47,778 nt of DNA from an uncultured archaeon (GCA_964373695.1 CAYJVT010000007.1:1-47778), one strand, 5' to 3'. Positions 1 through 47,778 are shown, numbered from the stretch's first letter. The notes: generated from the letters alone by a model not told the origin. Numbers and translations are program-made.

Positions 1-25
1 CCTGCGGTCCCGAAACGGAGCTCAT

Positions 26-1600
26 TCATAGAATCATCTTCTTCAACTCTTCCATGCTTTTCACCTTCATACACACAGTGCCTTTGCAGACGCCTGCTGT
101 GAACTGGCCTTCTCTCAAGAATTTAATCATCCTGAGCGGGTTAAATATTTTCAGTACTTCGTTATATTCCGATTCGCTGCACTGTAGTTTTATCTGCACG
201 GCGTTGAGGCGCTCTATAGCGAGAGCGTACGGCGCGGCCATCATGCCGTACATTCCGTAAACATCTCCCAAATCCTTCAGTATCTTTTCCGCTTTGTTCC
301 TGAAAGAGTCGTCATCGGTGTGGAACGCAAGCCTTATGAAAGAGTCTGCGACAGTGGAGTTTTCAGCGAGGTTCCTGTTCCTCATGCGCAGCATGCCTAT
401 ATCGTTCCCATGAAGCCTGTCGTTGAGCGTGCCTTCAATGAAGAAGTTCTCCTTTATGAATGATGCGATATCTTTCGCTATATCCAGGTATTTTTTGTCC
501 CTAGTACCCTCATATACATCAAGCAATGCCTTCAGCATCTGAGAGTTGTCAGTCAGAAGACCATACTCACCGTCGGCGCAGTGGCGGAATCCTTTCTCTT
601 CCGAGTAAAGGTTTTCCAGTACGAACTCTAGAACTTCGATGGCTTTTTTCCTGTAGGAAGCGTCGATGAATACAGAAGCTTCGATGAGGGCCGAAATCAT
701 CTTTGCGTTGAGGTTTGTGAATATGGTTTTGTCTATCCCGGGCTTGTCGCGCTTCTCGCGCTCCTCCTCTCCTAGATTGTAGTATTCTTCGTCTGCATCC
801 TGGCTTCCATAGAACGCATCTCCGATGAGGTTTTCCATTACATAGCCTATGGCCTTCCTCGCTGTGTCGGCATATTCCTTATTTCCTGTCATGGCGTAGC
901 CGTGGACGTAATTCCTTATCACTTCGGCGTTGCCCTCGAGCATTTTCTCGTAGTGTGGCACAGTCCAGTCGGGGCTTACGGAATACCTGAAGAACCCGCC
1001 TTCAACGCTGTCCTGCAATGCCGTCATCTTGTCAAGGGTCATGAGCGCGAACATCTTGAACTGGCTGTCCTTCCTTATGAGAATGCAGAACTCTATCACT
1101 TCGCTCATCGGGAACTTCTGCCCGTGCCCGAATCCCCCATAATTTACGTCAAAGCTTTCCTTGACTCGCATTGAAACCTCTTCCTGTATTTGGGACAGGT
1201 CCGTGTCGACGGGCTTCCTCTCCCTTTCCGTCATCTGTGGTATCTTGTCGGCGTTCTTCTCGTAGAAGTTCTTCACCTGCTCCAGCATGAAGCCGAATTC
1301 ATGAGGCGGCACGTATGTCGCGCCTGTTATTATGTTTCCATTACTGTCAAGAAAAACAGTTGTAGGCCAGCCGCCCTGGTTGTACCTTTCGTTTATGTCA
1401 GGCCTGCGGTCGGTATCGACTTTTATGGGAATGAAATCGGAATTTATGACTTGTGCTATATCTGAATTCTCATAATTATTTTTTTGCATCTCGTGGCACC
1501 AATGACACCAGACCCCATGTATGTCAAGGAGAACAGGCTTCTTTTCTTTCTTTGCCTTGTCGAAAGCCTCCTTGCTCCATTCCATCCATTTCACAGGCAT
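26..1600 (-). CDS. Thioredoxin domain-containing protein (YyaL/DUF255 family: N-terminal thioredoxin-like domain plus alpha/alpha-barrel)
   Basis: W..WS.EAF..AK.E.KPV start, WCHWCHEM motif, GGWPTTVFL, GGFG...KFP, VPHYEKML motifs typical of YyaL/SSP411. Confidence 0.9.
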   Translation of the reverse strand: MPVKWMEWSKEAFDKAKKEKKPVLLDIHGVWCHWCHEMQKNNYENSDIAQVINSDFIPIKVDTDRRPDINERYNQGGWPTTVFLDSNGNIITGATYVPPHEFGFMLEQVKNFYEKNADKIPQMTERERKPVDTDLSQIQEEVSMRVKESFDVNYGGFGHGQKFPMSEVIEFCILIRKDSQFKMFALMTLDKMTALQDSVEGGFFRYSVSPDWTVPHYEKMLEGNAEVIRNYVHGYAMTGNKEYADTARKAIGYVMENLIGDAFYGSQDADEEYYNLGEEEREKRDKPGIDKTIFTNLNAKMISALIEASVFIDASYRKKAIEVLEFVLENLYSEEKGFRHCADGEYGLLTDNSQMLKALLDVYEGTRDKKYLDIAKDIASFIKENFFIEGTLNDRLHGNDIGMLRMRNRNLAENSTVADSFIRLAFHTDDDSFRNKAEKILKDLGDVYGMYGMMAAPYALAIERLNAVQIKLQCSESEYNEVLKIFNPLRMIKFLREGQFTAGVCKGTVCMKVKSMEELKKMIL

Positions 1601-1649
1601 TAGTCTTAATTCACGGAAACAGTTAAGAAAGCACTGTCAAATTAATCTA

Positions 1650-2750
1650 ATGATTCTGGAGATTCTGGCTGTCTTGGCGGTTCTTTCAGAGATTTACTTC
1701 ATGAAAGGCATGTTCGGCACTCGGAAAAGGCTTCTCTTGCGCAAAAAATGGGGCAAGTATGCGCCTTCGGTCTCAGTCATAATGCCCTGCAGGGGTGTTG
1801 ACCACAGGTTTGAGGACGGCATCAGGGCGTTGATTTCACAGGACTATCAGGGCAGGAAGGAGTTCATATTCGTTGTTGACGACATGAAGGACGAATGCGT
1901 GAAAATACTGAAGAAGTCTAGAAACGTCAGGATACTTGTCAACAGGCATTTCAAGGATTACAGCGGCAAGAACTCGGCTCTTCTTACAGGTATTGGAAAG
2001 TCAAAAGGAGATATATTGGTGTTTGCTGATTCAGACATTATGCCGGCAAAAGACTGGCTCCAAAGCCTTGTGGAACCTTTACAGGACGATAAAATAGCGG
2101 CGTCAACAGGCTACAGGTGGTATTTTCCGCTGAAGCGTGGTATCGTCTCCTGCCTGCGCTCGGCTTGGGACGGCATAGGCTCCTCGCTCATGACTGGCAA
2201 GTACAGATTCGTTTGGGGAGGCAGTTTCGCTTTGAGGCGGTCGGATTTCACGAAATTTGGCGTCAGGAACCTGTGGAAGGGCGAGATTTCTGATGATGCG
2301 CCTATCACAAGGTACATAGATGAAAGGGGGATGCACATAGAGTTCGTCCCGCGTGCCGTCGTAGCGAGCTTTGATGATTATAAGATTAGCGAGCTAACCA
2401 AGTGGTCGACTCGCCAGGTGCTGATGGTTAAGATGTATGCGCCGAAGGCTTGGAAGCTCGGTGCTCTCCTTCAGGGCTCTTTCACATTTTTCACAGCTCT
2501 TGGAATTGGACTTCTGGCAGTGGGGAATTTGGCAGGAGCAGTTTTCCTTCTGCCTCTTGCGCTCTCAACATTGCGCGCCTACATAAGATATTCGACTCTG
2601 CAGAAAGCCCTGCCGGAATTCTCCCGCATGGGGATGAAGAAGACGACGGTGTTCCTTGAGGGCCCTGGAAAGATTCTGATGTTCTACAACACGCTGCGCG
2701 TCATCATGGTGAAGGAAGTGGAATGGAGAGGGAAGAAGTATAGTGTCTAG
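1650..2750 (+). CDS. Membrane-bound glycosyltransferase family 2 (HpnI/ceramide glucosyltransferase-like)
   Basis: N-terminal TM, VSVIMPCRG, GKNSAL, FADSD (DxD), WGGSFA, SDD; C-terminal TMs. Start moved from 1521 to ATG 1650 to remove the overlap with the upstream gene. Confidence 0.8.
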   Translation: MILEILAVLAVLSEIYFMKGMFGTRKRLLLRKKWGKYAPSVSVIMPCRGVDHRFEDGIRALISQDYQGRKEFIFVVDDMKDECVKILKKSRNVRILVNRHFKDYSGKNSALLTGIGKSKGDILVFADSDIMPAKDWLQSLVEPLQDDKIAASTGYRWYFPLKRGIVSCLRSAWDGIGSSLMTGKYRFVWGGSFALRRSDFTKFGVRNLWKGEISDDAPITRYIDERGMHIEFVPRAVVASFDDYKISELTKWSTRQVLMVKMYAPKAWKLGALLQGSFTFFTALGIGLLAVGNLAGAVFLLPLALSTLRAYIRYSTLQKALPEFSRMGMKKTTVFLEGPGKILMFYNTLRVIMVKEVEWRGKKYSV

Positions 2751-3055
2751 TCCTCGATGCTCACTTCATCGCCTTTAACATTAACTTTGTACGTCTTTAT
2801 CTTAGCCGTCGGAAAGACAGGCGACACACCTGTCTTGATGTCGAACTTCCAGCCGTGCCACGGGCATGTAACCACGCTTCCGTCCAGAGAGCCCTCCCCG
2901 AGGGGACCGCCCTTGTGCGGGCATGTGTGCTGTATGGCGTAGAACCGGCCTTCATGCTTGAACACCGCGACATCCTCACCGTTCACGCTCACGACTTTTG
3001 CACAGCCTTCCTTTATTTCATCTACCGAACCGACTTTTGTCGTCATAACTATCAC
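2747..3055 (-). CDS. Rieske [2Fe-2S] ferredoxin (NirD/dioxygenase ferredoxin-like)
   Basis: CPHKGGPL and CPWHGWKFD Rieske motifs. Confidence 0.92.
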   Translation of the reverse strand: MIVMTTKVGSVDEIKEGCAKVVSVNGEDVAVFKHEGRFYAIQHTCPHKGGPLGEGSLDGSVVTCPWHGWKFDIKTGVSPVFPTAKIKTYKVNVKGDEVSIED

Positions 3056-3082
3056 CTAAAATTAGTTAAGAAAGAAATATAT

Positions 3083-3520
3083 TTAACCTATGTATTTCAT
3101 GCCACTGAGTTCTTCTATGCGGCGCCTGCCGGCGAATCCGTTCTCGGCCGGATGCCAGTAAAGGACCTGCTTCTCGCCGTACCTCCAGCACAGGAATACT
3201 ATTTCACCCTCATTGTCGTAGAGGAAGTCGACAAGGCCGTTCTTGAGGTCCTTTATCTCTATGCCTAGAGCCTGCATCTGCGCGACCTCGTTTTTTATAG
3301 CCGTCATGAGGGAATCTCTCTTCTTCATCCTCTCAAGGTACATGAAATGGTCGAGGTTCCTGTTGTCCATGATATCGTTGCCCCATATGTCAAACAGGTC
3401 CTTGAGGTCCATCGTTGCCGCGTTTAGCTCGCCATTCATCCTGAATATCCTGTCGAACGTCTCCTCTATGTCCGGTATCAGGGCATTCGCCTCATCGAGA
3501 GTGAAGAACTTTCCGGCCAT
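3083..3520 (-). CDS. DUF2203 family protein
   Basis: FTLDEANALIP ... IKDL..GLVDF ... LCWRYGE...YWH....GFAGRR signature; start moved to ATG 3520. Confidence 0.85.
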   Translation of the reverse strand: MAGKFFTLDEANALIPDIEETFDRIFRMNGELNAATMDLKDLFDIWGNDIMDNRNLDHFMYLERMKKRDSLMTAIKNEVAQMQALGIEIKDLKNGLVDFLYDNEGEIVFLCWRYGEKQVLYWHPAENGFAGRRRIEELSGMKYIG

Positions 3521-3561
3521 GTGAAAGTATTGTTGATAAGTGGTATATAAAGGGAAAAATC

Positions 3562-4875
3562 TCAGTTTCCGGCTTTGCGGAGCCATTCATAATATTCATC
3601 TACAACACGCTTCATGCTGGGTATTGACTGCACGATTTTAAGGTCTATTCCACCGGTACTATTCATCTCAAGAACTTGCATTACTCTATCAAAAACTTCT
3701 TCTCTTTTTGTTATGTCAGGCTCTTGAAGCTCCTTGAACCGGGCAAAAGCGACATAATTTCTGTAAAATGAGGTATTCTCTATTTTTTCTGCCAGTCTCA
3801 TGTCTGCATCAAGCCTGTATTGCCTCATGTATTCTCTCATTTTATGTCTTTCCATCATTTCTTGATATTCATTATAGCCGAAAAATCCTGCAATCGGTAA
3901 TAGAGTTAGTGAAGCGGCAACAGCATAGGACATATGACTTCTTTTTAGTGCCGGAAGCTCGAATATACCAGACCCCGTATTTATCACTATAGCCCTGTCC
4001 TTCATTTTCAGACCACAGTCTTTTGCGTATTTCATTGCGCCTGCAAATGCCGCGGCCGCACTTGGCTCCGCCTTTATGCCCAGCTCTCTAAGCGCCTCAT
4101 ATTCTTGCGTAATTTCCCTGTCAGAAACCTGCATTATCATATGGTCGTCTGTTTTACATAATTCCGTAAGAACCGACCTGAAGTCCGAATAAGGTGTAAC
4201 AAGCTTGTCGGCAATGCTTTTCTTCACTCTCCTGTCGAAGTTTCTACCCGATGCAAACACATTGTCGTTAATGGTAACGCCTATTATCTTCGGAGGATTC
4301 TTCATCCCTTGGGTCGAAAGCGCCAGTTGCGTCATCAGTTCTCCTTCGCCTACAGGGCAGAACCAGAAATCAGCATTCTCATCGAACAATTCTGCCGCAA
4401 GGGAGCCATAGCCGTTGGAAGCCGGATTCGCACGCTCAACAACCCTGTATACAGCGTTTCTGTCTCCTATCAGTTCTCTTCCCATTTCATCGAGCCTGTT
4501 GTTCGGGATTATTTCTCTGCGGCCGTCAACTTCATGAACCTCGCCGTACGCCATTAAGGCCTGCTTTATTGATGCAGGTGTCCTGGAATCAACTACATTC
4601 AAGACATTTCTTTTTCTGCCTGTGGCTCTGGAATAAGCTTGGCATGCTCTTCCCATCGAAAGACCAGAGTTGCCTGATGTGAATGTAACATACCATACAG
4701 GGGCTTCTATGTTACTGTCCCTTTCGAGAATGTAGATGTTCCTTCTGTCTTTGAAGGTGCCGCTTGCTTCGTTCTGGCTTTCATCTTTTACGGCTACGCT
4801 GACTCCGTATCTGCCGCTGAGCTGTGGCACATCAATGAGCCTTGTATCTCCTGTCTTATAGCCGCAAAAATCCAT
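3562..4875 (-). CDS. PLP-dependent fold-type II enzyme (threonine/cysteine synthase-like) with C-terminal TM and helical extension
   Basis: SGTFKDR (PLP lysine), TSGNSGLS, PVGEGEL, AEPSAAAAFAG, INTGSG; hydrophobic stretch YAVAASLTLLPIAGFFGY follows the catalytic domain. Confidence 0.7.
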   Translation of the reverse strand: MDFCGYKTGDTRLIDVPQLSGRYGVSVAVKDESQNEASGTFKDRRNIYILERDSNIEAPVWYVTFTSGNSGLSMGRACQAYSRATGRKRNVLNVVDSRTPASIKQALMAYGEVHEVDGRREIIPNNRLDEMGRELIGDRNAVYRVVERANPASNGYGSLAAELFDENADFWFCPVGEGELMTQLALSTQGMKNPPKIIGVTINDNVFASGRNFDRRVKKSIADKLVTPYSDFRSVLTELCKTDDHMIMQVSDREITQEYEALRELGIKAEPSAAAAFAGAMKYAKDCGLKMKDRAIVINTGSGIFELPALKRSHMSYAVAASLTLLPIAGFFGYNEYQEMMERHKMREYMRQYRLDADMRLAEKIENTSFYRNYVAFARFKELQEPDITKREEVFDRVMQVLEMNSTGGIDLKIVQSIPSMKRVVDEYYEWLRKAGN

Positions 4876-5019
4876 AACCACACCATTTTTACTTATGGAT
4901 GTGCATTGTTAAATAAAGTGTTGAAATCACCGAAAAGTGGCTAAATGTTAAATGAGTGTTGATAATGAAAAACATCGGGGTTGAAGGCTTAAAAGGCGGG
5001 AAATTTAATAGTAATTTTA

Positions 5020-5226
5020 ATGGAAAACGGAAAGGAAAACATTTTGAAATGGGTAGGAGCTTTGGTTGGGATTGGCTCTGTAGGTTCTTTGATACTTACA
5101 ATTCTCAATTCAAATGCGTCAGAAGCTCTGAAATATTTTGCTATAACAATAGTCTTTTTTATAGCCCTGATTTTATATATAGAATTAGTAGTCAAGAAAA
5201 CAGTAAAAGAAACGGTGAAAGTATAA
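5020..5226 (+). CDS. Small two-TM hypothetical membrane protein (68 aa)
   Basis: Two hydrophobic helices, AT-rich; TAATG stop/start overlap with the next ORF. Confidence 0.55.
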   Translation: MENGKENILKWVGALVGIGSVGSLILTILNSNASEALKYFAITIVFFIALILYIELVVKKTVKETVKV

Positions 5227-5336
5227 TGACTAAACTAAAGAAAGGAGTTGTTGCTTATTTTGGGCTTGTCTTTTTAGCAATATTGATAATTGTTCTCGTT
5301 TACTTATTCCTGAAAAGTCAAGGTATAATATCTTAA
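5226..5336 (+). CDS. Single-TM micro-protein (36 aa, MTKLKKGVVAYFGLVFLAILIIVLVYLFLKSQGIIS)
   Basis: ATG at 5226 coupled to the upstream stop; basic N-terminus plus a long hydrophobic helix. Confidence 0.5.
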   Translation: MTKLKKGVVAYFGLVFLAILIIVLVYLFLKSQGIIS

Positions 5337-5426
5337 GTTTATTTATTCTTCATACTCATCCTCAACAACCCTTATGGATGAGTCATTATTTAAGCTTTTC
5401 TATTTTAACTACTTTTAAGTTATTAA

Positions 5427-6398
5427 TTATGCATGCGTTACCAGATGCTCTTCAGAGACGAGAACAGCGTCAAAAGTCTGTATGATGTCGGAAAATTTCT
5501 CTTTGATTTCATTGGTCATTCTATAAAACTCGTCTATAGATGGCATCTCAATTTCAAGCTCCAAATCCCATTCGCCCACAACCCTTATCCAATGCACGAC
5601 ATTCGGATGCTGCCTTGCATAAAGCTTGAATTCGTGAAGCTTCTTTTTGCTTGTGTTCTGGAACCTTATTAGGCATTTGAAGAAAAGATAATTAAGCTTC
5701 CTGTAACTTATGGCAAGCTTGTAGCCTACTATGATGCCATTTTTCTCCAGAATCTTCCTTCTGTAGTTTATTATTCTGTCCGAAAGCCCTGTAATTTCAC
5801 CCAGTTCTCTTGAAGAAGCCCTGGAATTCTTCGAGAGCGCCTTTATTATTTTCATGTCTATGTCGTCAAAATTCTCCTTTTCCGCCGGGCTCAGGACAAG
5901 AAATGCCTTTCGCATGGGGTTCTTTTTCCCCATTATATACTGCCTTGGGTATGTTTCAATTTCCGTGCCTATTGCAAAGGAATTCCTCTGGAAATAGGAG
6001 TCAAAAAGTCTGAAAAACTCGTCCTTGAACCTCTCAAATTCGAATAGGGACATGAACTTTATTGCTATCATAAGGTCAAAGTTTCCCTCGGTGCTTGCAA
6101 GCCAGCCAACATGCTTCTGTTTCAGGACATAATCTACGATCTCCTTCTTCTTTGAGTCCTTTATGTGGCTGTATTTGATATAGAGCTTGTAGTGCGTCAG
6201 ACCTAGCTTTGCGAAATGTGAAAGTGTTATGTAGTTTGAAATCACGCCTTTCTCTTCAAGCTGTTTTACCCTGTAGGCTACAGATTCTTTTGTTGTGCGC
6301 AGTTTCCTTGATATCTGCTTCAGGCTCTGCCTTGCGTCGGTATCCAGCTCAAGGAGTATTTTCCTGTCCTTTTCATCAAGCTTCACTTCTTTTGACAT
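5427..6398 (-). CDS. Tandem (double) Lrp/AsnC-family transcriptional regulator
   Basis: Two HTH + RAM-domain repeats (LDEKDRKILLELDTDARQSLKQIS; DDIDMKIIKALSKNSRASSREL; GEWDLELEI). Confidence 0.88.
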   Translation of the reverse strand: MSKEVKLDEKDRKILLELDTDARQSLKQISRKLRTTKESVAYRVKQLEEKGVISNYITLSHFAKLGLTHYKLYIKYSHIKDSKKKEIVDYVLKQKHVGWLASTEGNFDLMIAIKFMSLFEFERFKDEFFRLFDSYFQRNSFAIGTEIETYPRQYIMGKKNPMRKAFLVLSPAEKENFDDIDMKIIKALSKNSRASSRELGEITGLSDRIINYRRKILEKNGIIVGYKLAISYRKLNYLFFKCLIRFQNTSKKKLHEFKLYARQHPNVVHWIRVVGEWDLELEIEMPSIDEFYRMTNEIKEKFSDIIQTFDAVLVSEEHLVTHA

Positions 6399-6512
6399 AT
6401 ATTTAACTTTTATACATTAATGCTTAAATATTGTAGTTTTATTAAAAATTCTTGAAATAAATTTTATATTCTAATAATGTTTATTATTATGAAGTGATGA
6501 CGGGGTGAAGGG

Positions 6513-8678
6513 ATGAACAAAAGAATTGTAATTGTAATTCTGATAATAGCAGTAATAGTTGCAGTGGTATTGATTTCTACAGGAGGGCGGCAGCAGTCTT
6601 CTGGGCAAAAAGAACTCATAAAAATCGGATTCATCGGACCGCTGACAGGCGATGCCGCCGTTTATGGACTGCCTTTGAAAAATATGGTAGAATTGGCTGT
6701 AGAAGAAATCAACTCGCAGGGCGGTATTAATGGAAAGAATCTGGAAGTGATTTATGAGGACGGAAAATGTAATGGCAAGGACGGTGCAACTGCAATGCAG
6801 AAGCTGGTCAATGTGGACAATGTTGAAGTGGTTTTGGGCGGATTCTGCAGCAGCGAATCCCTCGGGGCAGAGCCTATAGCAACTGAAAACAAAGTATTCT
6901 TATTTTCTTTGGGCTCAAGTAGCCCGGATTTGACAGGCAAAAGCAGATTCTTTGCTAGGGATTATCCAAGCGACGCGACACAGGGAAAAGTGCTTGCAGA
7001 AGTCGCGATAAAGAATAATTGGAAGAAAACAGCATTCATACAGGAGCAGCTTGATTACCCTCTAGGCGTTTACAGGGCATTCACAGCTGAATATGAGAAG
7101 CTTGGTGGGACTGTCGTTAAAGAGGAATTTCCGAGTCAGACTACAGATTTCAGGTCAATATTAACAAAACTTAAAGTGGAAAATCCGGACATTCTATTTG
7201 TTGACACTCAGACGCCTGCTGTGGCTGAAAGGATACTAAACCAGCTACAGGAATTGAACTGGAAGCCGCAAATAATGGTATCAGATGCTGTAAGTGGCGA
7301 GCCTTCAACTGTCAAGAGAAATTCTGCCATTCTGGAGGGCGCGCTTGCAGCTGAATTTGGCATAGATGAAAACAATCCCAAATTCAAGGGCATGCTAGAA
7401 GCATACAAGAAAAAATATGGAACTGATGCGCCTTATTTGAGCTACGCCCAGACGGAATACGACGGCGTCTACATAATACGCGACGCGATAAAATCAGTCG
7501 GCTACGATGGCGAGAAGATAGCTGGTTACGTGAGAAATCTTAAGGACTGGCAGGGCGCCTCAGGCAGCGTTACCATTGGTGAGAATGGCGACAGAACAGG
7601 CGGTCATGTCCCGAAGATAATCAGAGACGGGAAGGTATTGCTTTACCAAGAAGTCCTAGAGGAAAAAATAAAAATAGGGTTATCTGCCCCTCTTACAGGA
7701 GAAGGTGCAAGCCTGGGACAGGGCGCCCTGATTGGAGCTCAAGTTGCAGTAAAAGAAATTAATTCAGAAAGTGGAATTAACGGACAATTAATTGAACTAA
7801 TAATTGAAGATGATCAATGCTCTTCAAAAGGTATCAATACTTTCAACAAGCTTGTTTATATTGACAAGGTTACAGCCATAATAGGGCCAGCTTGTTCTGC
7901 GGCAGCCGGGCCTGGCATCCCTGTTGCACAGATGAATGGCGTGCCAACTATAATATGGGCATCCGCCCCGCATCTTACTAAAGTGGGAGATTATATATTC
8001 AGAAATTATCCTTCTGATGCATTTCAGGGCAAGTTTGCCGCTGAATATATATTTAATAAAATGGGAAAGAAGGTCGCCATTATATATGTCCAGAATGACT
8101 GGGGAAAAGGCATACGTGATGTATTCTCAGAGCGCTTCAAGCAGCTGGGAGGCACCGTAGCATTTGATGAGGGCGTCCAACAGGATGCTAAAGATTTTAG
8201 GACAGTTCTTGTGAAAGCGAAGGAGGCATATCCAGAAGTTATTTATTTCCCAGTATATCCAGCAAACGGTATTGCTGGATTAAAGCAGATAAAGGAACTT
8301 GGAATAACAGTGCCTGTAATTGGTGGAGACGCATTCGAAACAGATGAGGTTATAAAATCTGAAGATGCTGAAGGAGTTTTTTATACTGTAGGAAAAATCA
8401 ATAATCCGAATGAGTTTAAGGCAAAAATTAAAAATAATTCAGACAAAGACTCAAATCTCGTTACTCCGCTTGCATATGATGCCATAAATATTCTCGCTGA
8501 GGTTATCAAAAAGGAAGGGACAAATAAAAAGGCTATCAGGGATGGCCTGGCCAAAGTTTCATACACACGAGGGGTTTCACTGCCATTGATAGAATTTAAT
8601 GAAAACGGGGATTTGAAAACAGCAGAATTTGAAGTCAAAGTTATCAAAAATAGGGAATCGGTAATTTACAATCCATAG
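6513..8678 (+). CDS. livK: Branched-chain amino-acid ABC transporter substrate-binding protein with two fused PBP type-1 units
   Basis: N-terminal anchor; IKIGFIGPLTG...YEDGKC and a second IKIGLSAPLTG...IEDDQC unit. Confidence 0.9.
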   Translation: MNKRIVIVILIIAVIVAVVLISTGGRQQSSGQKELIKIGFIGPLTGDAAVYGLPLKNMVELAVEEINSQGGINGKNLEVIYEDGKCNGKDGATAMQKLVNVDNVEVVLGGFCSSESLGAEPIATENKVFLFSLGSSSPDLTGKSRFFARDYPSDATQGKVLAEVAIKNNWKKTAFIQEQLDYPLGVYRAFTAEYEKLGGTVVKEEFPSQTTDFRSILTKLKVENPDILFVDTQTPAVAERILNQLQELNWKPQIMVSDAVSGEPSTVKRNSAILEGALAAEFGIDENNPKFKGMLEAYKKKYGTDAPYLSYAQTEYDGVYIIRDAIKSVGYDGEKIAGYVRNLKDWQGASGSVTIGENGDRTGGHVPKIIRDGKVLLYQEVLEEKIKIGLSAPLTGEGASLGQGALIGAQVAVKEINSESGINGQLIELIIEDDQCSSKGINTFNKLVYIDKVTAIIGPACSAAAGPGIPVAQMNGVPTIIWASAPHLTKVGDYIFRNYPSDAFQGKFAAEYIFNKMGKKVAIIYVQNDWGKGIRDVFSERFKQLGGTVAFDEGVQQDAKDFRTVLVKAKEAYPEVIYFPVYPANGIAGLKQIKELGITVPVIGGDAFETDEVIKSEDAEGVFYTVGKINNPNEFKAKIKNNSDKDSNLVTPLAYDAINILAEVIKKEGTNKKAIRDGLAKVSYTRGVSLPLIEFNENGDLKTAEFEVKVIKNRESVIYNP

Positions 8679-8723
8679 AAATTTCTTTTTAACCTTCTTC
8701 AATAAATTATTCAAAGTGGTTAT

Positions 8724-9590
8724 GTGGTCCTTGAGCAGCTCCTGCTGAACGGCATCATCGCCGGAGGCATCTACGCCCTGATTGCGATAGGGTTCAGCCT
8801 TACATACGGGCTTTTGCGCTTCCTCAATCCTGCGCACGGCTCGCTGTATGTGATGGGCGCCTACCTGGCTTTCGTCTTCTTCTCTTCAGGCATGCATATC
8901 GTGGGAGCTTTCATTCTTGCTGTTATGGGAGGGGCTTTGGCAGGTGTTGTAATGAACAAAGCAATTTACAAGCCGCTCCGCTCGCGCAAGTCGAATTCTT
9001 TGATAATGCTGTTGGCATCTCTTGGAATATTCATATTTGTCGAGAATTTTATCATCGCCGCATTCGGCGCCGAGGTCAAGACCATAAGGCTCGGCCCGGT
9101 GACGCAGGGCATGGAGTTCTTCGGCGCAATAATCACGCAGACTCAGGTTGCAATAATTATAATTTCTTTGATAACACTTCTTTTGGTTGAATTGTTCCTT
9201 CTGAAGACGAAGACAGGCAAGGCCATGCGAGCCGCGGCTGACAATAAGGATGTCGCCCAGGTAATCGGCATAAATATCGAGCGCATCAATACTTACGCAT
9301 TTGCATTCGCTTCCGCACTTGCGGCGTCAGCAGGCGTTCTTATTGCAATAGAGCAGAACCTTGAGCCGACTATGGGATTCAATGCCATCATAAAAGGCTT
9401 CACTGCTAGCGTTGTCGGTGGCCTCGGCTCCGTGCGAGGCGCTGTTGCAGGCGCCTTCCTTCTCGGTATTGTTGAGAACATAGGCATATGGTTCTTGCCT
9501 TCAGGTTACAAGGACGCGATAGCGTTTGTAGTCCTTATAGTATTCCTGTTGTTCAGGCCGCAGGGATTGTTTGGGGGGAATGGTGAATAA
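8724..9590 (+). CDS. livH: Branched-chain amino-acid ABC transporter permease
   Basis: QLLLNGIIAGGIYALIAIGFSLTYG...NPAHG; GKAMRAAADN; VVGGLGS. Confidence 0.93.
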   Translation: MVLEQLLLNGIIAGGIYALIAIGFSLTYGLLRFLNPAHGSLYVMGAYLAFVFFSSGMHIVGAFILAVMGGALAGVVMNKAIYKPLRSRKSNSLIMLLASLGIFIFVENFIIAAFGAEVKTIRLGPVTQGMEFFGAIITQTQVAIIIISLITLLLVELFLLKTKTGKAMRAAADNKDVAQVIGINIERINTYAFAFASALAASAGVLIAIEQNLEPTMGFNAIIKGFTASVVGGLGSVRGAVAGAFLLGIVENIGIWFLPSGYKDAIAFVVLIVFLLFRPQGLFGGNGE

Positions 9591-9591
9591 A

Positions 9592-10482
9592 ATGTTTCCA
9601 TACTTCGAGAACCTCATCATCCTCGGCGGGATATTCTCCATACTCAGCGTCTCGCTTAATTTGTCGATGGGTTATACAGGGCTTTTCAACCTCGGTCATG
9701 CGGCATTCTTCGCGATAGGTGCTTACGTGTCGGCATTGGTTGTTCTTGGCCTTGGTCTGCCTTTCTGGGCTGCAATTCTTGCAGCAGGGCTCTTTGCAGC
9801 TGTCATGGGATATCTTGTCAGCGTGCCCGCCCGCCGGCTTACAGGCGATTACCTCGCTCTCGGTACGCTTGGCTTCGCCTTCATCGTCGAGGCGGTGCTG
9901 AAGAACTGGACCGACCTCACAAGGGGACCTCTGGGCATACCCGGAATCCCTAGGCCCGAACTGCTAGGCTATACGTTTTCAGGGCTTGGATCTTATCTGC
10001 TGCTTATACTGGCTTTTCTTGCCGCAACAGTCTTCGTTGTTCAAAGGACGGTCAATTCACCTTTCGGCCGCGTTCTCAAGTCAATCCGCGAGGACGAAAC
10101 GGCGGCGCAGGCTCTGGGCAAGAATACGCTGCGCTACAAGTCCTTGGCTCTTGCTGTATCAGCATTCTTCGCGGGCATTGCCGGCTCTTTGTACGCGCAC
10201 TATATAACCTTCATAGACCCGACAAGCTTCTCGTTCCCCGTTCTTATCCTGCTTTTGTCGATGGTCATCATAGGCGGCTCTGCGTCGATAAAGGGCTCTG
10301 TAGTTGGTGCTTTCTTGCTTATACTGCTTCCGGAACCGTTGCGCTTCATAGGTCTTCCTTCAAACCTCATAGGCGCAGGCAGGCAGATGATTTATGCGGT
10401 GTTGCTATTGGCAATACTGCTGAAGAAGCCTCAGGGACTGTTTGGCGAGTATGCTTTCAGGAAAGATTTAAATAGAAAATAG
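9592..10482 (+). CDS. livM: Branched-chain amino-acid ABC transporter permease
   Basis: SLNLSMGYTGLFNLGHAAFFAIGAY, GDYLALGTLGF, SPFGRVLKSIREDE; GGTGA RBS before ATG 9592. Confidence 0.93.
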   Translation: MFPYFENLIILGGIFSILSVSLNLSMGYTGLFNLGHAAFFAIGAYVSALVVLGLGLPFWAAILAAGLFAAVMGYLVSVPARRLTGDYLALGTLGFAFIVEAVLKNWTDLTRGPLGIPGIPRPELLGYTFSGLGSYLLLILAFLAATVFVVQRTVNSPFGRVLKSIREDETAAQALGKNTLRYKSLALAVSAFFAGIAGSLYAHYITFIDPTSFSFPVLILLLSMVIIGGSASIKGSVVGAFLLILLPEPLRFIGLPSNLIGAGRQMIYAVLLLAILLKKPQGLFGEYAFRKDLNRK

Positions 10483-10492
10483 ATATATTTAA

Positions 10493-10513
10493 ATATTTAG
10501 TGTTTCTAAATAT
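10493..10513. promoter_or_regulatory. Inverted repeat ATATTTAG-N5-CTAAATAT, likely autoregulatory operator of the downstream TA pair
   Basis: Perfect 8-bp arms immediately upstream of the antitoxin ATG. Confidence 0.5.
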
Positions 10514-10517
10514 ATTC

Positions 10518-10763
10518 ATGGGAACGATAACGATCAGTGTAGATGATAAAGTGGAAGAGAAATTCAGAAGAACTGTAGAGACGAGCGTAGGAAATAAAAA
10601 AGGAGATTTGGGCAAGGCTATTACAGAAGCCATGGATAAATGGGTAGAAGAGAAGAGGCAGAAAGAAATTGCAGAAAGGCAGATGGAACGTTCTAAAAAA
10701 GGGTTGTATAGTTTGCCAAAAGGCTGGAAATTCAACAGAGACGAAATATATGACAGAAAATGA
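10518..10763 (+). CDS. Ribbon-helix-helix antitoxin
   Basis: MGTITISVDD beta-strand then helices; ends F.RDEIYDR; overlaps the PIN gene. Confidence 0.75.
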   Translation: MGTITISVDDKVEEKFRRTVETSVGNKKGDLGKAITEAMDKWVEEKRQKEIAERQMERSKKGLYSLPKGWKFNRDEIYDRK

Positions 10764-11181
10764 GATATTTCTGGCCGATACAAATATTCTTGTTTATAAT
10801 TATGACAGGGCTGACATGAAAAAGCATATAATAGCAAAGGAAATTCTGGACTCGTGCTGGAAAAAGGAAATAAAATTGGCTGTGTCATCCCAAAATCTTT
10901 CAGAATTTTTTTCTGTAACTACTAGAAAAAGTTTTCTTAGCAAAAAAGATGCCATAGAATTTGTTTCAGATGTAATAGATTTTTCAGGCTGGATGAACTT
11001 GGATTTCAGCCACAAAACAGTCCTTGAAGCGTGCAAGATATCAGAAGAACATAATATGTCTTACTGGGATTCATTGCTGGCTGCAACTATGAAGCGAAAT
11101 AGCATACTGAATTTGTATACGGAAAATAAACAAGATTTCAAGGTTCCTTGGCTCAATGTTGTGAACCCGTTTGAGAGGTAA
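10750..11181 (+). CDS. vapC: PIN-domain (VapC-like) toxin
   Basis: FLADTNILVY, SQNLSEF, SYWDSLLAAT, LYTEN..DF. Confidence 0.88.
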   Translation: MTENEIFLADTNILVYNYDRADMKKHIIAKEILDSCWKKEIKLAVSSQNLSEFFSVTTRKSFLSKKDAIEFVSDVIDFSGWMNLDFSHKTVLEACKISEEHNMSYWDSLLAATMKRNSILNLYTENKQDFKVPWLNVVNPFER

Positions 11182-11191
11182 TATGAAATGA

Positions 11192-12292
11192 TTATCCGAT
11201 AAGGACGGCAGTGCCGTTTCTCACGACAAATATCCTTTCAAACCTTGGTGACATGCCGGTTTCATCAAAATCTATGTTCCCTAAAGCGCCTTCTATTTTA
11301 ATTTCATACAAGCCTTCTTTTATCTGCTCCCTACCAATGCCTTTTTCCCTTACTGCAGCATCCACTACATACATTACATCATAGCCTATTGCCACCACAG
11401 GAAGTATTTCAGGCTTTTCTCCATATCTGGCTTTGTACTTTTCCACAAGCTTGCGAAGTTTCTCATTTTCAGGCACATATACGCTTGTATGATAGATGCC
11501 TTCTGCTGCATTGCCTGCCGCATCTATTTGGTTCTGGTCTAAGGCATCCGCACTGATTATATGGCCTTTATATCCAAGCTCTCTCGATTGTTTTATGAGT
11601 GTATGAGGTAATATCAGAGGTGCATATATAGCATCTGTATTTTTTGATTTTGTTATAAATGTTCTGAAGTCTTTCTCATCAATTTCTGTGCCCTCGAAAA
11701 AGGCAATTTTGCCTCCTAGTGCCTCAAATTCTTTCTTAAATTCTTGCGAAATCAGGCTAGACCAGTCATCAAATGAGTAAACAATAGAGATGCTTTTAAT
11801 GCTGAGATTTCTATATGCAAATCCAGCCATTGTTTTGGCAGCATCTTCTGTCGAAAAGCCTATCCCAAACATATAATCACCTTTTGATATCTCATTGTTG
11901 GAGTCAAAGAGTATTACAACGGGCGTTTTTGATGTTTCAAAAATGGGTGATATAGATTTGCCTTCATTGGCAGCAGGAGCCAGAGCCACATCAACACCGT
12001 CTACATCTATAAGTTTTCTGCTGATTTCAACTGCTTTTTGAACATTGATGGTGCCTTCATCCTCAAAAATAACTTTATATTTTATGTCATTTTGATTAAG
12101 CTCATCCAGAGCGATTTCTATACCCCTCTGCATAGATGTGCCAAAAATGCTGTAGTCTCCTGAGAGCCATAGCATAGCTCCGACTTTCACTTCTTTCTCT
12201 GAAACAATTTTTCCAGTTGGCTGTAAAAAATAAGATATAGATGATATTATAACAATTGCTAAAATAACTGAAAGTATGATTTTTGCTTTCAT
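11192..12292 (-). CDS. Branched-chain amino-acid-type ABC substrate-binding protein
   Basis: N-terminal anchor, VKVGAMLWLSG, FEDEG, DFRTFITK, IGYDVM, G.IDFDETG. Confidence 0.88.
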   Translation of the reverse strand: MKAKIILSVILAIVIISSISYFLQPTGKIVSEKEVKVGAMLWLSGDYSIFGTSMQRGIEIALDELNQNDIKYKVIFEDEGTINVQKAVEISRKLIDVDGVDVALAPAANEGKSISPIFETSKTPVVILFDSNNEISKGDYMFGIGFSTEDAAKTMAGFAYRNLSIKSISIVYSFDDWSSLISQEFKKEFEALGGKIAFFEGTEIDEKDFRTFITKSKNTDAIYAPLILPHTLIKQSRELGYKGHIISADALDQNQIDAAGNAAEGIYHTSVYVPENEKLRKLVEKYKARYGEKPEILPVVAIGYDVMYVVDAAVREKGIGREQIKEGLYEIKIEGALGNIDFDETGMSPRFERIFVVRNGTAVLIG

Positions 12293-12340
12293 GACCACAT
12301 CATATTGTAGTTATGTATAAGTGGTGATATTAATGTGTGC

Positions 12341-12356
12341 TGTCGGTTAAACGACA
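12341..12356. promoter_or_regulatory. Palindrome TGTCG-N6-CGACA between the divergent SBP and TrmB genes; candidate TrmB operator
   Basis: Perfect 5-bp arms just upstream of a TTTAAA TATA-like box (12362). Confidence 0.45.
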
Positions 12357-12389
12357 ACAGATTTAAAGTAAAGAACAAATGCTAAAGAT

Positions 12390-13109
12390 ATGCAGAAAGA
12401 AGATGTGCTAAAGGAACTTGGATTATCAGAAGGGGAAATAAAGGTCTATATCGCCCTGCTCATTCTGGGCGAGAGCCAGGTAAATAAAATAAAGACGAAG
12501 ACGAAGATGCACAGAACCACGATATACGACTTTCTGGACAAGCTGATAAAGAAAGGCCTTGCGAGCTATGTTGTCAAAAATAATGTCAAATTCTACAGGT
12601 CAGCCCATCCATCAAAGCTGGAAGAGCTCATAAAGGAAAAGAAAGAGCATTTGGAAGAAGTGCTGCCTTCTTTGATAAAAATGTCAGAGCTCGAGAAAAA
12701 GCAGCTTAAAGTCGATGTATACGAAGGCGTAGAAGGATTCAAGACTTTGCTGAATAAAACCCTTAATGAATCCAAAGAACTTCTCAGTTTTGGAATCGAT
12801 GAGACAAAATTCGAGGAAAAGTTTCCGCATATTATTAAAAATTATATCAAAAAAGAGCGAAAGTTCGGGCATCGAGAGCGCCTTATTGCTGAAAAAAGCA
12901 CCAAGTTTGTGTACAAATATTCCCATATGCATTATAGATACATAGATAAAAAATTCTTCAGCCCGACACCGACAATGATATTCGGCAATAATGTGGGGTT
13001 TCTAATATGGGACCCGCTTACGGTAATAATGATAAATAACAATGACCTCGCCGATGCCTACAGGAAGCATTTCGAGCTTCTCTGGAAGATTGCTGACAAG
13101 AAGCCGTAA
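12390..13109 (+). CDS. TrmB-family transcriptional regulator
   Basis: LKELGLSEGEIKVYIALL, HRTTIYDFLDKLIKKGL wHTH; VYEGVEG; C-terminal effector domain. Confidence 0.88.
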   Translation: MQKEDVLKELGLSEGEIKVYIALLILGESQVNKIKTKTKMHRTTIYDFLDKLIKKGLASYVVKNNVKFYRSAHPSKLEELIKEKKEHLEEVLPSLIKMSELEKKQLKVDVYEGVEGFKTLLNKTLNESKELLSFGIDETKFEEKFPHIIKNYIKKERKFGHRERLIAEKSTKFVYKYSHMHYRYIDKKFFSPTPTMIFGNNVGFLIWDPLTVIMINNNDLADAYRKHFELLWKIADKKP

Positions 13110-13137
13110 ATTTAAGCCCATCAGAGAATTATTCCTT

Positions 13138-13890
13138 ATGCTCCAAATCAAAAACATCTCAAAGAGTTTTGACGGCATCCAGGCGCTGGATTCATGCTCA
13201 TTTGAGGTGAAGGAAGGCGAAATTCTCGGTCTTATAGGCCCCAACGGCTCCGGCAAGACGACGATGTTCAACGTCATAACGGGTATTTATACGACTGACG
13301 ACGGCGCTATAAAATACAGGGGCGAGAACATAACAAGATGGTCTTCCGACAGGCGCGCCAGATTTGGCATAGGCCGGACATTCCAGCTTATCAGGCTGTT
13401 CCCGAAACTGACGGTCATGGACAATATGCTGATAGCGCAGAAGTATGTGCACGGGGAGGGCTTTTGGAGCCAGTTCCTCAGAAAAAGGCATGTTGAAGAC
13501 GAGGAAAAGGCAAAAAGAAAGCGTTCGATGGAGCTGCTCAGGATGGTGAATCTTCACGGAAAGGCTGGCAGTCTGGCGGAGAATCTGAGCTACGGGCAGC
13601 AGAAGCTGCTTGAGATTGTGCGCGCCTTGGCGACGGAGCCTGAAATACTTCTCTTAGATGAGCCCATAGCAGGCGTCAATCCGACGATGACAAAACAGAT
13701 ATTAACTCTCATAACATCCCTTAACAGGAAAGGCATGACCATCGTCATCATTGAGCACAACATGAACGTGATGATGAATTTCTGCGACCGCATGGTTGTT
13801 CTGGATTATGGAAAGGAAATCGCCGCGGGCAAGCCTTCGCAGATAAGAAAGAATAAAAAAGTCATTGAGGCGTATCTGGGAAGGAAGTGA
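13138..13890 (+). CDS. livG: Branched-chain amino-acid ABC transporter ATP-binding protein
   Basis: GPNGSGKTT, RTFQLIRLF, LSYGQQKLLEI, LLLDEP; start moved to ATG 13138. Confidence 0.93.
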   Translation: MLQIKNISKSFDGIQALDSCSFEVKEGEILGLIGPNGSGKTTMFNVITGIYTTDDGAIKYRGENITRWSSDRRARFGIGRTFQLIRLFPKLTVMDNMLIAQKYVHGEGFWSQFLRKRHVEDEEKAKRKRSMELLRMVNLHGKAGSLAENLSYGQQKLLEIVRALATEPEILLLDEPIAGVNPTMTKQILTLITSLNRKGMTIVIIEHNMNVMMNFCDRMVVLDYGKEIAAGKPSQIRKNKKVIEAYLGRK

Positions 13891-13892
13891 TT

Positions 13893-14357
13893 ATGAAAGA
13901 TAAAACTGCTATCAGAGATAAGACGCAAAATCTTATGAAAATAATAGGAGACTTCTGTGATGCACACCTTGATGATGAATACAAACAATTGTGCGAAAAA
14001 CTTATACAAAAAATGTTGCGCAAAAGATATGTTCCTTTCATTTATGGGAAAATAGAAATATGGGCGTCTGCTGTTATTTATTCAATAGGTACTATTAATT
14101 TTCTTTTTGACAAGAGCTTCAAGCCCTATCTGAGAGCCGATGATATTTGCAATTATTTTGGCACATCAAAAAGCACCACTTCACAGAAGTCTAAACTTAT
14201 CCGCGATACGTTGAAACTCAGATATTGGGACGATGAATTTTCCACAGCGTTCATGAAGGAGAACAACCCTTTTTCAGACTTGGTAATGATAAACGGGATG
14301 ATAGTAGACATAAAGTCTTTGCCTCTTCACATTCAGAAATTATATATGAAAAAATAG
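13893..14357 (+). CDS. DUF6398-like hypothetical protein
   Basis: FC..HLDDEY..LC.KL..K..RK, IWASAVIYSIG.INFLFDKS, FG.SKST..QKSK.IRD pattern. Confidence 0.7.
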   Translation: MKDKTAIRDKTQNLMKIIGDFCDAHLDDEYKQLCEKLIQKMLRKRYVPFIYGKIEIWASAVIYSIGTINFLFDKSFKPYLRADDICNYFGTSKSTTSQKSKLIRDTLKLRYWDDEFSTAFMKENNPFSDLVMINGMIVDIKSLPLHIQKLYMKK

Positions 14358-14403
14358 CGTATTTTTGAAAAAAATACTTCATAATCTGCTTAAAATACCC
14401 TGA

Positions 14404-14547
14404 CGGATTTTTCTAAAAGATAACATATATAAGATAAATAATTTTCATGGAGCTTCAAACATAATCACAATAAATGAAAATGGCTCTTCGCCAATGACAG
14501 AAAGAGTATTTCGGATAAGAAATGGCAGCTTTGTTTTGGTGAAGTGA
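14404..14547 (+). pseudogene. Relic 3' end of a further Liv-type substrate-binding protein gene
   Basis: My translation: (R)IFLKDNIYKINNFHGASNIITINENGSSPMTERVFRIRNGSFVLVK*, which aligns with the C-termini of the intact SBPs at 11192 and 16704; no start codon, in-frame TGA at 14401. Confidence 0.7.
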
Positions 14548-14552
14548 AAATA

Positions 14553-14936
14553 TCAGTAAGTCTCTATTCGGAGGCCTTTCACACGCGCAAAATGTTCATC
14601 GCGTGTCAGGAGAGTCTGGCCATTCTTTATGGCGATGCCGGCTATCATGCTGTCTTCGGGATCAATTCTTATGCCTCTTGATATCAGGTTCAGATGAATT
14701 TCACCGCCTTTTTTGGTGCTTTCGTTGTTCAATGCGAATTGCTCGAAACTTTCGGTAAATTTCTCCAGCTTTTCCCGTTTTTCTTTGTTTTTTGCATCTA
14801 GGGAGTGCCAGAGTTCGAAAATGGTCACAGATGTTATGAAAACCGGCTCTTGTTTTTTCTCCAATTCGGCAGTTTTTTCTATTGCATTTTGCCTGTTCTT
14901 CATCAAATCGATGACAAAAGTCGTGTCCAGTATCAT
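14553..14936 (-). CDS. vapC: PIN-domain (VapC) toxin
   Basis: [34 protein letters not shown]. Confidence 0.9.
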
Positions 14937-15169
14937 TCGTTCAGCATCTTCCTTATTCTTTCCGCTCTTTCGGCGGACAGTTTTCTCGCTTCTCTTATCC
15001 TCTCCTCGGCTTCATCAGCTTCCTTCTCGGTTAGCATGCCGGCAAAGTCCATAAGGCGCCCTTTTTTTGTAAGTTTGATTATGACATTGCTGAAGCTGTC
15101 TTTTTCCTCTTTCCTGGCTTTCAGCCTCTCATAAGCCTCTTCCGTAATGGTTATAGTCCGTGTTGGCAT
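14933..15169 (-). CDS. vapB: Archaeal VapB-family antitoxin
   Basis: [18 protein letters not shown]...SFS.VI; 4-bp overlap with vapC. Confidence 0.85.
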
Positions 15170-15170
15170 G

Positions 15171-15195
15171 TGTATGTACATGTATGTACATGTAT
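15171..15195. promoter_or_regulatory. Direct repeats with 10-bp period (TGTATGTACA x2.5), candidate VapB operator
   Basis: Directly upstream of the vapB start codon. Confidence 0.5.
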
Positions 15196-15245
15196 TTAAA
15201 ATATCTTTAAATATTAGTGGGTATAAATATGGTATGGGAAGTTAT

Positions 15246-15470
15246 ATGGGAAGTAGTACCATAGAAGAGCGCGGCAGGATATTGATACCCAAAGAACTGA
15301 GGAAGGAACTGAGCCTGAAGCCTGGGCAGCAGGTAATTGTAGAAAGAAAAGAAGGAGGAATTTTTATAAACCCTGTAATAGATGTAAAAAAGCTTTCTTC
15401 GGAACTTTGTGGCTGCGTCAAAAAATCAAAAATTCGCCCAAACGACGTTAAAAACATATGGCATATGTAG
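15246..15470 (+). CDS. AbrB/MazE/SpoVT-family antitoxin
   Basis: STIEERGRILIPKELRKELSLKPG swapped-hairpin motif. Confidence 0.85.
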   Translation: MGSSTIEERGRILIPKELRKELSLKPGQQVIVERKEGGIFINPVIDVKKLSSELCGCVKKSKIRPNDVKNIWHM

Positions 15471-15478
15471 GTGCTCTG

Positions 15479-15886
15479 ATGGTTCTTGTAGATTCCAATA
15501 TGTGGTGTTTTTATTTTGATGAATCTTCAAAGGAGCACAATAAAGTAAAGGTGGCTTTGGAAGATGTTATATTAAAAGAGCAAATTATTTCGAACAGCGT
15601 TGTGATTATGGAAGTATCCCATTTTCTGGTAAAAAATCTCGGCCCTGTGATCGGCAAAACTAAAGTTGATATACTTCTTTCTTTTCCGATAACAATAGAT
15701 GATGTGGATTTTTCTCTAATGAAACAATCAATTAACATGCTTTGCGATCATTCCCATATAGGTATAGGAGGCCGTGATGCCACATTATTGGCAACTCTTA
15801 AGAGGACAAAAACAGACAAAATAATGACAAATGACAGTGCATTTAAAAAAATAGATTGGGTTGATGTTTTTGACCCGTTAGAATAA
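15479..15886 (+). CDS. vapC: PIN-domain toxin
   Basis: VLVDSN, VIMEV, GGRDATLLAT, IMTND.AF. Confidence 0.85.
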   Translation: MVLVDSNMWCFYFDESSKEHNKVKVALEDVILKEQIISNSVVIMEVSHFLVKNLGPVIGKTKVDILLSFPITIDDVDFSLMKQSINMLCDHSHIGIGGRDATLLATLKRTKTDKIMTNDSAFKKIDWVDVFDPLE

Positions 15887-16621
15887 TTATTTCTTCGCGA
15901 TTTTCCACAAGCTCTCGAAAAGAATGCGCTGCGAATCTGCAATTTCCTTGTTTTCTATGATGATTGCTATGGGCTCTTTCTTCATAAAAGTGAGGATTGC
16001 GAGTTTATTCCCGTAGATATATACGACAGTTTCCATGTCTTTCATCTCATCGAGAAACCTGATTTCGCGAAGCTCTTTCTTGTTGTGTAGCGCCAGTTCT
16101 TTTGAAGTTCTTGACTTTTCCAGAATGAGTCGTGAATGGATGCCGGCTTTGATGCGCCTTTTCACGAATACAGGAAGAAAATAAGTTAGCATTTCCCACG
16201 AATGTTCCGCGTTGCCATATCCTGCGAGATCGCTCCCCGTTGCTAGAATGTCTGCATACACACTTTTCAGCCCCGGCAGGCCTTCAAACATCTGCATTTT
16301 CGGCTTTGCTATTATGCTTGTCTTCATGGATTCCATGTTTTCCAAGATATTCTCAACTTTTCTCTTTTTCTCGTCAAGGAGATTGAGAATCTGCTTTGGC
16401 TCTGTGGCACTGTAGTACCTCACTCCAGATTTTATGACGGATGCCGCAAACCCCTTGCTTACAAGTGATCTCAGAATATCATATGATGTTGTCCGCAGGA
16501 TTCCGGCTTTTTTCGATATTTCTTCAACCCGTGCAGAGCCAAGCCTGAGATTGGCGATATACAATTTTATCTCATTTTGCGTCAAGCCAAGTTCAGCCAG
16601 TGTGCTCTCGATTTCTTCCAT
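15887..16621 (-). CDS. TrmB-family transcriptional regulator
   Basis: LAELGLTQNEIKLY, LRTTSYDILRSLVSKG, MFEGLPG; paralog of 12390..13109; start moved to ATG 16621. Confidence 0.88.
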   Translation of the reverse strand: MEEIESTLAELGLTQNEIKLYIANLRLGSARVEEISKKAGILRTTSYDILRSLVSKGFAASVIKSGVRYYSATEPKQILNLLDEKKRKVENILENMESMKTSIIAKPKMQMFEGLPGLKSVYADILATGSDLAGYGNAEHSWEMLTYFLPVFVKRRIKAGIHSRLILEKSRTSKELALHNKKELREIRFLDEMKDMETVVYIYGNKLAILTFMKKEPIAIIIENKEIADSQRILFESLWKIAKK

Positions 16622-16649
16622 GATCACGATTGTATGCAACACATAAAAA

Positions 16650-16668
16650 GTCGTCGAATATAGACTAC
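16650..16668. promoter_or_regulatory. Imperfect palindrome GTCGTC-N7-GACTAC, candidate TrmB operator
   Basis: One mismatch; lies in the TrmB/SBP divergent intergenic region. Confidence 0.35.
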
Positions 16669-16703
16669 ACAATAATAAATTCTATAGTCACCTATAAGTA
16701 AAT

Positions 16704-17819
16704 ATGAAGGTTTGGGGCTATGTGGTTTTAGCAGCTGCTATTGTAATTGCAGCCGCATCCATAATGGTTATTACAGGAAACAGCATCAGCGACAAAACAA
16801 GCTATGGTACAATCAAAATAGGTGTTTTTGTCCCTTTAACAGGACCTTTGGCGCTTCAAGGCAATACAGTAAGAGACGGTCTTGATATGGCACATTCTCA
16901 GCGGCCGCAGAATATAGAACTGGTCTTTGAGGATGACAGGGCAGTGCCCCAGGAAGCCGTGAAAATCGCCACGAAATTCATGGAAACCGACGGCATAAAT
17001 ATTCTTATCGGCGCCAGCAGCGGCTCGACTCTTGCTGTAGCGCCTCTGGCAGGGCAGAAAAAGGCGCTGCTTGCAAGCCCGTTGGCTGCTACGCCTTCGC
17101 TTACTTCGGCAGGCGATTATGTATTCCGCACGTCATCATCTTCTGACAGGATGGCGCAGACAGCTGCAAAGATACTGAAAGAGAAAGGCATAAACAGGGT
17201 GGCTGTCTTGCATGAAAACATTGAATACACCACAGGCTGGAAAAACGCCTTTGTGAAAAGGTTTGAGGAGCTGGGCGGAGCTATGACAGGAGTTGAGAGT
17301 TTTGAGCAGGGCGCAAATGATGTCCGCTCGCAGCTCATAAAGCTGAAAGAAAGCAATCCTGACGCAATATTCCTGATGGCGCAGAGCACCCAGTCAGCCA
17401 GAAATCTGCTTAAGCAGCATAAAGAGCTTGGCATTGAATTTCAATTGATAGGCACTGAAGTATTCGGCTTCAAGGACATTTTGCGTGAAAAAGATTTGAC
17501 CGAAGGCATGCTTGTTTTAACCTACAAATATGACCTGAATTCGATGGAAATGAAATCATTCCTTGCTGCATTCAAAGACAAATATGGCAGGCCTATGGAA
17601 GAAGAGGTTTATGGCGCTTTGGCTTATGATTTATACAATATATTTTCAGATGCAATAGAAATATGCAGCGATGATACAGAATGCATAAAAAACAGGCTTT
17701 ATGCGGTGCAAAATTACAAAGGCGCAAGCGGAACATTTTCTATTGATTCTAACGGCGATGCCATGCATGACTTTGTTCTGAGAAAAGCCGAGAACGGAAT
17801 TCTTGTAGAAAACATATAG
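16704..17819 (+). CDS. Branched-chain amino-acid-type ABC substrate-binding protein
   Basis: IKIGVFVPLTG, FEDDR, DVRSQLIKLK, ALAYD, YKGASGTFSIDSNGD. Confidence 0.9.
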   Translation: MKVWGYVVLAAAIVIAAASIMVITGNSISDKTSYGTIKIGVFVPLTGPLALQGNTVRDGLDMAHSQRPQNIELVFEDDRAVPQEAVKIATKFMETDGINILIGASSGSTLAVAPLAGQKKALLASPLAATPSLTSAGDYVFRTSSSSDRMAQTAAKILKEKGINRVAVLHENIEYTTGWKNAFVKRFEELGGAMTGVESFEQGANDVRSQLIKLKESNPDAIFLMAQSTQSARNLLKQHKELGIEFQLIGTEVFGFKDILREKDLTEGMLVLTYKYDLNSMEMKSFLAAFKDKYGRPMEEEVYGALAYDLYNIFSDAIEICSDDTECIKNRLYAVQNYKGASGTFSIDSNGDAMHDFVLRKAENGILVENI

Positions 17820-17825
17820 CTTAAT

Positions 17826-17867
17826 AAACATAGATAAGTTTAAATAATTAAACATAGGTAAACATAC
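17826..17867. promoter_or_regulatory. AAACATA(G/C) direct repeats at 17826, 17850 and 17860, candidate VapB operator
   Basis: Three copies, the last two 10 bp apart, ending 1 nt before the vapB ATG. Confidence 0.45.
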
Positions 17868-17868
17868 T

Positions 17869-18117
17869 ATGACAGTCAAAACAATAACAGTCACAGAAGA
17901 TGCATACGAAGCCCTGAAGTCCAAGAAGGAGCCTAATGAAAGCTTTAGCGAAGCTATTTTGCGGATAACAAAAAGAAGGCCTTTGTCCGAATTCTATGGG
18001 ATTTTAAAAGGAGAAAGCGGAGAGGAATTTGAAAAAGCTATCATGGAGAGGAGAAAGGCCCATACAAAAAGCCATTTGGAAAGGATAGAGCGCATAAGAA
18101 AGGAGCTGGGCGGATGA
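17869..18117 (+). CDS. vapB: Archaeal VapB-family antitoxin
   Basis: KTITVTEDAYEALK..K...ESFSE.I; paralog of 14933..15169. Confidence 0.87.
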   Translation: MTVKTITVTEDAYEALKSKKEPNESFSEAILRITKRRPLSEFYGILKGESGEEFEKAIMERRKAHTKSHLERIERIRKELGG

Positions 18118-18506
18118 CATGCCTTGAAACGACATTTCTCATAGATATTTTATTGGGCAAAAAAGAAATAAATGAATTGAAAGACGAATTAAGCAAAACT
18201 GAACCGCTTCTTACAATAGCTGCCCCATCCATAATGGAAATTTGGATGGGTGCTTCAATAAGCAAACAACCCGATTCCAAAAAAGATAAAATAAATGAAT
18301 TGATTTCATCTTTTACTATCCTCTCGCTGGATGAAAAAAGCGCCAAGGAAGCAGGAGAAATAGAAGCAGACCTCATGAAAAAAGGGGAAATTATAGAAAC
18401 AGAAGATATGATGATCGCAGCTATAGCAAAGGCCAATGGAGAAAAACTTGTTACAAGGGACGAGCATTATGTCAGAATTCCTGGGCTCAGGATACTGAAA
18501 TACTAG
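18114..18506 (+). CDS. vapC: PIN-domain (VapC) toxin
   Basis: CLETTFLID, SIMEI, DMMIAAIA, LVTRDEHY. Confidence 0.87.
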   Translation: MTCLETTFLIDILLGKKEINELKDELSKTEPLLTIAAPSIMEIWMGASISKQPDSKKDKINELISSFTILSLDEKSAKEAGEIEADLMKKGEIIETEDMMIAAIAKANGEKLVTRDEHYVRIPGLRILKY

Positions 18507-18557
18507 AAACAAACGTATTGGAAGAATACATTTAACCCCTTCTGTCAAGTATTTATT

Positions 18558-19259
18558 ATGAAACTCCTCTCGGTCGAGCACGTCTCAAGCGGCTACAACA
18601 AAAGCAGCGTTCTTCAAGATGTGTCTTTCCATGTAAACGAAGGCGAAATCGTGTCACTGATAGGCCCGAACGGAGCCGGCAAGTCCACAGCTTTGAAGAC
18701 AGTCTTCGGCTTCTTGGAAATGCACAAGGGAAAAATAGCCTTCGATGGAAAAAGCATATCAGAGAAGAAGCCGTATAAAATGGCAAAATTAGGGCTTTCA
18801 TTTGTGCATCAAGGAAGGCAGGTCTTCAGGAATATGGCAGTTGAGGAAAATCTTATTCTAGGAGCTTTCATAGACAAAAATTCCGAAAAGAATCTGAAGA
18901 AGGTCTATTCCATGTTTCCTGTGCTTGAAAAGAAGAGGAAGGTGCTTGCTTCGACGCTTTCCGGCGGCCAGCAGCAGCAACTGGCTATAGGAAGGGCTCT
19001 TATGCTAAAGCCTAAACTCCTTTTGCTTGATGAGCCTTCTCTTGGGCTCGACCCGAAGACAGTCCGACTAGTCTTTGACAAGATAAAGGAAATACGCCGT
19101 CATGGTACTACCGTGCTGCTTGTCGAGCAGAACGCGAAAATGGCATTGGAGATTTCAGACCGCGCTTATGTCTTTGAGACCGGAAGGATAAAGCTTTCCG
19201 GTACCGGAAGGAAATTGCTTCGCAACAAGAAGGTGCAGAAGCTTTACCTTGGCGGGTGA
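18558..19259 (+). CDS. livF: Branched-chain amino-acid ABC transporter ATP-binding protein
   Basis: GPNGAGKST, TLSGGQQQQLAIGRALM..PKLLLLDEPSLGL, LVEQNA, KLYLGG. Confidence 0.93.
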   Translation: MKLLSVEHVSSGYNKSSVLQDVSFHVNEGEIVSLIGPNGAGKSTALKTVFGFLEMHKGKIAFDGKSISEKKPYKMAKLGLSFVHQGRQVFRNMAVEENLILGAFIDKNSEKNLKKVYSMFPVLEKKRKVLASTLSGGQQQQLAIGRALMLKPKLLLLDEPSLGLDPKTVRLVFDKIKEIRRHGTTVLLVEQNAKMALEISDRAYVFETGRIKLSGTGRKLLRNKKVQKLYLGG

Positions 19260-19290
19260 TTATTAATTTCTTTTTGTGTTATCTCATCCT

Positions 19291-20103
19291 ATGAAACTCG
19301 TCAAGCTGCCTCTTAGCGCCCTGAAGGTCTCAGGCACAGGCGCCTGCGACTTTCTGCATAGCGTGTGCACCAATGATATAAAGAGTGTGAAAGCAGGTGA
19401 AGGCGCCGGCGCCGCTTTCCTTGACAGGTTCGGCAAGATCATAGCGGTGAGCAGCATTTACAGTATAGGGGGATATTACGTCGTGATATCAGATGCCGCC
19501 GCGCACAGGTCTCTGAAGGAGCATCTGAAGCCGTCGCTGCTGGACAAGTGCATCGTTGAGGACATGTCGGGCAAGTTCGTCTCGTTTTCGTCCATGTGGT
19601 GTGCCAAGAAGGGCGAAATCATCGAGGGTGAGTTCTCTGGGACAAAGACGCTGGAGATGGGAAGCTGCCTCATTGACAGGGCCGACTTCCTGGTTCCGTC
19701 AGAGTATGCTGAAAGGTTCTGGGAGAAGGCATTCGAGAAAGGCGCGGCGGAGGATCACGAGGCCCACAGAATAGGGAAAGGCCTGCCTGAATACGGCAAG
19801 GATTACGACGGCAGCTGTATGGTTCTCGAGCTCGGTCTTGACAATGTTATATCCTACGACAAGGGATGCTACACCGGCCAGGAAATCATCGCGCGCATGA
19901 AGGCTTATGGCGGCGAGTTGCCGAAGAAGGTAGTCAGGCTCGTGGGGGACGTAAAGAAAGGTGACAAATTATTCAAAGACAGAATGGAAGCAGGAATTAT
20001 TACAAGCGCTTCAGGCGGCATGGGCATAGCCACTGTGAAGAAGGGATTTTACGAGAAAGGCACAGAACTTCAGTCGGAAAGCGGGAAGGTGGTTGTAGGT
20101 TAA
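19291..20103 (+). CDS. ygfZ: YgfZ/GcvT-family folate-binding protein
   Basis: V.G..A.DFL....TND; ISYDKGCYTGQEIIARM (KGCxxGQE signature). Confidence 0.85.
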   Translation: MKLVKLPLSALKVSGTGACDFLHSVCTNDIKSVKAGEGAGAAFLDRFGKIIAVSSIYSIGGYYVVISDAAAHRSLKEHLKPSLLDKCIVEDMSGKFVSFSSMWCAKKGEIIEGEFSGTKTLEMGSCLIDRADFLVPSEYAERFWEKAFEKGAAEDHEAHRIGKGLPEYGKDYDGSCMVLELGLDNVISYDKGCYTGQEIIARMKAYGGELPKKVVRLVGDVKKGDKLFKDRMEAGIITSASGGMGIATVKKGFYEKGTELQSESGKVVVG

Positions 20104-20571
20104 TCATTTCTTCGGCGGTATCTGAACCTGGGCCAGCCTGTCTATGTAAGTGTCGAGCCTTTTCAGTTCCTTCTCCATGGTGAGTATCATCTGGGACGTG
20201 TTTTTGTCTTTCGAGTCGCTCCGGTGTTTTGACATCTCCATCTTTGTCTTCAGTATCTCCTTCTTCAGCTTCAGTATGAATGCGGTCCTCAGGCTCTCCA
20301 GGAGGTCCCCTTCCAGCTTCACGTATATCTTCCTGTCGCCAGTGTTCTTCATCTTGCGTATAATACCGACAAGCTCCAGTAGGTCTAGCGATATGGATAT
20401 TGACGACAGTGAATATCCTGTCTTTTTAGCGATATCGTCGAGAGAGAGCGGCTTGTTCTCCACCAGAAGGGACGATATTATCATGCCGTGGACCTCGCTG
20501 TAGCCCAGCGTCGAGGCTACTGTCGAGAAAGTCGAATATACGCTTTTCCTGAACTCCATGTCGTCTCCCAT
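20104..20571 (-). CDS. GbsR/MarR-family transcriptional regulator
   Basis: LG....GMI...LL....PLSLDDIAKKTGYSLSSIS..L..L...GI wHTH; GDRKIY wing. Confidence 0.82.
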   Translation of the reverse strand: MGDDMEFRKSVYSTFSTVASTLGYSEVHGMIISSLLVENKPLSLDDIAKKTGYSLSSISISLDLLELVGIIRKMKNTGDRKIYVKLEGDLLESLRTAFILKLKKEILKTKMEMSKHRSDSKDKNTSQMILTMEKELKRLDTYIDRLAQVQIPPKK

Positions 20572-20636
20572 AAACTATCTCCAGGTAATGATTTGTAGAA
20601 GTTTTAACGTTTATATAGTTTGAAAAGCCATATTAT

Positions 20637-20664
20637 TTATAACTTTTAGAAATTCATAAAAGTT
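20637..20664. promoter_or_regulatory. TATA box plus palindromic operator (TTATAAC-TTTTAGAAATTCATAAAA-GTT)
   Basis: The 18-mer TTATAACTTTTAGAAATT is identical to 34160-34177 upstream of sod. Confidence 0.7.
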
Positions 20665-20687
20665 AATTCATGTTGGGAGGGTTCCGA

Positions 20688-23600
20688 ATGGTAAACGCAT
20701 ATCCGCAGGCAATTGAGAAGAGCAGGAGCGATTTCGCAGAGGTCGCGACTTCGCCATATGTGAAGGATTATTCTATTGAAAGGAAGCAGCGTCTTGTGGC
20801 TTTGCTGCCCGAGGACGCCCGCATCCTCAAATTCCATCAGTCTTTATGCCCTGGATGCGTAGACGAGGAGAAATTCGACATTATGAAGATAGACTCGGTC
20901 ACGTTCGCAAGGCACAACAAGGTATGGATAATGAAGCAGTGCGCCGAGCACGGCGTTTACAAGGAGCTTTCCTGGGGCGACTACGAGTTGTACAAAAAAG
21001 CGGAAAGATTCCAGGACCCCGGAATAAAGATACTCAATCCTCATATTGACAAGTCGCAGTTCGAGATAGACTGCCCGACTGACTGCGGCCTTTGCGTCGA
21101 GCACGAATCGCACACAGGCCTCGGCAATATTGTCGTTACAAACCGATGTGACCTGACATGCTGGTACTGCTTGCCAGGCGAAGAAGAGTTGTTAGTCAAA
21201 AAAAACGGAATTGTATCTCTTGAAAAAATAGAAAATCTGACTGATGCAAACAGCCAGGCAATGAAAATCAAAGTTAATGATATTGAAGGTGAATTTACAG
21301 CTTTGGAAGGTGCCGAGGCCCTTGCATTCAGTTCGGGCATTGCAGCATGGACAAAAATAAAGAAAGTTTTCAGAAGGCCTTATAATGGCTCTTTGCTTGA
21401 GATAAGAACTCGGACAGGCAGGCACATCAAGGTTACGCCAGAGCACAGGATTGCATTAATCGCAGGCAAAAATCTTTTAAAGAAGCCAGCCAGTGAGTTG
21501 CAGATTGGCGACAGGCTTTTGGCAAGCATAGCTTTGCCTGCCGCACAGGAGATTGAGATAGACCTCCTTGAAGCATTTTCAATTATTCCCGATATGGAGA
21601 AACAGAAAATATATGTCCATAATGTAAGGACAGCTCTTGAAGGCAGTGCAGGCGGGCTTTTTTACAGCTGGCGCTCAAGGGACACAATGCCTCTTTCTGA
21701 ATTTTACAAGCTGCCGGATACCAATCATGAAGTGACTTTCGGAAGGGATGCAAGCAATGAAAGGCTTCCAAGAAAGCTGAAGATTAGTAAGGATTTGGCA
21801 AAAATCATAGGCTACTTCATTTCAGACGGCCATTATACATACAAGGATCTGCGCATAACATGCAAAGACAAAATGCATGCTGTTGAGATTATAGATTGCA
21901 TAAAGAGACTAGGTATCAAGCACAGCATTCTCGACCTCGAAAAGCATGGCAAGGCGCCTCAGATTGTAATCGGTTCAAGGAACATGCGACTTATTTTCAA
22001 GCACGTTCTAAACATTCCTGAAAAAGCTTCAGGGAAGAGGCTTCCGGGGATAATTTTTGGCATGCCATATGAGTTAAAGGCAGCATTGTTGAGCGGCTTG
22101 TTTAATGGAGACGGCTTTGTGACACGCGGTAAGAGGCACGCCAGCATGGGAATAGCTACTGTTTCCAGAGGATTGGCAAGGGATATTTCATATCTTCTTT
22201 CTTCATTTGGCATATTTTGTCGTATATATTCTGTTCCTAAAGAAAAAATAAAAGGCGCGAATTATGATTTACATAAAATCTACATATCAGGCAATGACAT
22301 GGAGAAGCTTATTCCTATTCTAGACCTTAGGCAGGGCCACAAGGCAAGGCTTCTCGGTCTTACGCCAAGAAGAGGTGCGAGAATTGAGAAGTTGGGAGAT
22401 TTTGTTATAGACCATGTAAAGGAAATCATGAAAAGCGAAATAAATGAATTTGTATACGACATTGAAGTAGAAAATCCGGAGCATGTTTTCTTGGCTGGTG
22501 ACGGCATTTTAGTCAGCAATTGCTTCTTTTACGCTAAAGAAGGGGAGCCAATATACGAACCCACGATGGAGCAGATAAAGTTCATGCTCAAGAGAATGAG
22601 GAACGAGAAGCCTGTAGGCGCCAATTCGGTGCAGTTCACTGGCGGCGAGCCTACCCTCCGTGAGGACCTGCCCGAGATAGTGAAGACGGCCAAGGACATG
22701 GGCTATAACCATGTCCAGCTCAACACAAACGGCATAAACCTTTCAAGGGATCCGCAGCTATCCGTCAATCTGCGCACCGCCGGGGTCAGCAATCTTTACA
22801 TGAGTTTCGACGGCATGACGCCGGAGACAAACCCGAAGAACTATTGGGAGGCGCAGCAGGCAATAGACAACTGCGCCAAGGCGAACATCGGCGTCGTTCT
22901 CGTGCCCACCGTGATAGGGGGCATCAACGACCACGAGCTCGGCGACATAATAAGGTTCGGCATCGGAAACATAGGGAAGGTCAGGAGCGTCAACTTCCAG
23001 CCGGTTTCATTGGTAGGAAGGATGCCTGATGCCCTTCGCAAGAAGCAGAGAATCACCATACCTGGCGCCATAAAGCGCATCGAGGCACAGACCGACGGGC
23101 AGATAGGCCGCGAACATTGGTTCCCTGTGCCTTGCGCCAAGCAGATAACCGATTTTATAGAGTCAGTAAAGCAGGAGCCCAAATATAGGCTCTCCATACA
23201 TTTCCAGTGCGGCATGGCGACTTACATATTCAAGGACGGCAACAGGATAGTGCCTCTGCCGGAGTTCTTCGACGTGGAGGGATTCTTCGACTATCTGGGC
23301 CAGCTCACTAGGGAGATAGAGGCGGCAAAGTTCAGGAAGCTCAGGACCACATGGTCGCTTGCCAAGCTCATGGTCAAGATAAGTAGGTATGTCGACGAGG
23401 ATAAGAAGCCGAAGAACCTCAAGTTCGTAAGGATGCTTGCAGGGGCTGTCGGCGGCTCCAATTATCATGGACTGGCGGAATTCCACATGAACTCGCTGTT
23501 CCTGGGGATGATGCACTTCCAGGACCCGTACAACTGGGACATAGACCGCATACACAAGTGCGATATTCACTACGCGACGCCTGACGGCCGCGTGCTTCCT

Positions 23601-23963
23601 TTCTGCACGTTCAACGTCATCCCGGAGCTCTACAGGGACCGAATACAGAGGAAGTTCAGCATCCCTGCGGTGGAATGGGAGAAGAAAACCGGTAAGAAGC
23701 TGAACGAGGACAAGCATCACAGGAAGTTCACGAAGGAGGAAATCCAGAGCATAGTCGGCAACTTCAACCAGTACAGGCGCTCCATGACCAAGGTGGTCCC
23801 GGAGAGCGACTGGGGAGAGGAGGCTTTTGAGCCCATGCCGGCAGCGACTTCAGGAGGATTCGTGCCGCTTCAGATGCTCGGCGCCCCGCAGCCTGCGCAT
23901 AAAAAAGCGACGATGGAGAACCCTGCTGGAGGCGGCTGCGGCTCCGGCACGTGCGGCTGCTAA
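20688..23963 (+). CDS. tes: Radical SAM enzyme of the MJ0619/Tes (GDGT-MAS, tetraether lipid synthase) family, interrupted by an intein (precursor 1091 aa, spliced 640 aa)
   Basis: N-terminal SLCPGC...KQCAEHG metal site, CPTDCGLCVEH auxiliary cluster motif, TNRCDLTCWY|CFF SAM-cluster motif, FTGGEPT, QLNTNG, C-terminal KCDIHYATPDGRVLPFCTFN; GGAGG RBS before ATG 20688. Confidence 0.85.
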   Translation: MVNAYPQAIEKSRSDFAEVATSPYVKDYSIERKQRLVALLPEDARILKFHQSLCPGCVDEEKFDIMKIDSVTFARHNKVWIMKQCAEHGVYKELSWGDYELYKKAERFQDPGIKILNPHIDKSQFEIDCPTDCGLCVEHESHTGLGNIVVTNRCDLTCWYCLPGEEELLVKKNGIVSLEKIENLTDANSQAMKIKVNDIEGEFTALEGAEALAFSSGIAAWTKIKKVFRRPYNGSLLEIRTRTGRHIKVTPEHRIALIAGKNLLKKPASELQIGDRLLASIALPAAQEIEIDLLEAFSIIPDMEKQKIYVHNVRTALEGSAGGLFYSWRSRDTMPLSEFYKLPDTNHEVTFGRDASNERLPRKLKISKDLAKIIGYFISDGHYTYKDLRITCKDKMHAVEIIDCIKRLGIKHSILDLEKHGKAPQIVIGSRNMRLIFKHVLNIPEKASGKRLPGIIFGMPYELKAALLSGLFNGDGFVTRGKRHASMGIATVSRGLARDISYLLSSFGIFCRIYSVPKEKIKGANYDLHKIYISGNDMEKLIPILDLRQGHKARLLGLTPRRGARIEKLGDFVIDHVKEIMKSEINEFVYDIEVENPEHVFLAGDGILVSNCFFYAKEGEPIYEPTMEQIKFMLKRMRNEKPVGANSVQFTGGEPTLREDLPEIVKTAKDMGYNHVQLNTNGINLSRDPQLSVNLRTAGVSNLYMSFDGMTPETNPKNYWEAQQAIDNCAKANIGVVLVPTVIGGINDHELGDIIRFGIGNIGKVRSVNFQPVSLVGRMPDALRKKQRITIPGAIKRIEAQTDGQIGREHWFPVPCAKQITDFIESVKQEPKYRLSIHFQCGMATYIFKDGNRIVPLPEFFDVEGFFDYLGQLTREIEAAKFRKLRTTWSLAKLMVKISRYVDEDKKPKNLKFVRMLAGAVGGSNYHGLAEFHMNSLFLGMMHFQDPYNWDIDRIHKCDIHYATPDGRVLPFCTFNVIPELYRDRIQRKFSIPAVEWEKKTGKKLNEDKHHRKFTKEEIQSIVGNFNQYRRSMTKVVPESDWGEEAFEPMPAATSGGFVPLQMLGAPQPAHKKATMENPAGGGCGSGTCGC
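21168..22520 (+). mobile_element. Intein (451 aa) with LAGLIDADG homing endonuclease
   Basis: Starts CLPG (block A), IKVTPEH (block B TxxH), IIGYFISDG and LLSGLFNGDG LAGLIDADG helices, VYDIEVE (block F), ends LVSN followed by +1 Cys; visibly more AT-rich than the exteins. Confidence 0.95.
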
Positions 23964-24008
23964 GCTTCGCTTTTTAATATTTTTGTTTTATACTTTTCTG
24001 TGATGATT

Positions 24009-24266
24009 ATGGGCAAGTATATTATAGAATACGACGAAAAGGGATGTATAGGGGCCGGCGTCTGCGCCGCCTTCTCCGAGAAGGACTGGGAAATCGCTGC
24101 GAACGGCAAGGCAGTGCTGAAGGGCGGAAAGTTCGACGACGCCAAGGGCGTATGGACAAAGGAAATAGACGAGCAGGACCTTCCGGCGAATAAACAGGCT
24201 GCCGAGGGCTGCCCTGCGCTTGTCATCCATATCTTTAATAAAGACACTGGAGAAAAAGTATTTTAG
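24009..24266 (+). CDS. Monocluster ferredoxin (probably [3Fe-4S])
   Basis: CIGAGVCAA (second Cys replaced by Ala) and AAEGCPALVI. Confidence 0.82.
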   Translation: MGKYIIEYDEKGCIGAGVCAAFSEKDWEIAANGKAVLKGGKFDDAKGVWTKEIDEQDLPANKQAAEGCPALVIHIFNKDTGEKVF

Positions 24267-24278
24267 GAGTGGTTTGTA

Positions 24279-24557
24279 TTGCATTGTTGCATCAGGACTG
24301 TCGAAACCGACAAGAAAGGGATGCCGAAGACCGCGGGCGCCATCAACGGAGTGATGATGAAGCGCCAGGTCCCAAACGAGGCGCCTATTTTGGTTATTAA
24401 CGTCTCGTCTGTTGACGGTTATCTGAAGAAGATCGGGAAATCCGGAGGCAAGGCGATTTCCGAGAAAATAAATGTAGGGGACATGGGCTTTTATGTAAGA
24501 TTTAAGGACACTGAAGGCAATACTATAGGTATCTGGGAAGATCTGCAAAGAAACTGA
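24279..24557 (+). pseudogene. N-terminally truncated VOC/glyoxalase-family protein
   Basis: GAING.MMKR...V.SVD..LKKI.KSGGK...VGDMGFY.RFKDTEGN.IGIWE is the C-terminal part of a VOC domain; the HFEI...FY..IFGW N-terminus is absent and only 12 nt separate it from the upstream stop. Confidence 0.55.
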
Positions 24558-24617
24558 ATTCTTTGAGATCTTGAAGGAATCTTTGATTCCTTCACAAGAA
24601 ATCAAGAAGCGATTTTC

Positions 24618-25202
24618 ATGGAAGCAGAAACGCAAATTATCACGAAGGACATGACGATAGGCGAAGTCATCGAGAAATACCCAGAAACAGCAGACATAAT
24701 GATGAGCTTCGGGCTCCACTGCTTCGGCTGCCATGTCAATGTGTACGAGACTCTGGAACAGGGAATAGTGAGCCACGGCATGGAAGATGCCACTTTGCAC
24801 AGCATGCTTGACGAGATGAACAAGGCAATCGCTAAGCGCGTCACTATGCCGGCCGAGGAAATAAAGAAGCTCGAGGGCGGGAAGGTAATAGTGACGGATT
24901 TTGCCGCAAAGAAAGTGCTCGAAATAATGAAGAGCAACGAGAAGGAAGGATGGGGCCTCAGAATAGGCGTGAAGCGCGGCGGTTGCTCAGGATATTCTTA
25001 TCTGATGGATTTCGAGCAGTCCCCTGCACACGATGACGCTGTTTTTGAGAAGGATGGCCTCAAGTATTTCGTCGATCCCAGCAGCATGCAGATGATGAAC
25101 GGAATAGTCGTTGATTATGTGGAGAGCCTGCAGGGCGCGGGTTTCAAGATAGAGAACCCGAATGCCAAGAGCTCGTGCGGTTGCGGCAAGAGCTTCGGTT
25201 AA
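24618..25202 (+). CDS. DUF1858-like domain fused to an A-type Fe-S carrier (IscA/SufA/ErpA, HesB family)
   Basis: ITKDMTIGEVIEKYPET...FGLHCFGC (DUF1858); GGCSGYSY...NPNAKSSCGCGKSF (A-type carrier). Confidence 0.88.
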   Translation: MEAETQIITKDMTIGEVIEKYPETADIMMSFGLHCFGCHVNVYETLEQGIVSHGMEDATLHSMLDEMNKAIAKRVTMPAEEIKKLEGGKVIVTDFAAKKVLEIMKSNEKEGWGLRIGVKRGGCSGYSYLMDFEQSPAHDDAVFEKDGLKYFVDPSSMQMMNGIVVDYVESLQGAGFKIENPNAKSSCGCGKSFG

Positions 25203-25236
25203 TTCTATTTATATAACTTATGTAGATAGTTCTGTT

Positions 25237-25371
25237 ATGGAAACTGTAACTATTCCAAAATCAGAATATAAAAAATTAAAGAAATTGAAAGAAGTCGATC
25301 ACGAACTTCTGATTAAAATAGTTAAAGGTCTAGAAGACACAAAGGCTGGCAGAATCAAGAAATGGGAATAA
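25237..25371 (+). CDS. Small orphan antitoxin-like protein (44 aa)
   Basis: METVTIPKSEYKKLK...GLEDTKAGRIK resembles archaeal RelB-type antitoxins; no intact toxin gene follows. Confidence 0.5.
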   Translation: METVTIPKSEYKKLKKLKEVDHELLIKIVKGLEDTKAGRIKKWE

Positions 25372-25502
25372 TTATTTATTCGGAAATTTATCGCTTATTT
25401 TCCTCACCAGCCAAATAGTCAGCCTATTAATTATAAATGAATAGTTGACTATATATTTAAGGCATTATTTTGCACCCACAGCAGGACAAATTAGATTTTT
25501 CA

Positions 25503-26264
25503 TTATTTCAGAAGGTTCTTCATGTTTCCTACGATTTCCTCGAACATAGCCTTTATTTTCTCGCTGCGAAGGACGGCAGGTATAGGGTTCTCCGACGCCA
25601 TTTCCTTTGACATGGGCACGCTTCCAAGGAAAGGCACGCCGAGCTCTTTTGCGAGCTCCATCCCTCTATCCATGCCGAACATGTCCCCTTCCATGTTCTC
25701 GACTATACCGACATGCTTTCCGAAGTGCCTTGCCGCTAGCGCGGATTTCTTCGCGTCCATGATAGCGAGAGGCTGCGGCGTTGTCACCACGACTACAGCT
25801 GACACGTCAAGGAACTGAAAGACTGTTAGAGTGCTGTCGTGCGTTCCAGGAGCCATGTCTATTATGAGGTAATCTATGTCGCCCATGTCGGATTTTTCCA
25901 TGAGCTGCATTATGGCGGAATGGATGAGGGGCCCGCGCCATATGGTAGGAGTGTCGCCAGACTGGAAAAATGCCATCGACAGTACCTTCATCCCGTATTT
26001 TTCCACCGGCATGAGTCTGCCGTCCTCGATGCGGAAGTTTTCCTCGATGCCGAGCATCTTGCCAACATTGGGGCAGTCGATGTCGGCGTCCATGAGCCCG
26101 ACTTTGTAGCCTTTCTTTGCCAGAAGCGCGGCCATGTTCACTGCAATCGTCGTCTTCCCGACGCCGCCTTTCCCCGAAAGCACGGCTATCTTGTATTTTA
26201 TCCTGTCGAGATTGGCCTTGAGCTTGTTGAACTGCTCATGTTTCTGCAGAGATGGTGTTTCCAT
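25503..26264 (-). CDS. mrp: Mrp/ApbC/Nbp35 family Fe-S cluster carrier ATPase
   Basis: SGKGGVGKTT, DADIDCPN, WRGP, IDMAPGT, VTTPQ, GIVENM. Confidence 0.9.
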   Translation of the reverse strand: METPSLQKHEQFNKLKANLDRIKYKIAVLSGKGGVGKTTIAVNMAALLAKKGYKVGLMDADIDCPNVGKMLGIEENFRIEDGRLMPVEKYGMKVLSMAFFQSGDTPTIWRGPLIHSAIMQLMEKSDMGDIDYLIIDMAPGTHDSTLTVFQFLDVSAVVVVTTPQPLAIMDAKKSALAARHFGKHVGIVENMEGDMFGMDRGMELAKELGVPFLGSVPMSKEMASENPIPAVLRSEKIKAMFEEIVGNMKNLLK

Positions 26265-26309
26265 GCTATTCAGAATGCGTATAATTATTAATGCCTTTAA
26301 TCAGGCGAG

Positions 26310-26642
26310 TCATAAAAACGACGCGGCAGCGGTTACGACTGCAGTGATTATTGAAGCCATGATTATGATTTTCCACGACTTCCTCCTGTCGGCTTCGGTG
26401 AAGCGCTTGTTAGTATGATGCACGCCTTTCTCGTCCTCATGACTGCCGCGCAGAGCCATATATACACAGAAGCTCTTGGAATATTCAATTAGCGAGACGC
26501 ATGTTATGAAGACCAGAATTGCAAGAAATACAGGCGCGTATGCATAGGATGCCATTGAAATCATAATAAATGCAATTCCTATGGCAAGCCTTTTTTTCCT
26601 GCCTGTTGGAGTGATGTTGCAGATTCCGGGTATGTACGTCAT
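26310..26642 (-). CDS. Small membrane protein (possibly DUF2892/YgaP-like)
   Basis: CNI...GRKKR followed by TM helices and a conserved-looking FC. Confidence 0.5.
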   Translation of the reverse strand: MTYIPGICNITPTGRKKRLAIGIAFIMISMASYAYAPVFLAILVFITCVSLIEYSKSFCVYMALRGSHEDEKGVHHTNKRFTEADRRKSWKIIIMASIITAVVTAAASFL

Positions 26643-26675
26643 GAAAAAACTATGACGGAATGTTTCTTAAGGTTC

Positions 26676-27506
26676 TCATCGCCCTATGTTCTTGCTTATG
26701 CCGTAGAACACCACGCCGCCAAAAGATATGTACGACATGAGGTTGAATAGTATGTTGACTTTCCCCGGATAATGCCTGACCAGCGGGAGCATGCTCTTGC
26801 CCATGAACTTCTTCGGCCCGCTGTAGTTTTCCATTATGTATTTCAGCGTGTAGTCGTATGACATGACCAGGCGCCTTAAGGCGAGCTCTTTTATGACATT
26901 CAGAGGGGTGTGCATGGTCTGCAGCGCCGTTTCGCCGTTTTTTATGGCCATCAGCGCGCCTTCCTCGCTGTCCGCCTCCACGATGGTCATGCCGTTGCCA
27001 AGCATCTCCCTGCAGTGGGCATCGCTTCCGGCTACCATATTCAGGTGCATCCTTCTTGCGAATTTATGGGCCCGGCGGTTTGATATCCTGTCTATGCTGA
27101 GCGAGTTGAAGACCTCGGCGGCGTCGCATAATGCCGCCTTTTCTCCAAGGCCTATCTCCTTTATGGCGAAAGGATGGACGCCTATGGAAACCCCTCCCTG
27201 GGAATGTATCTCGTCCACTGTCTCTTCGGCGCTCATCCTGGGCCTTATGACCTCCTGTATTCCCAGCGCCGTTATGTCCCCGTCTAAGGTGCTTATTTCC
27301 TCCCCCCTTATCACGAGGACGCCGTATTTCTTCGCGTATTTCGCGGCCTGTTCGGCGCCGAACATCGTGTTGTGGTCCGTTATGACGATGGCATCAAGGC
27401 CCTTCAGCGCGGCGCCTTCCACCATTTCCTCCGGAGAGTTTATGCCGTCGTAATAGACCTTCGTCCCGTGCGAATACGTAGTGTGGGAGTGCAGCTCCAT
27501 TTTCAT
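26676..27506 (-). CDS. PHP-domain metal-dependent phosphoesterase
   Basis: ELHSHTTYS, ITDHN, GEEIST, HPF, AGSDAH. Confidence 0.88.
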   Translation of the reverse strand: MKMELHSHTTYSHGTKVYYDGINSPEEMVEGAALKGLDAIVITDHNTMFGAEQAAKYAKKYGVLVIRGEEISTLDGDITALGIQEVIRPRMSAEETVDEIHSQGGVSIGVHPFAIKEIGLGEKAALCDAAEVFNSLSIDRISNRRAHKFARRMHLNMVAGSDAHCREMLGNGMTIVEADSEEGALMAIKNGETALQTMHTPLNVIKELALRRLVMSYDYTLKYIMENYSGPKKFMGKSMLPLVRHYPGKVNILFNLMSYISFGGVVFYGISKNIGR

Positions 27507-27605
27507 TTCTGAAACACCTCATAAATCTTTGTTTCGGAAATTAAACGGAACAGATGTTGCGTTTTCATACCTAATTATCTTGGAGTCGAGGATTTAAATG
27601 GAAGT

Positions 27606-27776
27606 TCACCTGCCGCGGAAAACTGTCGAGTAAGCCTGCTTCATCCTTTTCTCAACAATTCCAGGTCTGTTCTGATAGTTGCAGGTTTCTCCATAAACCA
27701 TCTTATCGAATAAGTCAAGTACCCTGTTGAAATATACCCTGACTCTTCTGGACGACCCGCCTGTTCTTAATTTCAT
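27606..27776 (-). CDS. Hypothetical basic micro-protein (56 aa)
   Basis: Hand-translated MKLRTGGSSRRVRVYFNRVLDLFDKMVYGETCNYQNRPGIVEKRMKQAYSTVFRGR*; fills the gap between co-oriented genes. Confidence 0.35.
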   Translation of the reverse strand: MKLRTGGSSRRVRVYFNRVLDLFDKMVYGETCNYQNRPGIVEKRMKQAYSTVFRGR

Positions 27777-27796
27777 GCAAGAAGTATTTCGGATAA

Positions 27797-28255
27797 TTAT
27801 TTAATCTCCTTCAGGACTTCCTTGCTGTGCCCCTCTGGCTTGACCTTTTCATGTATGCGCTTTATAACTCCGTTTTTGTCTATGATGAAAGTGGTCCTGG
27901 CGATGCCCATGTACTTCCTGCCGTACATGTTCTTCTCGACCCACACGCCGTACTTATCGCACGTCTCATGCTGCAGGTCCGAGAGAAGAGTGAAGCGCAG
28001 CTTGTACTTGTCGATGAACTTCTGGTGGCTCTCGGGAGGGTCGGCGCTTATGCCTATTATCTTCACGCCCTTGGTCTCGAATTTCCTGCTGTCGGAGCTG
28101 AATTCGCACGCCTCTGTCGTGCAGCCCGGCGTGTCGTCCTTGGGATAGAAGTAAAGCACTACATACCGGCCCCTGAAGTCTGACAGCCTGACCGCCTTGC
28201 CTTCGTGGTCTGACAGCTTGAAATCCGGGGCCTTGTCGCCTTCTTTCAGTCCCAT
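27797..28255 (-). CDS. bcp: Thioredoxin-dependent peroxiredoxin (BCP/PrxQ)
   Basis: YFYPKDDTPGCTTEACEF. Confidence 0.93.
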   Translation of the reverse strand: MGLKEGDKAPDFKLSDHEGKAVRLSDFRGRYVVLYFYPKDDTPGCTTEACEFSSDSRKFETKGVKIIGISADPPESHQKFIDKYKLRFTLLSDLQHETCDKYGVWVEKNMYGRKYMGIARTTFIIDKNGVIKRIHEKVKPEGHSKEVLKEIK

Positions 28256-28439
28256 AGTCTAACACCCAAATATTCCTGCGGAGTCATGTATACGAAAAGG
28301 AAATGTGACTGTATTTCCGCTTTTTTTGTTTAAGACCGAGCACCTATAATATGGTATATGGTACGCCGTTCCTTATTGTGCGCATCTCGGCATCTATTCT
28401 GAGAAAATTTTCATCCTTGACGCGCCTGTCAACTAACAT

Positions 28440-29684
28440 CTACACACCGAGTGCGGACTTTATCTTGCTCGCGGCGCGCTTGGCCTGGAATTTGGTGTAA
28501 AGCGTCGCCAGCTTGACCACGTTCTTGCCCCTTGCTAAATCAGTCAAATCTTCTCCAGACAGCACATCGCTGAGTATGTTCATTTCCTCATCGCTGAACT
28601 TCTCGAACATCTCCCTCACGTGTTCTATCTCATTTAGCTTGTCGCCCCTTTCCTTCTGCCATCTCTCGTTGTAAGGCTGCAGTCCCTTCTTGGAGACGTC
28701 GCCGTTCTTTACCGCTTCGTTTATGGCATCGCCTGCGATGCGGCCTCCGAAAATGCTTTCCGCGATGCCGCCTCCGTGAATAGGATTGACCATATTGACC
28801 GCGTCGCCCACCCCGAGGATGCCGTTGCCCACCATATCCTTCCATAAACCGCCTACAGGCACGAGGCCGCACACGGTCTCCACGACCTTGCCTTCATTGA
28901 GCCAGTCCTGCGTCTCTATCCATTCGTCAAGGAATTCCTTTGCGGTCTTCCCGTACCATATGCCGCCGACGCCTATGCCGACGTTGCCCGAGTCTTGGCC
29001 CTTCGGGAAGTTCCATATGTAGCCTCTTGGCGTTATCTTCTCTCCGAGCCATATTTCTATCATCTCTGGATCTCGGTTCTTTATGTTTGTCATGAGGTAC
29101 TGGAATGCGGAATCCACAAGATGGAGTTTCTTCTGGCTCCTTATGCCGGCCTTGCGCAGCGTCATGGATTCGACGCCGTCCGCAGCCACTACGACCTTGC
29201 TCCTTATCTCAAAGTCGTCGCCGCCTATGTTGGCCTTCACGCCTTTCACGGTCGTTATCGTGCTGCCGGCCGCATCCTGAGTTTTTTCAAGCATGAGATC
29301 ATTCACGGTGGCCTTGGTCATCACCATCGCACCTTTCTTCGCCGCGTTCTCCGCGAGCCATTTGTCGAAAGCCTTCCTTTCAAGGATGTATCCGTCCGTA
29401 CCAGGCCCTTTGATTTTTATTTCCTTGCCGTTGGGCGCATAGACATAAGCACCCATGATGCGCTGCCTCCAGACATGCCAGGGCAGCTTCATCCCGAGCT
29501 CATCCATGTTCTTCTCGGAGACGCCCTCGCCGCATCTCACCGGGGCCCCTATTTCCTGTCTCTTCTCGAGGAGCAAAACGTTCAAGCCGTGTTCTGCGCA
29601 TCTCTCGGCAGTCGTGCTGCCTGCCGGGCCTGCGCCGACTATCACAACGTCATATTCGTTCCTTATGAGTTTGTTGAGAACCAT
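28440..29684 (-). CDS. Geranylgeranyl reductase family (digeranylgeranylglycerophospholipid reductase)
   Basis: DVVIVGAGPAGS, RCGEG, AADGVES, PRGYIWNFPK (P.GY.W.FP), VGDA..MVNPIHGGGI. Confidence 0.9.
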   Translation of the reverse strand: MVLNKLIRNEYDVVIVGAGPAGSTTAERCAEHGLNVLLLEKRQEIGAPVRCGEGVSEKNMDELGMKLPWHVWRQRIMGAYVYAPNGKEIKIKGPGTDGYILERKAFDKWLAENAAKKGAMVMTKATVNDLMLEKTQDAAGSTITTVKGVKANIGGDDFEIRSKVVVAADGVESMTLRKAGIRSQKKLHLVDSAFQYLMTNIKNRDPEMIEIWLGEKITPRGYIWNFPKGQDSGNVGIGVGGIWYGKTAKEFLDEWIETQDWLNEGKVVETVCGLVPVGGLWKDMVGNGILGVGDAVNMVNPIHGGGIAESIFGGRIAGDAINEAVKNGDVSKKGLQPYNERWQKERGDKLNEIEHVREMFEKFSDEEMNILSDVLSGEDLTDLARGKNVVKLATLYTKFQAKRAASKIKSALGV

Positions 29685-29686
29685 AA

Positions 29687-29917
29687 TCAGAACCCTTTCG
29701 ATGGCAGTTTTATGAGGGCAAGCGGCTTTTCTTTGCCGTCCTTTTCAAAGACTTTCAGGGCGCCGACAGGGCAGAACCTGACGCATATCTGGCAGTCTAT
29801 GCACTTGTTGTTGTCCACCAGGATGTCCCTTCCTTGGTCGAGCTCCAGGGCATCGACTGGGCACACGCCGACGCATCCGCCGCATGCTATGCATCTTGAA
29901 TCATTTACTTCAAGCAT
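29687..29917 (-). CDS. 2x[4Fe-4S] ferredoxin
   Basis: CIACGGCVGVCP and CIDCQICVRFCP. Confidence 0.92.
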   Translation of the reverse strand: MLEVNDSRCIACGGCVGVCPVDALELDQGRDILVDNNKCIDCQICVRFCPVGALKVFEKDGKEKPLALIKLPSKGF

Positions 29918-30053
29918 ATTGTCCACACCATCTTTGAAATATCTTAATTAAAGCGGAAACGCATTTATAGTCATGCAAAGAAATATTTCTTTGCTGACTG
30001 TATGTGAAGCAAATTCATAATTTTGATTTTTCACCGTTTTCTTCGCTATATAC

Positions 30054-30938
30054 CTACTTGAATTTGTCGAGGAACATTGATATGTCGATATTTTCTATGT
30101 CCTGCTCTGCTAGGGGCTTCTCGCTTATCTGAGGCAGGCCTTCCTCGTATGTCGGCTTCTCTTCCCTGTAAAGAACGCCTATGGGTATTCTGTCGCCCCA
30201 CATGTTTGCCGTTTCGAATGCCTTTACCTTGTTGGATGCATCATAACTGGCTTCATCGAGTTTGAAAACCCTGGCCTTGTACCAGTCGGGCGTGTTTATC
30301 TTGTTGTATGTCGAGCACGGCTGGAACACGTCAACGACAGCGAAGCCGTTGTGCTTTATGGCCTCTGCCATGGTTTTCTTGAGACCTGGAATATCAAGAG
30401 CGTATCCTCTGGCGACGAATGTCGCTCCCATCGTTATTGCCAGAGCCAGCGGATTCACCGGTTCTTCAAGAGCGCCTTGGGGCGTTGAATTGGATTTGAA
30501 TCCTTTCTCGCTGGTAGGCGATGTCTGGCCTTTCGTGAGGCCGTAGACCTCGTTATTCTGGATTATGTATGTCATGTTCAGGTTTCGGCGCGCGGTGTGT
30601 ATGAAATGGTTGCCGCCTATTCCGTATCCGTCGCCGTCTCCGGTCACGACTATGACGTTCAGATCGTGATTTGCTATCTTTATGCCGGTTGCAACGGGCA
30701 AAGCCCTGCCGTGAAGCCCTTCGAATCCGTATGCCTTTATGAAATGAGGGGTCTTGCTGCCGCATCCTATGCCCGATACTATCACCGTACTAGCTGGGTC
30801 AAGCTTAGCTTCTGATATGGAAAGCTTCAGCACGGAAAGTATTGAAAAGTCTCCGCAGCCCATGCACCATGTAGGCGCCTCTTTTGTCGTGAGTTCGGCG
30901 ATTGTCGCCCCTTTTTCCAACGCTTTCGTTACGGACAT
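30054..30938 (-). CDS. korB: 2-oxoacid:ferredoxin oxidoreductase beta subunit
   Basis: TWCMGCGDF, SGIGCG, LHGRALP, GDGDGYGIGGNH, YGLTKGQTSPT, QPCSTYN. Confidence 0.92.
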   Translation of the reverse strand: MSVTKALEKGATIAELTTKEAPTWCMGCGDFSILSVLKLSISEAKLDPASTVIVSGIGCGSKTPHFIKAYGFEGLHGRALPVATGIKIANHDLNVIVVTGDGDGYGIGGNHFIHTARRNLNMTYIIQNNEVYGLTKGQTSPTSEKGFKSNSTPQGALEEPVNPLALAITMGATFVARGYALDIPGLKKTMAEAIKHNGFAVVDVFQPCSTYNKINTPDWYKARVFKLDEASYDASNKVKAFETANMWGDRIPIGVLYREEKPTYEEGLPQISEKPLAEQDIENIDISMFLDKFK

Positions 30939-30948
30939 TTCATACGCC

Positions 30949-32733
30949 TCATCTGGCTTCTACAACTGCATTTCTGCTGAATATTATTTCCTTCGAGCTG
31001 TTCTTTTCAACTATGTCCTTTATCCCATGGACTATTTCCTCGGGAAAGAACGGCCTGCCGTCGTACTTCAGTATCCTGTAGTCCGTGTCAAGGCCTGTAA
31101 GTTCCTTTATTATTCCCGAGAGCTGGGATGTCTTGTTGTTCTCTATTATCACGGTGCGCTTCGCGTTTCTTATTATCCTGCCCATGTATTCGTGCGGGAA
31201 CGGGCTGAGATATACTATCTGGCAGAAATTGGTCTTTATGCCTTTCTGTCCCAGCTTTCTCATCGCCTGAAGTATCGGGCCTTTCGTTGAGCCCCATGAA
31301 ATTATTGTCACGTCTGCATCCTTGTCTCCGAAGAATTGTGGCGGAGGCAGTTCGTTCTTGAGATTCTCGAGTTTTCTGAACCTCTTGTGGTGCATCTGGA
31401 CGCGTATTTCCTCCTCCTCACGCTCATAACCCTCCTCATCATGCTCGTAGCTGCTTGCCGTGTGCTGGCCTCCGCTCTGCGATGGGATGCTCCTCGGTGA
31501 TATGCCGTCTTCAGTCAGCTGGTATCTCTTGAAGTCCTTCATGTCGTTGAGATGCTCCTGTGTGAGGAGCTTGCCCCTGTCTATTGATATGTTTGAAGTG
31601 TCGAATGCGGGCATTGACTTGTAGCTCTCGCCAAGGTATTTGTCAGTCAGTACGAAGACTGGAATCTGGTATTTCTCCGCCATGTTGAACGCGTCTATCG
31701 TCCTGTAGAAGCATTCCTCCTGGTCGCCCGGCGCGATTATGGCGCGAGGCGATTCGTCTGTTGAAGCGTGCATGATGAATCTCAGGTCCCCCTGTCCCGT
31801 GTGCGTTGCCATTCCGGTTGCAGGTCCAGGTCTCTGGGCTTCCACTATGACAAGCGGAACCTCGGTTTGGGCTGCGAGGCCCAGACCCTCGACCATTAAA
31901 CAGAAGCCGCCTCCGGATGTGCATGTCATCGCCCTTGCCCCTGCGTAAGCGGCGCCTATGGCCATGTTTATGGCCGCTATCTCGTCTTCAGTGTGCTTTA
32001 CGACTATGTTATAGTTTTTCTCCTGAGTTGCCATCGTCGTCATGACAGATGTCGCCGGCGTCATCGGATACGCGGACAGGAATTTGCATCCGGCCTTTAT
32101 GGCGCCCGCGACTATGGCCTCGTTTCCGGACATGAAAATGGTGTTTTTGCCTGTTCTTTTCTGGAGCCTGTAATCGAACTTGAAATTCTGCTTCACGTAA
32201 TCATAACCGGCTTTTGCGGCCCCGATATTTGCATTCGCTATGTCATCACCTTTCTTCTTGCCGAAATTGTCCCTTATCACCTGATTGAAGAGCTCTATAT
32301 CATAGTCTATCAGCGCCACCGTCGCACCCATGGCCACGACGTTTCTCATTATCTTCCCGCCGTTCTGTTCTGCTATCTTGAGTAGAGGCATTGGGAACAG
32401 ATTTATGTCATCGCGTATTTCGTTACTGTCTATCTGCAGCTTGTCGCCGTCATAGATTATGCCGCCGTTCTGCGACACCTTGCCGGCGTGCTTGTCGACG
32501 GATTCCTTGTTTAGCGCGACGAGGACGTCGGTGTATTTCGTGTGGGCAAAAAGAGGCTCCTCATCGGCTATGACGTCAAGGTGGTTGTGGCCGCCCCTTA
32601 TGAGAGACGGGTATTCGGCCGCTGCGAAGACGTTTAGGCCGCCCCTCATGCACATCCTCGCAAACATGAGGCCTGCATTGAGTATGCCGTCTCCCGCTTC
32701 ACCGGCAATTTTCCAGGAAAATTTGTTTCTCAT
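30949..32733 (-). CDS. korA: 2-oxoacid:ferredoxin oxidoreductase alpha subunit (gamma-alpha fusion)
   Basis: IAGEAGDG, EYPSLIRGGHN, AYPMTPAT, EDEIAA, TSGGGFCLMVE, QRPGPATG. Confidence 0.92.
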   Translation of the reverse strand: MRNKFSWKIAGEAGDGILNAGLMFARMCMRGGLNVFAAAEYPSLIRGGHNHLDVIADEEPLFAHTKYTDVLVALNKESVDKHAGKVSQNGGIIYDGDKLQIDSNEIRDDINLFPMPLLKIAEQNGGKIMRNVVAMGATVALIDYDIELFNQVIRDNFGKKKGDDIANANIGAAKAGYDYVKQNFKFDYRLQKRTGKNTIFMSGNEAIVAGAIKAGCKFLSAYPMTPATSVMTTMATQEKNYNIVVKHTEDEIAAINMAIGAAYAGARAMTCTSGGGFCLMVEGLGLAAQTEVPLVIVEAQRPGPATGMATHTGQGDLRFIMHASTDESPRAIIAPGDQEECFYRTIDAFNMAEKYQIPVFVLTDKYLGESYKSMPAFDTSNISIDRGKLLTQEHLNDMKDFKRYQLTEDGISPRSIPSQSGGQHTASSYEHDEEGYEREEEEIRVQMHHKRFRKLENLKNELPPPQFFGDKDADVTIISWGSTKGPILQAMRKLGQKGIKTNFCQIVYLSPFPHEYMGRIIRNAKRTVIIENNKTSQLSGIIKELTGLDTDYRILKYDGRPFFPEEIVHGIKDIVEKNSSKEIIFSRNAVVEAR

Positions 32734-32827
32734 CTTATCACAAATATTGCGCAACTATAAAAATTGAATACAAATAGTTCCCCTTATAACTTATATCCTT
32801 TTCCGTTTTCACTTAAATACTTTAATA

Positions 32828-32854
32828 ATACATCATGATGTATAGTTGATGTAT
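32828..32854. promoter_or_regulatory. Perfect 16-bp palindrome ATACATCATGATGTAT plus an extra TGATGTAT half-site
   Basis: Read directly from the sequence; between korA and the RHH gene. Confidence 0.6.
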
Positions 32855-32856
32855 AT

Positions 32857-33042
32857 ATGGGATATATAAGATACAAAGTTCCTGAAGAAATGCACCAAAT
32901 TATGAAGGGTGTGTGCGAGAAGCTAGGTTTGAAGGAAAGCGAGATGTCGAGAATAGCCCTGTATGAATATCTGAAGTCTATAAGGGCAATAGAGCGCGGC
33001 GTTAATGGCGGCATAAAGAAGAAGTTCAGGATAAGGCACTGA
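32857..33042 (+). CDS. Small ribbon-helix-helix-like DNA-binding protein
   Basis: YIRYKVPEEMHQ.MK.VC.KLG..ESEMSR.AL.EYL pattern. Confidence 0.6.
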   Translation: MGYIRYKVPEEMHQIMKGVCEKLGLKESEMSRIALYEYLKSIRAIERGVNGGIKKKFRIRH

Positions 33043-33080
33043 CACTAAGCGTTATAAAGATGTTCTTCATATAAAGCAGA

Positions 33081-33317
33081 ATGAGATTGGGCAGGGAGAG
33101 TTTTGAAGCGGCCGCCAGGAATGCCCTGAGACGTGTCTATCCTAAAGGCGCCGAGCCTTCTGACGAAGCTGTGATATACGTAGCTGATGTTATTGGAAGG
33201 ATATACAGCATAGGCCTCCATGATGGCAAGAACAACAAATCTCTCAGCATGCCGTGCCGACGCACGCCCGAAAGGCCCGGAGATGAAGAGGAACTTATAG
33301 TGCGTTCTTACAACTGA
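33081..33317 (+). CDS. Hypothetical protein (78 aa)
   Basis: Only ORF filling the gap; no recognisable motif. Confidence 0.4.
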   Translation: MRLGRESFEAAARNALRRVYPKGAEPSDEAVIYVADVIGRIYSIGLHDGKNNKSLSMPCRRTPERPGDEEELIVRSYN

Positions 33318-33350
33318 AATCAATAGATTTGATACATTCTATTATAATAA

Positions 33351-33475
33351 CCGCCCCCTGAAAGGGGCGGAATTCCAAGCCTAAAAACTACTGGTTCTCG
33401 ATGTAGTTTATTACTATCTTCTGAGAAAAAGAAAGCAATTCATACACATGCTAAAACAAGCGGAATTCTTGCCTT
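33351..33475. repeat. GC-rich hairpin (CCGCCCCCT-GAA-AGGGGCGG) plus a degenerate second element; possible IS200/IS605-type end relic
   Basis: Hairpin at 33351-33370; GCGGAATTC repeated at about 33367 and 33460; ATTCAT...CTAAAA...GGAATTCT resembles IS605 subterminal sequences. Confidence 0.35.
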
Positions 33476-33489
33476 AGAGTTTATTGAAA

Positions 33490-34107
33490 TTATTCTATGT
33501 CGATTATCTTCCCGGAAGAGCCGACGCACACGACCTTCGTGCTGCCCATCACTTCGACGGCCCCTTCAAGCTCGTGGATGTGTCCGCACACCTCTATGTC
33601 AGGCTTCAATTCGTATATGGCCTTCGTCACGGCCTCGCTTCCCTGGAAAGAGAATTTCTCTATGAGGCTGCCTTTTGGATGAACATGAGTGACCATGATT
33701 TTTGTTTTAGCATTTTTCACATAGTTGAAGCCGTTCTTTATTGCCTTGAACATCTCATTGTCCGGCACGTAATTGATGCCTATGTTGCCGCCGCCTGACC
33801 CGAAGAATCCGACGTCGTTTATCATGACGGCATATTTCTGGAGATTCGGTATCTTGTATTCTTTCTCTATTTCCTCTATAGTCTCCTTGCTGTCGTGGTT
33901 GCCGCCGACGAACAGGACTTTTTTTCCTTTCTCAAGAAATGGTCCTATCATGCCTTCCTTGTCAATATCAAATGCCGTCAAGTCCCCTGTTATAATGACT
34001 ACATCCACTTTATACTTGACGGATTTTTCTACCAGCTTTTCAACTGCTTTTTTGTTGCCGTGGAAGTCGCCGGCGACCATTATTCTAAGCTTTGGTTTTT
34101 TCTTCAT
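33490..34107 (-). CDS. Calcineurin-like metallophosphoesterase
   Basis: GDFHG, TGDLT, GGNHD, THVHP, CGHIHE. Confidence 0.88.
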   Translation of the reverse strand: MKKKPKLRIMVAGDFHGNKKAVEKLVEKSVKYKVDVVIITGDLTAFDIDKEGMIGPFLEKGKKVLFVGGNHDSKETIEEIEKEYKIPNLQKYAVMINDVGFFGSGGGNIGINYVPDNEMFKAIKNGFNYVKNAKTKIMVTHVHPKGSLIEKFSFQGSEAVTKAIYELKPDIEVCGHIHELEGAVEVMGSTKVVCVGSSGKIIDIE

Positions 34108-34159
34108 GATTGTCACGTTGAACAATAATCTTATATATGTTTAGTCTTATAACTATATA

Positions 34160-34184
34160 TTATAACTTTTAGAAATTTCTAAAA
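34160..34184. promoter_or_regulatory. TATA box plus perfect 18-bp palindrome TTTTAGAAATTTCTAAAA upstream of sod
   Basis: Palindrome at 34167-34184; 18-mer identity with the tes promoter. Confidence 0.72.
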
Positions 34185-34205
34185 TCAGAGATTTGAAGTG
34201 GTAGA

Positions 34206-34808
34206 ATGACTCATAAGCTTCCAGAGCTCCGGTATGCGTACAACGCCCTTGAGCCCTTCATTGACGAACAGACGATGAGGATACATCACACCAAGCATCA
34301 TCAGGCTTACATAGACAATCTCAATGCCGCACTGGAGGGGCACGACGCTCTCAAGGCGAAGACGGCCGAAGACCTTCTTAAGGGCCTGAATGCTATCCCT
34401 GAAAGCATACGTGCTGCAGTGCGAAATCACGGGGGCGGGCATGCGAACCACTCATTTTTCTGGCCTCTCCTGAAGAAGGATGTAAAACCCGAAGGCGATA
34501 TTCTTGATGCGATAACTGAAAGGTTCGGCAGCTTCGACAAGTTCAAGGAGGAGTTCACGGCCGCCGCTATGTCCCGTTTCGGCAGCGGCTGGGCTTGGCT
34601 TATCGTAAGCAACGGCAAGCTGGAAGTGACGAGCACCGCCAATCAGGACAGTCCGCTGAGTGAAGGCAAGACTCCGCTGCTGGGCATCGACGTCTGGGAA
34701 CATGCCTATTATCTCAAGTACCAGAACAAGAGGAACGAATACGTGTCGGCCTTTTTCAGCGTCATCAACTGGGACAAGGTCAACGAGAATTTCGCCGCCG
34801 CGAGATAA
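34206..34808 (+). CDS. sod: Fe/Mn superoxide dismutase
   Basis: [38 protein letters not shown]. Confidence 0.96.
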
Positions 34809-34871
34809 GGAACTTTTAGTATTTTTCGAATCTGCAAAACCTTTAAATCGTATAGTGTCAAGTTGAGTGTT

Positions 34872-35135
34872 ATGACTAACTGGAAAGTGGAGCATGACAG
34901 GCCGAACTGCATAGGATGCGGAGCCTGCGCAGCCGTTTGCCCAGGCTCGTGGACGATGAGCCCCGACGACGGCAAGTCAGACCTCGTTGGCTCAAGGGAA
35001 AAGAGGGAAGGCGACGAAATCGTTCTCGAGGAGCTCGAGTTCGACGACATAAAGTGCAACAAGGAAGCTGCGGAATCGTGCCCGGTCAATGTTATACACA
35101 TAATAGACCTCAAGAGCGGGGAGAAGGTAATTTAG
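34872..35135 (+). CDS. Monocluster [4Fe-4S] ferredoxin
   Basis: CIGCGACAAVCP and AAESCPVNVI; paralog of 24009..24266. Confidence 0.88.
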   Translation: MTNWKVEHDRPNCIGCGACAAVCPGSWTMSPDDGKSDLVGSREKREGDEIVLEELEFDDIKCNKEAAESCPVNVIHIIDLKSGEKVI

Positions 35136-35144
35136 GTGGTAATG

Positions 35145-35582
35145 ATGGTCAGTGTGGGGGAGAAAGCGCCCGATGTCGAGCTGAAAGATACGGCCGGCAA
35201 TCTCGTAAGGCTTGGGAGCTTCAGGGGCAAAAAAGTCCTCCTTTCATTTTTTCCGTTCGCGTTTTCACCCGTCTGCACCAAGGAATTCGGGTGCTTCATG
35301 GATGACATGGAAAAGTTCAGGGACAAAGGCGTTGAGGTTGCGGGGATTTCTGTCGACAGCCACTGGTCGAACAAGGCTTTTGCCGACAGCATCGGCTCTG
35401 ACTTCCCGCTTCTATCTGACTTTGACAAGAAAGCTTCAAGGGCCTTTGGTGTACTGCGCAATGACGGGTTCTCCGAGAGGGCTTATTTTCTCATAGATGA
35501 AAACGGCGTGGTCATATACAAGCATGTGATGAGCAACCCGGCTGAAAAGCTGGATGATGAGGAACTGCTGAAGAACATATAG
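35145..35582 (+). CDS. Peroxiredoxin (AhpE/AhpC-TSA family)
   Basis: FFPFAFSPVCTKE, GISVDS, LLSDF, ERAYFLID..G. Confidence 0.88.
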   Translation: MVSVGEKAPDVELKDTAGNLVRLGSFRGKKVLLSFFPFAFSPVCTKEFGCFMDDMEKFRDKGVEVAGISVDSHWSNKAFADSIGSDFPLLSDFDKKASRAFGVLRNDGFSERAYFLIDENGVVIYKHVMSNPAEKLDDEELLKNI

Positions 35583-35590
35583 GTGAAAGC

Positions 35591-36247
35591 GTGAAAAACT
35601 ACAGCTCTTATGTGGCTGAGGCTATTGCGGCATTTTCTCTTGTATTCATAGGGGCCGGGTCGATACTTGCCGGAAACGACACTACCGGCGTGGCTCTTGC
35701 CCACGGACTGGTGCTTATGTGCATGGTCTATGCGACGGCCCACATCTCGGGGGCGCATGTCAACCCGGCTGTCACGATAGGCATGCTTGTAACGAGAAAG
35801 ATAGGTGCTCCCAGGGCCGCTTTGTACATAATTTCCCAGCTTGCCGGCGCGGCCGCAGCTGGATTTCTCCTGTCCGCGGTATTCCCTCCTGCGACAGCCC
35901 TTAATCTCGGCACCCCGGCGCTTGCGTCCGGCTTGCCTGTTGCCAGTGGGGTTCTTGTTGAGGCCGTGCTCACATTCTTCCTCGTCTTCACCATATTCGG
36001 TGTCGCTGTCGACAAGAGGGCGCCTGCCGGCTTGTACGGGCTTGCTATAGGGCTTGTGCTCACTTTTGACATCTTGGCAGGCGGCGCTCTCACAGGCGCT
36101 GCCATGAATCCGGCGCGGGCTTTCGGCCCAGCGCTTGCATCAGGCTTCTGGGAAAACCATGCAGTATACTGGATAGGCCCGATAATAGGGGCGATAGTTG
36201 CAGCTCTCGTATACGACAGGCTCCTCTCATCCAAGGAATCCCGGTAG
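35591..36247 (+). CDS. aqpZ: Aquaporin (MIP family)
   Basis: SGAHVNPAVT and GAAMNPARAFGP. Confidence 0.93.
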   Translation: MKNYSSYVAEAIAAFSLVFIGAGSILAGNDTTGVALAHGLVLMCMVYATAHISGAHVNPAVTIGMLVTRKIGAPRAALYIISQLAGAAAAGFLLSAVFPPATALNLGTPALASGLPVASGVLVEAVLTFFLVFTIFGVAVDKRAPAGLYGLAIGLVLTFDILAGGALTGAAMNPARAFGPALASGFWENHAVYWIGPIIGAIVAALVYDRLLSSKESR

Positions 36248-36353
36248 ACAGTCGCCATACAGTCTCTGGAACATATATTGCACGGTCTATTGTGAGTCTG
36301 GAGAGAAAGGGCATGAAGCCTGGTCTTGACCTTGTAGGCAAGATATAATACTG

Positions 36354-36857
36354 TCATCTGGAAGCCTTTTTGACTATCTTAGCTTCCTTGAGAATGTATT
36401 CAGGGACTATCCCGAGCCTGATATACCTGTTCTTCACGTCTTCTGGCAGGTGCGTGAAGTTCTTTACTGTCTTCCTGCAGTTCTTGCTGCCGCAGTTGCA
36501 CCGAAGTTCGTACCAGCTGCTCTCTTCATTCATGGTGAGGGAGTAATCAAATGCAATTTCTTCCCCATTCTTGATGTTCTTCATCGCTACCAGGATGGCT
36601 TTCTTCCCTGTTATCTTGAGCCACGAATTCGGCTCGCATGAATGGTTGAAGAAATCGTCAAGGCCTCCGGAAGGCCCCATGTACAGGTTCGGGTCTATTT
36701 GGACATAGTGGTCGTCATCCATATTATACGGCTTTGGAAGCTCACTGAGCGCAATGAGCTTGCCGTGAAACTCCAGTATTTCCTCTCCCTTGGTGAAGTC
36801 CCGGCCAGCGAAGACGCCTTTGCCTTTTTTCGTTTGCCTTAGTACAAGTTCTTGCAT
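36354..36857 (-). CDS. SET-domain protein-lysine N-methyltransferase with post-SET zinc motif
   Basis: GKGVFA, FFNHSCEPN, GEEIAFDY, post-SET CNCGSKNCR; start moved to ATG 36857. Confidence 0.92.
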   Translation of the reverse strand: MQELVLRQTKKGKGVFAGRDFTKGEEILEFHGKLIALSELPKPYNMDDDHYVQIDPNLYMGPSGGLDDFFNHSCEPNSWLKITGKKAILVAMKNIKNGEEIAFDYSLTMNEESSWYELRCNCGSKNCRKTVKNFTHLPEDVKNRYIRLGIVPEYILKEAKIVKKASR

Positions 36858-36980
36858 CTTTACTAAGGACGTTATTTCGCAAGAAAGGATAAATATGTGA
36901 ATATAGAATGCCAAGTAGATTATTTCTTACCAAAATCCTTAAATCATGCTCGCCGACAAATTATACTAGAGGTGGGACAA

Positions 36981-37073
36981 ATGGCAAAGCGAAAGGCTGC
37001 GAAGAGGTCGGGGAGCAAGGCGCAGAAATGCTCATGCGGTTCCGGGATGATGTCGAAGGACTGCTGCGGTTGA
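36981..37073 (+). CDS. Micro-protein (30 aa): basic tail plus SEC-C-like Zn motif (MAKRKAAKRSGSKAQKCSCGSGMMSKDCCG)
   Basis: GAGGTG RBS 6 nt upstream; CxCGSGxxxKxCC matches the SEC-C consensus CPCGSGKKYKKCC; below the ORF-track cutoff. Confidence 0.72.
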   Translation: MAKRKAAKRSGSKAQKCSCGSGMMSKDCCG

Positions 37074-37113
37074 TGTTTCAGTTATGATTATAATCATCGG
37101 AGGTGCAAAAAAA

Positions 37114-37173
37114 ATGGCAAAGAAGAAGGCAAAGAAAGCTGCCAAGAAGGGCGCTGCTGCAGCTGACATGTAA
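37114..37173 (+). CDS. Lys/Ala-rich micro-peptide (19 aa, MAKKKAKKAAKKGAAAADM)
   Basis: Full GGAGGTG RBS 8 nt upstream of the ATG; histone-H1-like composition. Confidence 0.62.
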   Translation: MAKKKAKKAAKKGAAAADM

Positions 37174-37216
37174 GGCATGAGGCTTATGATTCTTTAGATT
37201 TGCAGTTTTTTCTGTT

Positions 37217-38188
37217 TTATTTTCTCCATAAAATTTCAACTTCATCCGTTCTCCATCTGGAGATATAATCCGGTTTTTTGACGGGTTTCTGGCCGCTGGA
37301 ATAGGCCAGAAGCCCGGTCCATGCTATCATTGCCCCGTTGTCCCCACAGTATTCTTTTGGCACTGCGTAAAATTTTGCGCCCCTCTCCTTGCACATTACT
37401 GACATCATCTCCTTCAGGCGGGGGGACGCCGCGACGCCACCTGTAAGCAGTACTTCATCCTTCTCTGCATGCGACATTGCCCTTTCAGTTATTTCGACGA
37501 GCATCGCGAATGTGGTTTCGGCAAAGGAGAAAGCGATGTCTTCCCGGGCTTCCGAGGCAAGCTTTCTCCTGGCGTCCGATAGTATCCCGGTAAAGCTGAC
37601 ATCCATCCCCTTCACCGGATAGGGGAGCCGGATGTACTTGGAGCCCTTCGCGGCAAGCCTGTCTATCTCCGGCCCTCCAGGATAGCCGAGGCCCATGTAT
37701 CGTGCAAGGACATCCCTCGCGTTGCCTATGGCCATGTCCTGCGTCTCCCCGAAGACCCTGTATCTGCCCGAGATATATCCAATCACCTGCGTATTGCCTC
37801 CGGAAACGTAAAGCATTATGGGGTCTTTGCACTTGCACAGGAGCCTGCCTATCTCTATATGGGCTACCGGATGATTCACTGCTATTGCCGGGCGCTTTCC
37901 CATTATCCGGGCAGCGAAACTTGCCCCTACTTTAAGGCATGGCGGCAGGCCGGGTCCGGACGCGAATGACACTATGTCGGCGTCGTCAAGGGAAATGCCG
38001 GCTTCCTCCAGGGCCTTTTCCAGGACAGCGTCTTTTACGGATTCATGATGCTTCATGGCTTCGTCGGGCTTTATGCCACATCCAAGCTCCGGGATGTACA
38101 CGTCCATCTGGTTTGCAATTACCCTTTTCCCGTCGCATATACCAACGCCGAATGTGTGCGACGTGCTCTCAATCCCGATTGATATCAT
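37217..38188 (-). CDS. kae1: tRNA N6-threonylcarbamoyladenosine synthase Kae1/TsaD (stand-alone, no Bud32 fusion)
   Basis: GIESTSHT, GPGL, VNHPVAHIE, LYVSGGNTQ, GET.D.A.GN..D, DNGAMIAW. Confidence 0.95.
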   Translation of the reverse strand: MISIGIESTSHTFGVGICDGKRVIANQMDVYIPELGCGIKPDEAMKHHESVKDAVLEKALEEAGISLDDADIVSFASGPGLPPCLKVGASFAARIMGKRPAIAVNHPVAHIEIGRLLCKCKDPIMLYVSGGNTQVIGYISGRYRVFGETQDMAIGNARDVLARYMGLGYPGGPEIDRLAAKGSKYIRLPYPVKGMDVSFTGILSDARRKLASEAREDIAFSFAETTFAMLVEITERAMSHAEKDEVLLTGGVAASPRLKEMMSVMCKERGAKFYAVPKEYCGDNGAMIAWTGLLAYSSGQKPVKKPDYISRWRTDEVEILWRK

Positions 38189-38754
38189 AACGAGTCCTCT
38201 ATCTGCTTCTTGGTAACAGGGCCTTTCCTTCTTATCTCGATGCCGTTCAGCATGCTCGCGACAGTCGAGGCCCTCCTTCTGGGGAGCGTCCCGCCGTCAA
38301 GCACCATGTCTATCCTGCCTCCGTAAAGCTTCAGCAGATTGTTGACTTTGTAAACCGGATTCTTGCCTGATATGTTGGCTGAAGTGGCGGTTATCGGCTT
38401 CCCGAAAGCCTTCGCTAGTTTGAGCGCTTCAGGACGGGATGGTATTCTGAACGCGAACTCGCCTCCGCTCCTGCCCCTGCAGACAAGAGTCAGCCTTCCC
38501 GGCATCAGTTTCCGCACGATGTTCTTGTCGTCTGCGCCTAGGACTGCATGCCTTTCGGCTGCTTTCATGCTGCCGACTATGACCGTCATCTGCTTTCCCT
38601 TGGGTCTCTTCTTCAGCGCATATATTTTTTTGACCGCCATATGGTTTGTTGCGTCGCATCCCAGGGCATAACTGCTCTCCGTGGGGTATGCCACTATGCC
38701 GCCCCTCCGCAGGATTCTTGCGGCAAGCTTTATGTCGCGCGAGATTATTGTCAT
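38185..38754 (-). CDS. sua5: L-threonylcarbamoyladenylate synthase (TsaC/YrdC-type, no C-terminal Sua5 domain)
   Basis: VAYPTESSYALG, IY.LK.RP, TATSANISG, STV. Confidence 0.92.
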   Translation of the reverse strand: MTIISRDIKLAARILRRGGIVAYPTESSYALGCDATNHMAVKKIYALKKRPKGKQMTVIVGSMKAAERHAVLGADDKNIVRKLMPGRLTLVCRGRSGGEFAFRIPSRPEALKLAKAFGKPITATSANISGKNPVYKVNNLLKLYGGRIDMVLDGGTLPRRRASTVASMLNGIEIRRKGPVTKKQIEDSL

Positions 38755-38789
38755 AATAAAAATGAATTTTATTAGCTATTAAAGCAATT

Positions 38790-39173
38790 ATGATTATGCC
38801 GATTTTTGTGGTGCACCGCCACATGGCCCACAATCTTCACTGGGACCTGCGGCTTGAGATGAAGAACCGCGCGGGCAGGAAGGTTCTGAGGTCATGGGCA
38901 GTGCCTAAGGAGCCGCCTAGGACGAAGGGCGTCAGGCGGCTCGCCATACAGGTGGAGGACCACGCCTTTTCCTACAGGAAATTTGAAGGGACGATAAAGG
39001 AAGGCTATGGCAAGGGCACGGTGAAGATATGGGATTCGGGCAGGTACAGGCCGCTTTCATGCAAGAGGAACAAGATAGTTTTCTCGCTCTCGGGCAGGAA
39101 GATGGAGGGCGATTACGTGCTTTTGAAATTTGCAAAAGCCGGAGGGAAGAACTGGCTGCTTTTCAGAAAATGA
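38790..39173 (+). CDS. Stand-alone LigD-type 3'-phosphoesterase (PE) domain
   Basis: FVVHRH.A..LHWDLRLE, SWAVPK, RLAIQVEDH, FEG.I..GYG.G.V.IWD.G.Y. Confidence 0.9.
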   Translation: MIMPIFVVHRHMAHNLHWDLRLEMKNRAGRKVLRSWAVPKEPPRTKGVRRLAIQVEDHAFSYRKFEGTIKEGYGKGTVKIWDSGRYRPLSCKRNKIVFSLSGRKMEGDYVLLKFAKAGGKNWLLFRK

Positions 39174-39516
39174 GCGGGTCGCCGTAAATAATGATCCCGG
39201 CTATTATGATTATGTTGAGAATTATCCACGCGACGAACATCATGATTATCGGCTTCTCCCTGTGCATTATGCCGTATGCCAGCCAGAAGAAGTTGAGTAT
39301 CAGATAGGATATGAACGTGACGAATGACAGACCTGCAGCGTTCCTTTCGACAAATATCTTGAAAAGCTGTGGTATGGTCATTATAGGCCCCAGCACGCCG
39401 ACCGCGAAGATGAGCTTGTCCATGAGCCTTTTCCACTTGTTCCTGCTTGGGTAAGCCTCATGCTTCCTGTATATTCTTTTCCGGCGGTGGAAATGGTGCA
39501 ATGGCTGGGTCATCAT
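39163..39516 (-). CDS. SemiSWEET/PQ-loop family transporter
   Basis: GPIMTIPQLFKI (PQ motif), AGLS, FWLAYG; three TMs. Confidence 0.8.
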   Translation of the reverse strand: MMTQPLHHFHRRKRIYRKHEAYPSRNKWKRLMDKLIFAVGVLGPIMTIPQLFKIFVERNAAGLSFVTFISYLILNFFWLAYGIMHREKPIIMMFVAWIILNIIIIAGIIIYGDPLIF

Positions 39517-39517
39517 A

Positions 39518-40198
39518 TCACACAAACTGCATTGCATGCATTAGATTGTCTTCATGAACGACGAATAGGCGCCCCTCCTTTTCCATCCTGCGCATGGCCT
39601 TGTCTTTCATTACTTCGGCCCTGGTTATCAGGTTGGGCCGGAAGAGGACGCTCCTCCCTACGAGCTTCATTATCGGCAGGTCAGTGAGGCCGTCGCCTAT
39701 GTATACTATGTTCTTTTCCTTCACCCTGAAAAGATTCTTAACCTTCCTCACGGCGCCTTTTTTTTCGGTCTTTACCACGTCGCCCTTTATTTCGCCTGTG
39801 AGGACGCCGTCCTTCACGACGAGATGCGATGCATATATATGGTCGACATATTGGAGCAGTTTTTCTTTTTTCAGTACGCGCCTTATGAAGCTCTCGTCGT
39901 TTGTGCTTACTATCACTATCTTGTGGTTGTCGGCCTTCAACCTCTTGAACATGCGCTCGACGCCTTTCGTGAGCTTCACTTTTTTCAGCATCATACTGGT
40001 CACGATCTCGTAGTCAAGCCCCTTTCCCATCAAGGCCATCTTCTTCGCCAGCCTGAAGAATTTCCTTGGCTCCATGTTGTCCTGCAGGAAGTCTATCTCT
40101 ATCTTCAGCTTCTCCATCCTGCTCCCGACGAGGCTCAGAAATCGAGAAACAGAATCGTTTATTATGACATTGTCGAAATCGAAGCAGACGATTTTCAT
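39518..40198 (-). CDS. HAD-superfamily phosphatase (SerB-like)
   Basis: CFDFDNV (DxD), IVST, YIGDGLTDLP. Confidence 0.8.
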   Translation of the reverse strand: MKIVCFDFDNVIINDSVSRFLSLVGSRMEKLKIEIDFLQDNMEPRKFFRLAKKMALMGKGLDYEIVTSMMLKKVKLTKGVERMFKRLKADNHKIVIVSTNDESFIRRVLKKEKLLQYVDHIYASHLVVKDGVLTGEIKGDVVKTEKKGAVRKVKNLFRVKEKNIVYIGDGLTDLPIMKLVGRSVLFRPNLITRAEVMKDKAMRRMEKEGRLFVVHEDNLMHAMQFV

Positions 40199-40323
40199 TG
40201 GATTTAATTGGGAGCAGGTATATAAATAATCTGTCCTTTATTGGATGAGAATTATTTCTTCTCGGCCGTTATCTCATAAGAGTATTTCATAAAAATACTC
40301 TTTGAGATCAAAGTCTTTCTTAA

Positions 40324-40713
40324 TTATTTTGTTGTGTTAGAAAGACTTGTGATCTGGCCGTATCCGCACTTGCCGCAGTACTTCCTGTTCTTGTAGGATG
40401 CGAGGAACGTTCCTGTCCCGCATCTCGGGCAGTTCTCCCTTTTTCGCGAAATCTTCCCGTCCTTGATTTCGTAGAGTTTCCACACCTGTACTTTCGCGTG
40501 CTTTTTCTTTGAATGAGGCCTTTCCTTCTGCGAGCGCTTCTCCTTCTTTACCTTCTCTTTTTTCACCTCTGCCTGGGGCTCTGGTGCAGGGGCTCCTTTC
40601 GCGCCTGGGGGGGTTTTTGCCGGAATTCCCTTAGCTGGAGCGGCCGGGGCTCCTTTCGCAGGTGCAGCTGGTACTGCCGGAGCCTTTGCCTCCTCCTTTT
40701 TTTCTCTTGCCAT
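40324..40713 (-). CDS. rps27ae: 30S ribosomal protein S27ae with a long Pro/Ala/Lys-rich N-terminal extension
   Basis: YEIKDGKISRKRENCPRCG.G.FLA.Y.NR.YCGKCG; follows rps24e. Confidence 0.93.
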   Translation of the reverse strand: MAREKKEEAKAPAVPAAPAKGAPAAPAKGIPAKTPPGAKGAPAPEPQAEVKKEKVKKEKRSQKERPHSKKKHAKVQVWKLYEIKDGKISRKRENCPRCGTGTFLASYKNRKYCGKCGYGQITSLSNTTK

Positions 40714-40723
40714 GAAATATCAC

Positions 40724-40987
40724 TTACTCTGTTTTCTCTTCTTTCTTGCTGAGGTCCTTGACTTTCTTCTCGCTCCACAGGTTGACAGACGACTTGGACG
40801 TCTTTGTCCCCTTGCCTGTCAGGATGCTGACGATTTCGACGCATTCCACGTCCTTGTTTTTTTCCTTCGCTATATACTGCTGCAGCGCGGCCTTCGACGG
40901 CGTGGCGTCTGCATGCTCTATTTCAACCTCTATCTCGCTCCTTCCCAGGAGCTTGTTTTCATTCTCGCTGATAAAGTTGACTTTCAT
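40724..40987 (-). CDS. rps24e: 30S ribosomal protein S24e
   Basis: ENKLLGRSEI...H..ATPS; synteny. Confidence 0.88.
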   Translation of the reverse strand: MKVNFISENENKLLGRSEIEVEIEHADATPSKAALQQYIAKEKNKDVECVEIVSILTGKGTKTSKSSVNLWSEKKVKDLSKKEEKTE

Positions 40988-40990
40988 TTT

Positions 40991-41173
40991 CTACACCTTG
41001 AGGGCGTATTTTCCGGGAGCGGTGACGTTGAGCTTCTTCGCTATCTCCGAGTTGACGTCGAATATGATGGCGATTCCCTGGAAGCTTGACGTGAGGTCGG
41101 CCGTCTTGCACACGGGACACATGCTCCCTTTCATTACTATCCTCTTGCAGCTCTTGCACGCTTTCTTCGCCAT
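40991..41173 (-). CDS. spt4: Transcription elongation factor Spt4 (RpoE'')
   Basis: ACKSCKRI...CPVC...S.IAKKLN...PGKYALKV. Confidence 0.93.
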   Translation of the reverse strand: MAKKACKSCKRIVMKGSMCPVCKTADLTSSFQGIAIIFDVNSEIAKKLNVTAPGKYALKV

Positions 41174-41179
41174 ACGTCA

Positions 41180-41746
41180 CTACCTCTTTTTTCTCTCCTT
41201 CTTGTCGACGTTCTTTTTATCCTTCTCCACCCAGTCGAGGGCTCCAAGAAGCGGTTGCCTCATCGTAAGCGATATCTTGTTCCGGCCCTTTCCGAGGGAA
41301 ACCCCGACTACGCGGGTCCTTATTATGTCGCCCTCCTTCAGCTTGTAGCCGGTCTTCTTGCCCGTGAAGATGGCGTTCTTGCCATCGTACGCTATCTTGT
41401 CGTCCATTATCTGCGACACGTGAACAAGGGCGTCTATCGGGCCTATCCTCGTGAATGCGCCGAACTCTGTTATGTCGACGACCTCGCCGAGCATGACCTC
41501 GTTTATCTCGGGCTTGAAAACCATTATCTTGAACTCGGTTGGGTAATATATCGCCCCGTCCTCTGGTATTATCTTGCCTTCGCCCACGCTGAGAACTTCC
41601 GTAACCACAAGGAAAACACCTATGTCAGGGTTCATCTTCCCCTCTAACTGCTCCTGTAGGCTCTCCTTTACAGCCTGGTTGAGCTCCATATCGAACTTTG
41701 TCGGCGGTACTCTAGCCTCGTCCCTTACTGTCAGAGTTTTGAGCAT
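41180..41746 (-). CDS. rpoE1: DNA-directed RNA polymerase subunit E' (Rpo7)
   Basis: RVPP, GEG.IIPEDGA.Y, EFGAF.RIGPIDALVHVSQIMDD, LTMRQP.LGAL.W. Confidence 0.96.
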   Translation of the reverse strand: MLKTLTVRDEARVPPTKFDMELNQAVKESLQEQLEGKMNPDIGVFLVVTEVLSVGEGKIIPEDGAIYYPTEFKIMVFKPEINEVMLGEVVDITEFGAFTRIGPIDALVHVSQIMDDKIAYDGKNAIFTGKKTGYKLKEGDIIRTRVVGVSLGKGRNKISLTMRQPLLGALDWVEKDKKNVDKKERKKR

Positions 41747-41794
41747 CTATCTAAACCTCATAGTAATTAACTAAAATGAATTAAAAACAGTCTT

Positions 41795-41862
41795 TTTAAA
41801 TCTGAATTCCTTTGGAATTCGGGTTAATCATCATTTATAATGATGATTTAAATCTGAATTCC
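41795..41862. repeat. Nested palindromic element (about 49-bp imperfect inverted repeat 41814-41862 plus a GAATTCC-TTT-GGAATTC hairpin)
   Basis: Core AATCATCATT-TAT-AATGATGATT; TTTAAATCTGAATTCC at 41795 and 41847. Confidence 0.65.
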
Positions 41863-41871
41863 GGGCATTTA

Positions 41872-42399
41872 TCACTTTTCCTGCTTGAAGCGCTCGATGC
41901 CATCCCTCAGGATGTGTCTTGCCCTGGCAGCGTCTTCCCATCCCTTGACTTTTACCCACTTACCCGGCTCCAGCGCCTTGTACTGCTCGAAGAAGTGCGC
42001 TATCTCTTTCTTGGTGTGCTCGTTGACGTCCTTTATGTCCTTCACTGAGTCGTATCTGGGGTCCTTCTTCACGACCGCCACTATCTTGGAGTCTTCTCCA
42101 TCCTCATCTTCCGTCACCAGCACGCCTACCGGACGGACTGAAACCACCAGGCCCGTGCTTATCGGGTGGTCGCCGAGCACCAGACAGTCCACCGGGTCCC
42201 CGTCGCCGCTTTCCGTCTGCGGCACCATGCCGTAGTTTCCGGGGTATGTCATCCTGGTGTAAAGAACCCTGTCAAGGACGAACGCCTCCGTTTCCTCATC
42301 ATATTCTATCTTGTCAGGGGAGCCCAGAGGCACCTCTATTATGACGTTTATCTCGTCCGGAGCCTTCTTTCCCGTCGGTATTTTATCAAGCATGCTCAT
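41872..42399 (-). CDS. ppa: Inorganic pyrophosphatase (family I)
   Basis: IEVP, K.EYD, LDRVL, YPGNYG.VPQT, DGDPVD, DSKI. Confidence 0.96.
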   Translation of the reverse strand: MSMLDKIPTGKKAPDEINVIIEVPLGSPDKIEYDEETEAFVLDRVLYTRMTYPGNYGMVPQTESGDGDPVDCLVLGDHPISTGLVVSVRPVGVLVTEDEDGEDSKIVAVVKKDPRYDSVKDIKDVNEHTKKEIAHFFEQYKALEPGKWVKVKGWEDAARARHILRDGIERFKQEK

Positions 42400-42407
42400 C
42401 TTAACAC

Positions 42408-42761
42408 CTACTCCTCGGCCAAAATCTTCTTCTGTTTCAGCCTAATTACATTATGCCCGAAATTTTTTAACTGTTCTATGAGGCCTTTGTCGTTCGTCGC
42501 TATAATATAACCCTTCTTGGCGTATTCTATGAGCGTCCTGTCAGCATTGGTTCTAGCCTTTATCACAGCCACACCGTTTCTTTCAGCCATATCAAGCGCT
42601 ATCCTTGCCTGGCCTCCGCGCTTCGTCCTTTCCTTTGACAGTCTTTTCAGCTCATTGATGCAGGATTCGAGCGTGAAAAGCTTCCCTTCCGTCGTGTATA
42701 CGTCCGCCCTGAACTGGACAGGCGCCAGCAGGATGTTGGTGTCCAATATTATCTTTCTCAT
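42408..42761 (-). CDS. PIN-domain rRNA-processing protein (Fcf1/Utp24-like)
   Basis: IILDTNILL, SCINEL, AD, IATNDK.L, RL.QKK; conserved position upstream of ppa/rpoE. Confidence 0.8.
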   Translation of the reverse strand: MRKIILDTNILLAPVQFRADVYTTEGKLFTLESCINELKRLSKERTKRGGQARIALDMAERNGVAVIKARTNADRTLIEYAKKGYIIATNDKGLIEQLKNFGHNVIRLKQKKILAEE

Positions 42762-42831
42762 TGAGAATAATTGAACGATGCGGATAAAAGGTGAAATAAT
42801 GAGAATGAAATAAAATAAAAAATAAGAGGAT

Positions 42832-43203
42832 TTACTCTTCCTGCTTGTCCTCATCAGCGCCGTATTCCTGGGCATCGTTTCCCTCAGCTTCCGAGCTACC
42901 CTCTTCTCCGGCACCGACTTTCTCGGCTATTGCGAACTTGTTTGCAACTTCCTTTATCCGGATTTTGCATTCCTCGTTCTTCTGTGTGTTGGGGACGAAT
43001 ATTATGAAGTTGTTTACCTTCGTTATACCGTCGCCCTTGGCGCCTATGTCAGTTATCTTGACGTCGTATTCCTCGCCGACCTTTACAGGCTTTTCCCTCT
43101 GCTGGAATCCGCCTCCGCCGCCGAAACCTCGGCCGCCTCCGCCTCCGCCGAATCCTCTTCCGCCACCAAATCCGTGGCCTCCTCCTCTTCTATCTCCGTA
43201 CAT
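42832..43203 (-). CDS. TRAM-domain RNA-binding protein with an RGG/FGG-rich N-terminal tail and an acidic C-terminal tail
   Basis: KPVKVGEEYDVKI.D.G.KGDGI.KV..F.IFVP...EE..I.I.EV..KFA.AE. Confidence 0.92.
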   Translation of the reverse strand: MYGDRRGGGHGFGGGRGFGGGGGGRGFGGGGGFQQREKPVKVGEEYDVKITDIGAKGDGITKVNNFIIFVPNTQKNEECKIRIKEVANKFAIAEKVGAGEEGSSEAEGNDAQEYGADEDKQEE

Positions 43204-43256
43204 TTTCTATTCCTCCATTCATGCGTTGCCGCGATTTATTATGGTCAAAAGATGTG

Positions 43257-43326
43257 TCAGAATTAACCCTTCTGATAAAGCCTCGAAACCCTCAGAATTA
43301 ACCCATCTTTCCATCAGATTTAACCA
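43257..43326. repeat. Three direct repeats TCAGA(A/T)TTAACC upstream of the TRAM gene
   Basis: Copies at 43257, 43292 and 43314. Confidence 0.6.
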
Positions 43327-43386
43327 CTAAAAATATGACGAGTGGAAAGTATTTAAATCCGAATTCCACTTGAATTTTGACGTGTG

Positions 43387-43461
43387 TGAAATTGCTTTGC
43401 AATTTCAACACCCCAAAGAGCTGCGCTCTTTGAAGGATAAAAGTCAAGCTTCGCTTGACTT
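43387..43461. repeat. Array of three perfect triloop hairpins
   Basis: TGAAATTGC-TTT-GCAATTTCA; CAAAGAGC-TGC-GCTCTTTG; AAGTCAAGC-TTC-GCTTGACTT. Confidence 0.8.
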
Positions 43462-43488
43462 GTGATTAAACAGTGGATTTTTAGACAT

Positions 43489-44118
43489 CTATTTGAATAT
43501 CTCGCCGGCTTCCTGGCTCCACCACAGCAGGTCCAGGTGGTCCATCGGTATCCTCACGCTCTCTGAAAACGCCCTGAACTTGTCCTCTATTTCCATGTAT
43601 TTTTTGCGGCTCCCTGGGGGTTTCGGGCTTTCTATGACCCCGTTCTCGTGCAGGTGCTTCAGAATGTGTCTGTCAAGTATGGCAAGGCCCTCGAACCCTA
43701 TGTTCCGCAGGAAATGCGAGGCCTCTTTCATCCCCATCCCCTTCACGTTGTCGGCAAGCCATGTCCTGGCCTCTTTCCCGTCGGAAGGCAGCTTCTCCCT
43801 CACCGCGAAACCGGAGCCGTTGTGGAAAAGCCTCCTCGCATCGATTATGTATGAGGACTTTCCTATGTTGAACCTGACGCCGGCCAGCCACGCAAGGACC
43901 TCCTGCTGGCTTCCGTCATATAGCTTGCCGTTTTCCTTCAGTTTTTCTATGGCGCGCCAGCATATCTTGGCCTTGCTCTGCGGCGTCAGGAGGCAGAAGC
44001 ACAGCTCCGCGAACAGGTCTTTTTCAGTGTAGCTCTGGTAGACGCCCTTGAAATTCATGAGCCTTTTCTCTATCTCATCCTTCTTGATGAGATATGCGGA
44101 TTTAGTCTCTTCCTTCAT
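43489..44118 (-). CDS. ogg: 8-oxoguanine DNA glycosylase/AP lyase (archaeal OGG2 type)
   Basis: ELCFCLLTPQSKA, VKGMGMKEASHFLRNIG, LAILDRHIL, LDLLWW; start moved to ATG 44118. Confidence 0.92.
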   Translation of the reverse strand: MKEETKSAYLIKKDEIEKRLMNFKGVYQSYTEKDLFAELCFCLLTPQSKAKICWRAIEKLKENGKLYDGSQQEVLAWLAGVRFNIGKSSYIIDARRLFHNGSGFAVREKLPSDGKEARTWLADNVKGMGMKEASHFLRNIGFEGLAILDRHILKHLHENGVIESPKPPGSRKKYMEIEDKFRAFSESVRIPMDHLDLLWWSQEAGEIFK

Positions 44119-44194
44119 CCTAATATTTGTAGTGACAAAGTTAAAATTCCTGTAGTAGACGAAAATATTTATAGCGCCCCGGCAATCTATTATC

Positions 44195-45208
44195 ATGGAC
44201 AGCCTTCTCAGAAAGCTCATAGAGACAGACGGGATAAGCGGCTACGAGCAGCGGGTCCGGGCGCTTATCCAGAAAGAAATATCGAGATATGCCGACCAGA
44301 CATTCATCGACAAGATGGGAAATCTCATTGCCGTAAAGAAGGGAAAGAAGGGCGGCGGAAAGGTCATGCTCGCATCGCACATGGACGAGATAGGCCTTAT
44401 TGCAAAGAGCATAACACCAGAAGGAAAAATAAAGTTTACCACGATTGGCGGAATTGAGCCACTGACTCTGATAGGCCAGCGCGTCATGCTTTTGACAAAG
44501 AAGCCACTGAACGGTCTGATTACCACTTCCGAGATGCTCGACGGAAATTACATAGAGCACCTGCCGAAGATTGAGGACATGTTCGTCGACACGGGCCTTG
44601 GCAAAAAGCAGCTTGCCGCAAGGGGGGTTGAAGTCGGCACTTTAATAGCGCTGAAACAGGAGATGGGGATGCTCAACGATGACATGTTTTACGGGAAGGC
44701 GCTTGATGACAGGATAGGATGCTACATAAACATACAGCTTGCGAAGCGGCTGAAAAAAAGCAGGCACGAAATCAATTTCGTCTTCACGGTTCAGGAGGAG
44801 ATGGGGATGTACGGCGCCAAGACATCAACTTACGAGGTGAATCCTGACTGGGCCATAGCAGTTGACGTTTCCAACACGTACGAATCGAAGGACATGAGAC
44901 TGCTGGGCAAGGGGCCCACAATCCTGGTGAAGGATGCCGCTATGATAGCCAACAAGTGCCTTGACGACACGCTGCGAGGCATAGCAATGAAGAACAAAAT
45001 ACCCATTCAGCTTGACGTTTCTGATCTGGGCACCACGGATGCGATGACCATATCGCTTTCAAGGGGCGGCGTTCCTGCCACGGTAGTGGGTGTTCCCCTG
45101 AAGAACCTTCACAGCACTGTCGGCGCCGCGAGCATGAATGATGTCAACAGTGCCATAAAGCTGCTTTCAGCTTTGCTGAAAAATCCGCCAAAAGTGTGTC
45201 TGGTATGA
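44195..45208 (+). CDS. M42 family aminopeptidase (TET-like)
   Basis: ASHMDEIG, KALDDRIG, VQEEMG, AVDV, GTTDA, NLHS metal and catalytic residues. Confidence 0.92.
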   Translation: MDSLLRKLIETDGISGYEQRVRALIQKEISRYADQTFIDKMGNLIAVKKGKKGGGKVMLASHMDEIGLIAKSITPEGKIKFTTIGGIEPLTLIGQRVMLLTKKPLNGLITTSEMLDGNYIEHLPKIEDMFVDTGLGKKQLAARGVEVGTLIALKQEMGMLNDDMFYGKALDDRIGCYINIQLAKRLKKSRHEINFVFTVQEEMGMYGAKTSTYEVNPDWAIAVDVSNTYESKDMRLLGKGPTILVKDAAMIANKCLDDTLRGIAMKNKIPIQLDVSDLGTTDAMTISLSRGGVPATVVGVPLKNLHSTVGAASMNDVNSAIKLLSALLKNPPKVCLV

Positions 45209-46653
45209 AAAAGTTCGGCATGTTCATAGGTGGGAAATGGCTTCTTTCTGACAGGACATTCGCCAGCATAAATCCCTCCACCGAAGAAAGCATCGGCGAG
45301 TTCCAGCTGGGCGGCGAGAAGCATGCAAAGGCCGCCATAGAAGCCGCTTATTCATCTTTCGCCAGGTGGAGCGAGACGCCGGCGCCAAGGCGCGGCTCGC
45401 TTCTTCTCAGGATTGCAGGCATCCTGAAAGAGCGCAAGGAGGAGCTCGCGCGCCTCGAGACGATGGAGATGGGCAAGATATTGCCGGAGGCCCGCGCTGA
45501 TGTGCAGGAGGCCATAGACATCTTCGAGTACATGGCCGGCGAAGGAAGGCGGCTCTTCGGCCACACGACACCTTCGGAGCTGAAGGACAAGATGTGCATG
45601 ACCATAAGAAGGCCGGTAGGGGTCGTTTCAGTCATAGCGCCATGGAATTTTCCCATTGCAATACCGGCGTGGAAGATGTCGGCAGCCCTTGTATGCGGCA
45701 ATACTGTCGTCTTCAAGCCGAGCAGCGACACACCCCTCTGCGCCACGCGCCTCGTCGAGATATTGAACGACGCCGGCATCCCAAAGGGCGTCGTGAACCT
45801 GGTGACAGGCTCCGGCGGCACTCTGGGAAAGGAGCTCGTAGCAAACAGGGATGTCGGATGCGTGTCTTTCACTGGCTCAAGAGACACCGGTCTGTGGATA
45901 TCGCAGAACGCCGGCATAAAGCGCGTCGGCCTGGAGCTTGGCGGGAAGAATGCCATAATAGTTATGGATGATGCCGACATGGGCCTCGCGGTCGACGGTA
46001 TATTATGGGGCGCTTTCGGCACCACCGGGCAGCGCTGCACGGCTGCGTCGAGAGTCATAGTCCACCGGAAGGCGAGGCGCAGGCTCGTCGCGGCCCTTGT
46101 TGCGAGGGCGAAGAAGCTTCGCGTTGGCAGCGGACTCGATCCGAAAACCAACATGGGACCTCTTGTCAATAAGCAGGCCGTTGAGAAGGTTCAGAAATAC
46201 GTCGGCATAGGGAAGAAGGAGGGCGCCAGACTTCTTTGCGGCGGAAAGCCGCTGCCGGGGAAGGGGTATTTCTACGCGCCGACGATATTCATCGCCGATG
46301 CCGGTATGAAAATAGCACAGGATGAGATTTTCGGCCCTGTCCTGTCCATAATAGAGGCGGAAAGCCTTGACGACGCGCTCGACAAGGCGAACAGCGTGGA
46401 ATACGGCCTCAGCTCGTCCATATACACGAGAAGCATATCAAACGCCATGAAGGCGGCCGAGCGAATACAAGCCGGCATAACATACGTGAATTCCAGCACC
46501 ATAGGCTCTGAAGTGCACCTGCCCTTCGGCGGCGTCAAGGACACCGGCAACGGGACCAGGGAAGGCGGCATCCTGGGGATAGACGAGTTTTCCGAATTCA
46601 AGACTGTATACATCGACTATTCGGGGAAGCTGCAGAAGGCGCAGTTTGACTGA
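45205..46653 (+). CDS. NAD(P)-dependent aldehyde dehydrogenase
   Basis: PWNFP, FKPSS, FTGS, LELGGKN, GQRCT, EIFGPV, PFGG.K. Confidence 0.95.
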   Translation: MKKFGMFIGGKWLLSDRTFASINPSTEESIGEFQLGGEKHAKAAIEAAYSSFARWSETPAPRRGSLLLRIAGILKERKEELARLETMEMGKILPEARADVQEAIDIFEYMAGEGRRLFGHTTPSELKDKMCMTIRRPVGVVSVIAPWNFPIAIPAWKMSAALVCGNTVVFKPSSDTPLCATRLVEILNDAGIPKGVVNLVTGSGGTLGKELVANRDVGCVSFTGSRDTGLWISQNAGIKRVGLELGGKNAIIVMDDADMGLAVDGILWGAFGTTGQRCTAASRVIVHRKARRRLVAALVARAKKLRVGSGLDPKTNMGPLVNKQAVEKVQKYVGIGKKEGARLLCGGKPLPGKGYFYAPTIFIADAGMKIAQDEIFGPVLSIIEAESLDDALDKANSVEYGLSSSIYTRSISNAMKAAERIQAGITYVNSSTIGSEVHLPFGGVKDTGNGTREGGILGIDEFSEFKTVYIDYSGKLQKAQFD

Positions 46654-46682
46654 TTTATAAGATTTTCTCCCTGCATTAAATC

Positions 46683-46790
46683 ATGAAATGCGAGGCCTGC
46701 GGCGCGGAACTGACGAAGGCGAACAGCACGCTGGACGACAAGTACTGCGACTCCTGCTTCACGCGCCACGCAAGGTCGATGTTTTTCTGA
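46683..46790 (+). CDS. Zinc-finger micro-protein (35 aa, CxxC-N15-CxxC)
   Basis: Hand-translated MKCEACGAELTKANSTLDDKYCDSCFTRHARSMFF*; stop 1 nt before the GTG of the next ORF. Confidence 0.65.
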   Translation: MKCEACGAELTKANSTLDDKYCDSCFTRHARSMFF

Positions 46791-46791
46791 C

Positions 46792-47523
46792 GTGGCCAGG
46801 ATGATCGAAGAAATAATCAAGGATATGGATTCGAAGAAGAACGCCGGAAAAGCCGGGGTTCTATCGCGCTTCTTCAAGACGGGAAAGGGGGAATACGGCG
46901 AGGGAGACGTGTTTCTGGGCATAACGGTGCCGGAACAGAGGCGAATTGCAAGAAAATACCTGTCCGCTTCGTTCGGCGACCTGGAGCGCCTCCTGTCGAG
47001 CAATATCCATGAGCACAGGCTTACCGCTCTTCTGGTGCTGGAGGAGAAATACAGAAAGTCGGACGAAAAGGCAAGGGAAATGGTTTTTGATTTCTGCATG
47101 GAGAATATTTCAGGGATAAACAGCTGGGACCTGGTCGATACGGCCTCCCCTTCCATTATAGGCAGTCACCTCCTTGGCAGGGACAGGTCAATTTTATACA
47201 AGCTGGCAGCAGGCAATTTGTGGGAGAGGAGGATTGCAATAGTGTCTACTTACGCATTCATAAAAAACGGCAGGTTCGGCGATACGCTGAAGATAGCTGA
47301 AATCCTGCTGGATGACGGGCACGACCTCATACACAAGGCCGTCGGATGGATGCTCCGCGAGGTCGGAAAGCGCGATGTGAAGGTTCTGGAAAAATTCCTC
47401 ATGAAACATAGCAGGAGAATGCCGAGGACCATGCTCAGGTACGCTGTAGAAAGGCTGCCTGAAAGGAAAAGGAATTTTTACATGAAATCTGACATCCCAC
47501 TGTTTTTGCCCAAAAGACTTTGA
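46792..47523 (+). CDS. DNA alkylation repair protein (AlkD-like HEAT repeat)
   Basis: FFKTGKGEYGEGD.FLG..VP, HE.R..AL, N.WDLVD, LWERR, DLIHKAVGWMLREVGK, RTMLRYA.E. Confidence 0.9.
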   Translation: MARMIEEIIKDMDSKKNAGKAGVLSRFFKTGKGEYGEGDVFLGITVPEQRRIARKYLSASFGDLERLLSSNIHEHRLTALLVLEEKYRKSDEKAREMVFDFCMENISGINSWDLVDTASPSIIGSHLLGRDRSILYKLAAGNLWERRIAIVSTYAFIKNGRFGDTLKIAEILLDDGHDLIHKAVGWMLREVGKRDVKVLEKFLMKHSRRMPRTMLRYAVERLPERKRNFYMKSDIPLFLPKRL

Positions 47524-47778
47524 AAAAGTCTTTTGGCAACTTAGGAAAGCGTAGCTTTCCTAGAGTCAAAAAGTGGTTGACAGCGGATGTAGATGCAAGG
47601 AAGAGCCCAGTTCTTCCGGCACCGGCAGACTTTCGGTCTGCCTCGTGCTCAACGACTCATCAATCCGCAAAGAACGAAGTTCTTTAGGATGTCAAAAACC
47701 TGAAAGGTTTTTGCACATTTCAGCAAGCCGCCGCCTTTTCATCAGAAGCCGAAGGCTTCTGTGAATGTGTGAAATTGC
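47510..47778. repeat. Dense array of at least seven short hairpins, mostly with GAA/GTA triloops; runs off the window end
   Basis: 47510-47536, 47542-47562, 47599-47617, 47624-47642, 47669-47685, 47693-47713, 47743-47761; the final TGTGTGAAATTGC matches 43383-43395. Confidence 0.8.

Follow-up and report, generated by a model that had tools for sequence, protein, structure and literature searches.

We have found that a 20-bp inverted repeat, CTTTTA-N8-TAAAAG, is located next to a TATA-like box in the promoters of both the tetraether lipid synthase gene (tes) and the superoxide dismutase (sod) operon of an uncultured archaeon, and that this repeat is conserved upstream of tes orthologues phylum-wide in Aenigmatarchaeota, where it co-occurs with the gene of a Mj223/GbsR-type regulator. 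We consider it fairly likely, on comparative grounds, that the repeat is the operator of this cysteine-free regulator, a single protein serving several promoters. An earlier, sequence-only reading had proposed that one redox-responsive regulator controls tes together with the antioxidant operon; this proposal is partly supported, with the candidate regulon being broader than was suggested and comprising genes of Fe-S, radical SAM and lipid-tailoring functions besides the antioxidant genes.

The shared element of the tes and sod promoters

The window, i.e. the whole stretch of 47,778 nucleotides that was analysed, belongs to a groundwater metagenome-assembled genome (MAG) of Candidatus Aenigmatarchaeota (DPANN) with a size of 1,020,131 bp (G000, the host genome). 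The exact 18-mer TTATAACTTTTAGAAATT occurs at both of the positions where the sequence-only reading had placed it, one of them between tes and the divergently oriented regulator gene (Table 1). No third copy is present in the window at up to two mismatches, no match occurs in 100 dinucleotide shuffles of the window, and these are the only two copies in the whole genome at 0-1 mismatch; the motif is thus rare, rather than common in AT-rich intergenic DNA.

The 18-mer consists of a TATA-like TTATAA, followed by the left half and the spacer of the inverted repeat, so that at both copies TTATAA is located immediately 5' of the repeat. The palindrome TTTTAGAAATTTCTAAAA is perfect at sod (34167-34184), where it is enclosed by the putative operator, and differs at two positions at tes (20644-20661), as had been claimed; these two stretches are the two best matches to the palindrome in the genome. 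An origin of the two promoters as a copied intergenic region has been rejected, with the homology stopping at the TATA box and the repeat in an alignment from which two rows of the relative G001 were left out.

The gene assignments of the sequence-only reading, i.e. Tes with an intein, Fe/Mn superoxide dismutase, 4Fe-4S ferredoxin, AhpC/TSA peroxiredoxin and MIP channel, have been borne out. Tes passes the equivalog-level NCBIfam model rSAM_GDGT_ether (647.5 bits, cut-off 450), matches the solved GDGT-MAS structure PDB 7TOL with an E-value of 4.9e-99, and has Pfam matches to Radical_SAM, intein and LAGLIDADG_3. The start codon of tes is most likely at 20688 and not at 20670, because it is preceded by the Shine-Dalgarno sequence GGGAGGG and the orthologues begin there.

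Table 1. Positions of the genes and of the observed and predicted promoter elements in the window.
Feature	Position	Strand	Basis
Winged-helix regulator, 155 aa, Mj223/GbsR-type MarR branch	20104..20571	-	profile search against PDB, AF2, Foldseek
TATA-like box TTTATAA, predicted tes promoter	20636..20642	+	sequence
18-mer, copy 1	20637..20654	+	exact match
Putative operator at tes, CTTTTA-GAAATTCA-TAAAAG	20643..20662	.	both half-sites perfect, 22.7 bits
Shine-Dalgarno GGGAGGG of tes	20675-20681	+	sequence
tes (tetraether lipid synthase, GDGT-MAS) with intein	20688..23963	+	NCBIfam, PDB, Pfam
LAGLIDADG intein within tes	about 21168-22520	+	Pfam intein, LAGLIDADG_3
18-mer, copy 2 (TATA-like box TTATAA at 34160-34165)	34160..34177	+	exact match
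Putative operator at sod, CTTTTA-GAAATTTC-TAAAAT	34166..34185	.	one outer mismatch, 21.4 bits
Fe/Mn superoxide dismutase	34206..34808	+	Pfam Sod_Fe_N, Sod_Fe_C
Decayed internal repeat copy, sod-ferredoxin gap	34813..34832	.	left half intact, 7 bits
4Fe-4S single-cluster ferredoxin	34863..35135	+	Pfam Fer4_15, E 7.8e-13
AhpC/TSA peroxiredoxin	35136..35582	+	domain search
MIP-family channel (aquaporin)	35591..36247	+	domain search

Conservation of the repeat at tes and its co-occurrence with the regulator

In 51 public loci that contain both the regulator gene and tes, the repeat is found upstream of tes with at most one mismatch in 39 (18 of them perfect) and with at most two mismatches in 46, while the DNA of these loci contains only eight other such sites in 467 kb. 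The 29 regulator loci that do not contain tes have three repeat sites in 167 kb, hence the repeat is not a generic feature of divergent promoters. Among the tes orthologues, 41 unique promoters have a TTTAWAA-type element immediately 5' of the repeat. The repeat remains at tes in three genomes where the regulator gene is unlinked (G016, G017 and G026), and in one where the two genes are arranged tail-to-tail (G013).

The best site at tes has zero mismatches in ten, one in five, two in five and four in two of the 22 tes genomes that have the regulator, as opposed to 2, 2, 3, 3, 3, 4, 4 and 5 mismatches in the eight tes genomes where no regulator has been detected; this contrast is present inside families f1 and f3 and borderline in f5, and is to be read with the genomes that lack the regulator being partly incomplete (65-91%) and the relatives being non-independent samples. 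The regulator itself is present in 22 of the 30 tes genomes, versus one of 11 genomes without tes. Judged from this distribution, the putative regulator-operator-tes unit is old, occurring across Aenigmatarchaeota and in some other MAGs that are labelled as DPANN.

The regulator

The best match of the regulator profile in the PDB is 1KU9 (MJ0223), with an E-value of 2.7e-11 and 136 of 147 positions covered. Its AF2 model (pLDDT 86.6) comprises an N-terminal helix, a winged helix-turn-helix domain (wHTH) and two long helices, and the top Foldseek match of the model is again 1KU9 (TM 0.64); the modelled fold is that of a MarR-type dimeric wHTH protein. The scores against the family models are all below threshold: 23.1 bits for Pfam MarR (threshold 24.6), 28.4 bits for NCBIfam CudC (cut-off 218), 23.7 bits for NCBIfam MsvR (cut-off 220) and a weak match under the cut-off for NCBIfam Lrs14. 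By these profile comparisons, the regulator is a distant member of a Mj223/GbsR-type (COG1510-like) branch of the MarR superfamily and no equivalent of GbsR/CudC.

Redox sensing, as the sequence-only reading had envisaged it, finds no counterpart in the protein: the 155-residue regulator contains no cysteine, the alignment of 22 orthologues has no conserved cysteine column, and no other obvious sensor has been seen in the regulator. A gene for a mini-protein with eight cysteines is located after the regulator gene in 12 of 80 loci; in the host genome, neither tblastn nor a scan for the cysteine pattern has detected a homologue of it. With regard to self-regulation, only a weak repeat match of 10.8 bits is located near the TATA box of the regulator gene itself.

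Further sites in the host genome

The genome-wide matrix scan that the sequence-only reading had called for has been conducted with a scoring matrix derived from 41 unique tes operators, all of them from genera other than that of the host. Six sites score at least 20 bits in the host genome and every one of them is intergenic, compared to 0.2 sites that are expected when intergenic DNA is modelled as a second-order Markov chain; the top score in the reversed genome is 19.3. The six sites are located 8-60 nt from a start codon, upstream of tes, padR-sufC-sufB, sod-fdx-prx-MIP, a ferredoxin-like gene and two B12 radical SAM genes with products of 487 and 611 aa. Apart from the tes and sod sites of the window, their coordinates in the host genome are C35:951, C36:5430, C1:44629 and C1:47984. 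By score, the sod site ranks fifth. The four B12 radical SAM genes, at 21.9, 20.7, 14.7 and 9.1 bits, score best among the radical SAM genes other than tes, the five remaining ones being all below 0 bits.

The bare repeat pattern, with half-sites that are A/T-rich and TATA-box-like, shows no genome-wide excess over a reversed-pattern control; the case therefore depends on the location of the sites and not on their abundance. At tes and sod the site is on the 3' side of the TATA box. It is on the 5' side at padR-sufCB, there right beside the box, and at the internal ferredoxin promoter. A 13-bit site that is located 260 nt upstream of the CTP synthase gene and kept in G001 has been rejected as too weak.

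The predicted regulon thus retains the two members that had been proposed, tes and sod, and is wider in scope, with padR-sufCB, the B12 radical SAM genes and the ferredoxin-like gene in addition; with these extra targets, its theme is no longer just antioxidant defence but Fe-S, radical SAM and lipid tailoring.

Conservation and turnover of the sites outside tes

A 54-nt island around the sod site is identical between the host genome and G001, a relative of the same genus, and stands out from the otherwise diverged sod region: the two sod genes are 74.6% identical, with third codon positions being 49% identical. The sites of padR-suf, the ferredoxin-like gene and tes are kept in both G001 and G002, the latter also of the same genus. 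In all three genomes of the genus, one or more good sites are present in the antioxidant cluster, at shifting positions: G002 has a degenerate upstream sod site whose spacer is 7 nt long, while the internal repeat between sod and ferredoxin, decayed in the host, has one mismatch in its counterparts in G001 and G002. In G001, the closest relative, the 487-aa radical SAM gene has a degraded site of 11.3 bits.

Upstream of the sod orthologues, the repeat is absent from the other genera searched, where the best sites have 2-6 mismatches, including three genera whose superoxide dismutase is 64-70% identical; likewise, every site at the B12 radical SAM genes of other genera scores below 4 bits. Sites at padR-suf occur in genera g1 (the genus of the host), g6 and g13 only, and those at sod-fdx-prx, the ferredoxin-like gene and the B12 radical SAM genes in genus g1 only. 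The proposed control of tes and the antioxidant operon by one regulator thus stands on a high-scoring sod site within a conserved island, but applies within the genus only: the predicted antioxidant link is held there with turnover of its sites, and is absent in the other genera.

Several candidate sites have been set aside: a 14-bit site at the VIT1 iron exporter gene of G002, with none at the host orthologue, perfect matches inside intron-bearing tRNA-Lys genes of G012 and G020, ascribed to chance, and matches in coding DNA of G016, G018 and G039, which are probably due to chance.

The proposed circuit and its alternatives

We infer the binding of the regulator to the repeat from their co-occurrence. 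The 18-mer would be a piece of the core promoter, in which the TATA-like box is followed by the left half-site and the spacer of the operator; the regulator, as a dimer, would occupy the whole 20-bp repeat, which at tes and sod fills the approximately 20 bp from the TATA box to the expected transcription start. A dimer that is bound there would hinder the recruitment of RNA polymerase and thus repress transcription; an operator downstream of the TATA box is the usual geometry of archaeal repressors. The ancestral target would be tes, with operators at sod-fdx-prx-aqp, padR-sufCB, the ferredoxin-like gene and the B12 radical SAM genes having been gained in the genus, so that a single protein may govern the synthesis and the tailoring of tetraethers along with the supply of Fe-S clusters, the electron donors and the defence against oxidants.

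It could be argued that tes alone is controlled, with the sod site and the others of the genus being recent sequences that resemble the operator but have no function, for example promoter fragments that were copied, or arose by drift, in A/T-rich intergenic DNA. The lack of sites at sod and B12 radical SAM genes in the other genera searched, the degraded 487-aa radical SAM site in G001, the degenerate upstream sod site in G002 and a bare pattern count that equals the reversed control are consistent with this; we consider it unlikely, however, given the excess of high-scoring sites over expectation, all intergenic and close to start codons, the coherent functions of the targets, the conserved island at sod, the good site that the sod-fdx-prx cluster has in all three genomes of the genus despite turnover, and the recurrence of the padR-suf site in two more genera; moreover, the likeness of the tes and sod spacers ends at the TATA box and the repeat, which speaks against a copied intergenic region. 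Even less credible, indeed very improbable, is that another factor, such as the PadR protein, binds the repeat, or that the role of the repeat in the promoter is structural, for instance as a pair of back-to-back TATA boxes, with some other function for the Mj223-type protein. The resemblance of the half-sites to TATA boxes and the presence of the padR gene itself among the targets would fit such an arrangement, but the repeat at tes follows the presence of the Mj223-type gene, unlinked cases included, padR is present in three genomes that lack tes, regulator and repeat (G005, G006 and G011), padR promoters have a separate palindrome of their own near the start codon, and the tes-less regulator loci are nearly free of sites.

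A different question is what the regulator responds to. With the same regulator and sites, the signal may be a membrane-lipid intermediate or the state of the membrane, as in FabT-like control, instead of redox or iron, with the suf, sod and ferredoxin genes included merely to service the Fe-S-rich lipid enzymes. We regard this as a possibility to be taken seriously, though a doubtful one. The most widespread and ancestral target is tes alone, MarR-family proteins typically take small lipophilic ligands, and the regulator offers no cysteine that could serve in thiol or cluster sensing; in addition, the regulon is joined in the genus by B12 radical SAM genes, which are nearly confined to tes genomes and belong to a tetraether-tailoring enzyme class (bioRxiv 10.1101/2025.10.20.683597). 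On the other hand, an iron/Fe-S or oxidant logic would suit all but one of the six target units as well, and the apparent co-transcription of the eight-cysteine mini-protein with the regulator hints at a metal or redox input. In a more speculative reading, to which we give little credence, the regulator would be a switch that keeps the supply of Fe-S and the demand for it in balance, with an effect that depends on the position of its site. From sites between the TATA box and the start, it would repress those genes whose products consume Fe-S, here taken as tes, the B12 radical SAM enzymes, the ferredoxins and SOD; from sites that precede the TATA box, as at padR-suf and at the fdx-prx promoter inside the cluster, it would have a different effect, possibly activation. 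If true, such a switch would be an archaeal counterpart, on another fold, of IscR-type or iron-sparing circuits, and would connect the synthesis of tetraether membranes with the status of iron or oxidants.

Significance

Stress-dependent changes of tes mRNA have been reported (PMC10465181), and we have found no transcription factor for an archaeal tetraether synthase in the searchable literature. What is new here is the predicted multi-promoter regulon, in which the repeat is traced from tes to five further promoters. With the protein named, the 20-bp site defined and six promoters listed, the locus provides a first testable circuit for the control of archaeal membrane-spanning lipids; recombinant protein makes it accessible in spite of the organism being uncultured. 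If the proposed operator function is true, a genome-reduced DPANN archaeon expresses a lipid pathway that is rich in Fe-S and sensitive to oxygen in concert with its genes for cluster assembly, for electron donors and for protection from oxidants; this would bear on the environmental response of the tetraether lipid signals that are used in palaeoclimate proxies, and would be a clean case of regulon growth, from a single ancestral target to expansion at the genus level.

Comparison with known systems

Mj223 (PDB ID:1KU9) is the best match by both profile and fold, and similar also in its size of about 150 aa, and the Mj223/GbsR branch shares the arrangement of a wHTH followed by two long C-terminal helices. 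The characterised GbsR-type members (GbsR, OpuAR, CydE and CioR) are dimeric repressors with sites that overlap promoters (PMC6207618, PMC11837568); CydE and CioR repress cytochrome bd operons, which are stress-protective (PMC11837568). The choline cage region of GbsR is missing in Mj223, the archaeal GbsR/Mj223-type regulators have no assigned role, and a review of the family has seen no consistent neighbourhood for archaeal GbsR-type genes (PMC6207618); in contrast to this variability, the regulator described here has tes as a consistent partner.

FabT of streptococci (PDB ID:6JBX), a repressor of fatty-acid synthesis, also has the MarR fold and a palindrome in promoters of membrane-lipid synthesis, and is a distant match of our regulator (Foldseek rank 43; NCBIfam E-value 0.008); it differs in domain of life, lipid chemistry and operator, and the regulon proposed here adds Fe-S and antioxidant genes. 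The co-repressor of FabT is acyl-ACP. The bacterial IscR/SufR and the archaeal SurR and MsvR likewise join suf, Fe-S enzymes and oxidant defence under one regulator, and in SurR and IscR the position or the type of the site decides the outcome. These regulators sense through cysteines, either as cluster ligands or in a CxxC switch, whereas the regulator of the present locus is cysteine-free and belongs to a different branch of the fold.

The shared element and its gene context

The exact 18-mer TTATAACTTTTAGAAATT, which the sequence-only reading had placed upstream of both the tetraether lipid synthase gene (tes) and the sod gene, has been confirmed at both positions (see table); within the window, allowing up to two mismatches yields no extra copies, no match occurs in 100 dinucleotide shuffles, and the whole assembly of this genome (G000; 1,020,131 bp, 60 contigs, 91% complete, 48.6% G+C) has no further copy at 0-1 mismatch. 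The 18-bp palindrome, reported as perfect at sod and as carrying two mismatches at tes, is also as described, and its two occurrences are the top two matches in the genome. What is conserved in the alignment of the relatives' regulator-tes spacers is an inverted repeat of 20 bp, CTTTTA-N8-TAAAAG, with a TTTAWAA-type TATA-like box immediately 5' of it; the 18-mer is composed of the TATA-like box, the left arm of the repeat and six spacer bases. The regulator's strand carries a TATA-like TATATAAA and, after it, TTAAAACTTCTACAAATC, a four-mismatch version of the 18-mer that is conserved in the congeneric genome G001 and may act as a weak half-site through which the regulator controls its own gene.

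The gene identities that had been named are correct for both loci: the small winged-helix regulator and tes (Tes/GDGT-MAS, interrupted by a LAGLIDADG intein) at the first, and SOD, 4Fe-4S ferredoxin, AhpC/TSA peroxiredoxin and MIP channel genes at the second, the latter four being so tightly packed that they could be one operon. The start of tes is most likely at 20688, downstream of GGGAGGG, where the same-genus orthologues begin. The stretch around and within the approximately 13 kb that separate the 18-mer copies is rich in related Fe-S, redox and lipid genes (window 19276-32754); a strong repeat copy is found at none of the six that are listed in the table. In the relative G013, tes, the regulator, sod and padR all lie inside 8 kb.

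Genome-wide distribution of the repeat

The bare repeat pattern is no commoner than its reversed control and, for this reason, sites have been scored with a matrix that rests on 41 unique tes operators of other genera. The scan of G000 has revealed a clear top group of six sites, all intergenic and including those of tes and sod, with the next site at only 15.1 bits. The reversed genome reaches a top score of 19.3 bits, and 60 replicates from a second-order Markov model of the intergenic DNA (147 kb) average 0.2 sites scoring 20 bits or more, none of them having more than 2.

Among the ten radical SAM genes of G000, upstream scores are best for tes and all four B12-binding genes (22.7, 21.9, 20.7, 14.7, 9.1), the remaining five being below 0. 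The cyclisation, methylation and desaturation of tetraethers are the work of the B12-binding radical SAM class (bioRxiv 10.1101/2025.10.20.683597). In relatives, which have up to six or more, these genes are almost confined to genomes with tes; their products are candidates for the tailoring of tetraethers in DPANN.

Positions of sites and genes (window coordinates unless a contig of G000, C1 to C36, is named)
Feature	Position	Bits	Remark
18-mer, tes	20637-20654
18-mer, sod	34160-34177
Palindrome, tes	20644-20661
Palindrome, sod	34167-34184
Repeat, ferredoxin-like gene	C36:5430	26.6	106 aa; Fer4_15, E 0.0015, weak
Repeat, tes	20643-20662	22.7	both arms perfect
Repeat, padR-sufC-sufB	C35:951	22.5
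Repeat, B12-binding radical SAM gene	C1:47984	21.9	611 aa
Repeat, sod operon	34166-34185	21.4	single outer mismatch, G to T
Repeat, B12-binding radical SAM gene	C1:44629	20.7	487 aa
Repeat, sod-ferredoxin gap	34813-34832		decayed copy
TATATAAA and TTAAAACTTCTACAAATC	20590-20619		regulator's strand
Second padR palindrome	C35:1000-1015
Regulator	20104-20571		minus strand
sod	34206-34808
YgfZ-like GCV_T protein	19276-20103
DUF1858 fused to HesB/IscA domain	24618-25202
Mrp/NUBPL Fe-S carrier	25503-26264
Second AhpC/TSA peroxiredoxin	27797-28255
Geranylgeranyl reductase	28440-29684
2-oxoacid:ferredoxin oxidoreductase	30054-32754
B12-binding radical SAM genes	C1:44668-47963, C1:84807-87473, C1:92136-93689		four in 1 Mb
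VIT1 orthologue	C20:11874-12551

Association of the repeat with the regulator

In 51 of 80 public regulator loci, tes lies within 3 kb of the regulator on the opposite strand, and the repeat upstream of it is perfect in 18, has one mismatch in 21 and two in 7, and is absent in 5; only 8 other sites at one mismatch or fewer occur in 467 kb of public locus DNA, 3 of them in the 29 regulator loci without tes. The module also occurs in MAGs labelled Iainarchaeum, Naiadarchaeum and Heimdallarchaeota, the last on a short contig that may be misbinned. Ten genomes among 40 relatives have a perfect repeat 5' of tes; it is perfect even with the regulator on another contig or 280 kb away (G016, G017, G026) or tail-to-tail with tes (G013). 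The best site has 0 mismatches in 10, 1 in 5, 2 in 5 and 4 in 2 of the 22 genomes with tes and the regulator, against 2, 2, 3, 3, 3, 4, 4 and 5 mismatches in the eight with tes where the regulator is not detected; this contrast is present within families f1 and f3 and borderline in f5 (1 vs 2 mismatches). Of the 30 genomes with tes, 22 have a detected regulator, as does 1 of the 11 genomes that lack tes. Since the relatives in this comparison do not count as independent samples, and several of the genomes are incomplete, we regard these findings as strong circumstantial evidence, not proof, that the regulator and the repeat would form a regulator-operator pair.

Two perfect matches in relatives (L048, G020 C19:646; L050, G012 C14:3718) are chance occurrences, unrelated to the operator: they arise inside tRNA-Lys(UUU) genes, from the pairing of the intron with the anticodon arm. 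At another locus (L007, G028 C27), about 66 bp of the regulator-tes spacer, TATA-like box included, are tandemly repeated three times.

A profile of 15 regulator orthologues has one strong match among solved structures, MJ0223 (PDB 1KU9, E 2.7e-11), which is also the best structural match (TM 0.64) of the AlphaFold2 model (pLDDT 86.6), in which a helix precedes the wHTH and two long helices follow it. The GbsR branch of MarR regulators has Mj223 as its structural template, and according to the family review, its archaeal members have no consistent gene neighbourhood (PMC6207618). Scores stay below the curated thresholds (MarR, 23.1 vs 24.6 bits; CudC, 28 vs 218), so that the label "GbsR/MarR" stands for the fold branch and not for an equivalent. 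In 12 of the 80 public loci (L089, L090, L093, L102, L105, L111-L113, L130, L139, L141, L142), a conserved mini-protein of 42-51 aa with four CxxC pairs is encoded right after the regulator, 1-31 nt past its stop or overlapping it; it might serve the regulator as a metal or redox partner. No homologue has been found in G000.

Age and turnover of the other sites

Conservation at orthologous promoters extends across relatives for tes, while for sod it is limited to the genus, with no site at sod in the other genera searched. The padR-suf site is retained in G001 and G002, the second congeneric genome, and also occurs in genera g6 (G007, G023) and g13 (G014); the site of the ferredoxin-like gene is perfect in G001 and scores 19.2 bits in G002. 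The B12 radical SAM site is perfect at the 611-aa orthologue of G001 and at one paralogue of G002, degraded at the 487-aa orthologue of G001, and absent from B12 radical SAM genes outside the genus. Within the genus, sites have turned over in the antioxidant cluster: the site 5' of sod is strong in G000, good in G001 and degenerate in G002, while the sod-ferredoxin gap holds a decayed copy in G000 and good sites in G001 and G002.

A copied intergenic region could also have placed one motif at both loci, but this is unlikely, as the tes and sod spacers are otherwise dissimilar. Near sod, G000 and G001 share an identical 54-nt stretch that contains the repeat together with the two divergent TATA-like boxes, against 74.6% identity in the sod coding region and 49% at third codon positions. 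We read the antioxidant link, from these sequence comparisons, as probably real but young and genus-restricted.

At the protein level, sod is 81% identical between G000 and G001 (L033), against 97% for the regulator and 98% for the N-terminal part of Tes; this excess divergence suggests allele replacement or recombination at the sod locus. In G002, a VIT1-family iron transporter gene (L243, C39:4874) has a 14-bit repeat copy 21 nt upstream, and the G000 orthologue has no such site. The padR-suf promoters carry a second conserved palindrome at the padR start, of the type ATGTATGT...ACATAC (G000 and the orthologous promoters L143-L162), which is probably PadR's own operator; the suf operon would then be under two regulators.

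Proposed mechanism and candidate signals

Four of the sites, those of tes, sod, the ferredoxin-like gene and the 487-aa radical SAM gene, lie 3' of a TATA-like element where, judging from established promoter geometry, they would cover the stretch of RNA polymerase recruitment, the place at which archaeal repressors usually sit. The 611-aa gene probably uses the right arm as its TATA box and gives a near-leaderless transcript. At padR-suf, the repeat is located 0-20 nt upstream of the TATA; in G001 and G002, the one at the internal ferredoxin promoter is about 10 nt upstream. A regulator bound there might hinder TFB or, alternatively, activate.

Direct thiol or cluster sensing by the regulator is excluded, because the 155-aa protein has no cysteine; none is conserved across 22 orthologues. 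Our confidence in any particular signal is low. One candidate is iron or Fe-S status, at which the invariant His28 hints; CioR, a GbsR-type relative, is discussed as metal-responsive (PMC11837568). Oxidant stress, perceived through a partner such as the eight-cysteine mini-protein where it is co-transcribed, is another candidate, and a lipid intermediate could act by analogy with FabT.

Of the proposed tes-sod co-regulon, the tes site as a predicted operator is held with high confidence, and a putative sod and Fe-S regulon in this genus with moderate confidence; the set of sites also includes padR-suf, the B12 radical SAM genes and the ferredoxin-like gene. Full-text searches for a regulator of tetraether synthase returned expression studies only. 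The system would be a regulator-operator pair of the familiar MarR type, with a target set that was previously undescribed.
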